Source: Candidatus Heimdallarchaeota archaeon (GTDB lineage: Archaea; Asgardarchaeota; Heimdallarchaeia; Heimdallarchaeales; Heimdallarchaeaceae). From it: a DNA stretch of 64,000 nucleotides. The position numbers and the translations under genes were made by a program. Under the pieces are notes generated by a model that made no database searches, was not told the origin of the DNA, and worked only from the letters and a program-made list of their open reading frames with translations. Positions within the stretch are counted from its first letter, which is position 1. Each line of letters starts with the position of its first letter. Positions 1-64,000 of the stretch are shown here, piece after piece. The stretch is taken from positions 14,264 through 78,263 of the forward strand of contig JABCTC010000008.1 of NCBI GenBank assembly GCA_018238545.1, in the 5' to 3' direction.

Positions 1-1
1 A

Positions 2-415
2 TCAAAATCGTTTAGCATTTCACAATCGATCAGGAAGACACACAAAGCGAAGAAACTTAACTTTGATTTGAATAAATCACTTCCAGAGTTTCACGAGTTA
101 AAGGATAAAGTCATAGACTTTCTAGATAAATATAATTATGTTTCACAAGAATCTGACCTATTATACAAGGAACAACACCTTTCCTCCTATTATGGTAATA
201 TTTCCAAACTACCAACCACTCCAATAATTAATGATGTAGAAAAAACAAATCAGATTGTTGGGACAGTTGTCGGTGTAAAAGGAAAACTGCTCGTTACTCA
301 AGTAAATAGCAGTTATTATGTAACAAATCTTTCTAAAATTGTTGGACGAATCATTGAATTCTCAGACAAACCATTTAAACTTAAGGGTCAGAAATCCTTA
401 TCTGATTACTTTTAG
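2..415 (+). CDS. Hypothetical protein. The reading frame stays open back to the window start, so it is probably 5'-partial
   Basis: The 68..415 frame has no stop back to nt 2. Amino-acid composition is protein-like. No recognisable motif. Confidence 0.35.
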   Translation, partial: SKSFSISQSIRKTHKAKKLNFDLNKSLPEFHELKDKVIDFLDKYNYVSQESDLLYKEQHLSSYYGNISKLPTTPIINDVEKTNQIVGTVVGVKGKLLVTQVNSSYYVTNLSKIVGRIIEFSDKPFKLKGQKSLSDYF

Positions 416-488
416 CTGACCTGCATGAGCAATGAGTAAGTGTAGAATAGTTTAAATTATAATGGTAAAATTGATTAACTGATAATGC

Positions 489-725
489 ATGAGTGACTTC
501 AAAAATCGTAATATAGAGTGTGTTATGGCTATTCTGAAGGAAAAAAGCCCAGCGACAACCAAAGAATTACTAGCTCTTACTGATAAATTCCCTGATTTAT
601 GCATTGGCTGTACTTCTGGTGGAGATGTTATCATGGCTGGTAAAGAATTAGTTGAACAAGGATTTGTTGAACGAAATTGGACTTCTAAAGGATACCTTTG
701 GAAGTTAATTAATGATGCAGCATAG
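489..725 (+). CDS. Small winged-helix-like putative transcriptional regulator
   Basis: 78 aa with a helix-turn-helix-like segment (TTKELLALTDKF ... KELVEQGFVERN). Weak. Confidence 0.3.
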   Translation: MSDFKNRNIECVMAILKEKSPATTKELLALTDKFPDLCIGCTSGGDVIMAGKELVEQGFVERNWTSKGYLWKLINDAA

Positions 726-744
726 ATTTGGATAAGGTGTTAAT

Positions 745-2010
745 ATGGTAGTTTGGTCTAAGATAAGAAGAGATTTCCCCGTGTTAAATCAGCTTTACGA
801 AGGTAAAAACTTGATTTATTTTGATTCAGCTTGTATGGCACTCAAACCTGTTCAGGTTTGGAAGGCTATGGAATATTACTACAAATATTTAGGAGCATGT
901 GGAGGTGCTGGTAGATCGACACACAGCTTGGGTCAAGAAACCAGTATGCTGACTGAGGAAGCAAGAGTCAATATTGCAAGTTTCATTAATGCAGCCTCTC
1001 CTAATGAAATAATTTGGACACGTAATGCTACTGAAGGTTTAAACATTGTAGCCGCTACCATGCCTCTGAAAAAAGAAGAAAATGTTGTGACAACGACATT
1101 AGAACATCACAGTGGTATGCTTCCGTTCTATAAGAGATGTCAAGAAAGTGGAAGCGAAATGAGATTAGTCCAAGCTTGTAAAGATGGTACATTCGATCCT
1201 GCTGATTTTGAAAAACAAATCGATGATAATACTAAGATTGTCTCGTTTGTTCACACATCCAATTTGACTGGAACTATAACACCCTTAGAAGAAGTAGTTG
1301 AAATAGCTCATGATCACGGTGCTCTAGTAGTCTCCGATGAAGCTCAATATGCTCCTCATAGCAAGCTAGATGTCAGAAAGATTGATGTTGATTTCAGCGT
1401 TTTAAGCATCCACAAAGCTTGTGGTCCTACTGGAATTGGTGTTCTATATGGCAAATATGACCTCCTTGAAGACTTGGATATGTTCCTAGTTGGTGGAGAT
1501 GTAATCGAAGATGTAATTTATGAAGATGGAAAAATCATTCCCAAGTATCTTCCACCACCACATAAATTTGAAGCAGGATTGCAGAATTATGGTGGAATGA
1601 TGGGTGCAGGTGCGGCTGTAGAATATTTGCAAAAAATAGGTATGGATACAATTCATAGACGAGAACAAGCTTTTTCCCGAAAACTTTTAGAAGGAATTCT
1701 TGAGCTTGAAAAATTCGAAGTGATTGGACCTTTGGATTATAAACAAAGAGCAGCTCTTGTTTCGTTTAGACCAAAATCTGGAAGTATAAACCATAATGAT
1801 ATTACTGAATACTTCAATGAAATGGTTCCAAATCATAAGATACTAATGAGGTCTGGAAACTTGTGTGTTCACCCTTTCCAATATCAAATAGGGTTGAATC
1901 CTGGTAAAGGTGAAGGTGTAGTTCGAGCCTCACTTTATATCTACAATACCATGAATGAAATTGAGATATTTTTAACTGAACTAGAAAATTTTGCTAAATT
2001 CATAGATTAG
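745..2010 (+). CDS. Class-V aminotransferase or cysteine desulfurase (SufS/CsdA-like), PLP-dependent
   Basis: YFDSACMALKP N-terminus, a SIHKACGPTG PLP-lysine motif, and the class-V fold length (421 aa). Confidence 0.7.
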   Translation: MVVWSKIRRDFPVLNQLYEGKNLIYFDSACMALKPVQVWKAMEYYYKYLGACGGAGRSTHSLGQETSMLTEEARVNIASFINAASPNEIIWTRNATEGLNIVAATMPLKKEENVVTTTLEHHSGMLPFYKRCQESGSEMRLVQACKDGTFDPADFEKQIDDNTKIVSFVHTSNLTGTITPLEEVVEIAHDHGALVVSDEAQYAPHSKLDVRKIDVDFSVLSIHKACGPTGIGVLYGKYDLLEDLDMFLVGGDVIEDVIYEDGKIIPKYLPPPHKFEAGLQNYGGMMGAGAAVEYLQKIGMDTIHRREQAFSRKLLEGILELEKFEVIGPLDYKQRAALVSFRPKSGSINHNDITEYFNEMVPNHKILMRSGNLCVHPFQYQIGLNPGKGEGVVRASLYIYNTMNEIEIFLTELENFAKFID

Positions 2011-2133
2011 TTTAATGAAAGCACGCATAGAAACTTTCATTTTACCAATCATTTTCTGATTTTTATTCTAATCTACCGAAAGCATTAAAAAATAAACATT
2101 CTGTGATGATACTGGACAGAATTTTTCACAGAG

Positions 2134-2418
2134 GTGTTTAGAGTGAGTGATGAGACCCTCGAGCAGGTAAACGAAGCAATTCAATTGTTGGAAAGAATAA
2201 GCGAGGATACAACCGTACCCCGAAATATAAGAAGAGCTGCAACAAACTCTCTTGAAATCATGAGGGAACCTGATCCCGAATTGAGTTTAGCAGTAAAAGC
2301 AAATAATGCAATAGAAATACTAGATGAAATATCCCAAGACCCTAACTGTCCTGCCCATGCAAGGACGATGTTGTTACAGATAATAACTCTTCTAGAGATA
2401 ACAGATTATGATTACTAA
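2134..2418 (+). CDS. UPF0147-family small archaeal protein
   Basis: 94 aa with PRNIRRAA ... DPNCPAHARTML, characteristic of the archaeal UPF0147 family. Confidence 0.55.
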   Translation: MFRVSDETLEQVNEAIQLLERISEDTTVPRNIRRAATNSLEIMREPDPELSLAVKANNAIEILDEISQDPNCPAHARTMLLQIITLLEITDYDY

Positions 2419-2467
2419 CCTCAAGTGTTAGTCGATTGTGACAATTCCATCTATTGCTCTCTTTTTT

Positions 2468-3721
2468 TTAATTATTTACTTCCTTTTCAGGTTTGTAATC
2501 ATTCTTGATTGTTGTTCCAGGTGCAACTACTGAATTGGTTGCTATTTTTCTTCCAGCAAAGATGAGTGTGTTTACCCCTATATCACAATTATCCCCAATT
2601 ATGGCTCCAAGTTTTAAAAGACCTGTATTGATTTTCTTACCATTAATATTCATGGAAACTTCTTTCATGCCCGTTTCTGTAATGACGGTCATAACCCCTG
2701 AGGATATGCAAGTATTTTGACCTATTACACTATCCCCAACATAACACAATCGGAAAACTTTAGCGCCATTAAATAGGACAGAATTTTTTATCTCACTTCC
2801 AAATCCAATAAGGGCCCCCTTACCTATTGAACAATGGTCTCTGATTAATACATTGTTACCAATATATGTGTTAGCACCAATATATAATGGTCCATTAAGA
2901 ACAGATCCAGAACTTATTTCCACATTCTCTTCGATTATTACTACGTTTTTTAGTTCCACATTAGAGGCTATTGACACGTCTTTGGCTATTCGTGATTCTT
3001 TCAGATTTGATAATAATAACGCATTTGCTTCAATAATATTCCATGGTTTTCCAATATCAACCCATTCTTTTTCCCATATCGCTGCAGATACTTTATCTCC
3101 CTTCTCTATCCTCGCATTTATCGCTTTACTCAAAGATTGTTGTGATCTAATTTCATCAAATAAGTCAGTTCTAATAATAAAACAACCAGCATCGACATAT
3201 TTACTCTCTGAGGTTTGATCAATTTTCTTTATACCAGCTTTTTTTACTAATCCCATAGAATCTATCTCAACAATACCAAAGTCCCCAGTATCTCCACGTA
3301 AAGTTAAGGTCATTGTCATATCAGCTTGTGTATTTTCAAAAGCATTCAATGCTCGTTGCATCAAACCTTTTTCTGGAACAATATCACCAAAAAGCAATAG
3401 AAATTCTGAATCATTTTTAACAAATTCTTCAGAAGCTAATAGTGCTGATTCAATTCCTTCCTTCTCACCTTGGTCTGCATATTGAATGTTAACATTGAAG
3501 GCTGTCCCTTTTTTGAAATATTCCTTGATTTGTTCTCCTTTATACCCAATAACAATAATGATGTCTGTTAAACCCATGTCCCGTAATTCTTCAATCAAAT
3601 ATTGCAAAATAGGCTTACCTAACAAAGTAATCATGGGTTTAGGTCTAGTTTCAGTTAATGGATACAAATCTAAACCCTTGCCGCCAGCTAAAATTACTGT
3701 TTTCATTCTATTCCTAGACAT
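2468..3721 (-). CDS. glmU: Bifunctional sugar-1-phosphate nucleotidylyltransferase/acetyltransferase (archaeal GlmU-like)
   Basis: N-terminal ILAGGKG..L.PLT...PKP nucleotidyltransferase motif. C-terminal hexapeptide (LbH) repeats (IGANTYIGNNVLIRDHCSIGKGALIG...). Confidence 0.75.
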   Translation of the reverse strand: MSRNRMKTVILAGGKGLDLYPLTETRPKPMITLLGKPILQYLIEELRDMGLTDIIIVIGYKGEQIKEYFKKGTAFNVNIQYADQGEKEGIESALLASEEFVKNDSEFLLLFGDIVPEKGLMQRALNAFENTQADMTMTLTLRGDTGDFGIVEIDSMGLVKKAGIKKIDQTSESKYVDAGCFIIRTDLFDEIRSQQSLSKAINARIEKGDKVSAAIWEKEWVDIGKPWNIIEANALLLSNLKESRIAKDVSIASNVELKNVVIIEENVEISSGSVLNGPLYIGANTYIGNNVLIRDHCSIGKGALIGFGSEIKNSVLFNGAKVFRLCYVGDSVIGQNTCISSGVMTVITETGMKEVSMNINGKKINTGLLKLGAIIGDNCDIGVNTLIFAGRKIATNSVVAPGTTIKNDYKPEKEVNN

Positions 3722-3768
3722 TATCTCATCACCATATATCTCTTTTTTCCTAAACTTTATTTTCTACA

Positions 3769-5595
3769 TTACAAAACTGTCACAGATTTCGAAAGATTTT
3801 TGGGAAAATCTGGATTATGACCTCTTTTCATTGCTGTATAGTATGCTAGTAGTTGCATTGGTATCACATATGGTATTGTTGTTATCATTTCTGAGTATCC
3901 TTTTGGTATCTCCATTTTCCACTTCACCAGTTCACATATATCTTTGTCCCCTTCCTCTATTACTCCAATTGTTGTTGCTCCTCTCGCTTTCATTTCCATT
4001 ATACTTCCAATCATCCTCTTATGCGTTTGATCTTTTGGTGCTATGAAAACTACTGGATAGTCATCTTCAATGAGGGCAATTGGTCCATGTTTTGATTCTC
4101 CTGCAGGATACGCTTCGCTATGAATGTAAGCTATTTCTTTCATCTTCAAAGCCCCCTCTTTTGCTGTTTGCAGGTTTACCCCTTTTCCTAAGTAAAAGCT
4201 GCTGTTCTTTTCAGCAAACCATGAAGCTATTCGGTTAGTACGTGCTTCATTACGTACTATTGATTGTTTCACAATTGTGGGTATTTTATTATAGAGTTTT
4301 CGCGCTTCATTGTATTCATTGTTCCCTAGCTCTCCTGAAATCCTACCAATTTCAAGACCGATATCCCACATGGAAAGTGTCTGTGCAGTATAAGTTTTAG
4401 TTGCTGCTACTCCAATCTCCGGTCCTGCATAAAGATACAACACTTCATCAGAATGACGAGTGATTGAGCTTCCAATAACATTAACAGCTGAAAGCACCTT
4501 TGCTCCTAGTTTTTTGGCATCCTTTATTGCCATTATTGTATCCATTGTTTCTCCACTTTGACTTACTGGAAGAATTACCGTATCTTCATCAATCAAGGGA
4601 CTAATGGAATCATATTCAGAGGCAATAATCGAACTACAAGCCTTTTTTGCATACTTGCGAATAAGATTTTCTCCTGTTAATGTGGAATAATGAGCTGTTC
4701 CAGCGGCTAAAAGAAAAATCTTCTTCGCATCATAAACCTTTTCTGCTATTTTATGTAGGGACGGTTGTTTTATCCGAATATAATCTGCTAATGAACTAGA
4801 TTGTTCGTGAATCTCTTTGAGCATGAAGTGAGGAAAACCACCTTTCTGTGCCATTTCTGGTTTCCAGGAAACAATATATGGTCTTCGTTCAACCTTTTTC
4901 ATATTTGTAAAGTTAATTATTTCATAACCATCATGTGATAGAGTAACAAATTCATCATCATGTAGTAGAACAACTTGTCGTGTGTGAGAAAGAAAAGCTG
5001 GGATATCCGAAGCACAGAACATTCTATCTGAATTTATACCGATAACAAGTGGACTGTCTCTTTTTGCACAATAAATTTTATCTGGATCCAAACTAGAAAG
5101 AACACAAATTGCAAATGTCCCCTCTATTTTCCTAATTGTATGGATAATGGCATCTTTAAGTTCCATCTGATCTTTCTGTATATACTGTTCAATCATATGA
5201 GGGATAATTTCAGTATCTGTCTCTGATCGAAAAACATGTCCTTGGATAACTAATTCCTCTTTTAGTGACTGAAAATTCTCTATGATCCCATTATGAATTA
5301 CAGCAATTTCATTTTTACAATCTGTATGGGGATGAGAGTTTTCCTTACTAGGGGGACCATGTGTTGCCCATCGTGTGTGTCCTATAGCAATTTTTCCGTG
5401 TAAATCATCCAATTGTATTTTATCGATAACTTCAGTGATTTTTCCTTCTTCTTTTGATACAATAACTTGATTATTATCTATAGTTGCGATACCAACGCTG
5501 TCATACCCTCGATATTCAAGTTTTTTTAAGGAATCAATAATATTCTTACCGATTTTATTTGTGTCTCGCTGTACTATTCCTACTATCCCACACAT
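3769..5595 (-). CDS. glmS: Glutamine-fructose-6-phosphate aminotransferase
   Basis: MCGIVGIV N-terminal Ntn-amidotransferase start, two SIS domains, 608 aa. Confidence 0.9.
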   Translation of the reverse strand: MCGIVGIVQRDTNKIGKNIIDSLKKLEYRGYDSVGIATIDNNQVIVSKEEGKITEVIDKIQLDDLHGKIAIGHTRWATHGPPSKENSHPHTDCKNEIAVIHNGIIENFQSLKEELVIQGHVFRSETDTEIIPHMIEQYIQKDQMELKDAIIHTIRKIEGTFAICVLSSLDPDKIYCAKRDSPLVIGINSDRMFCASDIPAFLSHTRQVVLLHDDEFVTLSHDGYEIINFTNMKKVERRPYIVSWKPEMAQKGGFPHFMLKEIHEQSSSLADYIRIKQPSLHKIAEKVYDAKKIFLLAAGTAHYSTLTGENLIRKYAKKACSSIIASEYDSISPLIDEDTVILPVSQSGETMDTIMAIKDAKKLGAKVLSAVNVIGSSITRHSDEVLYLYAGPEIGVAATKTYTAQTLSMWDIGLEIGRISGELGNNEYNEARKLYNKIPTIVKQSIVRNEARTNRIASWFAEKNSSFYLGKGVNLQTAKEGALKMKEIAYIHSEAYPAGESKHGPIALIEDDYPVVFIAPKDQTHKRMIGSIMEMKARGATTIGVIEEGDKDICELVKWKMEIPKGYSEMITTIPYVIPMQLLAYYTAMKRGHNPDFPKNLSKSVTVL

Positions 5596-5717
5596 ATGTA
5601 ACCCTGATCTATTTGTTTTTCGAGAAGACCGACGAATCTTTTCACTGAATTTTACTCTATTTTAGTAAAAACATTTATCCTTTTAAATATTCTGATTAGC
5701 TTTTTGCTTTTAGGTTT

Positions 5718-6857
5718 TTAAAGAACCTCTCTTTCAATGTCCTCTAGCAAGCTATATTTAATTTTTAGTGATTGTTTTATTTTATCTATACTTGGCGTAA
5801 TTGAAGGATCTATCTCGTGGAGAATGCCTAAATAGATACTGATGAAATCCACAAGAAATGTTGAACTAAGCTGTTTTGCTAGTTTTGATTTTCCTTGAGG
5901 CAATATCTCTAGAACTTTCTCAGACTTCTTAGAAGCTAACTTTTTCACTTCTTCAAACCTTGTTGTTATATTCTTTGGTTCCTCTTTATCATGCAAGAAG
6001 ATGAACGCGATATCATTTAACGAAGCATTCGGGTTATCAAAAATAACAACCCCATTGTGATTTTGTTCAGGGAGAGTCTCTGATATTGCGATTACCTTGC
6101 TATTTTCATTCAACTGTGTTTTAGCTCTATAGGAAATTGGAGCATATATACCATACCCAATAAAAAGAGGAATGGAATTGAATATACCATATGAAATTTC
6201 TTTTGCAATATTTTCCTTAATAGGTGATTCTTGAGAATATTCAATAGCTAATTTTTTCAAGACTTTTACAACTTCTTCAAACTGTTGTTCAACGCCTCCA
6301 ATTAAATCCAAAATCTCAAAGATTGTTATAATGGCAGTATACATTAAGGGAAAAGCTGTTCTTGGCGGAATTCCTGATCGAATTTTAACATGTGGAGTGC
6401 CTATTTGTGTTGCGAATTTTTCTAGTAATCCTGCTGAAGAAATAGAAACAATCATTGATTTTCTTTTAAGAGCTTCATGATATCTAGAAAGCGTTTCTTC
6501 TGTATTTCCTGAATAACTTATACAAATTACTAAGGATTCACTGTCAATAAACTTGGGTAGATAATAACCTCTATTGACTATAACTGGAATACTTAGTTCA
6601 TTTTCGAATAAACTAACAAAATAATCCCCAGCGATGGCTGAGCCTCCCATACCACAAATAATAACGTTTTTTGGTTGTTTATATTCCAAAGATAGATTGT
6701 TCCACGCAACTTTGGAAGGAATTTGTAACTTTTTACTCTTGTCTCTAGCTTCTTTAACGAGTTCTCCCCATTTTGACATTGATCCTAATTGATCTGATTT
6801 GTCAATTTTTGCAAGTAACTCTCTATCATCTAAATTTATCATTTTATTCACTTTCAA
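5718..6857 (-). CDS. SIS-domain sugar-phosphate isomerase (PGI/PMI or GlcN6P deaminase family)
   Basis: CGMGGSAIAGD and SYSGNTEET SIS signatures. It sits inside the amino-sugar gene cluster. Confidence 0.6.
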   Translation of the reverse strand: MKVNKMINLDDRELLAKIDKSDQLGSMSKWGELVKEARDKSKKLQIPSKVAWNNLSLEYKQPKNVIICGMGGSAIAGDYFVSLFENELSIPVIVNRGYYLPKFIDSESLVICISYSGNTEETLSRYHEALKRKSMIVSISSAGLLEKFATQIGTPHVKIRSGIPPRTAFPLMYTAIITIFEILDLIGGVEQQFEEVVKVLKKLAIEYSQESPIKENIAKEISYGIFNSIPLFIGYGIYAPISYRAKTQLNENSKVIAISETLPEQNHNGVVIFDNPNASLNDIAFIFLHDKEEPKNITTRFEEVKKLASKKSEKVLEILPQGKSKLAKQLSSTFLVDFISIYLGILHEIDPSITPSIDKIKQSLKIKYSLLEDIEREVL

Positions 6858-6890
6858 ATAATTCTGATTTTCAATTTTACTAACTATCTC

Positions 6891-7685
6891 TCAACTCTTA
6901 CCCCATAGATATTCAAAGTTATTTGAGAAAATTTCTATTATGCCTGAATTTGAGGAGAAATGAGGACGGTAAACATATTTTTCCTGTTTAACGGGAGAAA
7001 CCCATATAACAAAAACAACTTGTTCGTTATCTACAAGAGTACCGCGAGCAAGAACTGTTTCATTTGCGATTTCCTTAACCTTAGCTCCAATCTCACGTAA
7101 TTTCTTAGCATATAATTTTGAAGTTTCATCATCTACATTCATTAGAATTCGAACTGTAACATCCCTTGATATGGCCTTATTCAAAGCTTCTTCGACATGT
7201 TCAAACCAGTAGAATACATTAGTAAAAATGCAAATTTCTTTCTTAGATTTATTTATTAAATCTATTGTTTTTACTTGCATCTCCCCAAGAGAGGAGTAAG
7301 CTTCTATTAACTCATCAGGTTTAATGATTAATTGAGATTGATAGATTGGATCATTTAGAAGAGTAAGAATGTGATCAGAAATATTAGTCATTTTGTTAAG
7401 CTCATCGTTGAATTCTGATTCTTTGAATACGAGAAAATTTTTCAATCCTTCCTCTAAGTTAAGAATTTCAAACCTTTTAGGACGACCTGCAATTGTTCTA
7501 ACAAGACCCTTCTTCTGCAAACTCTCGATTGTATCATAAATACGAGGAGTAGGGATATCCGTTTGTTTATGAATTTCTTCGGCGGTGGAAGCTGAAAGAG
7601 CAATAAGTGTTTTGAGAGTTTTAACTTCATACTGTGTTAAACCAAGGGATTTTAAATTCAAATCAATTTCATCAAGTTCAGACAT
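6891..7685 (-). CDS. trmB: TrmB-family sugar-responsive transcriptional regulator
   Basis: N-terminal wHTH (LTQYEVKTLKTLIALSASTAEEIHKQTDIPTPRIYDTIESLQKKGLV). TrmB-like C-terminal domain. Divergent from a sugar-metabolism cluster. Confidence 0.65.
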   Translation of the reverse strand: MSELDEIDLNLKSLGLTQYEVKTLKTLIALSASTAEEIHKQTDIPTPRIYDTIESLQKKGLVRTIAGRPKRFEILNLEEGLKNFLVFKESEFNDELNKMTNISDHILTLLNDPIYQSQLIIKPDELIEAYSSLGEMQVKTIDLINKSKKEICIFTNVFYWFEHVEEALNKAISRDVTVRILMNVDDETSKLYAKKLREIGAKVKEIANETVLARGTLVDNEQVVFVIWVSPVKQEKYVYRPHFSSNSGIIEIFSNNFEYLWGKS

Positions 7686-7816
7686 AAGTTATGCTCCAAG
7701 TAGCATGATATGAAGATAAATATTTAAATTACTCGTAAAGGAAGGAAAATTAGGTAAAATTCATTAACCAAAAACTTAAATTAAAAAAAGTTACGAAAAG
7801 AAATAACCAAAAACCC

Positions 7817-7895
7817 GGGGCAGTGATCTAGCTTGGCCAATGATGCCACTCTTACACAGTGGATGTCGCAGGTTCAAATCCTGCCTGCCCCACCA
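7817..7895 (+). tRNA. tRNA-Val (anticodon UAC) with encoded CCA
   Basis: Acceptor GGGGCAG/CTGCCCC, anticodon stem CCACT/AGTGG with loop CTTACAC, T-arm GCAGG-TTCAAAT-CCTGC, discriminator A plus CCA. The D-stem is imperfect. Confidence 0.75.
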
Positions 7896-7977
7896 CTTCT
7901 ACAAAGGGTTTTAACACCTCTCTCTTTGTGGTTTTTAATTCGGAAAGATTTTTGAAAGCTGTTTTGGAATTTAAGCA

Positions 7978-8865
7978 ATGACAAATTCTTCTTTTCCTAC
8001 TGATATTCCTCTTTTCTTACAACAAGAAGAAATCTTTACTCTCTATATTTTAAATAACGACATAATCTTATGTGGAGAATTTCATGTTCGTGATAAATAC
8101 TCATCAAGACCCTTCGAATTACTCCATCAAATGGCGTCGATTCCTAGCTATATATCTTCTTTTCCTTCTATTTTATTCCACCATTTCAACAATAATCCCT
8201 TCCCTAAATCCCTCCATTCTTATAATTGTTTAATTAGCGTTGATCTTTCAAAGGAATATGGGTCGTATGTATTCTGTTTGGAAGCTGATCTCGGAATTCA
8301 AAAAACCCCCTCACCTACTGTTAGGTTATATAATTTGGTTTTTCAGGGACAATCCTTGAATATAGAGGTCTCCTTAACACCCTTTGATGCTTTTCTGACA
8401 TTTTCAAACTTATGCGTTAATTGCATTTGGGAAGGTTTTTATTCAATTTTAAGACGAACTGGTTACTTAGAATATAACCGTTCTGCAATTTCTGTTGATA
8501 GTTCCTATTCTGGGAACAAAATCATACACGAATTCTGTTTAGATTATCTCGATTTCCTAGAACAATCTATTTTGGAAAACAAATTAACTCCGTTTGATAT
8601 ATTTCGAAACAGTGGTTTTGGTGCAATTATATTACTCTCTAATATGTCACAAGTGAAAACTTTCATTCATGAAGCTCTCGATGCTTTGCTAGATGTTCCT
8701 GATGTTCCTTCAAATATCCATTTGATTTACTACTCACTGTACAACATTTTGCAAAACACCAGCTTATGGATCTATCCAATTGTTAAAGAATTTTCGGAGA
8801 AAAATAGGAAGATACTTGCTAAATTAAGAACAAAAATAGTAAACCAATATATGCCCTCTTTGTAA
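7978..8865 (+). CDS. Hypothetical ORF with atypical S/F/L/P-rich composition. It may be spurious or a decayed remnant inside an integration scar
   Basis: 295-aa ORF in the supplied track. Its composition differs from the K/E/I/N-rich proteome. No motifs. It lies between the tRNA-Val and the copy of its 3' end. Confidence 0.25.
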   Translation: MTNSSFPTDIPLFLQQEEIFTLYILNNDIILCGEFHVRDKYSSRPFELLHQMASIPSYISSFPSILFHHFNNNPFPKSLHSYNCLISVDLSKEYGSYVFCLEADLGIQKTPSPTVRLYNLVFQGQSLNIEVSLTPFDAFLTFSNLCVNCIWEGFYSILRRTGYLEYNRSAISVDSSYSGNKIIHEFCLDYLDFLEQSILENKLTPFDIFRNSGFGAIILLSNMSQVKTFIHEALDALLDVPDVPSNIHLIYYSLYNILQNTSLWIYPIVKEFSEKNRKILAKLRTKIVNQYMPSL

Positions 8866-8991
8866 CGACTTTGTTAAATATACAATGGTTTTCTAAGGTT
8901 AATATATTTGGTAGTATAATCTACTTAGACAAGCTGGTATCTTAACATGATATTGAACGTAACTTACTAGAATACATGAATTGCTTAAAGA

Positions 8992-9014
8992 TTCAAATCC
9001 GCCCTGCCCCACCA
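8992..9014 (+). repeat. Direct repeat of the tRNA-Val 3' end (putative attR core)
   Basis: ttcaaatccgccctgccccacca versus tRNA 7873..7895 ttcaaatcctgcctgccccacca (21 of 23 identical). No upstream tRNA body. Confidence 0.6.
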
Positions 9015-9097
9015 CAATTATTTCTTACATCCTTCCTCTGAGCTATAAAATCTCGTTTACAAGTGTTTTTAAGACTAAACGTTAAATCTTTTTTAGA

Positions 9098-9922
9098 TTG
9101 AAATTCTTTGACAAATTTTACAAGAAGGCTATTTTTTCTCTACTTCTAGTGATAATTATTAGTAGCCTAATACAGACACTTGTTCCATTTTTTGTTTCGT
9201 TATCTGCACCTACAGTTGCTGAAGATTCTGGCTCCGTGAAGGTTTCTACTTATAATATTCAAAATGGTTTAGACACATATACAATTGATTTACTTGCAGA
9301 ACTTGCAGCAGATATCTTGGCTTTACAAGAAGTATATGAGATATTTTATCATGGTTCTGAAATTAATATGAGTCAATTAGCTTCTTCGCTCTCGTATCCC
9401 TATTATGCTTCTCCAACAAACTATAATCAAAGATTATATGGACTTGTTATTCTTTCTAAATTTGAAATCATTAAATCATCCTTTGTTGAATTATCTGGAC
9501 CTTCTTATACTACTCCGAGAGGGCTTCTTATAGCTGATATTAATAAAAACAATACAACCGTTAGAGTTATCACAACACATCTTGATTTGCCTTGGTTGTG
9601 TCTTACAAGATTTAGTCAAGCTAAAACATTATTAGCTCAGATTAATGATAGTATTCCTGTGGTCGTTCTTGGAGATTTCAATACACCTAATTCTATTTTT
9701 GATTTGACTTATTGGAGGTTGTTCACTAATCTACATGATACTTGGATTGTCTCTGGTAATCCTCCATTCACTGGTAAAACTTGGCCAGTTGAGTTTTCTC
9801 TTCTGCGTGTTGATTATATATTTGTAAATGATTATTGCACAACCGTTCGCGAGTCTGCTGAACTTATAACAGATGTACAGTCATCTGATCATCGAGGACT
9901 TTCTGTAAGACTACTTATATAA
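9098..9922 (+). CDS. Secreted or membrane-anchored endonuclease/exonuclease/phosphatase (EEP) family protein
   Basis: N-terminal hydrophobic segment. EEP motifs YNIQNG, LALQEV, TTHLD, GDFN, SDHRGL. Confidence 0.65.
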   Translation: MKFFDKFYKKAIFSLLLVIIISSLIQTLVPFFVSLSAPTVAEDSGSVKVSTYNIQNGLDTYTIDLLAELAADILALQEVYEIFYHGSEINMSQLASSLSYPYYASPTNYNQRLYGLVILSKFEIIKSSFVELSGPSYTTPRGLLIADINKNNTTVRVITTHLDLPWLCLTRFSQAKTLLAQINDSIPVVVLGDFNTPNSIFDLTYWRLFTNLHDTWIVSGNPPFTGKTWPVEFSLLRVDYIFVNDYCTTVRESAELITDVQSSDHRGLSVRLLI

Positions 9923-9985
9923 TTCTTAATTCTTATCTAGAGCCTCTTTGATCTCTTTCCAAATAGTATATTTTACGAAAGCTTG

Positions 9986-11104
9986 TTACCTACAGGTAGC
10001 TTGGATTTCTTTACCTGACAATGTTTTGAGCTTAGACATTGAATTTGTTGTTAAACAAGCGTGTACTGGAATAATAAAAATGATATCTCCAATATTTATC
10101 TTCTGAAAGAAATTATTGTTATTTGTTTTTATGGTTCCATGTTCTTGACTGATAGCAGAAACATATGTATCTTTTACTTTTGAAAATTCATTCTCCAATG
10201 ATTGAGAGATGTAACCGTATATTGTTCTCCCATCTTTATCCACTATAAAATCCTTTGAGAGGTGTATGGCTCCTCCATCGACCAAGATTTCTTTACGTTC
10301 ATCATATTTTGCTATGACTGGACAAGCTAATCTGATTGCTATTTCTTCTTCTGTGCACGAACCAATTTGCACTTGTTTTAGGTCATAAAAAACAAAATTT
10401 CCTGGTCTAATTTCATCAACAAGAGAGAAATCATCTGCAACACTAGAAGTGGGAGTATCTCCAACTGAAATTTGTAGATTATTATATCCTTCTAGTTTAA
10501 ATTCTTCCTGTAATTGAACCATCTTATTTATGGTATCCCCATGAACAGCTATAATTTCTGCTCTATTTCTTGCTTTGTAAGAATGTCCTGCATGAGTTAA
10601 AATGCCAGTTAAGTGCATATTTATTGCATTGTGAATGTGTGTTGCTATCTGGATTACTTTATAGGTTTCATTCCATTCTATTCCATCTCTATGGTACCCT
10701 GTATCGATATTAATCCAAACTTTTACAGAGTGTTTGAGTTTTTCTTCGAGAGATCTAACAGTTTCAACTGATTCTACCAATAGATTTAGTTGAATCTTCT
10801 TTGCCAATTCATTTATTTTGTCTATTTCTAGAAGATTGACAGGAAAAGCTATTGTGATATCAGTCCATCCAGCTTTAGCAAAACATTCGGCCATACGCAC
10901 TGATGAAACAGTAATGCAGTTAACACCTAAAACTCTCAGCCATTCACCTATTTCTGCTGATTGATGTGTTTTAAAATGAGGACGAAATCTTATTCCATTT
11001 TTTTCTGCCTTGTTTTTGATTTTGTTAATATTTTTGAGAACTATATTTTTACTTACTATAAGTGTAGGTTCAATTATATTCATTTGACTCACCGAACCAT
11101 TCAT
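9986..11104 (-). CDS. Alanine-racemase-fold PLP enzyme (D-serine dehydratase or D-threonine aldolase DSD1 family)
   Basis: PHFKTHQS PLP-lysine motif typical of the alanine racemase N-terminal domain, plus a DSD1-like C-terminal domain. Confidence 0.55.
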   Translation of the reverse strand: MNGSVSQMNIIEPTLIVSKNIVLKNINKIKNKAEKNGIRFRPHFKTHQSAEIGEWLRVLGVNCITVSSVRMAECFAKAGWTDITIAFPVNLLEIDKINELAKKIQLNLLVESVETVRSLEEKLKHSVKVWINIDTGYHRDGIEWNETYKVIQIATHIHNAINMHLTGILTHAGHSYKARNRAEIIAVHGDTINKMVQLQEEFKLEGYNNLQISVGDTPTSSVADDFSLVDEIRPGNFVFYDLKQVQIGSCTEEEIAIRLACPVIAKYDERKEILVDGGAIHLSKDFIVDKDGRTIYGYISQSLENEFSKVKDTYVSAISQEHGTIKTNNNNFFQKINIGDIIFIIPVHACLTTNSMSKLKTLSGKEIQATCR

Positions 11105-11110
11105 GATGCA

Positions 11111-11887
11111 TTATAGTTCTACAACTCTTTTTGGTACTTGAGCTCCTATTTTTGCTCTCCCTAGATATTTACCTAATTCAGGTATTAATCCATCAGCTCT
11201 AGTCCCTTTTTTACAAACTAGTCTATATTCTAACAACCCCATCCTTTCAAATTCGTCTATATCCTCCATATGTTTACTCTGGATAAGAGCTTGTTTGATT
11301 GATCTTCTTGTTGTTCCACATATAATTAGAGCTTCTTTGTTTGCTTTATATGGCTCCAAAAACCACCTTAACGATTCATCCTCAATCTTTACCCATAATT
11401 TTGATCCAAGCACTTTTTTATCAATGATTTCGAACCTTAGAGGTAAGTTTTCAACAATTCCAAAAGCTCTAATTGTGTTAACGAGAGATGACTTCTTTCC
11501 TCCAGCTAATTGATTTCTCATTTCAAATAAGGGGTATAATGCATCAATTTTTTGTGTTGAAGTTACAATCCCAGCGTCAACAAATAGACCAAACTTCACA
11601 TTCCCTACATCTCTGAAACGTCCATAGATAATATCTCCAATCTGAAGTTCTCCAATACTTCTTTCAGTCGAACCATATTTTTCAATTATGAAATTCTTTG
11701 CAATATTCTCATCTTCCCCCTCTAGAGTTATTTCTGCATATCGATCTTTTGTAAAAGTTACTTCCACTATTTTTACATCTAGATCTTTTAATTCTTCATT
11801 TAGGATGTAAGTTAGAGCTTTGGCTGAGCTATGTTTTGCTACGTTGTATGTTTTCTCTAAAACTGTTATTTTCAACATGATTTTCAC
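11111..11887 (-). CDS. Conserved archaeal protein with an S1-like OB-fold segment
   Basis: IGDIIYGRFRDVGNVKFGLFVDAG resembles S1/OB RNA-binding motifs. 4-nt overlap with trm56. Confidence 0.35.
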   Translation of the reverse strand: MKIMLKITVLEKTYNVAKHSSAKALTYILNEELKDLDVKIVEVTFTKDRYAEITLEGEDENIAKNFIIEKYGSTERSIGELQIGDIIYGRFRDVGNVKFGLFVDAGIVTSTQKIDALYPLFEMRNQLAGGKKSSLVNTIRAFGIVENLPLRFEIIDKKVLGSKLWVKIEDESLRWFLEPYKANKEALIICGTTRRSIKQALIQSKHMEDIDEFERMGLLEYRLVCKKGTRADGLIPELGKYLGRAKIGAQVPKRVVEL

Positions 11888-12447
11888 TCTTTATTCTTTT
11901 GTTTTGTACTTTTTCCCTTTTCCATTGGAATAATCTCAACATTTGCATTCAAGTGTTTCTCTTTTCTAGCTTTACCAGCCGTTATTCGATCTAAGAAAAC
12001 AGCTAATGCTGCTACTTCACTATGTGGTTGGTGACCAATAGCTATATTGTAGTCTACTAACTGGTATACGGCACTTGGAACTTTAGTTCCACCTACAATA
12101 ACTAAGAGATTTTCGTTTAATTTTTGTTTCAGCTCAACTATTTTGTCTTCGAGTTCAATACCAAACATAGTTAGATGAACAATAGTGCCTCCTTCTTGTT
12201 TCCATTTCTTTATGCAAGATATCTCATTTTCTACATGATTTATGTGGAAATTACCTCCCCATTCTTCTGTTATTCTATCGACACTTTCCTCAAGAGAACC
12301 ATCATGGTTACCCGTATAGATTAACTGTTTTGCGCCAAATGCTCTAGCAGTTAATGCAATGTGAGTAGACATACGTTTGTCACGCGCAAGTCTATGGAAC
12401 AATCTGAGAATAACTAAGGTCATGTGTTCTATTCGAAAAAAGAACAC
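11884..12447 (-). CDS. trm56: tRNA (cytidine56-2'-O)-methyltransferase, SPOUT family
   Basis: MTLVILRLFHRLARDKRMSTHIALTARAFGA matches the aTrm56 N-terminus. About 180 aa. Confidence 0.7.
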   Translation of the reverse strand: MFFFRIEHMTLVILRLFHRLARDKRMSTHIALTARAFGAKQLIYTGNHDGSLEESVDRITEEWGGNFHINHVENEISCIKKWKQEGGTIVHLTMFGIELEDKIVELKQKLNENLLVIVGGTKVPSAVYQLVDYNIAIGHQPHSEVAALAVFLDRITAGKARKEKHLNANVEIIPMEKGKSTKQKNKE

Positions 12448-12616
12448 TTAAGGTTGATGATTTTGTTGTGAATCTCTTTTTTGTCGATTTTATTTCTTAA
12501 CCTAAGCAAATTAATATCTCTCCATTTTGCGGTATTTGGCTATCTAACGCGCGAGTATACCATATAAACGCTTTTATATATTCTTTGAGATTAGAAAATA
12601 TTGAGAAAAATAAAGG

Positions 12617-13819
12617 GTGTTGAAACTGTCAAAAGAGAGGTCTGAACCTGATCAAAACGACCCAGCTTACTTAATTTCTTATGCTAATCATCTTGAGAGA
12701 CAAGCGCGTCAACTAGAGACTGAAAAGCAGATGGTGGAGAGTGAAAGACTACGTCTTCAGAGAGAGGTCAACAATTTAAAAGTTGAACTCGAAAGACTAA
12801 GATCTCCCCCCTTGTTTATGGGTTACATAGTTGAAGTCCTTGACAATAAGACAGCTGTTGTTCGAAGTACTACTGGTCCTAATCTAGTTGTTACCATATC
12901 ACGTCATGTTGAAATCAAAGATTTGAAACCTGATACAAGAGTTGCTCTCAATCAAAGAACATTTGCTATAGTAAATGCTTTACCTCCGACTCAAGATCCT
13001 ATGGTTCAGAAGATGGAATTGATTGAGCGACCAACTGAAACGTTTAAAGATATAGGTGGTCTCGCCCCACAAATTCAAGAATTGAAGGAAACAGTTGAAC
13101 TGCCTTTATTGAAACCAGAGTTATTTGAAAAGATAGGTATCGATCCCCCTAAAGGTGTACTTTTGCAAGGTTTACCCGGAACAGGTAAAACTTTACTTGC
13201 TAAAGCGGTTGCTAATGAAACCCAAGCAGTTTTCATCAGATTAATAGGTAGCGAGCTAGTTCAGAAATTTATCGGAGAAGGAGCAAGACTTGTAAGAGAA
13301 ATTTTTGAGTTTGCTCGAGAAAACGCACCTAGTATTCTTTTTATTGATGAACTAGATGCTATTGGAAGTCGTAGATTAGATTTAGCTACAAGTGGTGATA
13401 GAGAAGTACAAAGAACTTTGATGCAATTGCTCTCTGAATTAGATGGTTTTAATCCAAGAGGAGATGTGAAGGTAATCGCAGCTACTAACAGGATAGATAT
13501 TTTAGATCCTGCAATGCTTCGACCAGGAAGATTCGATAGAATCATTGAAGTTCCCATACCAAATGCTGAAAGTCGACTTGCTATCTTCAAAATACACGTT
13601 GCCGAAATGAATCTAAAGGGCGATGTTGATTTTGATTACTTAATCCAAATGACTGAAGGAGTAAGTGGTGCTGCCATTAAAAACATCTGTACAGAAGCAG
13701 GTATGTTCGCAATTCGCTCGGAAAGAGATCACGTAATTAATGATGATTTCACAGATTCTATAAAGAAAATAACTGGAGAAAAAGAATCAACAGCAAAACA
13801 AACTACCGGTTTTATTTAG
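12617..13819 (+). CDS. pan: Proteasome-activating nucleotidase (AAA+ ATPase)
   Basis: N-terminal coiled coil, OB domain, Walker [16 protein letters not shown], Walker [12 protein letters not shown], about 400 aa. A TATA-like ttttatata lies upstream. Confidence 0.9.
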
Positions 13820-13836
13820 TCCCCTTTTTTCCTTTT

Positions 13837-14367
13837 TCAAATGTTTTTCATCATTATTTTTTCAACAAATTTTTTTTGTCTGAAAAACCCTCTCACAACA
13901 TAGGAATCTTCTCCAAATTTACTAATGAAATTCTTCAGTACTTCATCAAAAGTACATTCTCTGATACCACAAACTAGATTATCAGAATAAGAAACAACTA
14001 TTTCTTCAATAGTTTTTGGAATATAGTCATCTGGTGGTAATCCTAGTTTTGTTGCCTCAGTTTCAGTTATTCCAGTTCCTATGTGTTTCTTAACAATCAA
14101 TATAAGTCGTTGGTCAAGTTTTTCACTTTCTAGTATTTTTACACCTTCAATTGCATGAAAAATTGAGTGATCCTTTGAACGTCCAATATCGTGTAACATA
14201 GCAGCAGCAATTACCAGTTCTGTATTTATCTCATCAATTTGCGCACAAAATCTTTCTGCTATTTTTGTAACAATAAGACAATGATCAATGACTTGAGATG
14301 GTATATTATGCTTTTTAAGAATTATTAAGCATTTTTCTTTTGTAGGTATTTTGTGCGTTTTCATCAT
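13837..14367 (-). CDS. HD-domain phosphohydrolase
   Basis: H...HD motif (AAMLHDIGR). 176 aa. Confidence 0.65.
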   Translation of the reverse strand: MMKTHKIPTKEKCLIILKKHNIPSQVIDHCLIVTKIAERFCAQIDEINTELVIAAAMLHDIGRSKDHSIFHAIEGVKILESEKLDQRLILIVKKHIGTGITETEATKLGLPPDDYIPKTIEEIVVSYSDNLVCGIRECTFDEVLKNFISKFGEDSYVVRGFFRQKKFVEKIMMKNI

Positions 14368-14474
14368 TCAATACTCATTTGGGTCACACTTTATTATCTT
14401 TTACTTAAGAATTATCAAAAAACACTGAAACAAAAGTTTTTTAAGAAAAATTAAGAGAGACATCTCGACGGAAA

Positions 14475-14687
14475 ATGCCAAGTGAAATAACTAAAGAGAA
14501 ACTTGAAGAGATTGTTCAATTAACCATTGATCAGGGTGGAGAGCTCCGAACAAAGAGAAGCAAGGATAAAATTAAGCTCAAATTTAGAACAAAAAAACGA
14601 CTTTATACTATTAAACTACCCCTAAAAGAAGCTGAGGCTTTAATTGCTGAGTTATCATCCAAACTAACTGTTGTGTCTTTTTCATAA
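14475..14687 (+). CDS. rpl38e: Ribosomal protein eL38
   Basis: 70 aa. IKLKFRTKKRLYTIKLPLKEAEALIAEL aligns with eukaryotic L38 [29 protein letters not shown]. Confidence 0.7.
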   Translation: MPSEITKEKLEEIVQLTIDQGGELRTKRSKDKIKLKFRTKKRLYTIKLPLKEAEALIAELSSKLTVVSFS

Positions 14688-14706
14688 AAGTAAAAGATAA
14701 AGAAAC

Positions 14707-15231
14707 TCATTCTTCATCTTGCTTCTTTTTAAGTACAACAATATCACCCAGGGTTTGAAAAGCCGACCCTTTTTTCTGATCTTTTGGACTATAGGATGCA
14801 ACACTTTCTGTAATTTTAATGTTGAAAAATTTCTCTAATTTCGCAATTATCACATCTGGAGGTCTCATTTTCCCTGTTTCAATGCTTTGCAACTCTTGGA
14901 TAGAAATCTTGGTTTGAATAGACACATCTTTCTGTGTCATTCCCTTCTTCTGTCTGGCTAACCTTATACGTTCATCGTAATCTGGAGCGAGTTCTTTAGA
15001 ATCGACTTCTGGACGACCTCTATATGGTCTTGAAGGTTGTCTGACTGAGATATTACTTTGCAAAGATGAGGTTGTTTTTGTCCCTCTGAAACCTGTTTTC
15101 TTTGGTTTAGGTTTTGTGACTAGTTTTCCGTGCTTGGCACAAGAAGGACAAACCAATAGAACAGCACCTTCTATTTCAATGGTTATGGGTTTTGAAAAAA
15201 TCTCATTACCGCACATTTCACATGTTACCAA
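14707..15231 (-). CDS. mbf1: Multiprotein bridging factor 1 (N-terminal zinc ribbon plus C-terminal HTH-XRE)
   Basis: CEMCG...CPSC zinc ribbon. C-terminal HTH (MTQKDVSIQTKISIQELQSIETGKMRP). Confidence 0.8.
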   Translation of the reverse strand: MVTCEMCGNEIFSKPITIEIEGAVLLVCPSCAKHGKLVTKPKPKKTGFRGTKTTSSLQSNISVRQPSRPYRGRPEVDSKELAPDYDERIRLARQKKGMTQKDVSIQTKISIQELQSIETGKMRPPDVIIAKLEKFFNIKITESVASYSPKDQKKGSAFQTLGDIVVLKKKQDEE

Positions 15232-15363
15232 ATATGTTCACCACTTTATTCGGGTTTTGTTTTATAAAACAAGTTAAATTCAAAAACATTTTTCTATTAG
15301 CGTAAAAAGAAAACAATATTAACTTCAAATATTGTTTTTTAAATAACGTATAGGTGAATTATC

Positions 15364-15708
15364 ATGGACTTCTGCCCAAATTGTGGTAAAATATTACATA
15401 CTGAGAAGGATAAGAAAAATAAAACAATCTTAATTTGCTTAAGATGTGGTTTTAAGCGCAATTTAGAAATAGATGAACAAGTAACATTTACTGAAGAAGT
15501 AGAACATAATTTAATAAGAGAAATGACCACCGTTATGAATGAAAGTGAAGTTGATTCCACTAAACCCATAAAAGAAATGTATTGTCCTAAATGTGAAACA
15601 AAACAGAATGTGAGTTTTTGGCAGATACAAACAAGGAGTGCTGATGAATCCCCAACTAGATTTTTCAGATGCATTACATGTGGAGAAACTTGGCGAGAAT
15701 ACGATTAA
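15364..15708 (+). CDS. tfs: Transcription factor S / RNA polymerase subunit M (TFIIS-type zinc ribbon)
   Basis: Two zinc ribbons (CPNCG..C.RCG and CPKCE...CITCG) and the RSADE motif. Confidence 0.85.
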   Translation: MDFCPNCGKILHTEKDKKNKTILICLRCGFKRNLEIDEQVTFTEEVEHNLIREMTTVMNESEVDSTKPIKEMYCPKCETKQNVSFWQIQTRSADESPTRFFRCITCGETWREYD

Positions 15709-15722
15709 AGGAAGGCGTAAAT

Positions 15723-16085
15723 ATGAGTAACAATGATTCCAGTTTCCAAGATTTCCCCTCTGAAAGAAAATATATACGGAAAAAACCATATTGTGAAATT
15801 AATCTTTCTGAATTATCTAAACCTGGAAAGTATCGAATTGTAGGCACAGTTACTAATGTAACAAATGATACTTTCACCATTAATGATGGCTCTGATCAGA
15901 TAGAGGCCATTTTTACTGTTCCGCAAAATTTAGAAGTTAAAGAAGGAATTCTGTTACGTTTATTTGGTTTCATGGAACTTGAACCAAAAAAACAAATAAA
16001 AGTGTCCATTGCCCAAGAACTGGGTGATATAGATGTGGACACTTACAGCCAAATAAAAGAATTAGAACAATCACTAACTAAGTAG
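15723..16085 (+). CDS. OB-fold-like hypothetical protein
   Basis: The ATG at 15723 lies just after the tfs stop. KYRIVGTVTNVTNDTFTINDGSDQIEAIF is OB-like. Weak. Confidence 0.3.
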   Translation: MSNNDSSFQDFPSERKYIRKKPYCEINLSELSKPGKYRIVGTVTNVTNDTFTINDGSDQIEAIFTVPQNLEVKEGILLRLFGFMELEPKKQIKVSIAQELGDIDVDTYSQIKELEQSLTK

Positions 16086-16148
16086 GATTTAGAAACCGCA
16101 TTGGGCGATTGTTTTATATATTAAAATACTAAATGACTAAAAGAGGGT

Positions 16149-16172
16149 ATTTCGTGACTACCACCACGAAAT
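16149..16172. other. Perfect hairpin (8-bp stem ATTTCGTG/CACGAAAT, 8-nt loop) in the tfs/OB-gene to PCNA intergenic region
   Basis: Read directly from the sequence. It sits 34 nt upstream of the PCNA start. Confidence 0.5.
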
Positions 16173-16205
16173 TGCTCATTATTAAAACATAAACGGGGTA
16201 GAATA

Positions 16206-16991
16206 ATGACCTTTGAAATGATATTAGAAGACGCAAAATTAATGGCAAATATCTGTTCTATCATAAGTTCAATAGTTGCTGAGAGCAGTGTTAACATTGC
16301 AGAAGATGGTATTCGAATTAAAGCATTTGACGCAACTCGTATTTCAATGATTGATTTTTTCCTTAAAAAGGAAGCCTTCAAAAAATATGATGTCAAAGAA
16401 ACTGCTATTTTAGGCTTGAGTTTAGAAACTCTCAATACAATTTTAAAAACCGCTAGAGCAAATGAAAATTTGCGAATGGCCCTTGATGATAAAACCAAAA
16501 GATTCGTTATTGAGTTTATAGGTAAAAATCAACAAAGGAAATTTGCATTATCTTTAATTGATATCCCTGAAGAAGGAAACATCCCTGATTCAATTCATAT
16601 TGACTTTGATACAAACTTTGAAGTAAAGGCCTCCTTTATTCAACAGGTTCTCAAAGATGCAGAGATGGTTAGCGACTATCTGCGAATCAAGGCAAAAGAA
16701 GATGGTATTTATTTTGGAGCAGAAAGTGATACAAAAGAAATGGATACATTCATAGAACCCAAAAGTGAAGAAATGGAAACATCAGCTTTTCAAGTTGCAG
16801 GTGAATCAGAAGCTGTTTATTCATTAGACTTCCTATCAAATTTCTTAAAAGGTATAAGATCTTCAGATTATGTTAAATTATCCTACAATCAAGAACAACC
16901 AATAAGAATTGTTTATGAGCTGGAAGATAAGGGGCACTTAATTTACTTTGTAGCACCAAGAATCGAAGAAAGTGAAGAGATAGAAGACTAA
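16206..16991 (+). CDS. pcn: DNA polymerase sliding clamp PCNA
   Basis: 261 aa. N-terminal MTFEMILEDAKLMANI... and overall PCNA architecture. Archaeal PCNA length. Confidence 0.85.
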   Translation: MTFEMILEDAKLMANICSIISSIVAESSVNIAEDGIRIKAFDATRISMIDFFLKKEAFKKYDVKETAILGLSLETLNTILKTARANENLRMALDDKTKRFVIEFIGKNQQRKFALSLIDIPEEGNIPDSIHIDFDTNFEVKASFIQQVLKDAEMVSDYLRIKAKEDGIYFGAESDTKEMDTFIEPKSEEMETSAFQVAGESEAVYSLDFLSNFLKGIRSSDYVKLSYNQEQPIRIVYELEDKGHLIYFVAPRIEESEEIED

Positions 16992-17055
16992 GATTAGACT
17001 TAAAGTGAGGGAGAATAAAGCCTTTTTCCATTCTTAATAACCGTGGTGTGATAAA

Positions 17056-17628
17056 GTGTTTGAAAAAATTCAAGATAAATGGAAGGACGAACGTGGAAGT
17101 GAAAAACTAACTCCCATGGATGAGATATTTTACAGTGCTATGAGAGAACTTCTGAAGAAACATACCACAAAAACAAAAAAGGAAATCAACCCTCTCATTA
17201 AGAAGATTCTGGAAACCAGATTGGAAAGAATCAAATATATAATCGATGACTTGATGAGAATACGAACTACAAAGTTAATTACAATGGTAATGAATAGAGA
17301 AAAAGTAACCGTTAATTTAGCAAGAGAAGAACAAGATTTTTATGACAGATTTTCGCAAATCTATGAATTATACAGGAAAGAGGTATTTTCACCAAAAGAT
17401 GTAGCATATGTTGACATTAACAAATTAATTGGGAAAGAAATTGAGGAAGAAGGAGAAGAAGAAATAGATTATGTTGCTATTAGATTTATTAAGAAAACCA
17501 AAGCTCAAATCCAGGGGTTAGATGGGAAGACCTATGGACCGTTTGAACCTGAAGACGTTTGTTTAATACCTAAAGAAAACGCTATTGGTTTAGTTAGAAG
17601 AGAAATTGCTGAAAATATAGAAATGTGA
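17056..17628 (+). CDS. GINS complex subunit (Gins51/Gins15-type)
   Basis: 190 aa. Alpha-helical N-terminal and beta C-terminal domain pattern. Directly downstream of PCNA, a common archaeal arrangement. Confidence 0.5.
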   Translation: MFEKIQDKWKDERGSEKLTPMDEIFYSAMRELLKKHTTKTKKEINPLIKKILETRLERIKYIIDDLMRIRTTKLITMVMNREKVTVNLAREEQDFYDRFSQIYELYRKEVFSPKDVAYVDINKLIGKEIEEEGEEEIDYVAIRFIKKTKAQIQGLDGKTYGPFEPEDVCLIPKENAIGLVRREIAENIEM

Positions 17629-17643
17629 AAATGTGAAGTAATA

Positions 17644-17829
17644 TTAAGAAAGTACTTCTAAAACTTCCCCAAGGATTTTTGCTTTTCCACCTTTTGGTTC
17701 AGTTAGATTTGAACCGCAAACATTGCATTTTACTACTATTTTTGCTGAATCAAATACAATTTGTTCATTATTGCAACTTTCACACTTAACTTTAAGGAAT
17801 TTAGTGGTAGGTTGAGGTACTTTAGACAT
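17644..17829 (-). CDS. rps27e: Ribosomal protein eS27
   Basis: C4 zinc finger (VKCESCNNEQIVFDSAKIVVKCNVCGSNLTEPKGGKAKI). Confidence 0.85.
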   Translation of the reverse strand: MSKVPQPTTKFLKVKCESCNNEQIVFDSAKIVVKCNVCGSNLTEPKGGKAKILGEVLEVLS

Positions 17830-17906
17830 AGTTGAAGCAAATAAAGTGAATTTAAATATTTATTGATAAAAGGGTAAAACAAATAATTCGAAAAATAAAA
17901 AGAAAA

Positions 17907-17991
17907 TGGTGCGGGGAGGGAGATTCGAACTCCCGAACCACTAAGGAACAGATCTTGAGTCTGCCGCCGTTGGCCACTTGGCTATCCCCAC
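17907..17991 (-). tRNA. tRNA-Leu (anticodon CAA), class II, with encoded CCA
   Basis: Reverse complement GTGGGGA...GCAGA-CTCAAGA-TCTGT..long variable arm..GGGAG-TTCGAAT-CTCCC-TCCCCGC-A-CCA. Confidence 0.8.
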
Positions 17992-18039
17992 AAATAAACT
18001 TCTCATTAAAGTGTTATTGGAAAAGTTTTTCACACTTAT

Positions 18040-19296
18040 TTAATCTTTTCTTTTTTTAGCTATTTGTAGTAGAATTGTTATGGATACTACAAGAAAGGCA
18101 ATAACTGAGAATCGGTAATCAAATGAAACAATTTCTGTTTCAGAATCACATTTTACAAGAGTTGATTTCAGATTAGAATTTCCCCAAACATCGAATACAG
18201 ATAAAGACACATTATATTCGCTGTCTGGATTTACAGTTAATTTATATTTGAAACTCCAAGAATTTTCTCCTGTAGCCTCGTGACTACCCCACTTTTCTAA
18301 AACAGAGTTTACATAGCAATAATAATCGAAATCAGATCTATCAGAAACAACAAATATTATTTCAATTACTTCATCACTCTCTGTAAATAATATTATGTCT
18401 TGGATGTCAATTGTTGGACCCTCCAGATCTTCTTCCCATAGATAATCTTGGTTATTTAATATAAAATCAGTAGCATTCAATGTCACTTCATATGGGAGGT
18501 TATTCATTACTTTTGGATGAGGATAGTTTTCAGTTGATCCCGCTACAGAACTTGCATAATCTGCAAGTTCGGGGTAAATTTCGAATGTTTCATTATAACA
18601 TTGCCTAATATCTGGTAGTGAATATTCATACATCTCTTCTAGACTCACAACGCCATTTCCTGAAGAATCTGCATTAATATCAGCCATTGTTTTAGCCCAA
18701 AAGTGGGATGAAATGCCACCAATAAATTCTGGTTCACTTAACATCCACGTATCATTATCTTCAGAGGTATATAACAAAGCAAATTCATTTTTAGCTACAC
18801 TACTCATTGCGAAACTACGATGAAAGAATAATTCAACGAATTCACCGCTATAACATGTTTCCATTAAGAAAATTTTATTATCCGTACCAATTCGATTGAA
18901 TAACAATTGAAACCAACTATTAAAATCTAAAACATCACGACAGTAAGTATGACCATGAGCTGAAAGATAAATAAAGACTAAATCGTTTTCATCTACTTTC
19001 TCTTCAAGATAATTTAACTGCTCTAGGAAAATGTTTTTTGTCATATTTTCTTCACCTAGAAATATAGAAATGTTTCCCGCTGACCATCCTAAACTCAATA
19101 ATGTGTCGTGCATTTCGATAGCTGAACACATGATAGTACCATTTATTTCCTGTGGGAATTGATCAAAAAGAACAGCATAAACCTCAACAGGGTTATTAAC
19201 TTCTTCTCCTGCAACGTCATGATAATTAGGAACAGAAAGAATAAACGTTAATGTAATAATAGTAAAAATTGCAAAGTGTATGAATTTCTTCCTCAT
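18040..19296 (-). CDS. Secreted, C-terminally membrane-anchored legumain/C13-like cysteine peptidase
   Basis: Signal peptide. His-Gly then Cys dyad context (YLSAHGH ... METCYSGEF) reminiscent of legumain/GPI8 (SHG ... EACESG). Many NxS/T sequons. C-terminal TM. Confidence 0.5.
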   Translation of the reverse strand: MRKKFIHFAIFTIITLTFILSVPNYHDVAGEEVNNPVEVYAVLFDQFPQEINGTIMCSAIEMHDTLLSLGWSAGNISIFLGEENMTKNIFLEQLNYLEEKVDENDLVFIYLSAHGHTYCRDVLDFNSWFQLLFNRIGTDNKIFLMETCYSGEFVELFFHRSFAMSSVAKNEFALLYTSEDNDTWMLSEPEFIGGISSHFWAKTMADINADSSGNGVVSLEEMYEYSLPDIRQCYNETFEIYPELADYASSVAGSTENYPHPKVMNNLPYEVTLNATDFILNNQDYLWEEDLEGPTIDIQDIILFTESDEVIEIIFVVSDRSDFDYYCYVNSVLEKWGSHEATGENSWSFKYKLTVNPDSEYNVSLSVFDVWGNSNLKSTLVKCDSETEIVSFDYRFSVIAFLVVSITILLQIAKKRKD

Positions 19297-19333
19297 TATT
19301 ATATAAGGAGTTCAAACACTTATATTTCTTGAT

Positions 19334-20515
19334 TTATAATCTTATTAGTGATAATTCGAGTTGTCTAACTGAAAGGAACTCACAACCATCTTTGGTAACT
19401 AAGACGTCTTCCTCGATACTACAATAACCATGGTTTTCAACATAGACATGGAGTTCTAAGGTGAAAGCTTGATTTTCCTCAACAAGCATGAGAGGTGAAT
19501 TGCCATATTTCTCCCATTTAGGGCCTAAGAGGCAACCTGAATCATGGACATTTCTTCCTATTTGATGTCCTAGTGCATGCATGAATTCTTTATATCCTTC
19601 TTTTATTACTATATCTCTTGCTATTTTATCAACTTCCCACCCATATACTCCTGGTTTCAGTTTTTCTGCACTAGTAGTAATTGCTCTTATTACTGTTTCA
19701 AAAGCTCTTACAACCTCTTTGGGTGGCATAATCTCTCCTTCTCTTAATATATAATTCATTCTCTGAAGATCTGAGGCATACCCCTCGAAAAATACCCCAT
19801 AATCAACATTTATGAGATCTCCTCTTTTGACTTTAATATCTGAAGAAGCTTTTCCATGTCCTATGGATGTTGTGGCACCAACATGGATTAATGGAGGATA
19901 TGAAACAGTTACACCTTTTTCTTTTGTAAATTTCAGTAACATTTTTTCTATATCTTCCTCACTCATTTCAAGTTTAATAAACTCTGTAACTTTTTTATGC
20001 CCATTTTCACTTATTTCAACCGCTTTTTTTATCTTATTGATTTCCAATTCTGTTTTTCTCCCTCTTAAAGCAGCGAGCAGTTTTTCAGAGGATACTAACC
20101 TTTCAAGGTAAGGTGTACCCTCTAGAAGCTTGTTTAGTCTTAACCACATTCCATGAGTTAAGCCATCTGCTGCTACATTATCTATTGAATAATTTATAGC
20201 TATAGAGCTGGGGTCTATTTCATCTAAGACTTTTATTAAATCGGTTTTAATGCTCTCATCGTAACCAATAATTGTATCATAAACACCTATTTTCTCTAAA
20301 TTTGTAACATCATAACGACCACAAATAGCAATCTTTTTTCCAGATTTTGTTATCAAAAGAACTGTTTGCCAAGTCAACCATGAATCTTCCATAAGGAAAT
20401 AAAGACTGGGATCATGTATCTCTGAAGTTTTTCTGACATAGGTTAACCAAATATCTATGTCGAGTTCGTTCAAAATGCTTATAGCCTGATCTGTTTTTTG
20501 TTTCACCAAGTTCAT
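19334..20515 (-). CDS. M24-family metallopeptidase (Xaa-Pro aminopeptidase/prolidase)
   Basis: HALGHQIG M24 signature, creatinase-like N-terminal domain, 393 aa. Confidence 0.75.
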   Translation of the reverse strand: MNLVKQKTDQAISILNELDIDIWLTYVRKTSEIHDPSLYFLMEDSWLTWQTVLLITKSGKKIAICGRYDVTNLEKIGVYDTIIGYDESIKTDLIKVLDEIDPSSIAINYSIDNVAADGLTHGMWLRLNKLLEGTPYLERLVSSEKLLAALRGRKTELEINKIKKAVEISENGHKKVTEFIKLEMSEEDIEKMLLKFTKEKGVTVSYPPLIHVGATTSIGHGKASSDIKVKRGDLINVDYGVFFEGYASDLQRMNYILREGEIMPPKEVVRAFETVIRAITTSAEKLKPGVYGWEVDKIARDIVIKEGYKEFMHALGHQIGRNVHDSGCLLGPKWEKYGNSPLMLVEENQAFTLELHVYVENHGYCSIEEDVLVTKDGCEFLSVRQLELSLIRL

Positions 20516-20704
20516 GATGACGTAAAATTATTTAGTTTATATTTGAATTTTGCTCAATTCTCAAGCATGTTGCTATACATGTGTTTATTTATATCCTAGG
20601 TAAATTCAAAAACGATTTACCCGAATAAGATAAAGTTAAAGAAGCTTTAAATACATAACATTATTGTCTGTTGTTATCACAAAATCTACTTAAGAGAGGC
20701 CATC

Positions 20705-21319
20705 ATGTCAAAAGACGAAACAAATGGAAAGGAGAAAGGAGACGACGTCAGTAACTCTAAAATGGCGTCAAAAGTTGATATCTCTGAAAGACAAAGGCAA
20801 ACACTCATTGAAGTAGTGGATGATATAGCTGGGGAAGAAGTAAAGAAGGTAACTCTAGTCTTATTGAATGCAGATGAAGAAACTACAGATGAAGAGATTT
20901 CAGAAAAGCTGGACATGAGACTTAATCAAGTTAGAAAGTCATTATACAAATTGTATGATTTACAGCTAGCTACTTTTAGAAGAATAAGAGATAAATCAAC
21001 TGGTTGGTTTGTTTATTTTTGGACTTTACATCCTGAGAGAATAGATGTCTTTGTAGAAAAAAAACAACTAGACGTTTTACAAAAACTCCATTCTCGCTTG
21101 ATTTATGAAGAATCTAATATGTTCTTCACTTGTGATAATCCCGATTGTCCTCGTGTAACATTCCAAGAAGCTATGGATAATAACTTTGAATGTGAAACAT
21201 GTAAAGGACGATTGGAGGCCTTTGAGAATGTTCAGCTAATTAAGGTGTTAAAGGAAAAAATAGTTGAACTCGAAGCAATTAGAGAAAAAACACAAAAGAT
21301 TATGAAAGGCGAGAAGTAA
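20705..21319 (+). CDS. tfe: Transcription factor E (TFIIE-alpha homolog)
   Basis: Winged helix (EISEKLDMRLNQVRKSLYKLYDLQL) plus zinc ribbon (CDNPDCPRV...CETCKG). Confidence 0.75.
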   Translation: MSKDETNGKEKGDDVSNSKMASKVDISERQRQTLIEVVDDIAGEEVKKVTLVLLNADEETTDEEISEKLDMRLNQVRKSLYKLYDLQLATFRRIRDKSTGWFVYFWTLHPERIDVFVEKKQLDVLQKLHSRLIYEESNMFFTCDNPDCPRVTFQEAMDNNFECETCKGRLEAFENVQLIKVLKEKIVELEAIREKTQKIMKGEK

Positions 21320-22009
21320 AAATCTAATCTCTCCTAACCAAGACGTTTTTTGAACAGATTCACTCTCTAATTCCCTTAATGCATCCTTAGCAACCCATTT
21401 TCCTGCTGTAGAATCTAACTGAGCTATTATTTTTGCAACTTTTATAGCTTCTTTGTTGAGTTTCAGATTTCTTTTTCCAATCTGTCTCAGTGCCCAGTTA
21501 ACAGCTTTTTTTACCATGGTTCTAGAGTCTGTAGAACCCTTTTTAATCAGTGGAAAGAACTGAATAAAAGATTGATCTTCCGCTTTTTTGTCGCTTACAG
21601 CTAGCCTTGCTATCATCACATAACCTGCTCTTTTGATGAACTCTTCTTCACTAACACTCCATTCAAAGGCTTTAGTGTAAGCAAATTCTGTTTTCTCGAA
21701 GAGATTCATTATAATTTGATCACAGATCTCCCAATAATCAAAATCTATAACCCATTTTTCTAGTTGTTTTTCAGTTACTTGTTCGGGAACATCAATCATA
21801 CTTGCTAAAATCATTGTTTCCCTATACCCCGTCTCCCATAATTTGTGAGCTAATTCTCTATTTTTCTTTATCCTCTTTGCCATTTTTCTAAGTTCTGGTA
21901 TCCTTATTCCAAAAGTTTTGTCAGGAGTTATACCAAACCTTGCCATCCCCTCAATAGATTCAAGATTAGATTTAGATTTGAATTCTTGCATTATTTCATC
22001 AAACTGCAT
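21248..22009 (-). CDS. AlkD-like DNA alkylation repair protein (HEAT-like repeats)
   Basis: ARFGI...IRIPELRKMAK...LWETGYRE...NWALRQIG pattern of the DNA alkylation repair enzyme family. The C-terminal tail overlaps tfe convergently. Confidence 0.55.
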   Translation of the reverse strand: MQFDEIMQEFKSKSNLESIEGMARFGITPDKTFGIRIPELRKMAKRIKKNRELAHKLWETGYRETMILASMIDVPEQVTEKQLEKWVIDFDYWEICDQIIMNLFEKTEFAYTKAFEWSVSEEEFIKRAGYVMIARLAVSDKKAEDQSFIQFFPLIKKGSTDSRTMVKKAVNWALRQIGKRNLKLNKEAIKVAKIIAQLDSTAGKWVAKDALRELESESVQKTSWLGEIRFLLLAFHNLLCFFSNCFEFNYFFL

Positions 22010-22150
22010 TGTATTCAAAATGAAAATAGCATTTAACTTTAAAAATCTGTATAGTTCACAAACAATTCTTTTGCACAATAATTGTTCTTTCAGTAAAGTT
22101 TTATTATTCTAAAATTATTTTTTTATTAACTTGTATTAGGCGGAATTTTC

Positions 22151-22699
22151 ATGTTTCCAGAAGTAATAAAAACCCAAGAAGAAATAGAAGAAGCTGGTTT
22201 GGACAAATTAATCATAAAATTAGATCATATTGCATATCGCGTGAAAAAGGGAGAGGGAGAAAAAGCAATGGCAGAACTAGCGAATCTTGTTCCTTATAAA
22301 GAATATAAAACATTCAAAGTTGCAACTATGAACGCTGTAACTAGTGCTATAAAGCTACATGACACTCTACCTGTTATCGTTGTAAGTGAAGGATTGTCAG
22401 AAGATTCAGTTGTTGAACAATATGTGAAGAAATTTGGTGGGAGAATCCATCATTTGGCATATCTTGTAAACAATATCGATAAAGTGGTTGAAATCCAAAG
22501 AAAAAGAGGTGTTAAATTTACTACAGATTCAATAATTGGTAGTGAAAAAGAAGGAATAAAACAGATTTTCACTTTACCCACGGATACTGCCAACCATATT
22601 ATTGAGTACATTCAACGATTTGGTGACTTTGATGGCTTCTTCACTCCCACAAATATCGACGAGTTGATGAAATCAACTGAAAGGTTAGGTGAAGCTTAA
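22151..22699 (+). CDS. VOC-family protein (methylmalonyl-CoA epimerase/glyoxalase-like)
   Basis: Duplicated LDHIAYRV / RIHHLAYLV half-site motifs typical of MCE/VOC enzymes. Confidence 0.55.
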   Translation: MFPEVIKTQEEIEEAGLDKLIIKLDHIAYRVKKGEGEKAMAELANLVPYKEYKTFKVATMNAVTSAIKLHDTLPVIVVSEGLSEDSVVEQYVKKFGGRIHHLAYLVNNIDKVVEIQRKRGVKFTTDSIIGSEKEGIKQIFTLPTDTANHIIEYIQRFGDFDGFFTPTNIDELMKSTERLGEA

Positions 22700-22705
22700 G
22701 GTATT

Positions 22706-23254
22706 GTGAAAAAAACTTATCTTTGTAAAATTTATTCGTACATCATGAAGAAGTTACTTGATAATGTTTCAGCAGGTCTTTATCCTAATCCTGTTTTGTT
22801 AGTGTCATCTGAATATCTAGGAGAGGAGTCAATAATTACTTTATCTTGGGCTGGCAACAGCTGTTCTAATCCCCCTATTATGTCACTTGGAATAAGAAAG
22901 GAAAGACATTCTCACAATATAATTAAACAATCTATGGAATTTGTTATCAACATTCCAACAACCAGTATGCTTGATGAGGTTGAAATCTGTGGTACAAAAT
23001 CTGGAAAAGACATAGATAAATGGATTAAATGCAATTTTACAAAAGGACAGAGCAAAGTAGTTAATGTGCCTCACATTGAAGAATGCCCCGTTAGTCTGGA
23101 ATGCAAGGTAATTCAGATAATTGAATTAGGATCTCACGATCTATTTCTAGGTAAGGTTGTTGCAATCCATATGGACGAGAAATGGAATTCTGAAAAATAC
23201 CCTGATCTTTTAACATACATTAGAGGAATTTACAAGAAATGCGTTGAGTTGTAA
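22706..23254 (+). CDS. Flavin reductase-like (FMN-binding split barrel) protein
   Basis: YPNPVLLVS...IITLSWAG...PP..SLGIRKERHSHN pattern of the flavin reductase domain. Confidence 0.65.
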   Translation: MKKTYLCKIYSYIMKKLLDNVSAGLYPNPVLLVSSEYLGEESIITLSWAGNSCSNPPIMSLGIRKERHSHNIIKQSMEFVINIPTTSMLDEVEICGTKSGKDIDKWIKCNFTKGQSKVVNVPHIEECPVSLECKVIQIIELGSHDLFLGKVVAIHMDEKWNSEKYPDLLTYIRGIYKKCVEL

Positions 23255-23272
23255 GATTAGTTACCGGAAAAA

Positions 23273-23349
23273 TGGTGGCAGGACAGGGATTTGAACCCTG
23301 GATCCTTTACTCCCGAAGCAAAAATCTTACCAAGCTAGACCATCCTACC
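23273..23349 (-). tRNA. tRNA-Pro (anticodon CGG) with encoded CCA
   Basis: Reverse complement GGTAGGA-TG-GTCT..AGAT-TTTGC-TTCGGGA-GTAAA-GGATC-CAGGG-TTCAAAT-CCCTG-TCCTGCC-A-CCA. Confidence 0.8.
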
Positions 23350-23457
23350 TTTATTTTGTCTATATTGGATTTTTTTAATTAAAAAAATTCCGACACCACA
23401 TAGTTCTGTCCAATCACCAAAGAAAAGTATAAATCTTTATTTTATTAGAAAAATATA

Positions 23458-24218
23458 ATGAAAGTTAGGGTCATTAGTACTTTTTCTTTTGCAAAATTAG
23501 AAAAGAAGGAAAAAGCAGTTTTTGTTGTTATAGACACGTTTCGCGCAACTAGCTCTATTGTAACTTTGAAGAATTCAGGAGCGTCAAGTATCTATATCAC
23601 GGATAATGGAGACAATGCTAAAAAATTGAAAGTTCTACTCTTTCCAGATGCTCTTCTAATTGGAGAAAGCAAAGGAATTATGATTGAAGGGTTCGGCTAT
23701 GGGAACACCCTTCAATTTTTTCGAGGAAAAATTTCAAAGGAAAAGAAATCATTTTCACATCTTCTAGTGGTGCTAAAGCCATTACTGGCTTGAAAGCTCA
23801 AAAAGATGTTTTTCTCGGTTCGCTTTTAAATCTTAATTCAATAACAACAAAAGTAGCAGAAATTGCAAAAAAAGAAGAATGTGATATATTTATCATTCCT
23901 TCAGGAAGTGCCTGGGATGAAACAATGTACGTTATTGAGGATTGGTTAACTGGGATTTTAATAGCAAATAATCTATCTACACAATTTGGCTTCGTTGACA
24001 TCTCAGAAGGTGGTTTTTACTCCAAAACAAAAGAGATTACTGAGGGAGAATACGTTCTAAGTCATCTGTTGAAAAACTCTTCTAATGGTAAAGCACTAAT
24101 GGAACTTGGTTTTGCAGATGATGTAGATTTTGCAGTCAAACTTAGTAAAATAAATTACGTTCCAAAAATAAAAGAATTTAGAGAAATGGATGGAATATCC
24201 TTTTGCGTGATTAGTTAA
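23458..24218 (+). pseudogene. comB: 2-phosphosulfolactate phosphatase (ComB-like), split by a -1 frameshift in an A5 homopolymer near 23727..23731
   Basis: ORFs 23458..23793 and 23790..24218 together reconstruct ComB (VIDTFRATSSI...IEGFGYGNTLQFFRGK | NFKGKEIIFTSSSGAKAITG...). Restoring one A rejoins the frames. Confidence 0.7.
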
Positions 24219-24235
24219 CCACTTCTCTCTTCTCT

Positions 24236-25687
24236 CTAAACGTCTACGCTATCGAAGTTAACTTTTTTATCTCTCTTATCTGGATGGAACTTATCGATAT
24301 ATTCAGCTGGAATACGTTTTAGTACTCTGTAGGGGTCATCAAAAACGCTCAAGAGTTCCCATCCAATGTCGAGTGATTCAAAAATGGATCTATCTTCGTG
24401 ATAGTCTTGGTTAATAAATTTCTGTTCGAATAACACTGCAAATTCAAGAATCTTCTTATCGGTATCAGTAAGAGACTCATCTCCTACTACTGCAACAAGA
24501 TCTCTTAAATCTCGACCTGTAGCATACAGTGCATAAAGTTGGTCAGCAACATATTTGTGATCGTCCCTTGTAGATCCTTTACCAATTGTATCTTTCATCA
24601 ATCTAGAAAGAGATGGTAATGGATTAATGGGGGGATAAAGACCCTTACGATTTAGTCCTACATCTATAAACACTTGTCCCTCTGTAATGTATCCTGTTAA
24701 ATCTGGAACGGGATGTGTAATGTCATAATTAGGAAGTGTCAGAATTGGCAATTGGGTGATTGAACCTTTCTTATTAAAAATTCTTCCTGCTCTTTCATAT
24801 ATTGTAGAAAAATCAGAATACATGTAACCAGGGTATCCTCTCCTACTTGGTACCTCACTTCTTGCTGCCGCAACTTCTCTAAGAGATTCTGCGTAAGCAG
24901 TAATATCTGTAAGAATAACTAGAACATGGTAGCCGAGTTCGTATGCTAAGTGTTCAGCAGTTGTTAGTGCCAATCTAGGTGTTAAAAGCCGTTCAATCGC
25001 TGGGTCGTTTGCTAAATTGAGAAACAATACTACTTTGTCCAATGCACCTGTTTCTTCAAAATCATCTCTAAAGAAACGCGCTTCATCTGCAGTGATTCCC
25101 ATTGCTGAAAAGATAACTGCAAATTCTTCTTCAGTACCAAGAACTTTGGCTTGACGAGCAATTTGAGCTGCAAGCATATTGTGAGGAAGACCACTCCCAC
25201 TGAATAATGGCAGTTTTTGCCCTCTAACCAGTGTAAGAAGCGTATCAATTGTGCTGATACCTGTTTCAATAAATTCATTAGGATATTGTCTTGCTGAAGG
25301 ATTTATAGGCGCTCCATTAACATCTAATATCTTCTCAGGGACTATGTCACCACCACCATCTATTGGAATACCTCTCCCATTGAAGACTCTCCCTAACATT
25401 TCTTTGCTTACACCTATTTGCATGGTCTCCCCTAAGAATCTGCAAATTGTGTCTTTGGTCTCTAAACCCGCTGTTCCTTCAAAGCATTGAATAACAGCCA
25501 AATCCTTAGAAACATCTAACACTTGTCCTCTTCTTTTTTCTCCCGTAGTTGTTTGGATTTCAACCATCTCTCCATATGAAACACCACCCTTCCCTTTCAA
25601 ATCAACAAACATTAGAGGTCCAGAAACTTCTGCTACTGTTTTGAATTCTCTTGCTTCGTATGACTCTTTTATTGTCATCATTATCAC
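24236..25687 (-). CDS. atpB: A/V-type ATP synthase subunit B
   Basis: 483 aa. Strong similarity pattern to non-catalytic B subunits ([16 protein letters not shown]...). Confidence 0.9.
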
Positions 25688-25691
25688 CTAT

Positions 25692-27479
25692 TTACTTGTC
25701 TTCCTCCATTCCAAATTGCTGAGGTGTTAAACCATCGATTTCTTTCATCAGTTCATTTAAACTAGTTTCGATTTCGCTTCTGTCAACATACTTCATCCTA
25801 GCAATTTTGACTACTGCCTCATGATTGAAGATATCTGTAACTATCGCACCTTTCCCGTAGAGGTCTGATGCTTTTTCATAAAATCGAAGGATGGTTTTTA
25901 ACATAAGGTATTGTTTTTCTAGACTACAGAAACTATCTATTTCATGGAATGCATTTTGTTGCAAGAAATCTTCCTTAATCATTTTTGCTGTTTCCAAAAT
26001 TATTTTTTCACTTGGTGGTAAAGCATCAGGTCCTACTAAAGCAACAATGTCTTGAAGCTCCTTGTCCTTCTGTAATAGAGCTAATGCTTCAGCGCGTAGT
26101 TTTGGAAATTCACTATTTACATTTTCTATGTAATAGTCTTCTAATGCTGACCAATATAGAGTGTAACTTAATAAGTAGTCAATAGCTGGAAAATGTCTTC
26201 TGCTTGCAAGATCTTTTGATAAAGCCCAAAAGACTTTTACTATACGTAATGTATTCTGTGTTACTGGTTCACTGAAATCCCCACCAGGGGGACTAACTGC
26301 TCCTACAACAGTAATACTTGATTCCCTTGGGTTCGAACCTAGAGTCAATACTCTTCCAGCTCTTTCATAATATTGAGCGATTCTTGAAGCAAGATAAGCT
26401 GGGAACGATTCTTCTCCAGGCATTTCCTCTAAACGACCTGAAATTTCTCTCATAGCTTCGGCCCATCTCGAAGTGCTATCTGCCATCATTGCAACATCGT
26501 AACCCATATCACGGAAGAACTCAGCCAAAGTGATCCCAGTGTACACGCTTGCTTCACGAGCAGCAACTGGCATGTTCGAAGTATTTGCAATCAATACTGT
26601 TCGATCCATTAATGGACCACCTGTATATGGGTCTACAAGTTTTGGAAACTCCCTGAGAACATCAGTCATTTCATTACCTCTCTCTCCACAACCTACGTAA
26701 ACAACAATTTTTGCATCAGACCATTTTGCAAGTTGATGCTGACTAACTGTTTTTCCTGTTCCAAAACCACCTGGAATTGCACCTGTTCCGCCTTTTGCAA
26801 TTGGAGCAAAAGTGTCGAAAATTCTTTGTCCAGTGATTAAAGGAACATTTGAAGGCAATCTTGCATGAAATGGTCTAGGGTGTCTAACTGGCCATTCATG
26901 ATAAAATTTCAAATCTATTTTATCCCCGCTAGGAGTTACAATAGTTGCTGAAGTATCATCAATTGTATAATCTCCTCTCTTTGCTATAAACTCTAATTTT
27001 CCTTTTATATTTGGTGGGACTAAAAGCTTAAAGTCGACTGTTGGAGTTTCAGGGATTTCACCTAAAATATCTCCTCCTGTAACTTTGTCTCCAACTTTTA
27101 CTGAAGGTTCAAAATCCCACATTTTTTTATGATCTAAACCAGGAATCTCGATACCTCTTGCAATAAAATCTCCCGATTTCTCTTTAATGACCGGCAAAGG
27201 TCTTTGAATCCCATCAAAAATCTGTCGAATAAGACCGGGTCCTAATTCAACTGACAACGGCGCATTAGTCAGATAAACAGGTTCTCCAGGCATTAAACCT
27301 TCAGTACTCTCATAAACTTGAACTGTAGCTAAGTCACCCGTTAATCTGATGATTTCACCTACTAATTTCTCTTCACCTATTCTTGCTACATCGTAAAGTT
27401 TTGATCCTAACATATTAGAAGCTTGGACTACGGGTCCTGCGATTCTATCTATAATCCCAATTTGTTCAGAACTAGCCAT
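25692..27479 (-). CDS. atpA: A/V-type ATP synthase catalytic subunit A
   Basis: 595 aa. Walker [11 protein letters not shown]-subunit non-homologous insert region. Confidence 0.9.
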
Positions 27480-27598
27480 GTTATGTTCCTACTATCCTTT
27501 TCCTACTCAACTATTAGCTTCCTTTTTTTAAGTTTTATTACATCTCCTTATTTGCTTTGGAACGCTCTTAAATTAAAAACTAAAAGAAGAGAACAGAT

Positions 27599-28981
27599 TT
27601 AGCTTAATCTTTGTAATGCGTCCTGAACAAGTCTCATACCCTTAGTCATAATATCACTTGCATTTTTCTCAGTTTTAGCTTCAGCGAATACTCTGAAAAT
27701 AGGTTCTGTTCCAGAAGGTCTAATTAATACCCAACCTTCATCATAGATGAGTTTCACTCCATCCATACTTATGATTTCAACATTTTCTGGGACGGTTGCA
27801 ACAATGTGGTCCATTGCCCTCTTTTTTAATTCATTTGGGCAAGATAATTTGTTTTTCTTCTGAAAATATTCAGGTAATTCTAGTACCAAATCACTGAAAG
27901 TTTTTTCAGTTTCTGCCAATATATTTGCCATCAGAGCCGCGGCCATCGCACCATCTCGTACGCTTTGATGTAATCCATAAAACAACCCTCCATTCTCTTC
28001 TCCACCCAAAAGACTGTTCCTGGATATCATTTCTCTACTTACAAAAATACAACCTACTGGGGTCCAGATTACCTTTCCTCCAATCGCATCAGCGATGTCA
28101 ACAACTGCAGATGACGAGCTAACAGGTGTAACAAATTGTTTGTTTTCATGATTACTCATAAACCATTTTTCGAACAAAGCTATAGATTTATCTCCAAAGA
28201 AAATAGTGCCCTTTTCATCTCCAAATATTGCTCTATCTGCATCTCCATCATGTGCTACTGAGAAATTGCATTTGCTTTGCAAAGTGATTTTACTCATTTC
28301 AGTTAATCTTTCTGGGTTAGGTTCTGATCCTCTTCCTGGGAACCTTCCATCTAAGTTACCATTAACTGTAATTACTCTCACTCCAAGTTGTCGAAGTAAT
28401 TCTGGAGTAATGACACTCCCCGCTCCGTTTCCAGTATCAACTACAACAGACATCTTTTTCTTTTGTATGTTATCTATGTTTACTAATTGTATTATTTGAT
28501 TAATGTATTCCTGTTTAAGATCCATTTTTGTGACTGAACCATTTTCATCCCAAGGAGCAAAGGTAAATTGTTCTTTCTCAAAAATTTCTTCAACTTTAAG
28601 TTGTTTTCTTATATCAATTTCAATTCCATCATCGTCTATGATTTTGAGACCGTTAAATTGAGGGGGGTTGTGACTTGCTGTAACCACTATTCCCATGTTT
28701 GTTTGTAAATGTTTTACTGCAAATTGAACCAAGGGAGTGGGAACCACACCTAAATCTATTACTTCTATCCCACTTGCAAGGAAACTAGAAATGACATTGT
28801 TTTTGATAAAAGGGCTACTAAGCCTGGAATCTGTTCCTATGATTACAGTTCCCTTATTTTTTAACATCGAAGCTATAGCAGAAGACATTTTTGATATAAA
28901 TTCCGGTGTAATTAAATCACCAATAATGCCTCTTATCCCGTTGGTTCCAAAATATTTCATGTTCATTACATCACAGAACAA
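27599..28981 (-). CDS. glmM: Phosphohexomutase (phosphoglucosamine or phosphomannomutase, GlmM/ManB type)
   Basis: GTNGIRG N-terminus. Active-site TASHNPPQFNGLK. Mg-binding DGDADR. Confidence 0.8.
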   Translation of the reverse strand: MFCDVMNMKYFGTNGIRGIIGDLITPEFISKMSSAIASMLKNKGTVIIGTDSRLSSPFIKNNVISSFLASGIEVIDLGVVPTPLVQFAVKHLQTNMGIVVTASHNPPQFNGLKIIDDDGIEIDIRKQLKVEEIFEKEQFTFAPWDENGSVTKMDLKQEYINQIIQLVNIDNIQKKKMSVVVDTGNGAGSVITPELLRQLGVRVITVNGNLDGRFPGRGSEPNPERLTEMSKITLQSKCNFSVAHDGDADRAIFGDEKGTIFFGDKSIALFEKWFMSNHENKQFVTPVSSSSAVVDIADAIGGKVIWTPVGCIFVSREMISRNSLLGGEENGGLFYGLHQSVRDGAMAAALMANILAETEKTFSDLVLELPEYFQKKNKLSCPNELKKRAMDHIVATVPENVEIISMDGVKLIYDEGWVLIRPSGTEPIFRVFAEAKTEKNASDIMTKGMRLVQDALQRLS

Positions 28982-29102
28982 ATCTCATGTTATAACATTT
29001 TCTAAATTTCATTCTAATAAGAATCAAACAAGAAAACATAGAGATAGAACAAAATCTTTTAAAAACTACATTGTTGGAATATCTTAACGACACGAATTAA
29101 AG

Positions 29103-29423
29103 ATGGTCTTTACTATGAGCGTTGACTTTCTAAAAACCATAAGAGAAACAGAAAGAGAGTGCGAACAAGATATCAAGAACGCCGAAACTACTAAACAAAA
29201 TGCTTTAATGGAAGCAGAAAAGAAAACAGTTTTGAAAATTCGAGATACCGAAATTCAAGCTAAAGAAGAAGCTACTAAAATTTTGTCTGGTGTAAAAGAT
29301 AGAGTCGAAAAAGAATACGTCAAAATGCTTAATTTATTCGAGGAAGAGCAAAATGAGTTAAAAGCTAAAGCAAAAATACAAGAGAAAAAAGCAATTGACT
29401 TTGTCTTAGAAGAAATAATGTAA
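29103..29423 (+). CDS. atpH: Putative A/V-type ATP synthase subunit H (small E/K/A-rich helical protein)
   Basis: 106 aa charged helical protein immediately upstream of atpF on the same strand. The composition resembles AtpH. Confidence 0.4.
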   Translation: MVFTMSVDFLKTIRETERECEQDIKNAETTKQNALMEAEKKTVLKIRDTEIQAKEEATKILSGVKDRVEKEYVKMLNLFEEEQNELKAKAKIQEKKAIDFVLEEIM

Positions 29424-29427
29424 AACA

Positions 29428-29772
29428 TTGACAGTGATTCCAATGAGTACTCCTCAAAGAACAAAAATCGTAAGCGTAGGCGATGAAGAAACATCTATGG
29501 GCTTTAAATTAGCAGGAATATCAGAGGTTTATACTGAAGAACCTGAAAAATCTGGTTCTATCTTGCGTTCTCTTGCCGATGATCCTGAGATAGCTGTTCT
29601 TATTATCACTGAAGAAGTGGCAAAAGCGAATATTGATGTTATAAGAAGAATACGCATTCATCCCTATCCTGTTATCGTTGAAGTTCCAGGTAAGAAAGCA
29701 AAATATGATAGTGCCGAGGATAAAGTTCGTGCATTAATCAAAATGGCTTTAGGTATTGACATAGAAACGTAA
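29428..29772 (+). CDS. atpF: A/V-type ATP synthase subunit F
   Basis: KIVSVGDEETSMGFKLAGI matches the AtpF N-terminal consensus. About 110 aa. Confidence 0.7.
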   Translation: MTVIPMSTPQRTKIVSVGDEETSMGFKLAGISEVYTEEPEKSGSILRSLADDPEIAVLIITEEVAKANIDVIRRIRIHPYPVIVEVPGKKAKYDSAEDKVRALIKMALGIDIET

Positions 29773-29816
29773 AAAACTATATACTTAGTTTTCTATATTA
29801 AAAAGAGGAAAAACCA

Positions 29817-30071
29817 ATGAATGACAAATTTGTTGGAGTGGTAATGATTATCAGCTCTTTAGGTGTGATGGTTTTTATGTTCATATGGACCATTATCCTT
29901 CCGATATTAGATGAACAGTTTCTGTTCAAAGCCTATATGGCTATTGCGATTGTAATATTTAGTGCAATCTTTGTTTTAACAATGTTAACCGTATGGATTG
30001 GTTTAAATTTTCTAAAGAACCGAGCTCCTAAAGAAGATCTCTCTGAACAAAAAATTGAAATTAAACAATAA
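29817..30071 (+). CDS. Small two-TM membrane protein
   Basis: Two hydrophobic helices, 84 aa. No proteolipid signature. Confidence 0.35.
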   Translation: MNDKFVGVVMIISSLGVMVFMFIWTIILPILDEQFLFKAYMAIAIVIFSAIFVLTMLTVWIGLNFLKNRAPKEDLSEQKIEIKQ

Positions 30072-30083
30072 TGGTGAATATAT

Positions 30084-30461
30084 ATGATAGGTGGAAAAAG
30101 ACCAATGTCACCTCGTGAAGCTAAAAGAATGCAAGCGAGAATGAGACAAATTGAATTGGAAGATGTAGAAGAAGTAATTATTCGCTTTGCAGACAAGGAA
30201 ACGGTGATCTATACCCCTTCTGTTAGGAAAGCTTTTATTCCTGGTATGATGGATTCTGACACGTGGCAAGTTGTAGGACCCGGCATTGACCGTCCTCGAG
30301 GTAGCGAATCTGGTGCGACTGCCGGTGTTAATATCAATGAAGCAGATGTAGAGCTGGTTATGGCTCAAACAGGTGCATCAGAAGAGGCAGTTCGCAAAGT
30401 CCTAGAAGAAGAAAACGGCGATTTAGCTGGAGCCATTGTAAAACTAAAAATAAAGAAATAG
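30084..30461 (+). CDS. nac: Nascent polypeptide-associated complex alpha subunit (NAC domain plus UBA)
   Basis: PREAKRMQARMRQIELEDVEEVIIR NAC domain. C-terminal UBA-like EEAVRKVLEEENGDLAGAI. Confidence 0.8.
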   Translation: MIGGKRPMSPREAKRMQARMRQIELEDVEEVIIRFADKETVIYTPSVRKAFIPGMMDSDTWQVVGPGIDRPRGSESGATAGVNINEADVELVMAQTGASEEAVRKVLEEENGDLAGAIVKLKIKK

Positions 30462-30463
30462 AT

Positions 30464-30949
30464 TTATTTCTTTTCCCCTATTCCCTTTCTTGTATCTACT
30501 GCAACACCAATATTCATCTGTAACATCAGCTTTCCAGGCATTTTTGCTATTCCGATTCCAATAAATTCGTCTTGGTGATTAACAATTAGTACTTCTTCCT
30601 TAGGGGATATTTTTTCATCGGCTTCTAAAACGTGTTTTGCAAAAACAGATTTGCTTTTTCTTATGAAAGATTCTATGTCTTCAATTATCTTTACTCTCAA
30701 TCCTAGTTTGTTCTCATATAATTTTTCTCCACCCACAATGGAAAGTATAAGAAAACCATCACGAACACGAAAAGAGCATAATCTATCACCGTTTAAATAC
30801 ACAATTTTTATCCTTTTTGTGCCCCTAGAACGTTCAATCATTATATCTTTAGGAAACAATACATCGCCTGCCCCTCTTCCAAATTGAAAATCGGCTATCC
30901 CCTTTAGTTGCCTTATGTCATAAAGTGTTGGTTTCTCCAATCTAGGCAT
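30464..30949 (-). CDS. PUA-domain-like predicted RNA-binding protein
   Basis: Probable start MPRLEK. The C-terminal region has a PUA-like beta pattern. Weak. Confidence 0.35.
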   Translation of the reverse strand: MPRLEKPTLYDIRQLKGIADFQFGRGAGDVLFPKDIMIERSRGTKRIKIVYLNGDRLCSFRVRDGFLILSIVGGEKLYENKLGLRVKIIEDIESFIRKSKSVFAKHVLEADEKISPKEEVLIVNHQDEFIGIGIAKMPGKLMLQMNIGVAVDTRKGIGEKK

Positions 30950-31007
30950 GTTATGTAGACTGTTTGTATTAGTAATAAAAATTGTTATTGGCAAGAAATA
31001 GTTCTTT

Positions 31008-31871
31008 CTAATATTTATCAACAAAGATATCCGAACATAAATGATACAATCTTGGTGAATATTTTTTAATTTGCCTAATCTCTTTTACTTCTATTTTGTA
31101 TCCGGATTCATTTATGGCTTGTTTAACAATCTCTATTGGTTGTTCTAAATTATCTCGGGGCGCTAGACTGTGATAGTGTATCCACCCTTGATTTTCTATT
31201 GCTTCTAAGGCACATCGAAACTGATTGTAATCAATGTCAAAGTACCCCATTAACACTCTAGTTGCAAAGTTTTTCGGTGTACTAGTTCTATTATTTCCAT
31301 AGATTGGAAAATATCTATTACTTACTTTGTTTACCGCAATATTTTGTTTTAGAAAATCAAACGCAATTTGATTCCATTCAATGCCGTAAACTCTAATAGA
31401 CGGTCTATTCACAACAATAGGCAAGGATAAATTTCCAATACAAGCAAACATATCACAAATGACTTCGTTATCATTCACTGCTTGAATTAAATGATTTCTT
31501 TCATTCTTATTTCCTGGAGAAAATGTGACCGATTCCAAATCTATTTTGAAAATAGTATTAAATTCTTTGTGGGAAGTTTTTGTCCTTTTTTCTCCAGCGA
31601 CATGCGTAATAACTGGTTTTCGATAAGGTGAAATAGTGTCTAATTGCTCTACAACTATCTTAACTTGAGGATCAATTGAGATTAATTTCTCCCCTATCGT
31701 TCTTTTGTAGTCATCTATCTTTGGATTTAGATGTCTAATAACTGCAATATCTCCTATAACAGCATACCCAGAAGGTAGCCTATCTAGTAAATCTTTGGGC
31801 ATTTTCCTCTTTAGTGATTCTTGAAGTTTCTCTTTGAATTTCATTAAACCTAAAGAATCTTTTAACACCAA
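31008..31871 (-). CDS. trm5: tRNA (guanine37-N1)-methyltransferase Trm5 / Taw2 (Met-10+ family)
   Basis: DMFACIGNLSLP (DMFAGIG-type SAM motif). About 290 aa, Met-10+ like. Confidence 0.7.
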   Translation of the reverse strand: MVLKDSLGLMKFKEKLQESLKRKMPKDLLDRLPSGYAVIGDIAVIRHLNPKIDDYKRTIGEKLISIDPQVKIVVEQLDTISPYRKPVITHVAGEKRTKTSHKEFNTIFKIDLESVTFSPGNKNERNHLIQAVNDNEVICDMFACIGNLSLPIVVNRPSIRVYGIEWNQIAFDFLKQNIAVNKVSNRYFPIYGNNRTSTPKNFATRVLMGYFDIDYNQFRCALEAIENQGWIHYHSLAPRDNLEQPIEIVKQAINESGYKIEVKEIRQIKKYSPRLYHLCSDIFVDKY

Positions 31872-31911
31872 TTTTTAATATTATCCTCTCTTTCATATTA
31901 ATAGAAGAAGA

Positions 31912-32460
31912 ATGTTACTACAAGCAAAATTGAACCAAGACTTTGCATTAATAGTAGAAAAAGAAGGTAATTCTCTATACAGTCAAGGTTGGTATGGTCA
32001 ATATACAAACAAGAATCACTTGAAATTAGATCCCTATGAGACCGTGATTCTCCTAGAAAGAGGCAGAATTGAAGTAGTAGAATCAAATGATGATATCTTA
32101 TCTCTCTCTGAAGTGGTAGCATTTTTCTCAAATAACATCCCAAATTTTCTCGTTCATTATCTTCTCTATAAAGACTTGCGCGGAAGAGGCTATGTTATAA
32201 AACGCCATTCGAAGAACAATAAATACTTCGAACTCTACGAAAGAGGTGCAACTCCTAAAAATGCAAAACATTTAGCATTGGTAGTTCCCATGGTTGAGGG
32301 TGTTTTGTTTGACATAGACAGCATTGATCAAATTGTCTCTGAATCAAAATCAATTAGTAAGCAATTGATTTTTGCAGTTATTGACAGTTTGGGGGATGTT
32401 TCTTATTACAGTGTAAGTGAGCTAGAATTCCCTGATCTTACTGAACAAAAGGAGATTTGA
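31912..32460 (+). CDS. endA: tRNA-splicing endonuclease subunit (EndA family). Catalytic residues look degenerate, so it may be a structural subunit
   Basis: EndA-like N-terminal domain and a C-terminal YKDLRGRGYVIK segment resembling the nuclease domain. No clear His/Lys catalytic context. Confidence 0.5.
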   Translation: MLLQAKLNQDFALIVEKEGNSLYSQGWYGQYTNKNHLKLDPYETVILLERGRIEVVESNDDILSLSEVVAFFSNNIPNFLVHYLLYKDLRGRGYVIKRHSKNNKYFELYERGATPKNAKHLALVVPMVEGVLFDIDSIDQIVSESKSISKQLIFAVIDSLGDVSYYSVSELEFPDLTEQKEI

Positions 32461-32464
32461 TGAA

Positions 32465-34285
32465 ATGAAATATACACCTGATACAAGCGTAATAATAAAT
32501 GGTCAGTTTTTAAAATATCTTTCAACACAAAAAGACGTTGAAACAATCGTCCTTTCGCGCGTTGTTTTAGCTGAAATAGAAAATATGGCAAATCAAGCAA
32601 AAACAACAGGAATGGTAGCCTTAGAAGAATTACAATCTATGAGAGATTTCTGTGCAAAGAATGGTTTCAATATACTTATTGATGGTTTTAGGCCAACAAG
32701 TAATCAGATACGAGGGGCTCCATCAGGAGAATTAGATGCACAAATTCGAGAGTTGGCACAAGAGCATCAATCTATGTTAGTTACTTCTGATAAAGTGATG
32801 GCAGAAATTGGGAAGGCTGAAGGGCTTGTTGTTGTATATCTTAAGCAAGCTACCAGAAGCATAGGTAAGAAGATTGAAGATTACTTTGATGAACAAACGA
32901 TGTCAATCCATTTACGAGAGAAAAATCCCCCATTAGGAAAAAAGGGAAAACCTGGAGATTTTGAGCTAGTTAGCTTGTCTGATGAGGAGATTCTTACTCG
33001 AGAATATCTCGAAGAACTAGCTAAAGATGTTATAGAGAGAGCAACTAGAGAAGAAGACAGTTTCATAGAATCTGATAGATTTGGTACTTCTGTTATTCAA
33101 CTAAGGAATACCAGAATTGTGATTATTCGTCCTCCTTTTAGTGATGCAATGGAAATAACAGCAGTAAGACCGATTCTAAAACTCACACTAGAAGATTATA
33201 AATTGGATTATAAATTACTCGAAAGAATTGAGAAAAAAGCTGAAGGGATCATTATTGCTGGACCTCCTGGCGCTGGGAAAAGCACATTTGCTACAGCGGT
33301 TGCTGAGTTTTATGCTGACAAAGGTAAGATTGTAAAAACATTTGAGAATCCTAGAGATTTGCAAGTTGATAACAGGATAACACAAATGTCTGGTTTTGAA
33401 GGGGATATCTCTGCTTCTGCAGATTTGGTTCTTCTCATGCGTCCTGATCATGTTATTTATGATGAATTAAGAAAAACAAAGGATTTTGAAACTTATTCAG
33501 ATTTGCGTTTGGCAGGGATTGGTCTGTTGGGTGTAGTTCACGCAACACAAGCAATAGATGGTATTCAACGATTTATCAAACGAGTAGACTTGGGCATTAT
33601 CCCTTCTATTGTTGACACCATTATTTTTATTGCAAAGGGAGATGTTGCAAAAATTTACACTCTTTTTATGACAGTTAAAGTTCCGACAGGAATGACCGAA
33701 AAGGATCTAAGCAGACCAGTGATTCTCGTAAAAGATTTCCTCACAAATAAACCAGAATATGAAATTTACACTTTTGGTGAGCAAATAGTTGTTTCTCCAA
33801 TTAATAAATCTACAAGACGTTCAGCGAGTGGGAAATCCATCTCGTCTGTAACACCAGCAAGATTACAGAAGGTGCTGAAGAAATACTCTATTTATGATTT
33901 CAATTTTAAATTCGAACCTCCAAATTCATTATCCCTCTTCGTTTCAGACAAAGATAGACCACGCGTAATAGGAAAAAATGGAAAAAGGATTGAAGAAATA
34001 GAACAAAAACTTGGTTTATCAATAGATGTGAAAACCTTTGGGGAGAAACAAGAAAATGAAGAAGCGGAATATATCTTGGATGTTTATCCTACAAAGAGCA
34101 AGATGATAGTAGTGTTCCCCCCAACCTGTATTGGTGAGGATGTTTTGATTGCAATAAATGGTGAGGTTGTGTTTCAACTAACTGTAGGAAAATCTGGAGA
34201 AATCGGCATCGGAAAAGATACTGAAACAGGAAGAGCATTATCGGATGCTCATAAAAAAGGAGCAACAATTAGTGCTATTTTATGA
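32465..34285 (+). CDS. PIN-domain plus PilT-type ATPase plus KH-domain protein (COG1855-like)
   Basis: N-terminal PIN, Walker A AGPPGAGKSTFA, C-terminal KH (IGKNGKRIEEIEQKLG). Confidence 0.7.
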   Translation: MKYTPDTSVIINGQFLKYLSTQKDVETIVLSRVVLAEIENMANQAKTTGMVALEELQSMRDFCAKNGFNILIDGFRPTSNQIRGAPSGELDAQIRELAQEHQSMLVTSDKVMAEIGKAEGLVVVYLKQATRSIGKKIEDYFDEQTMSIHLREKNPPLGKKGKPGDFELVSLSDEEILTREYLEELAKDVIERATREEDSFIESDRFGTSVIQLRNTRIVIIRPPFSDAMEITAVRPILKLTLEDYKLDYKLLERIEKKAEGIIIAGPPGAGKSTFATAVAEFYADKGKIVKTFENPRDLQVDNRITQMSGFEGDISASADLVLLMRPDHVIYDELRKTKDFETYSDLRLAGIGLLGVVHATQAIDGIQRFIKRVDLGIIPSIVDTIIFIAKGDVAKIYTLFMTVKVPTGMTEKDLSRPVILVKDFLTNKPEYEIYTFGEQIVVSPINKSTRRSASGKSISSVTPARLQKVLKKYSIYDFNFKFEPPNSLSLFVSDKDRPRVIGKNGKRIEEIEQKLGLSIDVKTFGEKQENEEAEYILDVYPTKSKMIVVFPPTCIGEDVLIAINGEVVFQLTVGKSGEIGIGKDTETGRALSDAHKKGATISAIL

Positions 34286-35020
34286 TTCTTCCTTTTCAGA
34301 TCTCGTGAAGACTACTTCAGAAGAAGTGGGGTGTCCAATGATTATTCTATCAGAATCATCTGGAAATATTCCATTTTCAACTACTCCTGGGATTAATGTT
34401 ATCTGTCTTTCCATTACGAACGGGTCATATGGTTCCTTGAAGTGAACATCACCAATTATATTACCATTATCAGAAACCACAGGACCAATCTTCCCTGTAC
34501 CGTATCGCAGTTTAAATTCACCACCCAAATCAAAGATGGGTTTAATTATGGTATTTATGGCTTGGGGAAGTACTTCAATTGGAACAGGAAAACTATTTAG
34601 TTCTCTGGGAAATTTAGAAAAATCTGCTATAACAATAAACTCTTGGGATGCTCGTGCCATAATTTTTTCCATTGTCAAAGCTCCACCTCCACCTTTTATA
34701 AGTACAAAATCCTCCGTGATTATATCTGCTCCATCCACATAAATTTCCAATTCTGATTCTTCAATCAGTGACCCTGTTGGTAAACCTACTTTCGCTAATT
34801 CAATCTGACTTTCGAGTGATGAAGGAATGCAAAGAATATCTAACTCATCTTTTTCAACCAGTTCAGAAAGAGCTTGAATAAAGAACTTTACAGTGCTACC
34901 TGTGCCTATTCCAACTGTAAAGTCATCATAAATGAACTCTTTAGCAGCTCTTACCGCTGCGTTTATCTTAGAATTATCAATATTCTCTGTCATTGCAATA
35001 TCACTTATTCTAAATGACAT
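34280..35020 (-). CDS. rpiA: Ribose-5-phosphate isomerase A
   Basis: GIGTGSTV, DGADII, KGGGGAL signatures. Confidence 0.85.
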   Translation of the reverse strand: MSFRISDIAMTENIDNSKINAAVRAAKEFIYDDFTVGIGTGSTVKFFIQALSELVEKDELDILCIPSSLESQIELAKVGLPTGSLIEESELEIYVDGADIITEDFVLIKGGGGALTMEKIMARASQEFIVIADFSKFPRELNSFPVPIEVLPQAINTIIKPIFDLGGEFKLRYGTGKIGPVVSDNGNIIGDVHFKEPYDPFVMERQITLIPGVVENGIFPDDSDRIIIGHPTSSEVVFTRSEKEES

Positions 35021-35117
35021 TAGAAAGAATTACTTGTAAAATCTTTTGTATTAAGAACGCACGTTATGAAACTTGGTCAAACTTGCCAGAGGCGGTCTAA
35101 CCGTCGTTTAAGTGGGT

Positions 35118-35138
35118 CCCCTCACGTGCGATGAGGGG
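35118..35138. repeat. Perfect GC-rich hairpin (CCCCTCA-cgtgcga-TGAGGGG) at the 3' end of the TnpB fragment. Candidate IS200/IS605 right-end or omega-RNA structure
   Basis: 7-bp stem and 7-nt loop, read directly. It abuts the tnpB stop (35146). Confidence 0.6.
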
Positions 35139-35145
35139 AAGAGGA

Positions 35146-35856
35146 TCATAGAGGAGGAAGGAGAGTACCAGGAAGGGAAGCAATGTTTTGGGCAGCATTA
35201 CTATGTGTGTTAACCTTCTGCCCACACTTCTTACAGGGAGCAACATCATATTGGTTTCGACCACGAACTAGTGTTCCTCCACAGCCATAGTGCAGAGTGC
35301 TGGTGTGATAAGGAAGAACTGATTCTAATTGCACATCATAGCCTAGCTCTTGAGAAGCTAACCTTACTGCTTTCTTGTAGATGAACAAACTGTCAGGCAT
35401 GGTGTAAATAGCTTTTGCTAAAGCTCCTTTAGTACCAGTAGGGTCAACTGTGAGTTGCTCAACCTTCAATTTTTTACACTGTTTTTTCATCATAACAGCA
35501 GCAAGAAAGTGGGGAAGGAGACGAGTAAGTTCGCGAAGAAGTCTCGACCGTCGAGTATATAGCCTGTTGAGCTCACCTAGTAACTTACAACAACCATGAG
35601 CATCACCTGCTTTACGCTTGCTAAGCAACCCACGATGGAGTTCGGGGAGAACTTTATCACTAAGATGAGTATAGTTTTTAGCCAAGTGCAGCAAATCAGG
35701 AGGGAGAGAAAGAGGAATATTAAATGCTACCATGTGTTTCCCTAAACGGTTGATATCTATACCTAGAATAGCTTGTTTCCTTCCAGCTATCTGGGGGAGA
35801 TAGGTGTGGAGAAGGGTAGAGGAGTGGAAACGAGCAATTTTTCTTCTTTTTCTCAT
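35146..35856 (-). mobile_element. tnpB: N-terminally truncated TnpB (IS200/IS605 OrfB-family RuvC-like nuclease). GC-rich relative to its surroundings
   Basis: RuvC-I GIDIN, RuvC-II KVEQL, TS...CGGT...C..CG zinc finger, and HSNAAQNIA RuvC-III. Only 236 aa with no WED/REC domain. No tnpA. Confidence 0.75.
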
Positions 35857-36091
35857 CTTCTTAGGATATTTGATGATACTCCTTACATTCTTGCTACCAC
35901 CCCAATTCTTACTAATATGTTTTCTTTTCTCACTATTTGGTCAAAAGTATATCTCACCTCTCCTCCTACGGCAAGATTGGATAGGTTTTTGTTCTTCAGT
36001 AGATTAAGGTTGTTAATAAAAATAAAATAAAAATAGTTTGAGAGGTAGAATTTGTACCAACTCCTCTCGTTTTAGAATGGTAAAAGTGAAA

Positions 36092-36991
36092 CTATTGTTG
36101 TTCACTCATGAATTTTTTAAGACGATCTAATTCCTTCAACATTTCTTTGCGTAGTGCTGCAATCGAAGTGCTCTTTGCGAACAAATCTCCTTCTCCTCCT
36201 TCTGGAGTTGAAGATGGTGCAATTGCTGGTGCAGGTGGTTTAGGTGTTGGCATGCTAGGTGCTGGAATTGAGGGTGTCACTGTTCCAGACTTAGGTGCAG
36301 TTGGCATTGGTGGTGATGGAATTGCAGTTGGGGGTGGAATTTTTCCAATTGATGGTGGCATTGGTGGGCTTGGTGGAGCTGCAGCTGCTGAAGTTGGCAT
36401 TGGTGGTGTTGGAGGAGCTCCAGCGTCTTTCTTTTTCTTTTTCTCCTTCTTAACCTTCTTTTCCTTAGCAGGTTTAGTTGGAGGAGCTGGAGGAGCAGTT
36501 GTTGGAACAGCGGCAGGAGTTTCTATTTTTTCTTCTCCCTTAATTTTACTGAGATAGTCTCCTTGCATTTTCTTTAGTTCTTGCTCTAATTGCGATACTT
36601 CTGCTTCTCTTGCAGTTTTCTCAATTTCATCTTCAATCTTCTTTACATCTGATGTGTATCTTACAGATAATCTTGTGAATATGCTTTCACCAATTTCTTT
36701 CTTTTTGTGAGCATCTGACAATGCACGTTGCGCTCCTAAAAATTTAGCTTTTTCAATTTTTAAAATTGCAATCCTCTCTGCTGGTGGGATATCAGACGGT
36801 ACAGGTCGATCTGTTTCCAAGTCCATATCTAGCAAAGTTGGTGAGTCTCTTTTCTTGTAAACTTTTGTTGAAATGGCTACTGCTATAGCAGATAAAATGA
36901 AAAATACTATTATCAAATATATAAGCATCTTAAGACCTGAATCGGTCATGCTAGCTGGGGGTAAATCTCTGAACCAATCTGTAATTGTCAT
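36092..36991 (-). CDS. Membrane-anchored coiled-coil protein with a long proline-rich low-complexity region (PPMP/PPxP repeats)
   Basis: One N-terminal TM helix, a heptad-like charged region, about 110 aa of P/A/T-rich repeats with a poly-K block, then a C-terminal amphipathic helix. Confidence 0.6.
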   Translation of the reverse strand: MTITDWFRDLPPASMTDSGLKMLIYLIIVFFILSAIAVAISTKVYKKRDSPTLLDMDLETDRPVPSDIPPAERIAILKIEKAKFLGAQRALSDAHKKKEIGESIFTRLSVRYTSDVKKIEDEIEKTAREAEVSQLEQELKKMQGDYLSKIKGEEKIETPAAVPTTAPPAPPTKPAKEKKVKKEKKKKKDAGAPPTPPMPTSAAAAPPSPPMPPSIGKIPPPTAIPSPPMPTAPKSGTVTPSIPAPSMPTPKPPAPAIAPSSTPEGGEGDLFAKSTSIAALRKEMLKELDRLKKFMSEQQ

Positions 36992-37159
36992 ATCCTTGCC
37001 TCTTGAAATTTTAGTTAAATATAATCTTTTTATTTCTTTCTCTGTCTATTAAGTATGAAATTATGGTTAATAAACTCTATTACTGTTGCCATGGCATCTG
37101 TGCTTAATATAGCTGAATCGTGATGTAAAAATTGTAGAATAAAAGAAATTTCATTTTGA

Positions 37160-37813
37160 TTATTGTTCCTTTTTTGTTTCCAAAATTGCTTTTACTCTCT
37201 TAAGTCTGGAAAATGTTTCTCTTTCTTGTTCCTCAAGTGTACTAGCAATAAAAGTAGCAATTGCCTTTAATTTTGGAATAAGTATATAATTTAATGCGTT
37301 AACTCTCCTCTTTGTTTTGTTGATTTCAGTTGCTAACTTTTCTAGTAATGTCATTTTTTCTGCAATAACCATCAATGTACGTAAGGATTTGCGAAAATGA
37401 ACAATCGCTCTATCGAGTTGAGCACTCGAACTAGCTAATCCGTAAAAGATGTCATTACTGTCTTTTTCTTCTTCTTCAACTATAAATCTGGGTGATTTTA
37501 CTCCCATTATACTTACGGTTTGTGTTTTAATTTCTAAAACTGCTGGCGCATATTGTGCAAGATCCCGGATTTTATCTGGTCCTACAATCATTTCTGCTTT
37601 AGCTAACGATTGATATGCGATTAATAGTTCATCTTCAAATTTCTTTCTCGCAACACGTACTTCATCTTTGATGGCATATAATTCAATAACTAAAGCATCC
37701 ATTTTTTCTTTGAGGAGATCATGCCCTTTTTGAGCTAAACGGGTTCTGGATCTTGTATTCAGTAGCTCCATTCTAGTTGCGCTAATTGTACCAAATTCAG
37801 GAGTTGCCATCAA
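37160..37813 (-). CDS. atpD: A/V-type ATP synthase subunit D
   Basis: ATRMELLNTRSRTRLAQKGHDLLKEKMDAL matches the AtpD N-terminus. 217 aa. Confidence 0.8.
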   Translation of the reverse strand: MMATPEFGTISATRMELLNTRSRTRLAQKGHDLLKEKMDALVIELYAIKDEVRVARKKFEDELLIAYQSLAKAEMIVGPDKIRDLAQYAPAVLEIKTQTVSIMGVKSPRFIVEEEEKDSNDIFYGLASSSAQLDRAIVHFRKSLRTLMVIAEKMTLLEKLATEINKTKRRVNALNYILIPKLKAIATFIASTLEEQERETFSRLKRVKAILETKKEQ

Positions 37814-37949
37814 AAAAAACAGAGTTAATTATATTATATAGTTTTTGATTAGTAGAAGACAGTTAACAATTGTCTTTCTTTGTGTTTAATGGAAAGACAT
37901 TTTATCTGATACAATTTCTTTTATTAAAGCAGACAAGTGTGAAAAAGAA

Positions 37950-38555
37950 ATGGCAAATAGTGAAATCTTTGATAGAACAAAAGATTCTAATGAGCTGGTT
38001 TTCCCAGGAACTCGTTTAGCAGTAACAGAAGAGTTTATTGCAGGACCTGGTACTTATTCAACAGAAGATTACATCTATTCTTCAGTTGCAGGGCTTGTTA
38101 TAATAGATTTAGGAAAACATGAAATTACAGTTATGCCTAAAGCTAAAATGACCCCTGTTCCCAAAAACAATGCAATCGTTCTTGGCAAAGTGGTGAATGT
38201 TTCGCGTCAAGTAGTTACTGTATCAGTATTTTCAATTGAAAATCAAGAAATCTATCCAACATATACCATGGTTATACATATTTCAAGTATCTCTCGCGAA
38301 TATTTAGAAACAATTGATGAAGCAATCTGTTCAGGCGACATTGTACGTGCAAAAATTCTTGATTCAAAAACCATACCCCTTCAAGGATCCTTAATTAGTT
38401 CTCAACTTGGAGTCATACAATCTAATTGCTCAATATGCGGAGCAAAGTTAAATAAAATTGGAAGAAATAAGTTGAAATGTTCCAGATGTTCAAACATTGA
38501 AGGTAGAAAAACTGCAATTGATTTTGGCAGTGGGCATTTGGGGTATAAACTCTAA
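37950..38555 (+). CDS. csl4: Exosome complex RNA-binding subunit Csl4 (S1 plus zinc ribbon)
   Basis: N-terminal domain, S1 domain, C-terminal CSICG...CSRC zinc ribbon. Confidence 0.75.
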   Translation: MANSEIFDRTKDSNELVFPGTRLAVTEEFIAGPGTYSTEDYIYSSVAGLVIIDLGKHEITVMPKAKMTPVPKNNAIVLGKVVNVSRQVVTVSVFSIENQEIYPTYTMVIHISSISREYLETIDEAICSGDIVRAKILDSKTIPLQGSLISSQLGVIQSNCSICGAKLNKIGRNKLKCSRCSNIEGRKTAIDFGSGHLGYKL

Positions 38556-38573
38556 ATATTATTAAACACTCTC

Positions 38574-39272
38574 TTGGTGATTATCTTGACTAAAGCAACT
38601 ACAAAAGATGTACACATAAGTCTTTCAAATAAAGATCATCTCCAGTTCTTTATTGAGGTTTTGTCCAAAGCACTAGAACATGTAGAGTTTATCCTAAACT
38701 ATAAACAAGGTGGAATAAAAGTTCGCCTTTTTGGAGAACGAGAAACTGTGTTACAATCTGTCGAAATCGTAAAAACATTTGGAAAGATGATATCAAATTC
38801 TGTTACTCCAGATAATGATGGTTATTATGCTCATCATTTACGAATCATTCAACAAATAAGTACAAAAATCATTTCTTTGGATAGTTTAAGTTCAGTTCTA
38901 CAGTATTCTGGTGTACCGTCCTATCAAGAAGATAAAGAATTAATCACAAAAGCAGATATGAACCTAGTTCAAAAGGTTCTCGAAGAATTGTTTGACATTC
39001 TCCAAAACATACCTCTAGATGTTAGATCACAAACTATGAAGAAAGTAGTTCTAACAGTTTCGTATTGCACAAATTATGAACCTGCCTTCATTATAAATCA
39101 AGGATTAGAATATGGTTTATTCAAGTATCAGAGAGAAACGTTAGCCATAGCAGAACCTCCAGAAAAATGCATTGAGGATTTAATTGAAAAATTATCTTCT
39201 GAAAATGTAAAAGCTAAATATGAAGTTTTTAGGAAAAGTAGAAAATCTACTGATTTTCATCTCATCAGGTAA
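38574..39272 (+). CDS. Conserved hypothetical protein between csl4 and rpoL
   Basis: 232 aa. No motifs recognised. Confidence 0.3.
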   Translation: MVIILTKATTKDVHISLSNKDHLQFFIEVLSKALEHVEFILNYKQGGIKVRLFGERETVLQSVEIVKTFGKMISNSVTPDNDGYYAHHLRIIQQISTKIISLDSLSSVLQYSGVPSYQEDKELITKADMNLVQKVLEELFDILQNIPLDVRSQTMKKVVLTVSYCTNYEPAFIINQGLEYGLFKYQRETLAIAEPPEKCIEDLIEKLSSENVKAKYEVFRKSRKSTDFHLIR

Positions 39273-39344
39273 ATAATAGTTTAAAACACAAGACTGATAA
39301 AATATATAAATTCGATAATAACAGAAACAGCTGAGGAAGAAAAA

Positions 39345-39629
39345 TTGCAAATCAAAATTATAAAAAATGAAGAAGGGTATCTTAAGCTTCAAATCACAGA
39401 TACTGATCCACATACTTTATTCAACTTATTACGTGAGGAACTCTTAAAAGATGATAAAGTAGATTTTGCAGGATATTGGAGAGACGAATCTTTTTACGAA
39501 TCACTCATATTCCAGCTCAGAATGAATAAGAAAACTTCTGATCCTATTCAAGCAATCAACGAAGCTCTCGAACGCATCGGTGTTCATACAAAGGAATTCA
39601 TTGATTTGTGCAAAGCTAAAATTGAGTAA
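39345..39629 (+). CDS. rpoL: DNA-directed RNA polymerase subunit L (Rpb11 homolog)
   Basis: DPHTLFNLLREELLKDDKVDFAGYWRDES ... PIQAINEALERI matches the Rpo11 pattern. Confidence 0.7.
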   Translation: MQIKIIKNEEGYLKLQITDTDPHTLFNLLREELLKDDKVDFAGYWRDESFYESLIFQLRMNKKTSDPIQAINEALERIGVHTKEFIDLCKAKIE

Positions 39630-39631
39630 AT

Positions 39632-40075
39632 GTGGTGGTCTTTTTGGACTCACCTAATAACCTTCCCTTAAATTTAAAGAACATCCTTTCTAATAGCAAT
39701 TTTGCTAAATTTGGTGATTCACTGGTTAACTTTCTTTATAATGTAGCTATATTTGAAGCAACCAAGAACCTTCAAGGTGTAAAAGTCTGGGATCAAAGCC
39801 TCGCAGAAGCATGTAGAAATTCTCCATTAAGAAGTTACCTGGGAGGAAGAAAAAATGCAGGGGAGCTAGGAGATGCCGTAGAAGCTTTTCTTGGTTTTTT
39901 GTATATTAAAAACCCACTTGTGCTTCCTGAGATGATAACAACACTTTCACGCTTTATTCGTAATAATAGTCATCTGTATCAGAAAAACGAAAAAAAACTC
40001 TGTTCAGCAGCATTTTCACATTTGATAAATTATTATTGCAAGAAAAATGATATCTTAGTTAATAAAACAATTTAA
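39632..40075 (+). CDS. RNase III-domain-like protein
   Basis: FGDSLVNFLYNVAIFE and GDAVEAFLGF resemble the RNase III signature (ERLEFLGDA). Confidence 0.4.
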   Translation: MVVFLDSPNNLPLNLKNILSNSNFAKFGDSLVNFLYNVAIFEATKNLQGVKVWDQSLAEACRNSPLRSYLGGRKNAGELGDAVEAFLGFLYIKNPLVLPEMITTLSRFIRNNSHLYQKNEKKLCSAAFSHLINYYCKKNDILVNKTI

Positions 40076-40077
40076 CA

Positions 40078-40683
40078 TCATATCTTATAATTTTTGAAAC
40101 TTTGACCAATCATATCAGCTAACCTAAGACATTCAGGAACCGAACTTGAATAGGTCGAAATCTCAATAATCTCTCTTACTTGTTCCGTATTGGTAAACCC
40201 TACCTGCTGGAAGAATTTTTTGTATTGTTTTCCAATCTGGTTCTTGAACAATATTTCTTCGATCGGTGGATTAGAGCTAAGAACATTGTATCTCTCATTC
40301 CAATTCTCTAAATTCGAAAGAGCAGTTTTTACGTCTTCTTCATTAGGAAGTGTAGATAAAATTGTAATAACAGGTATTTTTGTAATGTCAAACAACTTCC
40401 TCAAATCGATAATGTTAAACGCCGCTATAGTGGAACTACCCAATATAATTGCTCTCAATTGTGTAACATATTTACTGGATGCAATCATCTCACTGATTTT
40501 TTCTGTAGCATCCCAACCATCAACCTCGACCATTGTCCTTAATATCCCTTCAACAAGATTATACCCTCTGACAATCACACCAAAAACAAATGCATTCTTT
40601 GATGTTTTTCTTTGAAAAGCTGCATCATCAACCCCAATTGTTCTAATACAATCTTTCATTATTTTGTGATTGTTTCTATTCAT
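40078..40683 (-). CDS. DUF99 / UPF0215-family protein (endonuclease dU-like)
   Basis: IGVDDAAF...GVIVRG...DGWDATEKI...FNIID pattern. Confidence 0.5.
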   Translation of the reverse strand: MNRNNHKIMKDCIRTIGVDDAAFQRKTSKNAFVFGVIVRGYNLVEGILRTMVEVDGWDATEKISEMIASSKYVTQLRAIILGSSTIAAFNIIDLRKLFDITKIPVITILSTLPNEEDVKTALSNLENWNERYNVLSSNPPIEEILFKNQIGKQYKKFFQQVGFTNTEQVREIIEISTYSSSVPECLRLADMIGQSFKNYKI

Positions 40684-40728
40684 TAAGTAACTTTTTAAAT
40701 ATAAACTATAGAAAGATTACTGATTCTA

Positions 40729-41517
40729 ATGAGTAGACGAAACCTTCCTGAACACGGCGCCTTAGTAATAGGTACTGTAAAACAGATCTTTGGTCATGGT
40801 GTATATGTTAACTTAGATGAGTATGAGGATTTACAAGCCTATTGTCATGTATCTGAAGTTAGTTCTACATGGGTTAGGAATATCAGAAACGTAATGCGAA
40901 TTGGTAAAAAGGTTGTCGGGCGTGTTATGCGTGTTAAAGAGAATCAAATTGATATAAGCATCAAAAGGGTTTCTGATGGTTTGAAAAGAAAGAAAGTGGA
41001 AGAATGGAAGCACTATAAAACCGCTATCACACTTCTAGAAATGGGTGCAAAGCAAAGAAAAATAGATTTTGAAGTAGCTAGAAGTGAAGTTGAAGATGTT
41101 GCTTCAGAATATTATGGTAGCCTATATCAAGCATTGGAGGAATCTTTATTCAAAGGAGAAGTTGCTTTTACTGAAGCTGATATCTCTGAAGAATGGGCTT
41201 CTGTTCTAACTCAAATAGCAAAAAAGAATCTCACAATCCCAAAAGTGAATATTACAAGAGACATTGAGATTATTTGCTGGGAAAGCAATGGCATTGTGTT
41301 AATCCGCGAAGCGTTGCAAAAAGCAAAAGATGCTAGAAAAGATGTTGAAGCTGAAGATGAAGAGTTAGATATGGGAGTTTATGTCAGAGGAGCACCCATC
41401 TACAGATTCGTGATTTCTGCCCGTGATTATGGATTAGCTGAAGCATTAGTATCTAAAGCAATTGAGACAGTTGAGCAAACCTTAGAAGGATACAAGGCCA
41501 CAGTAAAGGTTCTTTAA
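40729..41517 (+). CDS. eif2a: Translation initiation factor 2 alpha subunit
   Basis: N-terminal S1 domain (GALVIGTVKQIFGHGVYVNLDEYEDLQAYCHVSEV). 262 aa. Followed by nop10. Confidence 0.8.
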   Translation: MSRRNLPEHGALVIGTVKQIFGHGVYVNLDEYEDLQAYCHVSEVSSTWVRNIRNVMRIGKKVVGRVMRVKENQIDISIKRVSDGLKRKKVEEWKHYKTAITLLEMGAKQRKIDFEVARSEVEDVASEYYGSLYQALEESLFKGEVAFTEADISEEWASVLTQIAKKNLTIPKVNITRDIEIICWESNGIVLIREALQKAKDARKDVEAEDEELDMGVYVRGAPIYRFVISARDYGLAEALVSKAIETVEQTLEGYKATVKVL

Positions 41518-41536
41518 CCAAATGTGTTGAGATAGA

Positions 41537-41716
41537 ATGACTAAATCAATCTTCAAATGCATAGAATGTAGCAAATATACTTTACATACAGAAAAATGTC
41601 ATTCTTGTGGAGGACGTGTTGTTTCACCTCGTCCCGCTAAATTTTCTATTGAAAAGGAAAAAAAATATTCTTCCTATAGAAGACAGTTGTTAAAAAACAA
41701 TTTAAACACATCTTAA
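41537..41716 (+). CDS. nop10: H/ACA snoRNP component Nop10 (59 aa, missed by the ORF track)
   Basis: MTKSIFKCIECSKYTLHTEKCHSCGGRVVSPRPAKFSIEKEKKYSSYRRQLLK: zinc ribbon plus the PAKFS...YRR signature. Conserved eIF2-alpha/nop10 gene pair. Confidence 0.75.
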   Translation: MTKSIFKCIECSKYTLHTEKCHSCGGRVVSPRPAKFSIEKEKKYSSYRRQLLKNNLNTS

Positions 41717-42313
41717 TATTGCTACTTCAATTACATGATATCGTTTCTTGTGAAAATGATAGATTTTTGGTATTTCAAATTCTGCCTTTATCGTTTCATC
41801 TATGCTTTTATTATTTTTCAAGACAAATTTTCGCAAAAATTCAACGTTTTTTTCTTGAAATAAATGCAATGAATAACTGACTTTTGAGCTACATAAAGCT
41901 GCGTGCAAGAATTCTTGATCCTTTATAGTACCTTTTACACCAAAGGGACTGTTCATTAAAACAGTATCAAAATTCATATTTATTTCTCTAACATCTTTTT
42001 CGATGAACTCAATTTCAAGCCCAATATTTTCAACATTTTCTTTTGCAATCTTTAGAGCAGCTGGATCAACCTCAATTGCATAAACTTTCTTAGCACCTAA
42101 GATTTTTGCTGCTATTGCGAACAATCCGGTTCCGCTACAAAAATCCGCTACAATTTTATTTTTTATATCTCCCAGATGTAAAGCTCTCCACGTTATCATT
42201 GCAACCAATCTTGGAGGAGTTTGATATTGTTCTAGATGAATTTTAGGTTCTTTGAAATTCACAAACTGTGTTAATTGAATTTCGAGATCTTTTTGTTTCA
42301 TGTTGAGTTTCAC
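41702..42313 (-). CDS. METTL5-like N6-adenine RNA methyltransferase (COG2263)
   Basis: LEQYQTP motif, SAM motif FCSGTGLFAI, NSPFG (NPPF-type). Confidence 0.6.
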   Translation of the reverse strand: MKLNMKQKDLEIQLTQFVNFKEPKIHLEQYQTPPRLVAMITWRALHLGDIKNKIVADFCSGTGLFAIAAKILGAKKVYAIEVDPAALKIAKENVENIGLEIEFIEKDVREINMNFDTVLMNSPFGVKGTIKDQEFLHAALCSSKVSYSLHLFQEKNVEFLRKFVLKNNKSIDETIKAEFEIPKIYHFHKKRYHVIEVAILRCV

Positions 42314-43068
42314 TTTTTGCTTTGTTGGTTTTGTTCTAAAATTGTTTTAAACATCCCAATTAGTGTATGTATTTCTTCTTTCGATGCGAAGCTTCTATTT
42401 ACTATACTGCGAAATGCATGAATGATATTTGGTTTACGATATTCTTCATAATCAATGTTATTTACCAATGATTCAAATAGTGTAAAAAGCATCTCTCTCT
42501 CTTTTGACACAGAAACAATAGCTAATTCTGAAGTGTCTACAACTTCATAGGTTCTTTTCCACACTTCATAAAGTATTATTGCTACAGCATGAGAAATGTT
42601 CAGAACCCTTTGTTCTCCTGGGACTGGAATGCTTACAAGATAATCACACAAACGCAATTCTTCATTAGATAGTCCTCGATCTTCTCTTCCAAAGACGATA
42701 CCAATCTTACTGCTTAACAAAAACTTTTCATCTGTCCATTCCCATGAAAAAGCAGGTTGGCGATAAACATTATATGTTTTACCTGCTTTTGCTGATGTTC
42801 CAATCAAAAACGAAAAACGATCTCTTACATCTTGAAATTCAGAAAATACTTTTGCATTTTCCAAATAATGCTTAGAATGTCTTGCTCTGTTTCTGGCTTC
42901 CTCTGACAAATGATCTACTTGTGGGGAAATAAGGACCAGTTCAGTTGCATTGAAGTTGTTACAAACTCTTGCAATTGCCCCGATATTGCCTTCGACTTTT
43001 GGCTCAATTAAAATGATGCTGCAATTTACTCCTTTGATTTCCTTATCCATCATATTCACCAAAATCAA
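42310..43068 (-). CDS. SpoU/TrmH-family RNA 2'-O-methyltransferase (TrmJ-like)
   Basis: IILIEPKVEGNIGAIARVCNNF SPOUT N-terminus. Confidence 0.65.
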   Translation of the reverse strand: MILVNMMDKEIKGVNCSIILIEPKVEGNIGAIARVCNNFNATELVLISPQVDHLSEEARNRARHSKHYLENAKVFSEFQDVRDRFSFLIGTSAKAGKTYNVYRQPAFSWEWTDEKFLLSSKIGIVFGREDRGLSNEELRLCDYLVSIPVPGEQRVLNISHAVAIILYEVWKRTYEVVDTSELAIVSVSKEREMLFTLFESLVNNIDYEEYRKPNIIHAFRSIVNRSFASKEEIHTLIGMFKTILEQNQQSKK

Positions 43069-43672
43069 ATCTAACTAAATATAGTTTTTCAAAAAACAGT
43101 TTCAATTCCTTAATTATTTCAAGATGAACTCCCTTCTCAGAGATCTCTTCAAAATTGTCTTCATCCCAAGCAATTGAGGAGAAAATGGTATAGAGTGACG
43201 TATTTACTTTAGAACTTTGAAGGTAAATAATCAAATCATATATCTCTTCATAGCCTCTTTTTCCCCCGGTAAGCATTAATTTGTCAGCAATTGGGAGTTT
43301 TTTGGTTTCCGTATCTTCTGGAAGATATGGTGGATTCCAAATAATTACGTCTGGTGAGAGATACCGTATAGCATTCAGTTTATCCATACATATTACATCT
43401 ATTTGGCTATCAACTTCATTTAACTTGCAATTTGACTGAATCATCTTAGTTGCAGTTAATGATATGTCTGATACGAGAAAACTAGCTTTTTCAAAATTTT
43501 TAGCAAGAAAAATCGAGATGATTCCAGAACCTCCTCCAATCTCATAAACTGATTTAATATTCTCGTTTAGATGCAAATTTCTAATAAGAAAAAATGTGTC
43601 CTCTGCGGGAAAGTATACTTCTTCTGGTATATCTAACTCTAATTTGTATTCTGGGAAATTATATCTGACCAC
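43043..43672 (-). CDS. mtq2: HemK/Mtq2-like protein-glutamine (release factor) N5-methyltransferase
   Basis: GGGSGIISIF SAM motif and NPPYLP catalytic motif. About 200 aa. Confidence 0.65.
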   Translation of the reverse strand: MVRYNFPEYKLELDIPEEVYFPAEDTFFLIRNLHLNENIKSVYEIGGGSGIISIFLAKNFEKASFLVSDISLTATKMIQSNCKLNEVDSQIDVICMDKLNAIRYLSPDVIIWNPPYLPEDTETKKLPIADKLMLTGGKRGYEEIYDLIIYLQSSKVNTSLYTIFSSIAWDEDNFEEISEKGVHLEIIKELKLFFEKLYLVRFDFGEYDG

Positions 43673-44523
43673 AGATCTTCGCCTATCTTCATTTTTAAAT
43701 TATTATAGAGATAAATTAACTCTTCTAAGGAGAGAGTGAATATCCTTCGTTCATTATACTTATCGGGTTCTAAAGCAATTTTTATTTTTATATTTGATTG
43801 TTTCGCTTTTCTCTTTAATGTATTAGATAAAACGCTCCTAACAATTTTTTTCTTGTGAGAGAAGAGAAGCGTAACAAATTGACTGAAACCCGTTTCATCT
43901 TCAACTAGCTTTTCATTCTTCCTCTGGATGGTCACTAGTGAAGATTGGATTTTTGGTGCTGGTAAAAATGATGATGGTTTAATGGTCTTGAGGTATTTAC
44001 ACTTAGCTTTCAGATTTATCATGACAGATAGACGAGAGTAATCTCTAGATCCTGGCTTAGCAAAAAACCTTTGAGCAAACTCTTTTTGATACATGAGAAT
44101 TGCTAAATCAAATTTGTGTCTTAGAAGCTTAAAAGTGATTGGAGAGGATATTTGATAAGGTAAGTTTGAAATACATTTGGTGAATGTTGGAAAATCTATT
44201 TTTACGGCATCACCAGTAATAACCTCGAAATTCGATACAGAATTATAAGTGTCCTCTAGAAATTTTGCTAATATTCGATCTGCTTCAATTACATACATTT
44301 TCTTAACTTTGTTAACTATGCAATGAGTTAAGCTACCCAATCCCCCCCCTATCTCCAAAATTGTGTCTTTAGAAGAAATATTGGATTGAGCCACTTGAAA
44401 ATTAATAATATTGGAATTAACTAGAAAATTTTGACCTTTTTGTTGAGATGGTTTGATATTTAGATGGTTAAGACTATTGATAACGTACGATTTCAATTCG
44501 GATGAAGATTTCCAGCAATCCAT
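43639..44523 (-). CDS. ksgA: 16S rRNA (adenine1518/1519-N6)-dimethyltransferase KsgA/Dim1
   Basis: QKGQNFLVN, EIGGGLGSLT, NLPYQISSPI. Confidence 0.85.
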   Translation of the reverse strand: MDCWKSSSELKSYVINSLNHLNIKPSQQKGQNFLVNSNIINFQVAQSNISSKDTILEIGGGLGSLTHCIVNKVKKMYVIEADRILAKFLEDTYNSVSNFEVITGDAVKIDFPTFTKCISNLPYQISSPITFKLLRHKFDLAILMYQKEFAQRFFAKPGSRDYSRLSVMINLKAKCKYLKTIKPSSFLPAPKIQSSLVTIQRKNEKLVEDETGFSQFVTLLFSHKKKIVRSVLSNTLKRKAKQSNIKIKIALEPDKYNERRIFTLSLEELIYLYNNLKMKIGEDLWSDIISQNTN

Positions 44524-44542
44524 AGCTCAAACCATATAGAGT

Positions 44543-45208
44543 CTATCTTCTTGGATTAGGTTCGGAACTAGCAGTAAACAATCGATGTTTCTGTTCTTCT
44601 TCTAATTCTTGCATGATCCTATTCGTTATCATCTTGCGAATATCGGATATTTTAACACGTTCTTCAATATCACTAAAAGAAAGATAAGGCAATCTTTTAC
44701 GATCATCAATGATTTCCCACATTAGTTTCTTGCCAATACCTGGAATAAGTTGTAGAGAATGAATACGGTTAGTGATTGGTTGAGCTTTGTTAAAGAATGA
44801 GACAAAACGTTTTTCGTTCTTATTAATGATATTGAAAACAGCTTCATCTAAAATTTGATGCCCAGTGTTTGTTAATTCATTTATAGAAATCCGTCGTCTA
44901 ACCTTCTTTAAAGGACCACTCTCAACTCCTTTAGGAACGCTGTATTCATCTAGTTGTTTGAAACCTCCTCGTCTTTCTGCTGTTATTTCAAGGATGCTAA
45001 ACCAAGTTGTTCCAATGCCTTGTATTATCGGTTCTCTTTGTTTTGTTTGTCCAAAACCCTTGCCTTCTGGTAGATAATCTAAAACTATAATTTTGTTTTC
45101 AAGCTTTTTTGATTGTCTTACGTGAATTACAGGACCAATAATGAATTCATCACTACTTCCAGCCTTATCTGGTCGCCTGTTTTTCTCAGGATTTCTTTCA
45201 GTTACCAT
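44543..45208 (-). CDS. DUF655 / COG1491 predicted RNA-binding protein
   Basis: Conserved partner of ksgA in archaea. HhH-like C-terminus (LIPGIGKKLMWEI). Confidence 0.55.
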   Translation of the reverse strand: MVTERNPEKNRRPDKAGSSDEFIIGPVIHVRQSKKLENKIIVLDYLPEGKGFGQTKQREPIIQGIGTTWFSILEITAERRGGFKQLDEYSVPKGVESGPLKKVRRRISINELTNTGHQILDEAVFNIINKNEKRFVSFFNKAQPITNRIHSLQLIPGIGKKLMWEIIDDRKRLPYLSFSDIEERVKISDIRKMITNRIMQELEEEQKHRLFTASSEPNPRR

Positions 45209-45283
45209 AATACTCTCACCATAAATAAGTACAAACACAAAAAAGGTTTTCCTATATATATTTAAAACAAAAAACCTGGCGTT

Positions 45284-45646
45284 CTACTTTTCCTTATTAA
45301 ATTTAACAATATAGGGTCTTATCACTTCAAACATTTTACTTATTTCTGAGTCTGTTAGCATTTTTGGCTCTTTCTGAAGAATATCTTTTAATTCTTCAGG
45401 GGATGGGGGTAGAATGTTTGCAATTGTAAATGCTGAAAGCTCAGATAAATCAAATTCCTTTAGAAGTTTTTCAAGAATTTCCCTAGATTCTTCTGGCTCT
45501 ATCCGTGCATTTTGCATTGCGTGCTCATAAGCAACTCGTTGCCAATATGAGAGCTCAGATTCTTCACTCCTCTGTTGTAGAATTCTCATTGCTTCAGAAA
45601 TGGTTAATGGTTTTTTATCTAGAACGTCTCTTGGCATGAATATCAC
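45284..45646 (-). CDS. rpoF: RNA polymerase subunit F (Rpb4 homolog)
   Basis: About 120 aa acidic helical protein in the conserved L21e-RpoF-DUF655-KsgA arrangement. Confidence 0.6.
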   Translation of the reverse strand: MIFMPRDVLDKKPLTISEAMRILQQRSEESELSYWQRVAYEHAMQNARIEPEESREILEKLLKEFDLSELSAFTIANILPPSPEELKDILQKEPKMLTDSEISKMFEVIRPYIVKFNKEK

Positions 45647-45650
45647 TCTT

Positions 45651-45962
45651 TTATTCTGTTGTCTGGATAACAGAACGACTTAACCTTAAATGTTCTTTTC
45701 TTGCAGTGATTTGTTTAATTGCATGACCTTGTTTAATGGCTACAACATAACCTTTACCTTGTTTTCTTAGAACTTTACCTGTTTTTCCATGAAATCGTCT
45801 ATGTGGCATTCCTTTATGTTCTGCAGAATCTAATATTATATCAACAACATCACCTTCGCTGAAATCATGTAATATATAATCTAATGAACGCATACCGCGT
45901 TCTCTTACTTTCTTTCGAAGAAGATGTCGAGTTCCATGTCGGTAACCTCTGGATTTTCGCAT
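45651..45962 (-). CDS. rpl21e: Ribosomal protein L21e
   Basis: MRKSRGYRHGTRHLLRKK...GDVVDI...HRRFHGKTGKV is a clear L21e. Confidence 0.85.
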   Translation of the reverse strand: MRKSRGYRHGTRHLLRKKVRERGMRSLDYILHDFSEGDVVDIILDSAEHKGMPHRRFHGKTGKVLRKQGKGYVVAIKQGHAIKQITARKEHLRLSRSVIQTTE

Positions 45963-46114
45963 AATCAGACACCAATTATTCTATTATCTTATAAGTGAGC
46001 AAAATCCCTCTATACAACTTTTAATCTTTTCGTTATCCGTTTTAGTTCTATTCTATAGAAAATTAAGTGGTTCCTATTTTATTCTCTGTATTTGTAATAA
46101 GAGTTGATTAGGTT

Positions 46115-47446
46115 TTAATCTTCTTGAATGTAAGGAATTTCATCGATTTCTATTACATCAAGTTCAGTACAAATGGCATCATTCATCACAATTTCTGAAA
46201 TACTAGGCTTAGTTCTTCCTTTGTCTCCTGAAATTAATTCTTTGACGTAACACCCTCCATCACATTTGACTACCATTTCTATTTCTGTTTCACCTTTTTT
46301 TATACACTTTACGGTATAAACTTTCTTTTTCCGTATTTTATCTGCACGTCTATGTGATACACGATTTGGTGTTCTTTGTTGTAGTACTTTGTTTTGAAGC
46401 TCTTTTTCTATCTTTTTCATATCTTCGCCAGTAATGGGATTAGAAAATTCCACAAGGGCTCTATACTTTTTAATAGCTTTTTCTGCACTACTCTTCACAT
46501 GAACAACCTCTTTTCTTGATGACCATCGCAGATTTTGCACTTCAATCTTGTTTTTTGTATGGACATTTATTTTTTCTTCTAAATCTTTGAGATCCAAAGA
46601 GCGAATGTGAGGGTTTACAATTTCAAAAACGAAAGGTCTTCCTGTGCCAAGCATAAGCGCATCTATGTCCTCTCTACCACCGCCATGTAAAGTACCCTTG
46701 TCTGCTTTTGCTAATTGTATCGCTTCAACTTCTATTAATTCTTCTACAGATTCTGGATATTTTTTTCCAGTGTTGTTACATTCTTTACAGCCTTTCCCCC
46801 TGCATTTTCTACAAGGCCATTTTGTCTGTGGTAGAATTCTAAGAAATTTTTTGTATTTACCATAAATATACAAAGACGTAATTCTCATACTAATATCTTG
46901 AGTAAAAGGATTAACTTCAAAAACAATATTTGGTGACTTAAAATCTGTTGTAACAGGAATTCTTCCTGAGATTTTTTTCCCAATATTCCTGTTAAACTCC
47001 TGTTTTAATAATTCTGTTTGTTTAACATCTACTTGAGCCTTTAATTCAACCTCTCTTTCTTGAATTGCTTTTGGGATAAAGGTTCCCATCAAAAATGTGT
47101 GAAACTCACACCCTTCAGATTGTAATATTACTAATTCAGCGAGGGCATCAATTGTTTCTAAAGAATCTTCACAAATATAACATCTCATTGTTTCTTCTGA
47201 TTGTATCTCGTTTTTTAAGAGGAGTTTCTTGGCTAAAACTGAACCTGAACGAGATAGACATTGCAAAATTGACAAATTTTCTTCTGAAAGGTCTGTAGAA
47301 AATTCCAATACAAGAAAATCTTTTATTGTCATTCCTCTGTTTAAATTAGTGGTTCCTGTTGCCAAATTAGAAAACTGTCTCCCCAAGCAATAATCACATA
47401 GAGGGTTATCCTTCAATAGTTTTAGCGCCTTTTCTTGTAATGTCAT
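46115..47446 (-). CDS. pus10: tRNA pseudouridine synthase Pus10
   Basis: N-terminal CDYCLGR zinc ribbon, THUMP-like domain, C-terminal catalytic domain, 443 aa. Confidence 0.75.
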   Translation of the reverse strand: MTLQEKALKLLKDNPLCDYCLGRQFSNLATGTTNLNRGMTIKDFLVLEFSTDLSEENLSILQCLSRSGSVLAKKLLLKNEIQSEETMRCYICEDSLETIDALAELVILQSEGCEFHTFLMGTFIPKAIQEREVELKAQVDVKQTELLKQEFNRNIGKKISGRIPVTTDFKSPNIVFEVNPFTQDISMRITSLYIYGKYKKFLRILPQTKWPCRKCRGKGCKECNNTGKKYPESVEELIEVEAIQLAKADKGTLHGGGREDIDALMLGTGRPFVFEIVNPHIRSLDLKDLEEKINVHTKNKIEVQNLRWSSRKEVVHVKSSAEKAIKKYRALVEFSNPITGEDMKKIEKELQNKVLQQRTPNRVSHRRADKIRKKKVYTVKCIKKGETEIEMVVKCDGGCYVKELISGDKGRTKPSISEIVMNDAICTELDVIEIDEIPYIQED

Positions 47447-48012
47447 TTTTTCTTCATCTCTAAATTATAATTTGTTAATATAACTTGTTCATCTATATCC
47501 AATGGACCTAATGATACTTCTCCATATGTTTTGGGTAGGTTGATATTATCAAAACCAAATAAAAACACGTTTGCTTCACATATTTTTCTCTGATAATTAT
47601 TACTAACCATCTCTGTTCTTATTAACTTCAAACAATTGTCTTTTGTGTGTTTTTCGAGTATCCATTCATAAGACCCTTCAAAAACATTCAAACCTGGTGT
47701 TAACTTTCCTGATTTAGCTGTGGGATCAATTATGTGGTTTATAGCTCTGAGTAGAAGATGAGCTGCTGAAAAATAACTTGGTCCTAAGTAACGTAAGTTT
47801 GCACCATTGAATGTTACAGTATATGGTTTTGATTTGTGAGTTGTACAATAATAGATATCAAGCGATTTGCGAAATTCATTTGAGAGAAAGAAAGCATCAG
47901 ATATTGCTTTGATAAACATTCCTTCTGCCGTAATAGAATCTTCTATAGAATAAAGAATTCCTTTTGTTAATGAAAAGGGTGGGGCGTTAAAAACGAAAAA
48001 ATGAGAAGACAT
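47443..48012 (-). CDS. trmY: tRNA (pseudouridine54-N1)-methyltransferase TrmY (DUF358, SPOUT)
   Basis: About 190 aa SPOUT-like. 4-nt overlap with pus10, the known functional partner. Confidence 0.6.
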   Translation of the reverse strand: MSSHFFVFNAPPFSLTKGILYSIEDSITAEGMFIKAISDAFFLSNEFRKSLDIYYCTTHKSKPYTVTFNGANLRYLGPSYFSAAHLLLRAINHIIDPTAKSGKLTPGLNVFEGSYEWILEKHTKDNCLKLIRTEMVSNNYQRKICEANVFLFGFDNINLPKTYGEVSLGPLDIDEQVILTNYNLEMKKK

Positions 48013-48034
48013 TAAGAAATCACACAGGAGTATT

Positions 48035-49372
48035 TTACATCAGACCTGGTGGTAATCCAGGGATTTGTAGTCCGCCTCTTCGTCCTTTTTTCATGCGCTT
48101 CACCAATGATGTAACTGTTTTGTGTTGATTAATCAATTCTTTTACTTCTGCAGTAGTTCTACCACTACCTTGAGCAACACGTTGGATTCTTGAGCTACTA
48201 AGCTTGACTTTACCATCTAACTCATTGCCAGTCATTGATGACATAATTACTTTAAATCTCTTCATATTGTCTTTTGAAAGATTTAGCATATCTTCATCAA
48301 TATTGGCTCCAAGGCCTGGAACCATCGAGAGCATCTTCTTCATCGACCCCATAGAACTAAAACTATCAAGCATTTCCATCATTTGGCGATAAGAAATTTT
48401 TCCGCTTAACATACTCATTGCTTCATCTTTTGAAGGGAGAATTTCCAACTCTCTCACTTCTTTTAGAAGACCTTCTAAATCCCCTACACCAATTAATCTT
48501 CCAACAAAAGAAGTAGGATTGAATTCTTCGATAGAATCAATGTCTTCTCCATCACATATGAACTTAATTGGAACTTTAGCTGCAGAAGCTGCAGAAAGAC
48601 TGCCTCCTCCTTTAGCTGAACCATCCATTTTCGTTACAATTACTGATCCTAATTTCGTTGTTTGAGCAAAAGCTAGTGCTTGGTCATAGGCTGCTTGACC
48701 AAGATTACCATCAATAACCAAAATTATTTCATCTGGTTTTATTTTGTTACCGATATCTTTCATCTCTTTAAGAAGAGACTTTTCTTCTTTATGACGACCA
48801 GCTGTATCTAGTATAATAACATTGTATTTCTCATTAAGGAATTTTTGAACACCATCAGAAGCGATTTTTACAGCATTTTTGTTTTCTGGATCCCCATAAA
48901 CTGGAACCTCAATTGTATCACAAAGCTGTTTCAGTTGTTCATATGCTCCTGGTCTGAAGTTATCTGCAGTTACAACAGCTACTTTTTTACCTCGTTTTTT
49001 TATGTATTTTGCAAGTTTTGCTACTGTAGTAGTTTTACCAGACCCTTGGATACCTACTAATTCAATTATTGTAGGTTTATCTGGATGTAGAATTAAAGGA
49101 TAAAACTTTGAACCTAAAAATTTAGTAAGCTCTTCGTGAATGATTGAAAGAACACTATTCTTTCTTGATAATCCCTTTGCAAGTTCCTTGTCGAGTGATT
49201 TACGTTCAACTTCATTTACGACATTAGCAGCTAAATCAAATTGCACGTCTGCTTCTAATAATGCTTTCAACATAGCATTCTTTAGTTCGAGTATAACTTC
49301 TTTGTCGGGAGGACCTCCTCGAAGAATTTTAGATATAGCGTTATTTAGAGCTGATCCAAGTTTGCCTAACAT
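48035..49372 (-). CDS. srp54: Signal recognition particle protein SRP54
   Basis: N-terminal domain, G-domain GIQGSGKTTT, DTAGR, TKMDG, Met-rich M-domain. Confidence 0.9.
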   Translation of the reverse strand: MLGKLGSALNNAISKILRGGPPDKEVILELKNAMLKALLEADVQFDLAANVVNEVERKSLDKELAKGLSRKNSVLSIIHEELTKFLGSKFYPLILHPDKPTIIELVGIQGSGKTTTVAKLAKYIKKRGKKVAVVTADNFRPGAYEQLKQLCDTIEVPVYGDPENKNAVKIASDGVQKFLNEKYNVIILDTAGRHKEEKSLLKEMKDIGNKIKPDEIILVIDGNLGQAAYDQALAFAQTTKLGSVIVTKMDGSAKGGGSLSAASAAKVPIKFICDGEDIDSIEEFNPTSFVGRLIGVGDLEGLLKEVRELEILPSKDEAMSMLSGKISYRQMMEMLDSFSSMGSMKKMLSMVPGLGANIDEDMLNLSKDNMKRFKVIMSSMTGNELDGKVKLSSSRIQRVAQGSGRTTAEVKELINQHKTVTSLVKRMKKGRRGGLQIPGLPPGLM

Positions 49373-49442
49373 AAATTATCAATGGAAAAAAAGAAAAGAG
49401 ATTAAAGAAGATTCTGTTTAAAGGGAAAAGAAAAAGAAGAAC

Positions 49443-50342
49443 TTACAATTTAAGCTGATCTTCTTGTATTTGCACTGGCTCATTTGCTAATTTTGCCTTC
49501 TTATGAATGTCAATTTTGTTGACATAGTAGACTATTCCTTTAACTTCTGAAAGAGCGCCAATTATGACGTTTTTACCTTTAACATCCTGTTCAACGACTG
49601 TGTTGCTAATGTCTACTTCATCAATCGCAAAAACTGTGCCTTCAATACTAGATCTCTTTATTCTTCTAAGTTTGTGACCAAGGACATTCTTGTTTATGAA
49701 AACATCTGCTCCAACCAAGTTACCCTCAACAACCATTTTACCGTTTGCTTCAACAGTTCCCTGAGATAGTAAATTCCCTTTTGTTACAGACGATCCTGAA
49801 AAAGATACCCCTTGATCTGCTTGTAAATTGTCTCCACATTTGAAACTTCCTGATCCCTTTATTTTCCCTTCAACTATTACTTCACCACCAACCTTAGCAG
49901 AACCTGAAAATTTCACGTTTCCTCCTGCTTGAAGGAACCCAGCACAGGAAAATGACCCTGAGCACTTAACATCCTCATGAGCTGTAATACTGCCTCCACT
50001 TCTCAGGGATCCTGCAGCTTTTAGACTCTTGCAAACCAAGTCATTCTCGATTTTAGCAGATCCAGCAAATTTAATGTCTTTAGGAATATCTCCGCCACTT
50101 ATTTTGGCAGAACCCGCAGTTGAAAGAACTGTATCAGAACTGAGCTGAGCTCCAGACACTTTAATGTGTGGAACGGAACCATTTCTTCTTGCTTCAAGTT
50201 TAGATTGTTCTAATTTTCCTTGATATCTTTCTTTTAGTTCAGAGTAATTTCCTTTATCAATCTCTCCACTTTCAAATTTTTTCTCGAGTAACTCGAGCAA
50301 TTCTTCATACATTTTAACTTCATTATCGGACATATTTATCAC
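49443..50342 (-). CDS. Bactofilin-like beta-helical polymer-forming protein with an N-terminal SHOCT-like helix
   Basis: Repeated KISG/KFAGSAKI/VKCSGSF/VKFSGSAKVGG/IKGSGSFKCGD units typical of bactofilin (DUF583). N-terminal YEELLELLEKKFESGEIDKGNYSELKERY resembles SHOCT. Confidence 0.6.
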   Translation of the reverse strand: MINMSDNEVKMYEELLELLEKKFESGEIDKGNYSELKERYQGKLEQSKLEARRNGSVPHIKVSGAQLSSDTVLSTAGSAKISGGDIPKDIKFAGSAKIENDLVCKSLKAAGSLRSGGSITAHEDVKCSGSFSCAGFLQAGGNVKFSGSAKVGGEVIVEGKIKGSGSFKCGDNLQADQGVSFSGSSVTKGNLLSQGTVEANGKMVVEGNLVGADVFINKNVLGHKLRRIKRSSIEGTVFAIDEVDISNTVVEQDVKGKNVIIGALSEVKGIVYYVNKIDIHKKAKLANEPVQIQEDQLKL

Positions 50343-50497
50343 TATGATAAAGATGCTAGGGCTTTATTTAATACTTTTTTTAATTCTCCAGAGTAATCAC
50401 TTAATCCTCTGGTTAAACGCTTATAATAGGAAAGTGTAAGGGTTAAACCATTTGGTTAAAGGATAGTCTATTAAAACAGACAATAATAAAATAGAGT

Positions 50498-50628
50498 TGG
50501 TGCGGGGAGGGAGATTCGAACTCCCGAACTACTAAAGAACGGATGACTTTTCTTTTTTCTAACCCTTATTTTTTGGCTTTAAACCAAGATCTTAAGTCCG
50601 CCGCCGTTGGCCACTTGGCTATCCCCAC
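50498..50628 (-). tRNA. tRNA-Leu (anticodon UAA) with a roughly 46-nt intron (about 50545..50590) in the anticodon loop, and encoded CCA
   Basis: The exons are identical to the tRNA-Leu(CAA) at 17907..17991 except for the anticodon arm and variable arm. A 46-nt insert follows anticodon-loop position 37/38. Confidence 0.8.
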
Positions 50629-50914
50629 ATTCTTCTGTGTTTTTATGCGGCTATTATAGAAACTATCCTTTGTTTTTTAAAACTTTTCATTTTGATTTTA
50701 TTGTTTGTTTTTATTATGGATGTAATCCTATAGGATCTCCTATTAAAAATAGCACTAACTCAACTGGTCATGTCATAGTTTGGGTGAAATGGACGCAGAA
50801 GGCGATTTCTTGGTTCTCTTAAACCTAAATATCTATTTCTTCAAACACTCTTAATGTTTCATTAACTTTTTGTGGTGTATAAATAAGAAAAGCTTCAGTA
50901 AATAACGATTTAGT

Positions 50915-52006
50915 ATGGTGGGGGGGAGAAGATTTTTAGCTATTGTTATGTTAGCGTGCATCTTATTACAAACTACTTCTTCTCCTAGAGCCATTTTACC
51001 ATATGGTGATTTATTTTATTCCAATTTTCTGGTTGTAGGAAAAGAGCTAGAGTGGAAAGTTAGTGTTCTTGATTGGTCAGGAAACGAATCAATTTATTCT
51101 AAAGCCTATATTGACGATACTAACCTTTCTCAAGGAGATAACGTGAAACTATCGGTAACTCATGATCCTAATATTTTCCTCAATAATTTAATGACTGAAA
51201 GTGAATGGTTAAACATCTCCTTAAACGGACAAGAAAAGCGCTTTTATGCTTCTGATGTTCATCTTGGAGCTCATACTTGGATTTATGGGAATTTTTTCAT
51301 TTCTCCAGTTATTGACAGAATAGAAGATAATTTTACACTATTATTTGAAAAATATTATGCCCACGTAAAATCTACAGAGTACAATAACACTGAATATTAC
51401 ACAGATATAGGTGAGACGTATTCTATTGCCTTGATTAATACAGAGTATTTGCTCTTTAATATTTCAGATGTTCTTTTCAAGGAAACCTTCTATTATTGCG
51501 AATATTTTAATGCTGTTGATAATTGCTATGAAAATGAAGAAGAAAGCCTCTTCAAGCTATACAGCGTTTTTTATGAATCTGTGATAGATATTGAAAGAGG
51601 GACATTATTTTCTTATAAATGTTATATTAATTCTGTATGCAACTATACTTCTGAACTAATAGAGAACGAATATGCTGAAGACCACTATTACTTATTGATA
51701 GAAAACAAAGATAAAACTACAGGCTACGCTAATGATTTAACTTCAACTAGTACAACAGTGTCTTATGAAACTATTTTTGGCATAAATGTCAACCATATCG
51801 TTATTGGAATGGCGATATTCACTGCCTTATTTGCCACTGTGGAATGGTTCTATGCGCAGAAAAAAGAGAAGAAAATCAAACAAGTTGAAAAACGACAAAT
51901 AGCTGGATTCGCAGAAAAGATTAAGAGAGCTATGCAGCCACAAGAGAAAAAGGACAAAGAAAAATCTTCACTCACAAAGTCTACTACATCTAACTTGTCA
52001 AAATGA
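50915..52006 (+). CDS. Secreted surface protein with a C-terminal TM anchor and a Lys-rich cytoplasmic tail
   Basis: Signal peptide. Many NxS/T sequons. TM helix IVIGMAIFTALFATVEWFY followed by a KKEKK-rich tail. Confidence 0.5.
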   Translation: MVGGRRFLAIVMLACILLQTTSSPRAILPYGDLFYSNFLVVGKELEWKVSVLDWSGNESIYSKAYIDDTNLSQGDNVKLSVTHDPNIFLNNLMTESEWLNISLNGQEKRFYASDVHLGAHTWIYGNFFISPVIDRIEDNFTLLFEKYYAHVKSTEYNNTEYYTDIGETYSIALINTEYLLFNISDVLFKETFYYCEYFNAVDNCYENEEESLFKLYSVFYESVIDIERGTLFSYKCYINSVCNYTSELIENEYAEDHYYLLIENKDKTTGYANDLTSTSTTVSYETIFGINVNHIVIGMAIFTALFATVEWFYAQKKEKKIKQVEKRQIAGFAEKIKRAMQPQEKKDKEKSSLTKSTTSNLSK

Positions 52007-53255
52007 TTACACTAGCAATACTTACACATGCTCGGTAAAGGCCAAAGAAAGCAAGTGGAAGAAGTATCTTTATTATTGTGAGAACATTTTTTCTATCCTT
52101 CTCCCTATCTGTCTTTTTGAAGATTATAACATATAGCTTGTTTAATGAAACAAGTGAACTGAAAGTTGTACAGATGAGAAAAATAGTTGATAGAGTTTGT
52201 AATAATATATTTAATGTTTCATATATTGAATGCACTGAGAGGATTTCTGAATTTAATACTAGCATGAAATATTGAGGCGAATATTCATAGAGGGTATTAA
52301 CAAGTAATAACATTAAAATTCTCATTGCAAAAACCATAGTAAGGATAAGGATTGTTTTACTAATAACAACCAGAGACGGATTTTTTTCTTTGTTTAATTC
52401 AGTATTAATTATGTCTGTACCTCCAATTATTTTGCGAAAGTAATAATTCACTGAACCAGTTGTTTTTACGTTAGAATTCCTAGATATTTTCCTATGTTTA
52501 CCTAGTGCTAAAAGAAAAAGATGACGTGATAACCCAATTATTACGACAAGAAATCCTCCCATCGAGAAAAAATCAAGAAAATCATAAAAATATCCCCAAT
52601 TGTGATCAATGAGCTGAGGATAGTAGAAATAAGGGTGGAAAGAGGTGTATACAAATAGCACAATTGAGATAATTAATGCAATAACTGTTTTTATTATCAT
52701 CTCCTTATGTGTAGGTAATTTAGCTAATGGGTTCTTAGTCACATGATTTGCCGTTTTTCCTTTTTTGACCATTAGTGTTCCTCCCAGTATGTTGAACACG
52801 ATTAGTCCTGCAATAACTCCAAATATTAACCACCAGTTAATTTTGGTTGGTTCTGAAGACAAATATTCAAATGATTCAGTAAACTCTTTACTATTTATTT
52901 GGTCATAAAAACGAATGTTAAGAATATTCAACTTGTAGAGATAGTCTTCTGGTAATTTAACAATCAATATGCTATATATTGAAAGCAATTCTGTTCCAAA
53001 TCTTATTCTACAATTCTCCGTTATTTCTATGTCATTAAGAAAGACGCTGAAGCCTATTGGACGAGGAAGGTTCATTAAAGTGACGTGAATCTCTTTATTT
53101 TGTTCCATTATCTGTATTTTTGTTATTTCTATATCCTTTGCAGAGCTTGCGCCTTCAACAGTGCTACAAAGAAGAACCATTGTGATTAGAAAGAGCACGA
53201 TAAATCTAGTTTTCTTCATTAGTGATATAACGAAAACATCCCATAAATACACCAC
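51990..53255 (-). CDS. Multi-pass membrane protein with an N-terminal signal peptide and a small ectodomain
   Basis: Signal peptide, about 120-aa ectodomain, then at least 7 hydrophobic helices. Confidence 0.45.
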   Translation of the reverse strand: MVYLWDVFVISLMKKTRFIVLFLITMVLLCSTVEGASSAKDIEITKIQIMEQNKEIHVTLMNLPRPIGFSVFLNDIEITENCRIRFGTELLSIYSILIVKLPEDYLYKLNILNIRFYDQINSKEFTESFEYLSSEPTKINWWLIFGVIAGLIVFNILGGTLMVKKGKTANHVTKNPLAKLPTHKEMIIKTVIALIISIVLFVYTSFHPYFYYPQLIDHNWGYFYDFLDFFSMGGFLVVIIGLSRHLFLLALGKHRKISRNSNVKTTGSVNYYFRKIIGGTDIINTELNKEKNPSLVVISKTILILTMVFAMRILMLLLVNTLYEYSPQYFMLVLNSEILSVHSIYETLNILLQTLSTIFLICTTFSSLVSLNKLYVIIFKKTDREKDRKNVLTIIKILLPLAFFGLYRACVSIASVIILTS

Positions 53256-53443
53256 AGAAAATTAGTTCTTAATGTATCATAGATAAAAAACAAGAAAAAT
53301 AAAGAAATTTAACATTATGGGTGCAATCTCGTAGGATCTCTTGGTAGTAATCGCACTTCTCTAATATTTGGTAAATCAAGTATTTTTTGGACAAATCTTT
53401 CTATTCCAGTTCCACTGCCTTCGTATGGTATTCACAGATTTCT

Positions 53444-53821
53444 TCAAATCCAGTCCTTTCTCCAGTCATCATAGTTATCAGGAAGTTTTTCTGACTCATC
53501 AAGAGTATTATTGTTGAGTTTTTTTCTATAATAAGTTTCATTATTCTTAAAAATATCATACCAAGCTGAATTAATCAGTTCATTTATGAAAGGGATAAAT
53601 ACTAGGTTTAGTAGTACTAATAGTATTGTTAGAATACTTAGAACCAGGACTATCACAGGTGATTCAATTACAATGATAGTAATTAGGACAGTAATTAAAA
53701 TAACACTATAAATTATCTGCCAATTAGAACGTCTTTTATCCTGTTCTAATAGGATTTCTTTACTATTTTTTTTCTCTTGTTTTTTTATACTTTCAAGATT
53801 GAATATTTTCATTTTAATCAA
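53444..53821 (-). CDS. Small two-TM membrane protein
   Basis: Hydrophobic segments IIYSVILITVLITIIVI and VLVLSILTILLVLLNLVFIPFI. Confidence 0.35.
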   Translation of the reverse strand: MIKMKIFNLESIKKQEKKNSKEILLEQDKRRSNWQIIYSVILITVLITIIVIESPVIVLVLSILTILLVLLNLVFIPFINELINSAWYDIFKNNETYYRKKLNNNTLDESEKLPDNYDDWRKDWI

Positions 53822-54241
53822 TTCTTACATATAATATTAACATGTATATCCTCATAATTCAATATAAAAGGACATCCTTACATTTTATTAGTTTTTTTCA
53901 AATGAGAAAACCTAATGATGTTTTTGATTTCAAATGCTACCCTCAAATTTTAGCCACTTTCTTATTATCATTTAAATATGGAAGTAAAAATTGCATAGAA
54001 GTGTAAAAAAAGGTAGTATTTGAGAAATATTAGAAACAAACTTTTGTAAGTGAAGAAAACCTATCTTCTTCATATAGTATGAGCATTTACTTTTTCAATC
54101 TTCTTTGCTTGAATCTTTAATTTCAGTAACAAAACGTTCATCCATAAAAAACTAATAACTAAACTAAGCATGCTGTTTAAAATAGTGTGAAAATATTAAA
54201 TGAATAGATAGAAATAATGAACAGAATAAACTGTAAATCTA

Positions 54242-56020
54242 GTGATGTGTTATAATATGACCAGTTTCAATGGTAAAACTTCCAAAGAAATAGAAAGCAA
54301 ATTTCAAGAATTGAAAATGAAAGTGTGGAATTATATACTAAAGGATGATCATGAGAATATACCTCAATCTTTGTTCCAACATTTAGAGGATGAATTCAAT
54401 AGAATAGAAACTACATATGATATAAGAGATGACAAACTTAATCTTTTTCATGTAAAACATAACTATTTACTAACAAAATTTTACGAATTCTTTAATAAAG
54501 ATCAAACAATTTCAATGGAATTGTTAATTGATGCTCTCTCTTTCTTACTTGAAAGACACTTGTTAAGAAAGTATCAACCTCAAACATTTGAGAAAATGTT
54601 ACTTCCATACTTTGTTGCTATTGGAAAAATAAAACCACAAGCTGAAAAAATACATTGGAATCAAATTGAAGGCAAATTTCTGAAATTTCTAGACAAGTAT
54701 ACTAAACAACTAAACTTCGCTTCGAAGAATCTTGGAGGAATATTTGACAATCTTACAAGATTGTTCTTCGAGGGCTTCTACGAAAAACGAGTTTCCACAT
54801 TTAGTACTAGAGGAGAATATCTTGATGCAAATGAGATTAGTAGTAGAGTTAATACCATTCTATCTAATCTTATGGATGTTCATAGTAGTCGTGAAACAAA
54901 TACAATTTCCTACGGATGGGAGATATTATACAAAATAAAGAAAAGGCAATTGCATTATTTAGTTAGATTCAACTATTTTGAGGAAACCACAGAGAAAAGA
55001 CAATCTGTAAAGAAAGAAATAGAGATTATAACTGACGATATGTGTCGATATTCAAGCTATTCACTAAAAGCTTTTGAAAAATACTATAAAAACAGAATTT
55101 CTAATGATGAAGGAAAAGAAGAAGATTTCTTATACAAAAAAACACTAAAAGAACTTGATACCTTTACTGCTTCCTATTTCTTGTATGCTTACTCAAAATT
55201 AGATATACTCAAAGCTTGGAATGTTTTGGATAAGATAAAAACTTATTTAGTTGGAAAAGCATTTAAAGAAAATGTTCCACTTTCTGATACGCTTCTAGAA
55301 TATTACGGTGAAGAATGGTCAGTACTCTACATTTTTGCAAAAATCAGTCTTTTAAGAGAAGAAATAATGAAGAGAGAAAAATCTGTAAAACAAGAATGGC
55401 AAAAAGAGATGTTTAAGAGAATTTCTTTAGTACTAGAAGAGGAAAAAAAACTATTCAAGTATGAATTAACATTGAAAAGGGATTATAACCTTAAGATTAT
55501 GACATCACAATTCGCAGGGGGTTTTTCAGAATACCTTATACATGATTTAGCTCAAAAATTCTATGATTTCGGTCCACTTGATGAACAGAAACAATCTGCT
55601 TTTTTTGACTTATTTCACTGCATAAAAACTATGTCTACTAAAGATGACATAGTTTTGAATAAAAGATTATCTCAAAATGATCCCGATATTGATATTTATA
55701 TGAAAAACAAAGGTGCATTGTTTTTAAAAAATTCCACAATTGAAGCAGATGAGATGAAACAATTGTGGAAGGAGTTAACGTTATGTAACAATAAGAATAT
55801 TAAGAATGTTTATTTTGGGATAAATTTTGTTAAAAACATCCATAAAATTGAATATATTCGAGTAAATTTCAAAAAAATGACAAAAGAGTATTCTGAGATG
55901 TATATTTCAGTTTTTGACATAAAAGATTTGGTTGAGGCACTATTTCAGGAGCTTGAAAGAAGTAAAATGCCAAAAACGACCTTTCAGAAGATGGATTTTT
56001 ATAGAATTTTAGATTATTAA
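54242..56020 (+). CDS. Large all-alpha cytoplasmic protein of unknown function
   Basis: 592 aa. No recognisable motif. K/E/Y/F-rich. Confidence 0.45.
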   Translation: MMCYNMTSFNGKTSKEIESKFQELKMKVWNYILKDDHENIPQSLFQHLEDEFNRIETTYDIRDDKLNLFHVKHNYLLTKFYEFFNKDQTISMELLIDALSFLLERHLLRKYQPQTFEKMLLPYFVAIGKIKPQAEKIHWNQIEGKFLKFLDKYTKQLNFASKNLGGIFDNLTRLFFEGFYEKRVSTFSTRGEYLDANEISSRVNTILSNLMDVHSSRETNTISYGWEILYKIKKRQLHYLVRFNYFEETTEKRQSVKKEIEIITDDMCRYSSYSLKAFEKYYKNRISNDEGKEEDFLYKKTLKELDTFTASYFLYAYSKLDILKAWNVLDKIKTYLVGKAFKENVPLSDTLLEYYGEEWSVLYIFAKISLLREEIMKREKSVKQEWQKEMFKRISLVLEEEKKLFKYELTLKRDYNLKIMTSQFAGGFSEYLIHDLAQKFYDFGPLDEQKQSAFFDLFHCIKTMSTKDDIVLNKRLSQNDPDIDIYMKNKGALFLKNSTIEADEMKQLWKELTLCNNKNIKNVYFGINFVKNIHKIEYIRVNFKKMTKEYSEMYISVFDIKDLVEALFQELERSKMPKTTFQKMDFYRILDY

Positions 56021-56286
56021 CAACAGTAAATTGGAAAAAATGAACTATAAACGGTTTTTTTGGGTAAGTATCGGATTTTTTAAAATTAAAAGCTTCCTTC
56101 AAATAGTTAACAATTATTTGATATTATGTACAAGATTAAGAAGTATTTTGTAACTTGTCATGCTAAAAGAAAAGATATATTTTTTCCTGAAAGTAATCCG
56201 ATAAAGTTTCTTCTTCCGCTTCTTCAGCAAAAAAGTCCACTTAAATTGTTCCTTGATTTACAATAAATAAGAAATTTATCGTTTTG

Positions 56287-56631
56287 CTAGCTACAAGCCA
56301 ACATCTGATCTATTTCCTTTTGTTTGAACAAGATAATTTTGAAAGAACAGTGCTTGTTAATGTGTTCAACCATTTCTGAAGCAGTAGAACTAAATCTGTT
56401 TGCAATTATTATAGCGCCATCACATTGTAAATCCCCTATTCTTTCCTCAGTTTTGATAATAGTATTTGTCCCTACCTTTTTCTTCCAATCAAAGATAAAA
56501 ACGGCATACCTTTGGGTTTTATCACTGACTATGAAGGGTTTAATCACATCTATTTCATCACATAATTGGTCAACCTTACCATAACGATGCAAGAAAACCC
56601 ACACTTTCGTTTCCATCTTTCCAGCAATCAT
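56287..56631 (-). CDS. Small protein of unknown function, possibly a restriction-endonuclease-like (PD-(D/E)xK-like) fold
   Basis: 114 aa. VFIFDWKKK...IIKTEER could be a degenerate D...ExK-like core. Very tentative. Confidence 0.25.
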   Translation of the reverse strand: MIAGKMETKVWVFLHRYGKVDQLCDEIDVIKPFIVSDKTQRYAVFIFDWKKKVGTNTIIKTEERIGDLQCDGAIIIANRFSSTASEMVEHINKHCSFKIILFKQKEIDQMLACS

Positions 56632-56746
56632 TTTCTCAAAGTAATACTTAGTAAGCTAGATATTAGTACCTACGTAGTTATACATGTCAATGTATATCTA
56701 TTAGTAAGGACTAAGAGCTAGTGAAAATATCAAGAAGGAGAAGATT

Positions 56747-57421
56747 ATGTCAAAAAAATTAAGTAATATATTGGCTTTTAGTCTGTTTTTCTTTGTACTT
56801 CTATTTCCAAATAGTTTAATTACTGGAAGTACACCCACAATTGCTTCCAGAATCTCTCAGATCACAGAAATTTCTGTAACTACGGATAATAGTTATGATA
56901 AACCTAATACTACACTTTTTAGAATCAATGTTTCCGTAGAAATTTTAAACAGGAACACTGAAAATTATACGGTTATAGAAACGGCAGATCATTATCCGAA
57001 AATTGTTATCAATGCTTCATTTGTAAATCAAACGTTAGGATTAGAGCCTATTATAATAAGTTTAAATATGGGAACTGAGTATATTTATCAACCAGCGATT
57101 ACAGAGGAATATGAAAGCATCAAATTTTATATTAATCAGACCAATTTAGCTTGTCTCCCGGATGGTAATTATACTATTATTAGACCAATCAACACAGCAT
57201 CTAAATATGGGGGGATTGAAGCTGCAGAGATGTTACCAACTTTAATCCGAGTTACTTCAGGTATTACAAACATTACATATGCCAATTTTACAGACCTACC
57301 CCTTCCTGAAGTAAGTTCAGCATTCACAGCTACTCTTACAACTACTTTCTTACTACTAATTTCATTCTTTGTAATGACAAGGAAAAACTCAACCAAGTTG
57401 AAAAAAGCAGGTTTATTTTAG
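56747..57421 (+). CDS. Secreted surface protein with a C-terminal TM anchor
   Basis: Signal peptide. NxS/T sequons (NVS, NYT, NAS, NQT, NIT, NFT). C-terminal TM plus RKNSTKLKK. Confidence 0.5.
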   Translation: MSKKLSNILAFSLFFFVLLFPNSLITGSTPTIASRISQITEISVTTDNSYDKPNTTLFRINVSVEILNRNTENYTVIETADHYPKIVINASFVNQTLGLEPIIISLNMGTEYIYQPAITEEYESIKFYINQTNLACLPDGNYTIIRPINTASKYGGIEAAEMLPTLIRVTSGITNITYANFTDLPLPEVSSAFTATLTTTFLLLISFFVMTRKNSTKLKKAGLF

Positions 57422-57693
57422 TAGATTATGCTTTGTTATGATGCTCTAATCTTTTTTAGTCTTTCTTCATAATGTGAAAAGCACTCTTGCAGGAATCTTA
57501 TTTGCAGTTTTGCGCTCTTCTTTTGTTACAGGAATTTATTATTGTGTTTTATATTTCGTATTGTGATGAGAGAACAGACATCAATGAATACTTAGATTTT
57601 TCTTTCTCCTTATCTTTCTACTGATCTCTTTAGGTTTTGGGAAGATTCTTTTACCTCCTTTATAAATGAAATTGATTATGATTAAGATAGACA

Positions 57694-60600
57694 ATGAAAA
57701 AAGTGAAATTGAAAGTAATATTAATACTGCTCTCTATTAACCTAGTTCTTGTAAACTTGACGGTTTCAAGTTCTGACTATAGTAATAGTGAACAATTCGA
57801 ACAAGTTTCATCTTTGCTACCAGAAGACATTGTTTTTACTTACAATTCTTCCTTTTGCAGTCAGGAATTTTCTTTTGAAACTTCTATTCAACTGGACAGT
57901 TTTAATAGTTTTATCTTGTTTTTTGCTACTTCTGGAGACAAAACTACTAGCGAGGGCATAAAAGTCACTTTGAGTTTAGAAAAAGTGGAAGTTGTGTTTA
58001 ACATTGAAAGATTGTTTCAAGACACTTTTAATCACAACCTTACCCAAGCATTTTCCTATCCTGAGTTTGTTAATGGTAAAATGAATATTACTATAACCTG
58101 TGAAGCTCAAACTTCTTCTTCGTATTACTCTGGTTCTTTGAGAATCTTTAGCCAGACAAAAACGGAAAAAATTATTCCACCAACAATCACTGAAAGCTCT
58201 TCCCCTCTTCCCGTTGTTCCTAATTGGCTAGAATTTAAGGGGAGTATATCAACACCTGAAATAAGAAGTATTAGAACTGCTTTTAACAATTCCAATAATT
58301 TTGAAAAACTGAATCTTACCATTTCATTTAGAGCTAGTGATTTTTCAGCTTACTTACGGCAGTTTGAAGTGAAATTAAATGAAAATGTAATAAGTACAAA
58401 AGATTTTAAGAACAATCAACTAACGGAAGAAAAATTTTTCTTCTCCATAGATCCAGGATTAAATTTCTTGACAATAAATTTTATTGTGGAATTGTGTATG
58501 GATACAATTCAATTAACCAATATCTGTTTAATTGGAAATGGGATGAATGTTGAAAATATTCTCCCTGCAAACACTTACGATTGGTTGGCATGGGAAAATA
58601 ATGACGTTAATTATGTTTTTGATTTATCCTCTTTCAAACCTGTGTCAATCGGTTTAGAGCAAATTCTACAAATTGGTATTAAATATGGTTGTTTTGGAAC
58701 AGATAGACCTCCTGAGTTATATTATGAAGTTAAGTTAGGTATGAATGTAATAGATTCTGGTGAAATCTCTGAATCTGAACAAATTAGCTCTCCTCAAACT
58801 CTTCTTGTTCATACACCAGTTACCAACTATAATGACCCTTTAACTTTTAGAATTCAAGGGAGGGCAGAGGGATATGGAATTTTTTACATTCTCAACACAA
58901 GCTATGTCACTATCGAACCTTTACCAGAACTAAACGAACAAAACCCTTTGGAAAGAGAATTAGTTGAAATGGAAGTACACCTTACACCACTCTCTGAACC
59001 CCTTATCCTTATTTTTAGAGATTTTTTCAAAGTTAATTTTAGTTATTTGAAATGTAATATCTCTCTTTCTTTTTCTCTGACTGATGAGTTTGGTTCTTCT
59101 ATTAGGCAAATAAATCTTTTAATGAAACTTAATTGGCAAACAGTTATTGACCACCCAATAGCTTATGAGGATCAGATAAATGTCACGGAGTCAGAAATAT
59201 TATACAATAAAATGTATGCTGCCACTATCACCTTGTCTATTTATGGTGATGGACACACTATAACCTTAAGTAACTTAAAATATGTTCTTTTTCCTTCCAA
59301 TTCAAACAATATAACAATCCCTGTTCCTCCCACACCTCCAGCAGAAAGTAATAGTGACAAAGAACCAATTCATCCATCTAAATTATCTTTACTTTTCATT
59401 GAATATGGTATCATCATCCTTGGATTAACTCTTTTAATAACCCGAATTCTTTCTAATAGAGAGAAGAAACAAGAGAACACTGATGGAGAAACTCAAGTAG
59501 ATGACATAGAAATCCAAGTTGTTGGTAACAATACACAGCATGGACACTTATCCAAATTGCTGCAATCGACTAAAGATTGGTACCTAAAAGCAAAAGAATC
59601 TTTATCGCGAATCTTATTACTCCCATTAACGGTTGTTCATGTTATCGCTAATATAATCTGCCTTAGTCCAATTATTGACCAACTTAATGAAATTGCTTAT
59701 AGGGAGAGCCAAGAAGTTAAGCTTGTTGTACTGGGGACAGTAGGATTTTATTGTCTCATGGTCAGTGTTTATTCCTCAACTTTTGTGGCATTTTCTGTAT
59801 TCTATCTTGCTTTTAGTGATACTTTTTATGAGGATCTGTTTCAATTTACCAAAATTCTTGGTTATTTCGTTCTCATCCTCTTTTTTTCGTCTTGGATAAC
59901 TCTATTCATTTATATCCAACAAAATAGCCCAAATCTTGGAATGCTTGGTACACTCATTGTTCCGTTCATATTCTTAGGGGTAATTATTTTTCTTGTTTGG
60001 TTGGGTAAAACAAAAGAAAAACAATTTGAGAGATTAGTAAAAAACTTCTTTAAAACAGGACGAATAAAGGTAAACAACATTAGAAGTAATGATAACGAAG
60101 CAGACTCAATGATTGAAGAAGAATCTTTATCTAACACGCAATACGATACCCACTTTCAGAAGATTGTCAATCTTATTATTCAAGACATTTCTATAAAACT
60201 TCAAGTTCCTGTAAATCGTTTTACTGAACTTCTGAGCATTTCGCCAAGATTAGCACACAGATTGTTAATAGACGTGTCCAATAAAATCCCAAAATTAGGG
60301 AAATATTATATTACAGAGCAGATTTATATCCGCAGTGCTGATAGTGAGATAGGGGTCGATACACTAGAAGATAGGACAGAGGAAAAAGAAGGGGAATTAA
60401 TATCGAAATATGATAAGAATAGTGTGAATAGTGAAAAAACTGCAAATAACCATGATGATATGGAAAATCAAAATAATGAAAAAACATCCAAGAAATTCAA
60501 GGATTATTGTGATTTAGATTCTAAAATAAAAAATGAAACTATCAAACAAATAGAAGAGTATTCTATTTATAAGGATTATAATGATGGTAAAATTCTTAAT

Positions 60601-63600
60601 TCAGTGTTAATACGTGGAAATAAGTCCCAATTTACTGGATTAGAGAGTATAGAACCCCATTATTGCAAATTATATAAATCCATAAATTTGGGAGTAAATG
60701 TAGAAAACACAATAATAGACTTTCTCACTCAAATAGTAGATTTTTATAATGAACTATCTATAGTTCTTTACAATAAACATAATTTTGAAGCAACCAGTGT
60801 GAATTCAACAACAAATCACAAAAAAGTACCATTTAGTGTTGTTGGATTAAGAGAGAATTTAGCGAATATTAGAACCATTCTTGAAAGAGCAAATTTACTT
60901 GACTTGCTAATCACAGACATAACCTATAACTTAGAAATCATTTTAGAACGAAATCGTAAATATACCGAAGTTTTACCTTTTTTCAAGTTGCTTTTATATT
61001 CAGCGAACTTAGTCTTGATAGCGAATCAAGATTTGAAAAAAAAGAAAATTGTGAATCCTTCAGTAGATTTGCTATCCGAATTCTCTAAGTTTGATTTTCA
61101 AGATACATTAAACCTTATTACTTCTTTTTGTGGAATTGAACTACTTGGTGAAAAAGAATTCAAGAACGGCAAGATTATAAGAAATGGTATTTTAAAATTT
61201 AATGAACAAATAGGAGAAGTAGAACTTCACAGACCATATTTTGAAAATTTTCTTTCAAAAATTACTATTAAAATTGATGAAAACTCTATCATTAATTACT
61301 TCTATAAGGGGCATTCAGGGATTGATGAAATGCTTCCGAATATTTTTCTTGAAGTGAAATATAGTTCTTCCTTGAATGATGTTCTGAACAATTTTACTTA
61401 TAAAACAATATCATCAAGTACTTACCATATCAAAAATAGATATATTAGAGGTTTAGAGATCGATCCTCTTATGATTCTTTTTGGTGCAATAAAAATACCT
61501 CTAATCATTAAATCGAAAAATAGTAACTACAATTTGTATGATATCTCAAACTACAAAGATCTCTTTGAACTGTATTTTTCACTAACAAATGATAAAAAGA
61601 AAAAAAACGTTTTGAGTACTTTAATACCTTCATTTCAAGAGTATTTTAAATATAGATCGAAGGAATATGGTTTTGGTCAAAGAATGATGTTATTAAGGAC
61701 TTTAGCAAGTAAGAGTAACTTATTAACTCCTGAAAAACTCATAAGATTTGTTTCATTTTTGCAACTTCATACACTTGTAAAGGACGGTTTACTTACTAAA
61801 TTCTTATTCTTTAACATTGGGAAAAATAACAGATTCATAATGCACAAAATAAACACAATAACTGGGCACTCTACTGATTTTGTCACAGATAGTCCCTTCT
61901 ATCTAGAATCTAACTCAGCTTACATAAGTTATAGAACTGATCAAGTTGGTAAATTTTTAACATATTTAGGTGTTACAGAATGTCCAGATGATGTAAAATT
62001 TACCGGATGCATGGAAAAATCCTATGAAGTTATTGATGGTGATTTTGCTTCTGGCTTTATTTTCTTTTATTATAAAAATAAGACACATCGCAAATATGTC
62101 CTTGGTTATTGTGTTCTGAATGAATTTGTCCAAGACTTTGCCCGAATGAAATTTTCTAAATATCTACTAGATGGAAGTATAAATCCTTTTAATGATCCCT
62201 TTGATGTGCAATTGGAACTAACGACTTACAGAGTGTCTCCTTTTAATGAGTTTAAGTTTGAGTATTCACTAGGTAAAGAAACCTTTGTTTCATTGGATGC
62301 CATTGATACAGATTTAGTGGCATGTAAACTTGAAAAAATATCCATTTATTCTTTTCTTTTTAAAACAAAAAACCAACAAACAGACGACATAATATGGAAA
62401 CAAAAGGAAGTTGAGTTTAGTCCTTATAGTTTTGATAAATTGTTGAAATATTCTTCAGAAATTGGAAATAAGGAGAAAGAGTTTATCTATATGACTTTTT
62501 TGGATGTAGAAGGCAGTCATCTTTTCTCTAGTTATTCTCCCTATTTTAGATTCGATCGAGGATTCGGGCAATGCTACTTTGGTGGAGATCATAAGAATGT
62601 TACTCCTTCTATGAAGGCTTTAAAACGAGCTGAAATGGCTCTATTTATAGAAGCACGAAAAACTAAAGGATTAATCTATACTTATGATGGATTCCAATAC
62701 CATTTTGAACTTACAACTGTTCCTATTAACATAGCGATATCCCAATTAATTAGTATTAAGAGGAAGCTTACCTCTATTTTGCGAAATATTAAAGATAAGA
62801 ATATATCCTCTTCTGATTTAAATTATGCTAGAAATCTGTTTGTTCTTTTGTATCAAAACCATGCCATTGACTATGAACGATTTAAGGGAATAGCACAAAT
62901 TAAGGATTACGATGAGTTATTCTCTATTCAAAACCTCTCTAAGTCTTTAAGTCTACTTATAAATAAGATTGGAGAGACTATGAATTATTACTGGGAATTG
63001 TATCTTCATGCACCATTTTTATTTGCAAATGTGAATACTTATTGTGATGAATTTGGTATTGAACAAATATATTATCGTAATGTAATTTATAACGGAATAA
63101 CAAATGTAATTCCAGATCATAATCCAATTGGACAAAGTTTGTTCATTCTTACAGATTTAGAAAATAGTAATATTAAGAATTTTACTCAGAGATTCAAGAA
63201 ACTAAAAAATTTCAATGGGTATGAATTTAGTAGAAAGACAAATTCAGAAACATATACGCAAATAGATTATGTTTATGATTCACCTTTTTCTTTCATTCAT
63301 AATGTTACTATTGCTGACAATCTGTCATCTATAAATGGTTATCAGGATTTTATCGTGAATTGTGGTCTAATTAATTTAAAAAATTCAAAGATATTGCATC
63401 TCCTTTTTGGTAATAGTGTAGAATATAAATCTAGAAATAATTTTTATAGATTGATAAAACTAGTCAAAGATTATAATAGGGCATTATATTATAATGAAGT
63501 AGAAGAATCGTATTTTTCAGTAGATTCTAAAAACATTGAAGAAATAATCGCCCTTATTGATAAAGGAAATACCCATAAATTATCGAAATTTGATGAACTC

Positions 63601-64000
63601 TATATCTATACACACATGAAACATATAATGTCTTCTTTGCAAAGGGATTTAACCTGCAATAATGAGCTAAGAAGTGCACTAAATAGATGTTCAAATACGA
63701 AAAAAAGAATTGATGTAATTTATGGGTGGGTAAAACAGCACTATATTGATACTAATGAATTATTAAATACTCTTTCTAATAATCAAATGGTATATTTTTT
63801 CAAAAATTACCCGACTCGTGGTCATAGTGCATCTATTGAAGCTACATTGTTTACCTATTCCTATTTTGTTGATAGAATAAAAAACATGCACAGAAGGGAG
63901 GAATTTATTTATCTAAGAGAGGATTTGATTAAAGTAGAACGAGGCGAGATTTACCTTAATGAATTCCTTTTCAAAACTGTAAAATTGATGGTCGAAAAAA
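57694..64000 (+). CDS. Giant (more than 2100 aa, 3'-truncated by the window end) membrane protein: signal peptide, roughly 540-aa glycosylation-sequon-rich ectodomain, 6 TM helices, and a cytoplasmic domain of over 1400 aa with unknown function
   Basis: Manual codon-by-codon read: ATG at 57694 and no in-frame stop through 63999. Absent from the ORF track because there is no stop within the window. N-terminal MKKVKLKVILILLSINLVLVNL signal. TM cluster at about aa 565-780. Confidence 0.7.
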   Translation, partial: MKKVKLKVILILLSINLVLVNLTVSSSDYSNSEQFEQVSSLLPEDIVFTYNSSFCSQEFSFETSIQLDSFNSFILFFATSGDKTTSEGIKVTLSLEKVEVVFNIERLFQDTFNHNLTQAFSYPEFVNGKMNITITCEAQTSSSYYSGSLRIFSQTKTEKIIPPTITESSSPLPVVPNWLEFKGSISTPEIRSIRTAFNNSNNFEKLNLTISFRASDFSAYLRQFEVKLNENVISTKDFKNNQLTEEKFFFSIDPGLNFLTINFIVELCMDTIQLTNICLIGNGMNVENILPANTYDWLAWENNDVNYVFDLSSFKPVSIGLEQILQIGIKYGCFGTDRPPELYYEVKLGMNVIDSGEISESEQISSPQTLLVHTPVTNYNDPLTFRIQGRAEGYGIFYILNTSYVTIEPLPELNEQNPLERELVEMEVHLTPLSEPLILIFRDFFKVNFSYLKCNISLSFSLTDEFGSSIRQINLLMKLNWQTVIDHPIAYEDQINVTESEILYNKMYAATITLSIYGDGHTITLSNLKYVLFPSNSNNITIPVPPTPPAESNSDKEPIHPSKLSLLFIEYGIIILGLTLLITRILSNREKKQENTDGETQVDDIEIQVVGNNTQHGHLSKLLQSTKDWYLKAKESLSRILLLPLTVVHVIANIICLSPIIDQLNEIAYRESQEVKLVVLGTVGFYCLMVSVYSSTFVAFSVFYLAFSDTFYEDLFQFTKILGYFVLILFFSSWITLFIYIQQNSPNLGMLGTLIVPFIFLGVIIFLVWLGKTKEKQFERLVKNFFKTGRIKVNNIRSNDNEADSMIEEESLSNTQYDTHFQKIVNLIIQDISIKLQVPVNRFTELLSISPRLAHRLLIDVSNKIPKLGKYYITEQIYIRSADSEIGVDTLEDRTEEKEGELISKYDKNSVNSEKTANNHDDMENQNNEKTSKKFKDYCDLDSKIKNETIKQIEEYSIYKDYNDGKILNSVLIRGNKSQFTGLESIEPHYCKLYKSINLGVNVENTIIDFLTQIVDFYNELSIVLYNKHNFEATSVNSTTNHKKVPFSVVGLRENLANIRTILERANLLDLLITDITYNLEIILERNRKYTEVLPFFKLLLYSANLVLIANQDLKKKKIVNPSVDLLSEFSKFDFQDTLNLITSFCGIELLGEKEFKNGKIIRNGILKFNEQIGEVELHRPYFENFLSKITIKIDENSIINYFYKGHSGIDEMLPNIFLEVKYSSSLNDVLNNFTYKTISSSTYHIKNRYIRGLEIDPLMILFGAIKIPLIIKSKNSNYNLYDISNYKDLFELYFSLTNDKKKKNVLSTLIPSFQEYFKYRSKEYGFGQRMMLLRTLASKSNLLTPEKLIRFVSFLQLHTLVKDGLLTKFLFFNIGKNNRFIMHKINTITGHSTDFVTDSPFYLESNSAYISYRTDQVGKFLTYLGVTECPDDVKFTGCMEKSYEVIDGDFASGFIFFYYKNKTHRKYVLGYCVLNEFVQDFARMKFSKYLLDGSINPFNDPFDVQLELTTYRVSPFNEFKFEYSLGKETFVSLDAIDTDLVACKLEKISIYSFLFKTKNQQTDDIIWKQKEVEFSPYSFDKLLKYSSEIGNKEKEFIYMTFLDVEGSHLFSSYSPYFRFDRGFGQCYFGGDHKNVTPSMKALKRAEMALFIEARKTKGLIYTYDGFQYHFELTTVPINIAISQLISIKRKLTSILRNIKDKNISSSDLNYARNLFVLLYQNHAIDYERFKGIAQIKDYDELFSIQNLSKSLSLLINKIGETMNYYWELYLHAPFLFANVNTYCDEFGIEQIYYRNVIYNGITNVIPDHNPIGQSLFILTDLENSNIKNFTQRFKKLKNFNGYEFSRKTNSETYTQIDYVYDSPFSFIHNVTIADNLSSINGYQDFIVNCGLINLKNSKILHLLFGNSVEYKSRNNFYRLIKLVKDYNRALYYNEVEESYFSVDSKNIEEIIALIDKGNTHKLSKFDELYIYTHMKHIMSSLQRDLTCNNELRSALNRCSNTKKRIDVIYGWVKQHYIDTNELLNTLSNNQMVYFFKNYPTRGHSASIEATLFTYSYFVDRIKNMHRREEFIYLREDLIKVERGEIYLNEFLFKTVKLMVEK

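Follow-up and report, generated by a model that had tools for sequence, protein, structure and literature searches.

The six open reading frames (ORFs) between a tRNA-Leu(UAA) gene and a giant ORF in the 64,000-nucleotide stretch of Heimdallarchaeon (Asgard archaeon) DNA analysed here (the window) are best read as a composite island of foreign DNA, built up in two or more additive steps of insertion into the 3' end of the aspartyl-tRNA synthetase gene aspS, a reading to which we give a probability of about 0.75. This kind of island is already known. The gene order is tRNA-Leu, a short vestige of the aspS terminus (vestige 1), A363, B421, a longer aspS remnant (remnant 2), C125, D592, E114, F224, the giant ORF, and aspS. 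A363 and B421 are the cargo of the older insertion 1, and insertion 2, of about 11.5 kb, holds C125, D592, E114, F224, and the giant ORF. A sequence-only reading of this DNA had proposed an accessory, possibly lineage-specific surface glycoprotein module linked to the tRNA. Its accessory, lineage-restricted, and variable nature is borne out, as the block is absent at 19 related loci and its content differs between close strains. The single tRNA-linked module is not, with at least two separate insertions at aspS and with D592 and E114 predicted to be cytoplasmic and nuclease-like.

All six ORFs were found where that reading had placed them; in the ORF list they are A363 at 50915-52006 (+), B421 at 51990-53255 (-), C125 at 53444-53821 (-), D592 at 54242-56020 (+), E114 at 56287-56631 (-), and F224 at 56747-57421 (+). 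The giant ORF runs from 57691 to 64000 (+), open to the window end, and the source contig gives its full length as 2351 aa. The AT-rich spacers are indeed long: between the bactofilin gene and the giant ORF there are six non-overlapping gaps of 115-572 nt, versus a window median of 46 nt, and coding density is 0.75 in the island versus 0.89. The divergent C125/D592 spacer (53822..54241, 420 nt) has a GC of 0.24 and matches nothing in Rfam up to E = 1; in some assemblies a 54-aa ORF is called within it at 53842-54006. A check for compositional deviation finds a modest shift, in which only C125 (GC 0.265, the lowest in the window) and D592 (0.285) fall below all 57 upstream genes, forming the lowest pair among 64 genes; GC3 is not unusual across the six genes except for a high value in E114. 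The profile families of Pfam, NCBIfam, PADLOC, and PHROG give no significant family for any of the six proteins, in agreement with the earlier remark that enzymatic motifs are not recognisable. By hydropathy, the signal peptides or transmembrane (TM) segments ascribed to all six hold for A363, B421, C125, and F224 and fail for D592 and E114; the frequent sequons hold for F224 (in excess) and marginally for A363, and fail for B421 (none) and D592 (at expectation). A363, B421, E114, and F224 look like real genes on dN/dS values of 0.10-0.27, and D592 on its 34 homologs. The status of C125 is the least certain of the six, because no homolog was found for it.

The ancestral arrangement is given by 19 related Heimdallarchaeota loci (labelled L007-L015, L017-L019, L024, L028, and L029), which have the order aRF1, kinase, aspS, bactofilin, SRP54, with an aspS 74-93% identical in amino acids to that of the window genome. 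In 19 of 19 the six-gene block is absent, and intact aspS lies just past the bactofilin gene or past a small insert between the two, which is present at 4 loci. Conserved synteny of the block in distant relatives, named at the outset as what would refute the sequence-only reading, was not seen. In the source contig the ancestral order (aspS, AA-kinase, aRF1) resumes directly after the giant ORF, beyond the window, with intact aspS starting 52 nt downstream of it (giant ORF 10948-18003 +, aspS 18056-19369 -, in L118). Assemblies made independently (JGI, three NCBI MAGs, and ENA) show the same layout, which excludes an assembly artefact. The tRNA-Leu(UAA) gene (50498-50628, -) is genuine, scoring 39.3 bits against Rfam RF00005, with CCA encoded and a 46-nt canonical intron at position 38/39; ARAGORN misses it by default and detects tRNA-Leu(taa) with its intron when run with the -i option. 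It is conserved between aspS and the bactofilin gene in three relatives (L007, L017, and L029), and is a conserved landmark neighbouring the island. The island does lie on its 5' side, as first noted, but the target is the aspS 3' end and not the tRNA.

Two copies of that 3' end carry the argument. Remnant 2 (53315..53428, -; about 35 codons, reading ..GSGTGIERFVQKILDLPNIREVRLLPRDPTRLHP*) contains the last ~105 nt of the native aspS at 53315-53419. These 105 nt are 91% identical to the native aspS end of L029 versus 75% to the intact end in their own genome, and tblastn aligns remnant 2 with the L029 AspRS at 89% over 37 aa. The complementary pattern is seen in the intact gene, where the aspS of the window genome matches that of L029 at 92-95% over ~1200 nt and then at ~72-75% over the last ~150 nt. 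Remnant 2 is conserved in L005, L022, L023, and L121, and acts as an att-like junction between the two insertions. Vestige 1 (50714-50740, -) is a decayed 27-nt copy reading ..GDPIGLHP*, which matches the last 27 nt of the L029 aspS at 22 of 27 positions and sits at the exact point where aspS ends in L029. Only these two sites in the window score at least 20 of 27 against the aspS end, and none does in shuffles. Vestige 1 bounds the older A363+B421 insertion on its outer side, toward the tRNA, and has weaker support than remnant 2, because it is missing from L122 and L023, two outgroups that carry A363+B421.

Empty and intermediate states are found in relatives: L029 has neither insertion, and L122 has A363+B421 followed by intact aspS, without the second insertion. 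Insertion 2 separated aspS from its native last ~105 nt, now preserved as remnant 2, and brought a diverged sequence that replaces the final ~120-150 nt, so that the essential aspS stays whole. Use of the same aspS site twice would have pushed the older A363+B421 cargo toward the tRNA. We infer Campbell-type integration, in which a circular element entered through one crossover at an att-like site, the likeliest agent being a tyrosine-type integrase that acted in trans or has since been lost. The mechanism stays at that level since integrase, transposase, and replication genes were found in neither insertion with the Pfam, NCBIfam, PADLOC, and PHROG profile families; a search for extrachromosomal or viral copies also found none. 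Between the window and L005, dS is 0.40 for A363 and 0.37 for the giant ORF, and 0.37-0.43 for core genes, so the cargo is long resident and not recently mobile, having co-diverged with its host since before the strain split. Hence the island looks fixed or decayed rather than active.

A363 is predicted to be a type-I membrane protein: a signal peptide is followed by an ectodomain rich in Tyr and Asn and bearing 7 sequons, a C-terminal anchor (TM segment at ~295-313 by hydropathy), and a Lys/Glu-rich tail. Its 8 sequons against 4.0 expected are a marginal excess in the shuffle (P = 0.035). Only 6 homologs, all at least 57% identical, were found among 5.8 billion proteins; the gene is present in L005, L023, L121, and L122, whereas L029 and L022 lack it at this position and it was not detected in L006. 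Its dN/dS is 0.10-0.23. B421, convergent with A363 with a 17-nt overlap, has by hydropathy a signal peptide, an ectodomain of ~100 aa, and about six TM helices, and no sequons. Its start is probably the ATG at 53219 (409 aa, MKKTRF...), and the gene is called at 409 aa in L005 and L119. Among 1.84 billion proteins, four strong representatives were found, all at least 38% identical, and dN/dS is 0.16-0.27.

The DNA abutting remnant 2 is a variable slot that holds different genes in different strains. It contains C125 and D592 in the window genome, a 152-aa or 132-aa multi-TM protein in L121 and L022, a SIR2_2 protein in the sister strain L005 (Pfam E = 1.8e-27; PADLOC ThsA E = 2e-25), so that a SIR2 gene occupies the slot of D592 there, and a 144-aa ORF in L023. 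Window positions 53437-56245 have no counterpart in L121, between flanks 96-97% identical, and exchange in the slot would run through recombination between such conserved flanks. Island content thus differs even among strains with core-gene dS of 0.1-0.5, and the comparison with related genomes that had been suggested finds the island variable. In further relatives the locus behaves as a hotspot: L013 has TnpB, Rce1-like, and YaaC-like genes, L018 an SBP_bac_5 protein, and L028 an OmdA-like protein, and TnpB lies at the tRNA 3' end in L022 and L006.

C125 and D592 are strain-specific cargo of this slot. C125 is a small protein with a two-TM hairpin by hydropathy, and its family matches are weak and TM-driven (PADLOC '2TM effector' 1.6e-4, SLATT_4 1.3e-3). 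D592, probably starting at 54257, combines an N-terminal domain of ~400 aa made of helical repeats with an alpha/beta C-terminal domain of ~170 aa. Its 34 homologs, 38-47% identical and none with Pfam domains, place it in an unannotated family of ~590 aa, scattered in mobile or defence contexts of unrelated archaea, where its neighbours include methyltransferases, toxin-antitoxin genes, an rve integrase, and a nuclease/HNH/CARF cluster. In the family alignment, the invariant residues of the C-terminal domain are E430, P481-D482, D484, K496-N497, and E511, an E...PD...K...E pattern on an alpha-beta-beta-beta-alpha-beta core. The AlphaFold2 model has a pLDDT of 86.5 at full length and 82 over the C-terminal domain. 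Foldseek gives no match at E of 0.001 or better, the best, non-significant ones being a 'restriction endonuclease' at E = 7e-3 (BFVD), followed by NucS and Can2 (PDB); overall the best fold matches are restriction-endonuclease, Mrr, PD-(D/E)XK, NucS, and Can2 proteins. HMM searches of PDB and Pfam found no match, and the nuclease fold is not statistically established.

PD-(D/E)xK restriction-endonuclease-like nucleases of the Cfr10I/NgoMIV type have a relocated catalytic glutamate. As a lead only, D592 resembles them in the element order of its C-terminal domain, in the helix glutamate E430, in P481-D482 at the start of strand 2, in K496 at the end of strand 3, and in E511 on the next helix. 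It differs from them in that its motif reads F-L-K, so that the acid of the canonical (D/E)xK, two residues ahead of K496, is missing, in that no solved nuclease matches it significantly in sequence or fold, and in its large helical N-terminal domain, for which they have no counterpart. D592 is put forward as a candidate stand-alone nuclease or defence gene, a helical sensor with a restriction-endonuclease-like part, that would act in defence or inter-element conflict.

A rather improbable alternative is that D592 is a selfish or element-maintenance protein, such as a nuclease for transfer or homing, and that C125 and D592 form a self-inserting mini-element. The homologs do occur as single genes with neighbours that are not conserved, close to an rve integrase in one case, and elsewhere to a fragment of an integrase or to a nuclease cluster resembling a provirus; the low GC that D592 shares with C125 and the clean presence/absence noted above point the same way. 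Against this, terminal repeats were not found flanking 53437-56245, no copy turned up on viral contigs, L005 has a bona fide defence gene (SIR2) in the same slot, and two homolog contexts are restriction-modification-like, one with an N6_Mtase+Methylase_S fusion with VapBC adjacent and the other with an N6_N4 MTase with SNF2 and an SMC/Dnd-associated gene adjacent.

The remainder of insertion 2 has relatives elsewhere, so its genes are not orphans. In the Heimdall MAG CSMAG_1225 (L037), homologs of E114 (69%), F224 (48%), and the giant ORF (37%) stand in the same order at another chromosomal site. E114 is small, with weak restriction-endonuclease-like similarity (Mrr_cat E = 0.006, NA-iREase1 E = 0.025), and is conserved in Heimdallarchaeota, its CSMAG_1225 homolog having 139 aa; dN/dS is 0.14, and in L121 the gene seems to be truncated, with a call of only 52 aa. 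F224 has by hydropathy a signal peptide and a TM anchor at its C-terminus, with an ectodomain of 163 aa that bears 9 sequons; its 10 sequons in all exceed the 3.6 expected (shuffle P = 0.0002). It is absent from L005, has a dN/dS of 0.24, and is partnered with the giant ORF downstream of it, its L037 homolog (48-52%) likewise lying directly upstream of the giant homolog. Insertion 2 has its largest cargo in the giant ORF, which encodes a signal peptide and clustered TM segments at 565-769 and ends ~750 nt beyond the window; its six homologs of 1598-2283 aa have no Pfam domains, and relatives occur at other core-gene sites as well. A363, B421, F224, and the giant protein would be lineage-specific envelope proteins with a predicted surface location, and A363 and F224 are likely, by prediction, to be N-glycosylated.

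The CSMAG_1225 block lies between atpD and csl4, which are adjacent in the window at 37160-38555. This arrangement could reflect chromosomal relocation rather than an autonomous element, and it raises the unlikely alternative that the E114-F224-giant block moved within the genome by ~12 kb, from an ancestral place between atpD and csl4 to the other end of the conserved csl4-to-aspS block, duplicating a piece of aspS on the move, with later local gains and losses making the rest. The shared order and orientation, the lack of an integrase, and the equality of cargo and core-gene dS all suit such a move. It fails, however, to explain why the gene-proximal aspS end is at 75% to the sister strain when the gene body is at 93%, and it fails to explain vestige 1, the empty L029, and the A363+B421-only L122. 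Several copies of the giant family stand at unrelated core sites, so the CSMAG_1225 copy need not mark an ancestral position. That the six genes are one co-functioning cell-surface glycoprotein module is highly improbable and already contradicted by presence/absence patterns, for although four carry signal or TM segments, F224 and A363 are sequon-rich, and F224 is conserved alongside the membrane-bound giant protein, D592 and E114 have neither kind of segment, no paralogy was found among the six, alternating strands and long spacers mean no operon, and there are three histories (A363+B421 alone in L122, C125+D592 absent from L121, E114 and F224 conserved elsewhere).

The composite island can be compared with three known systems. 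Bacterial defence-cargo hotspots lie inside integrated elements and between conserved core genes, as in the hypervariable loci of P2/P4-like elements. The slot beside remnant 2 is similar in being short, with conserved bounds and unrelated genes in close strains, including the SIR2 (ThsA/Dsr-like) gene of L005; it differs in that 1 of 4 cargos is a recognised defence gene, the rest being small membrane proteins or unknowns.

Aloposons of Ca. Heimdallarchaeum (Wu et al. 2022, PMC8813620) combine giant genes of 3000-6000 aa in tandem (Otus, Ephialtes) with a MinD/ParA-like ATPase. Shared with them are the host phylum, the dominance of the inserted element by a giant gene with four small genes upstream of it, site-specific integration adjoining a tRNA locus, and related copies at different chromosomal sites of related genomes. 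The differences are a single 2351-aa gene, with no homolog above 2283 aa to set beside the aloposon sizes, no ParA by profile search, and a junction downstream of the giant gene that is aspS.

The third comparison is with Campbell-type islands and prophages at the 3' ends of tRNA or protein genes, which use tyrosine-integrase att sites. The present island departs from them in having no integrase or excisionase gene and no known circular form, in targeting aspS and not the adjacent tRNA, and in having co-diverged with its host to a fixed or decayed look. It shares with them a duplicated target 3' end, a displaced native end with a diverged element-borne end joined to the gene, empty sites in sister strains, and, as in tandem accretion, two successive insertions at one site with the older vestige the more decayed.

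The window corresponds to sequence in the Heimdallarchaeota (Asgard) MAG GCA_018238645.1 and in a JGI contig of 101.5 kb. Beyond the window, the source contig carries the giant ORF to its end, then 52 nt, then an intact aspartyl-tRNA synthetase gene (aspS, 437 aa) followed by the kinase and aRF1. A scan on SRP54, with one genome per species, gave 26 related loci, and 19 Heimdallarchaeota loci share the order aRF1, AA-kinase, aspS, bactofilin, SRP54, Pus10. In those 19, the intact aspS is found directly past the bactofilin gene or past a small insert, which is present in 4 of them; the gap between aspS and the bactofilin gene holds an intron-bearing tRNA-Leu in each of the 3 loci checked. The sole trace of aspS that this order comparison shows inside the window is a 37-codon piece at 53315-53428 (-), here called remnant 2, between the genes B421 and C125. 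Hence, with the intact aspS, the kinase, and aRF1 lying beyond the giant ORF, the ~11.5 kb that starts at remnant 2 and closes with the giant ORF is DNA inserted into aspS at its 3' end. The sister strain L029 has neither this insertion nor the one consisting of A363 and B421, and a more distant locus, L122, is without the inner one. A metagenome scan with the L029 AspRS returned only distant loci, at no more than 78% identity. L029 and L004 are two contigs of MAG CSMAG_2472 whose overlap runs from the bactofilin gene to the beginning of SRP54, a stretch in which both of them terminate, which suggests that the assembly break at that locus is due to strain heterogeneity.

The footprint of the insertion is read from how the aspS copies diverge. 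Over ~1200 nt, aspS of the window genome is 92-95% identical to that of L029, falling to ~72-75% over the last ~150 nt. The last 105 nt of remnant 2 show the opposite pattern, being 91% identical to the native end in L029 and 75% identical to the intact copy of their own genome. Therefore, the native end was displaced and the diverged end came with the insert. The repeats are att-like and come from the aspS 3' end, and the gene is kept whole by the copy borne on the element. Exactly this pattern would result if a circular element integrated by one crossover at an att site within the aspS 3' end. Pfam, NCBIfam, PADLOC, and PHROGs gave no integrase or transposase domain in any of the six ORFs or in the first 2103 of the 2351 aa of the giant protein, and it is because of this absence that we infer the integrating enzyme. 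A search for terminal repeats, direct or inverted, gave only AT-rich matches at chance level, both for the C125-D592 cassette and for the whole island, and neither D592 nor the giant ORF drew a match in scans of viral contigs. Our confidence is high in the insertion history and moderate in an integrase-type mechanism.

In L029 the tRNA flank is continuous with the aspS stop codon. In the window, a 27-nt copy of the aspS terminus, vestige 1, is found at 50714-50740 with 22 of 27 nt identical to L029, and is followed by A363, B421, and remnant 2. The aspS terminus matches the 64-kb window only at these 2 places, and matches nothing in shuffled versions. L122 (SRP54 at 91%, Pus10 at 65%) contains the tRNA flank, homologs of A363 and B421, and an intact aspS, from which it follows that A363 and B421 were inserted first and the giant-gene block second, both at the aspS end. 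The origin of vestige 1 is less secure than that of remnant 2, since vestige 1 is absent from L122 and L023, both outgroups with A363 and B421. The aspS terminus of L029 (8632-8658 of that contig) has its last 14 nt in common with vestige 1 and 2 nt different from remnant 2 (53315-53341); on these very few sites, L029 may retain the trace of a loss of A363 and B421 by recombination between repeats. As for age, A363 has a dS of 0.40 between the window and strain L005 and the giant ORF one of 0.37, matching the 0.37-0.43 of core genes, so the cargo is older than the split of these two strains.

Two positions vary among genomes whose core genes are at dS of ~0.1-0.5 from the window. The tRNA flank and remnant 2 enclose position 1, which is empty in L029, holds A363 and B421 in the window, L005, L121, and L023, and holds three unrelated ORFs in L022. 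Position 2 abuts remnant 2, and similarity stops at the inner edge of that remnant, within 53419-53436. It is occupied by C125 and D592 in the window and two near-identical MAGs, by a multi-TM protein of 152 aa or 132 aa in L121 and L022, by a 144-aa ORF in L023, and in L005, where E114 and F224 are also missing, by a 663-aa SIR2_2 protein (Pfam 1.8e-27) that matches the SIR2 of ThsA/Dsr in PADLOC (ThsA 2e-25). In remoter relatives, the interval between aspS and the bactofilin gene carries TnpB with Rce1-like and YaaC-like genes, or an SBP_bac_5 protein, or an OmdA-like protein. Insertions have recurred in this interval, which is a hotspot for them.

Full-length TnpB/Cas12f-like genes of ~650 aa lie beside the 3' end of tRNA-Leu in L022 (3943-5913), L006 (2-1945), and L013 (5913-7871). 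In L022, the insertion brings a second copy of 17 nt from the tRNA 3' end, CCA included, equivalent to window 50498-50514, and the L006 gene, an 83% homolog of the one in L022, adjoins the L006 bactofilin gene. Elsewhere in the window, at 35146-35856 (-), there is a 236-aa C-terminal fragment of a TnpB/Cas12f-like protein (Cas12f1-like_TNB, E = 5.9e-5; 42% to the L022 protein), within the sole GC-rich patch of the window (35001-37000, GC 0.40-0.42 versus ~0.33).

The tRNA next to the island is real. It is a tRNA-Leu(taa) spanning 50498-50628 and interrupted at position 38/39 by an intron of 46 nt, found by ARAGORN when introns are allowed and scored by Rfam at 39.3 bits for 50501-50628 (-); default ARAGORN reports no tRNA near the island because this one carries the intron. 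Its neighbor at 49443-50342 (-) encodes a bactofilin-like protein of 299 aa (Pfam Bactofilin E = 1.3e-5, narrowly missing the cut-off). Throughout the Heimdallarchaeota loci, the gene keeps its place next to tRNA-Leu and SRP54, and no such protein was detected in two closed Ca. Heimdallarchaeum genomes.

All six ORFs were correctly delimited from sequence alone. A363 is encoded at 50915-52006 (+; 363 aa) and B421 at 51990-53255 (-; 421 aa), the latter probably as 409 aa from an ATG at 53219. C125 (53444-53821, -; 125 aa) is without a homolog and is the least certain gene among the six. D592 spans 54242-56020 (+), where public gene calls use a later Met than that of the 592-aa ORF; these calls and the family alignment favor a start at 54257. 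Following are E114 (56287-56631, -; 114 aa), F224 (56747-57421, +; 224 aa), and the giant ORF, open from 57691 through the window end and 2351 aa long in the source contig. Purifying selection is evident on A363, B421, E114, and F224 (dN/dS 0.10-0.27), excluding the value for B421 against L005, which is an alignment artefact. Two NCBI MAGs, L119 and L120, have among their gene calls a 54-aa ORF at 53842-54006 (+), within the 420-nt spacer between C125 and D592. E114 is apparently truncated in the closely related ENA assembly L121 (9540-9885), whose gene calls have just an N-terminal ORF of 52 aa despite 97% identical DNA; that strain may carry E114 as a pseudogene.

The sequence-only reading had described the six ORFs as having signal peptides and/or TM anchors, frequent sequons, and no recognizable enzymatic motifs, and had taken them for putative glycoproteins and orphan genes. 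By hydropathy, four of the six have signal or TM segments: A363 and F224 have a signal peptide and a C-terminal anchor, B421 a signal peptide and ~6 TM helices, and C125 a two-TM hairpin, and there are none in D592 and E114. An excess of sequons is strong in F224 (10 observed versus 3.6 expected, P = 0.0002; 4.5 per 100 aa) and marginal in A363 (8 versus 4.0, P = 0.035; 2.2 per 100 aa), while B421 lacks sequons and D592 has about as many as expected; the mean for upstream proteins is 0.46 per 100 aa. A363 and F224 thus combine signal peptide, anchor, and N-x-S/T excess as expected of archaeal N-glycosylated surface proteins, and such is what we predict them to be. None of the six has a significant match in Pfam, NCBIfam, PADLOC, or PHROGs. 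The long spacers are confirmed, with six non-overlapping gaps of 115-572 nt between the bactofilin gene and the giant ORF versus a window median of 46 nt, and a coding density of 0.75 for the island versus 0.89. The spacers hold no structured RNA at E up to 1. The GC deviation is modest, and only C125 (0.265) and D592 (0.285) fall below all 57 upstream genes. No paralogy was found among the island proteins, nor internal repeats in the giant ORF. Overall, the observation is partly confirmed and its interpretation partly supported: the island is accessory, variable, and lineage-specific, but it is not a single glycoprotein module anchored on the tRNA.

The cargo genes differ in their distribution. 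A363 has 6 homologs, each of at least 57% identity, and B421 has 4 strong representatives among 1.84 billion proteins; this pair is restricted to a sub-clade. E114, F224, and the giant ORF are not orphans, with homologs in the Heimdall MAG CSMAG_1225 (69%, 48%, and 37% identity) that keep this order and are flanked by atpD and csl4, and further copies of the giant family adjoin PPDK and ABCE1 in other contigs. In the window atpD and csl4 are adjacent (37160-38555); in CSMAG_1225 they are split by 15.6 kb with 11 genes (1567-17217 of its contig), including a protein kinase and an S8 peptidase along with these homologs.

D592 has 34 full-length homologs of 38-47% identity without a Pfam domain, one of them labelled Archaeoglobus sp. 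Their neighborhoods are never conserved and are of types typical for mobile or defence regions: an N6_Mtase and Methylase_S fusion with VapBC; an N6_N4 methyltransferase with SNF2, an SMC/Dnd-associated gene, and an integrase fragment; an rve integrase; and a cluster of ligase, Hjc, HNH, VRR-NUC, and CARF. The homologs have no conserved partners, no C125-like neighbors, and no adjoining tRNA genes. One, at 39% identity in an unrelated archaeal contig (L126, 6255-9764), adjoins SRP54 with no tRNA between, which is probably coincidence.

The AlphaFold model of D592 is confident (pLDDT 86.5 and pTM 0.84 at full length; pLDDT 82 for the C-terminal domain modelled alone) and has ~400 aa of helical repeat and then an alpha/beta domain. 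The invariant residues E430, P481-D482, D484, K496-N497, and E511 are placed on a predicted alpha-beta-beta-beta-alpha-beta core. P481-D482, D484, K496, and E511 are invariant in 23 family sequences, with Phe two residues before K496, so the catalytic acid would have to be D484 or E511; in this missing acid, D592 may resemble the Cfr10I-type variant. The best Foldseek matches are a restriction endonuclease, Mrr, PD-(D/E)XK, TnsA, NucS, and Can2, none of them significant (best E = 7e-3). Searched with the full-length model, PDB yielded nothing beyond noise from TPR and helical-repeat proteins, and a family HMM against PDB found nothing. Pfam and PADLOC scans of the 23 members (D592 and 22 homologs) gave nothing consistent, and among catalogued anti-phage defence proteins (PADLOC 2023) D592 has no consistent match and C125 matches '2TM effector' only weakly (1.6e-4). 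The best reading of D592 is a putative restriction-endonuclease-like nuclease, and we name it a candidate defence nuclease with moderate to low confidence.

Interest in Asgard archaea comes from their standing as the closest prokaryotic relatives of eukaryotes, and one question is how foreign genes enter their genomes. This locus is a dated example, a stepwise accretion at one chromosomal site in Heimdallarchaeota with the empty, intermediate, and full states all persisting in sister strains, and with a strain-variable slot that in one strain holds a recognized defence gene. None of the four profile libraries that were scanned, namely Pfam, NCBIfam, PADLOC, and PHROGs, contains the D592 family of ~590 aa, and because it recurs in restriction-modification, toxin-antitoxin, and integrase neighborhoods of unrelated archaea, it is a concrete candidate for a nuclease-based defence gene. 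For annotation, the lesson is that what looks like a "surface-protein module" can be pieced together from insertions unrelated to one another, with short aspS fragments as the clue to its history.

Integrated elements and aloposons with giant genes have been described in Heimdallarchaeum (Wu et al. 2022, PMC8813620), and integrated elements with short att repeats in Atabeyarchaeia (PMC11529989). The locus is like the aloposons in host phylum, in a giant gene with four genes upstream, and in site-specific insertion, but it departs from their definition on three points: tandem giants, the ParA-like ATPase, and the downstream tRNA. Aloposons have tandem giant genes of 3000-6000 aa (Otus and Ephialtes), whereas here there is one of 2351 aa with homologs of 1598-2283 aa. 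Their four upstream genes are consecutive and include a MinD/ParA-like ATPase, whereas C125, D592, E114, and F224 are on alternating strands with no ATPase domain. They have a tRNA downstream of the giant genes, whereas here aspS is downstream and tRNA-Leu is far upstream, beyond the A363-B421 insertion. The locus shares with integrative islands the empty site in close relatives and the target-derived repeats, but the profile scans gave no integrase gene for either end. A bolder reading, which we consider rather unlikely, would make the 11.5-kb insertion a non-autonomous relative of the aloposon kind, with an aminoacyl-tRNA synthetase gene as its target, hit at the 3' end, and with an exchangeable defence slot, and would make D592 the founder of a new single-gene archaeal immunity family of helical sensor and restriction-like nuclease. 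We place the locus instead with a known kind of island, the integrative island, here with a variable cargo slot and either decayed or mobilised in trans.

Follow-up and report, generated by a model that had tools for sequence, protein, structure and literature searches.

A giant membrane protein of Candidatus Heimdallarchaeota with a conserved N-terminal module and exchangeable C-terminal cassettes predicted to be cytoplasmic

The giant gene and its surroundings

The window, a stretch of 64,000 nucleotides of genomic DNA from a Candidatus Heimdallarchaeota archaeon, closes with an open reading frame that runs off its end (Table 1). Translation from the ATG at 57694 to 64000 (+ strand) gave 2102 codons without a stop, as the initial annotation had claimed; in DNA of ~30% GC an open run of this length is excluded as a product of chance. 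An in-frame TAG at 57688, 6 nt upstream, makes this ATG the earliest possible start, and the giant protein and its homologues open with a shared N-terminal peptide (MKK.KLK...). The upstream element TTTATAAA is a putative promoter and would yield a leaderless or short-leader archaeal transcript. Contig JABCSZ010000037.1 (locus L009) is identical to the final 2906 nt of the window (0 mismatches, starting at 61095) and runs on past it to supply the last 249 aa and the stop, bringing the protein to a full length of 2351 aa. Full-length homologues of 1750–2283 aa were present in independent assemblies. The unannotated giant gene is thereby confirmed as real; ORF tracks miss this 7-kb gene because its frame leaves the window before reaching the stop, the explanation that had been offered for its omission.

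Table 1. Features of the giant gene and of the low-GC segment upstream of it (window coordinates)
Feature	Position	Strand	Basis or remark
AspRS (aspartyl-tRNA synthetase) 3'-end pseudogene remnant	53315..53443	-	Last ~37 codons and stop; in-frame stop upstream
125-aa two-TM protein, weakly 2TM/SLATT-effector-like	53444..53821	-	PADLOC "2TM effector" E=1.6e-4; Pfam SLATT_4 E=0.0013, below cut-off
592-aa ORF within the low-GC segment	54242..56020	+	No Pfam, PADLOC or PDB match
Mrr/REase-like 114-aa protein	56287..56631	-	Weak: Pfam Mrr_cat E=0.006, PADLOC REase_II E=0.005
Partner gene, 224-aa type-I membrane protein	56747..57421	+	Orthologues upstream of the giant gene
TATA-box-like TTTATAAA	57659..57666	+	Sequence read directly; box ends 28 nt before the ATG
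Giant ORF, residues 1-2102 of a 2351-aa protein	57694..64000	+	Stop-free frame reaching the window end
Sec-type signal peptide (predicted), aa 1-24, MKKVKLKVILILLSINLVLVNLTV	57694..57765	+	Hydropathy, AF2 secondary structure, conservation in homologues
Conserved beta-rich ectodomain (predicted), aa 25-560	57766..59373	+	Homologue identity, predicted secondary structure, conserved sequons
Five-TM-helix block (predicted), aa 564-768	59383..59997	+	Hydropathy, AF2 secondary structure, homologues
Conserved winged-helix-like unit, predicted cytoplasmic, aa 814-898	60133..60387	+	AF2 secondary structure, conservation
Polar acidic linker (…GELISKYDKNSVNSEKTANNHDDMENQNNEKT)	60388..60486	+	Holds the recombination junctions; nucleotide and three-way alignment
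Variable C-terminal cassette, aa 932-2102 (full 932-2351)	60487..64000	+	Unalignable among relatives; junction in the linker

The neighbours were found to encode surface or membrane proteins, as had been stated of this region. The 224-aa partner carries a signal peptide, a sequon-rich ectodomain, a C-terminal TM helix and a basic tail, and had no Pfam match; its orthologues (46-52% identical) lie directly upstream of the giant gene in loci L001 and L003 and about 1.5 kb upstream in L010. The 114-aa Mrr/REase-like gene has counterparts in L001 and L008, in both cases a few kb upstream of the giant gene, and is the only one of the defence-like neighbours, all of them weak, sub-threshold matches, to be found at other loci. 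No counterpart of the 592-aa ORF was found near the other giant-gene loci. A gene for a secreted S8 protease accompanies the giant gene in all other loci; none was found within the 64 kb of the window. The genomic position of the giant gene differs between genomes, with AspRS, ABCE1, Csl4 (after a 39-aa ORF) or an unrelated 336-aa gene as the downstream neighbour. Loci L002 and L003 share an upstream flank (95% identical) and differ in the protease gene, the C-terminal part and the downstream flank, so that the locus is a mosaic.

In the window the giant gene belongs to a low-GC segment of ~11.4 kb lying between the AspRS remnant and the intact AspRS gene, which follows the giant gene (seen in L009). 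The remnant is a direct repeat of the intact 3' end, in the same orientation, and the 3' end of a target gene is thus found at both borders. These direct copies, the different chromosomal context in each genome and the orphan, lower-GC character of the C-terminal parts would all fit a gene that belongs, as cargo or as part of the core, to an integrated mobile element or island and whose cassette would serve the element, for instance in exclusion, maintenance or transfer. Mobile elements of Heimdallarchaeum do carry documented giant orphan proteins: in the aloposons, Otus and Ephialtes are encoded by tandem genes (3000-6000 aa) that have a ParA/MinD-like gene upstream and, on their downstream side, the tRNA gene beside which the element integrates (PMC8813620). 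The present protein resembles Otus and Ephialtes in its Heimdallarchaeota host and in being a very large ORF without recognisable domains, the aloposon genes being carried on mobile DNA. Membership among the aloposons was nevertheless rejected: there is a single 2351-aa gene with AspRS rather than a tRNA gene downstream, a scan of the ORFs from 47.4 to 57.4 kb found no ParA-like gene, and no tRNA gene was found in the sequence around the other loci. Against a mobile element of any kind, no integrase, transposase, recombinase or replication gene was recognised among the ORFs of the segment (125, 592, 114 and 224 aa and the giant ORF), the AspRS copies are only about 80% identical with no long identical core, and collections of viruses, phages and plasmids gave no similarity. 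This explanation is considered improbable.

The conserved N-terminal module

The layout given in the initial annotation, in which a signal peptide, a large ectodomain and a TM block precede a very large soluble region at the C-terminus, largely fits. AlphaFold models of the protein were unusable (pLDDT 38, and 27 for the window cassette), and topology and folds are therefore read from hydropathy and secondary structure alone. The signal peptide, which had been claimed, is supported by a hydropathy peak of 2.34 at aa 6-24, a predicted helix at aa 2-23 (AF2 secondary structure) and conservation in homologues.

The ectodomain (~540 aa) is 43-84% identical to its homologues and gave no Pfam or PDB match. 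It is predicted, at low confidence, to be all-beta at residues 55-153, 179-281 and 383-532 (AF2 secondary structure), and probably forms three beta-sandwich-like units. The extent of this region and the presence of NxS/T sequons were as first described; their supposed density did not stand, since 10 were observed against 8.0 expected from composition (P=0.25). Six to seven of the 10 nevertheless keep their position at about 50% identity, and the ectodomain is probably glycosylated.

Five TM helices in total (564-582, 640-658, 675-705, 721-739 and 750-768) were located by hydropathy and AF2 secondary structure, in place of the one plus five proposed earlier. The first cytoplasmic loop of the block carries an invariant amphipathic W(W/Y)LKAKES motif, and positive-inside residues follow TM1 and TM5; together with the number of helices, these place the C-terminal part, by prediction, in the cytoplasm. 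The LGKT at the end of TM5, previously judged not to be a P-loop, is indeed none: its G is not conserved among homologues, and no Walker A motif (GxxxxGK[ST]) was found anywhere in the protein or in any C-terminal part of the family. The TM block is common to the giant protein and the short paralogues P0008-P0012. Stand-alone paralogues of ~840 aa consist of the ectodomain and TM core and end in a zinc ribbon, which argues that the ectodomain and TM part form an autonomous unit.

All long forms carry the winged-helix-like unit that follows, whereas the short paralogues lack it; it is among the most conserved of the cytoplasmic stretches. Its predicted secondary structure (helices at 814-830, 840-847 and 851-864, strands at 871-878 and 891-898) has the best confidence of the AF2 model (pLDDT 53-59), and the H-H-H-beta-beta pattern is consistent with a winged-helix fold. 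The earlier suggestion of such a fold is thus plausible on the strength of conservation and of three helices with a beta hairpin; the sequence matches to HTH or WH families were all below threshold (HigA HTH E=0.9; Rep3_N WH1 E=0.0013, in one member; TP6A_N E=0.031).

Exchange of the C-terminal cassette

Homologue searches, proposed in the initial annotation, recovered a rare family seen only in Ca. Heimdallarchaeota MAGs (Asgard archaea), with about a dozen proteins among 5.8 billion clusters and no Pfam, NCBIfam, PADLOC, PHROGs or PDB match. Residues 1 to ~930 are conserved across the family at 40-85% identity, and the C-terminal 900-1600 aa fall into at least six types that are mutually unalignable by BLASTP, phmmer or hhalign. 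The window, L004 and P0006 have N modules ~82-85% identical and a different cassette in each. Proteins P0001 and P0003 have N modules 79-96% identical, with C-terminal parts of 891 and 1387 aa that are unrelated; P0001 and P0005, in contrast, are just 51-62% identical in the N module and 70% identical in the C-terminal part. Nucleotide identity of 90-100% collapses to about 40%, the level of random sequence, over just a few bases of the linker (window ~60442-60487), and does so at two different points: three-way alignment placed the divergence from the window after about 60442 for L013 and after 60486 for L004. Between the window and L004 the final ~95 nt before the junction are 100% identical, against about 40% beyond it. 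The alignments thus show a protein of two modules, a conserved N-terminal core and a cassette that is swapped wholesale by recombination in the linker.

The window cassette is predicted to be soluble and mostly helical, and has a GC content of 0.284 against 0.325 for the N module; the C-terminal parts were lower in GC than their N modules in 5/5 loci. Among 1.84 billion representative proteins it found no relative but itself. Within the family it showed weak colinear similarity to the C-terminal part of P0002 and no relation to those of L004, P0006, P0001/P0005 or P0003. The earlier view that this region lacks a known catalytic motif was upheld by motif scan and database searches: none of the cassettes had a catalytic motif or a Pfam, PADLOC, PHROGs or PDB match, and none contained a domain matching a known effector, nuclease, NTPase or sensor. 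No confident match to a well-known family arose. What had been described as an enormous cytoplasmic domain is accordingly kept as a very large soluble region, and is an exchangeable cassette rather than a conserved family domain.

Estimates of dN/dS (0.17 for one cassette type, 0.19-0.48 for the N module) indicate that all parts of the protein are under purifying selection. Between orthologues, one C-terminal type (70% identity, dN/dS 0.17) is better conserved than the N module it is attached to, and the C-terminal parts are therefore taken to be functional cassettes.

The number of long-form loci is small (about 8, every one from MAGs), so that alleles cannot be told from paralogues with gene-converted N modules. 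Two long copies and a short copy occur in one MAG, and paralogy is therefore real. The family could accordingly consist of ordinary membrane receptors or tethered regulators, old paralogues with different outputs whose N modules were homogenised by gene conversion, which would leave sharp boundaries; such conversion fits the patchy identity of the P0001 and P0003 N modules (96% in the TM block, 83% in the ectodomain), and purifying selection on all parts is likewise as expected. ToxR and CadC are membrane-tethered HTH regulators, and anti-sigma factors of the RseA/RsiV type act in signalling by regulated proteolysis. With both the giant protein shares an ectodomain, TM segment(s), a cytoplasmic HTH-like unit and a dedicated extracytoplasmic protease encoded nearby, the S8 gene adjoining the giant gene at all the other loci. 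The S8 protease would clip the ectodomain, and the cytoplasmic part bearing the winged helix would be freed or activated. The giant protein differs from these regulators in its five TM helices and in the giant variable extension after the putative HTH-like unit; its loci have no site-2 protease, and the window has no S8 gene either. Outputs of 900-1600 aa without a recognisable signalling domain are unprecedented for such regulators, the three different cassettes behind N modules that are ~82-85% identical in the window, L004 and P0006 are hard to accommodate, and the lower GC of the cassettes, like the variable genomic position, points to turnover and not to stable paralogy. A family of regulators is thus somewhat unlikely.

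Possible function

A front that is conserved and a back that is replaced, even between close relatives, form a pattern commonly seen in genes of conflict or recognition. Polymorphic toxin systems (CdiA-CT, Rhs-CT, MafB and related) are of this kind; the concept is reportedly due to Zhang and Aravind, with archaeal cases said to be treated by Makarova et al. in 2019. The giant loci share with them a conserved N-terminal part joined to non-homologous C-terminal parts at a sharp junction after a conserved stretch, exchange by recombination, C-terminal regions of lower GC and a variable genomic context. It is by conserved N and hypervariable C regions with sharp junctions that polymorphic toxin systems such as CdiA and Rhs are recognised, and a protease is encoded nearby; in a classical system of this type, trafficking or anchoring of the protein would fall to the N module, and the toxin at its C-terminus, once freed (the S8 protease being one candidate for this step), would be passed to competitors. 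The cassettes are, however, 5-10 times larger than those of polymorphic toxins, are predicted to be cytoplasmic rather than exported and resemble no family of toxins. None of the complete loci has an immunity-like gene after the stop: housekeeping genes begin 17-130 nt downstream, or only a 39-aa ORF intervenes; no orphan cassettes or cassette arrays were found, and the protein has a Sec signal peptide only, with no known toxin, pre-toxin, secretion or trafficking domain. The classical polymorphic toxin was rejected on these grounds as very improbable.

An archaeal comparison is VARTIG of Thermococcales, a locus built around a large surface protein; recombination between genomes makes the C-terminal region of that protein hypervariable, and roles in conflict or self/non-self discrimination have been proposed for the locus; its variable part is an extracellular Ig domain of ~200 aa, and variable downstream genes take part (PMC8416519). 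Both are lineage-restricted archaeal loci with a large surface protein and a recombining hypervariable C-terminal region, and differ in that the variable part of the giant protein is a predicted cytoplasmic region of 900-1600 aa. Membership in VARTIG was rejected: there was no Ig-family or CARDB Pfam match, the host belongs to Heimdallarchaeota, and no downstream gene array is present.

The reading preferred here, at a probability of roughly 0.4, is that the protein is a polymorphic membrane-anchored sensor/effector for conflict (defence against viruses or mobile elements) or for self/non-self discrimination. The conserved core would sense, or be processed, at the cell surface, possibly by the S8 protease, and would signal across the membrane; the exchangeable cytoplasmic cassette would supply strain-specific specificity or effector activity. 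PADLOC found nothing in the giant proteins. The initial annotation had put the gene forward as a candidate sensor or signalling system, and the modularity and sharp junction shift the likely biology towards a polymorphic conflict or recognition locus.

A bolder proposal, and a doubtful one, is that of an undescribed polymorphic system in which a conserved, glycosylated surface and TM core is joined by the winged-helix unit to swappable cytoplasmic cassettes that would be strain-specific intracellular determinants of identity or immunity. These could act through incompatibility after cytoplasmic contact or fusion, as at fungal het/NLR loci, or through abortive infection triggered at the surface. 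If true, it would constitute a new self/non-self or antiviral class in the archaeal lineage closest to eukaryotes.

The cassettes amount to six or more large protein "folds", 900-1600 aa in size and apparently under purifying selection, for which about 15 billion predicted proteins contain no relative. Should the modular reading hold, the locus would be among the very few hypervariable, recombination-shuffled loci of archaea and the first in Asgard archaea, with a layout that has no described counterpart, the surface part being conserved and the giant cytoplasmic part variable. It would then open a way into the question of how viruses, mobile elements or neighbouring cells are dealt with by the closest prokaryotic relatives of eukaryotes.

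The complete gene and its conserved N module

Translation from the ATG at 57694, where the initial annotation had placed a giant ORF, gave 2102 sense codons and zero stops on the forward strand (57694-64000). Stop codons are frequent in DNA of ~30% GC, so a frame of this length is not open by chance; a TAG in frame at 57688 makes this ATG the earliest possible start, and the frame was missing from the mechanical ORF list solely because it is still open at the window end. Its end was supplied by contig JABCSZ010000037.1 (L009; GCA_018238645.1), which matched window 61095-64000 with 0 mismatches over 2906 nt and then continued to a stop codon, confirming the ORF and giving a complete protein of 2351 aa. 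In L009 a convergent aspartyl-tRNA synthetase (AspRS) gene was found 53 nt past this stop. The head of the same contig (L009:1-246) was unrelated to window 60849-61094, identity being present only from 61095 onward; it contained the end of another ORF, followed by an ATG leading into 'MRKKEIKAKNP' in frame with the variable C part (the cassette, aa ~932-2351) at aa ~1134. It represents a chimera at the contig end or else a truncated "orphan" cassette copy, standing alone with its own ATG.

Hydropathy analysis of the N module (aa 1 to ~930) located a signal peptide (aa 6-24) and five TM segments (aa 564-582, 640-658, 675-705, 721-739 and 750-768). The AlphaFold2 model of aa 1-935 (5 sequences) was of low confidence (mean pLDDT 38) and was used for secondary structure only; in it, the ectodomain was all-beta, its strands falling between aa 55 and 532, and each hydropathy TM segment coincided with one of five long helices. 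Given five TM helices and basic residues following TM1 and TM5, everything past residue ~770 is predicted to be cytoplasmic. The model reached its highest pLDDT (53-59) after the TM block, in a winged-helix-like pattern of three helices (aa 814-830, 840-847 and 851-864) and two strands (aa 871-878 and 891-898). Matches to a profile of aa 800-900 were all sub-threshold and all to HTH/winged-helix families (HigA, Rep3 WH1, Top6A), and for this reason the winged-helix-like stretch proposed at this position is plausible, if unproven.

The ectodomain had been described as dense in NxS/T sequons, but 10 were observed against 8.0 expected (P = 0.25) and enrichment was rejected; at ~50% identity, 6-7 of these 10 kept their position, and of the 11 in the C part 1 did so. 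Modeling of the window's C part by AlphaFold2 (2 sequences, pLDDT 27) failed. Walker A, HExxH, DExH or similar motifs were absent from every C part, in line with the initial annotation, which had seen no known catalytic motif there. 'LGKT' is not a P-loop, as that annotation had also stated.

Exchange of the C-terminal cassettes

In BLASTP comparisons, residues 1 to ~890/930 were conserved in all long forms (the giant genes with a C part) at 40-85% identity, and the remaining 900-1600 residues did not align. The sole exception was a weak colinear similarity between the C parts of the window's protein and its homologue P0002 (phmmer domain E-value ~1e-5); with this pair counted as two, six cassette types were distinguished among eight genes. 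Distant homology among the C parts was rejected, as hhalign between cassette types returned probabilities of <1%.

Homologues P0001 and P0003 were 79-96% identical in the N module, yet their C parts (891 and 1387 aa) were unrelated; N-module identity between P0001 and P0005, at a syntenic locus, was only 51-62%, and their common C part was 70% identical. By these comparisons, the N-module and C-part histories of the three proteins are incongruent. The dN/dS of the P0001/P0005 cassette was 0.17, below that of every part of the N module (0.19-0.48), which identifies the cassettes as constrained, functional protein regions rather than decaying tails. Cassette GC was below that of the gene's own N module in 5 of 5 complete cassettes.

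The junctions were located in nucleotide alignments. Identity between the window and the related locus L004 was 85-100% up to position 60486, including 100% across the last ~95 nt, and then fell to ~40%; the same sharp drop was seen in L003 and L006. In L013 (protein P0006; N module ~82% identical), divergence starts at ~60442, ~45 nt before that point, and leads to a different sequence again. The breakpoints thus lie at differing places within one polar linker (…GELISKYDKNSVNSEKTANNHDDMENQNNEKT), which argues for a homology-guided exchange, rather than one through a single site-specific recombination site, as the probable route. The giant protein is genuine and rare, a membrane protein of two modules of which the cytoplasmic one is functional and is exchanged by recombination.

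Gene copies and genomic context

An N-module profile search recovered five short paralogues (P0008-P0012; 831-892 aa) with 30-32% identity across ectodomain and TM block, each with a short tail bearing a C-terminal CxxC…CxxC zinc ribbon and without the winged-helix unit or giant part. The ectodomain and TM core, existing without these, is therefore autonomous. One short paralogue came from Heimdallarchaeota MAG bin51, which also contains two long forms, L005 and L008, with 82.5% BLASTP identity across 298 aa; contig ends interrupt both within the conserved N module, a pattern that fits breaks in assembly where a gene is multi-copy or varies between strains. A TnpB/Cas12f-like gene, 82-87% conserved, divergently adjoins the short paralogue in three contigs, and the L012 paralogue also adjoins PLD-nuclease-like and Apyc1/MBL-like genes. 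The window too holds a TnpB-like gene or remnant, as judged from 45% identity to the C-terminal third of this TnpB/Cas12f-like protein.

Features of the window and short-paralogue genes of related contigs
Feature	Position	Strand	Remarks
TnpB-like gene or remnant	35176-35829	-	
299-aa ORF	49443-50342	-	near-threshold bactofilin match, 25.8 bits (cut-off 27.9)
tRNA, 128 nt	50501-50628	-	Rfam 39 bits; missed by ARAGORN
Two orphan membrane/surface proteins	50915-53255		between tRNA and AspRS remnant
AspRS 3'-end pseudogene remnant (…GSGTGIERFVQKILDLPNIREVRLLPRDPTRLHP*)	53315-53443	-	direct repeat of intact AspRS 3' end
125-aa two-TM protein	53444-53821	-	weak matches: PADLOC '2TM effector' E=1.6e-4; Pfam SLATT_4 E=0.0013, below cut-off
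224-aa membrane partner	56747-57421	+	
TTTATAAA box	57659-57666		ends 28 nt 5' of ATG 57694
Short-paralogue gene	L012:4831-7509		
Short-paralogue gene	L014:2108-4603		
Short-paralogue gene	L015:1618-4125		

The genes around the giant ORF were archaeal housekeeping genes (SRP54, aIF2-alpha, Rpo4, L21e, KsgA, Pus10), and GC content fell from ~0.33-0.36 to 0.28-0.31 from ~52 kb onward. An intact AspRS gene lies just past the window end, downstream of the giant gene and in the same orientation as the remnant (Table). The two AspRS copies bracket ~11.4 kb containing the 2TM-effector-like ORF, a 592-aa orphan, an Mrr-like gene, the 224-aa partner and the giant gene, a segment that has the look of DNA inserted long ago into the AspRS 3' end; no integrase was recognisable in it, and the two copies were only ~80% identical. 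The tRNA, presumably missed by ARAGORN because of an intron, stands just ahead of a run of surface/membrane genes, and the bactofilin-like ORF lies between it and SRP54. The two orphans beyond the tRNA, of 363 aa (signal peptide and C-terminal TM helix) and 421 aa (signal peptide and multiple TM helices), had no family match and were not found at other giant-gene loci.

Chromosomal position varies from genome to genome: the giant gene adjoins AspRS in the window, Csl4 in L001 and ABCE1 in L002 and L010, and lies elsewhere in L003. The upstream gene was 95% identical between L002 and L003; the protease, cassette and downstream flank differed. The ~225-aa type-I membrane partner (46-52% identity) precedes the giant gene directly in the window, L001 and L003, and at a distance of ~1.5 kb in L010, and the 114-aa Mrr-like gene was found again near the giant gene in L001 and L008. 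A secreted S8 protease, in a form of 393 aa or one of 589 aa with TSP3 repeats, was present upstream at every locus except the window. Proteolysis by such an enzyme may provide the signal in the main rival to the role favored below, namely that the proteins are paralogous transmembrane regulators with differing outputs and N modules homogenised by gene conversion; this rival is held somewhat less probable than that role.

Distribution and proposed role

The MAGs behind all related loci carry the label Candidatus Heimdallarchaeota or Heimdallarchaeaceae, and every sequence of the family is MAG-derived. The family is extremely rare, being represented by only ~eight long forms plus five short paralogues across 5.8 billion protein clusters, the species genomes of GTDB and a set of metagenomes. 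No above-threshold match to Pfam, NCBIfam, PADLOC or PHROGs was obtained for the whole protein, any C part or the short paralogues, and PDB sequence and profile searches returned none for any C part, for the N module (profiles of 4 and 11 sequences) or for the 592-aa neighbor. In an exhaustive phmmer search of 1.84 billion representatives, the window's C part returned itself alone. A concatenated C-part query returned P0001 and P0005 and missed P0003 itself, so that the lack of relatives for the cassettes of P0003 and L004 is weakly tested. No relatives were found in viral contigs, INPHARED phages or PLSDB plasmids, two metagenome-contig scans yielded nothing beyond one locus already in the set, and the literature search found no description of the family.

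Restriction to one lineage, polymorphic cassettes with sharp junctions, their AT-richer composition, a mosaic and mobile context and weak defence-like neighbors together form the signature of a conflict or recognition locus, of which polymorphic toxins are a known case. VARTIG is another (PMC8416519). A classical polymorphic toxin was rejected, as there is no immunity gene, toxin domain or predicted C-part export and the cassettes are far too large; an aloposon was rejected on its defining features (PMC8813620). This signature therefore favors a polymorphic membrane-anchored sensor/effector, tentatively held at a probability of about 0.4. Its conserved core would work at the surface or membrane; strain-specific intracellular specificity or activity would come from the cassette.
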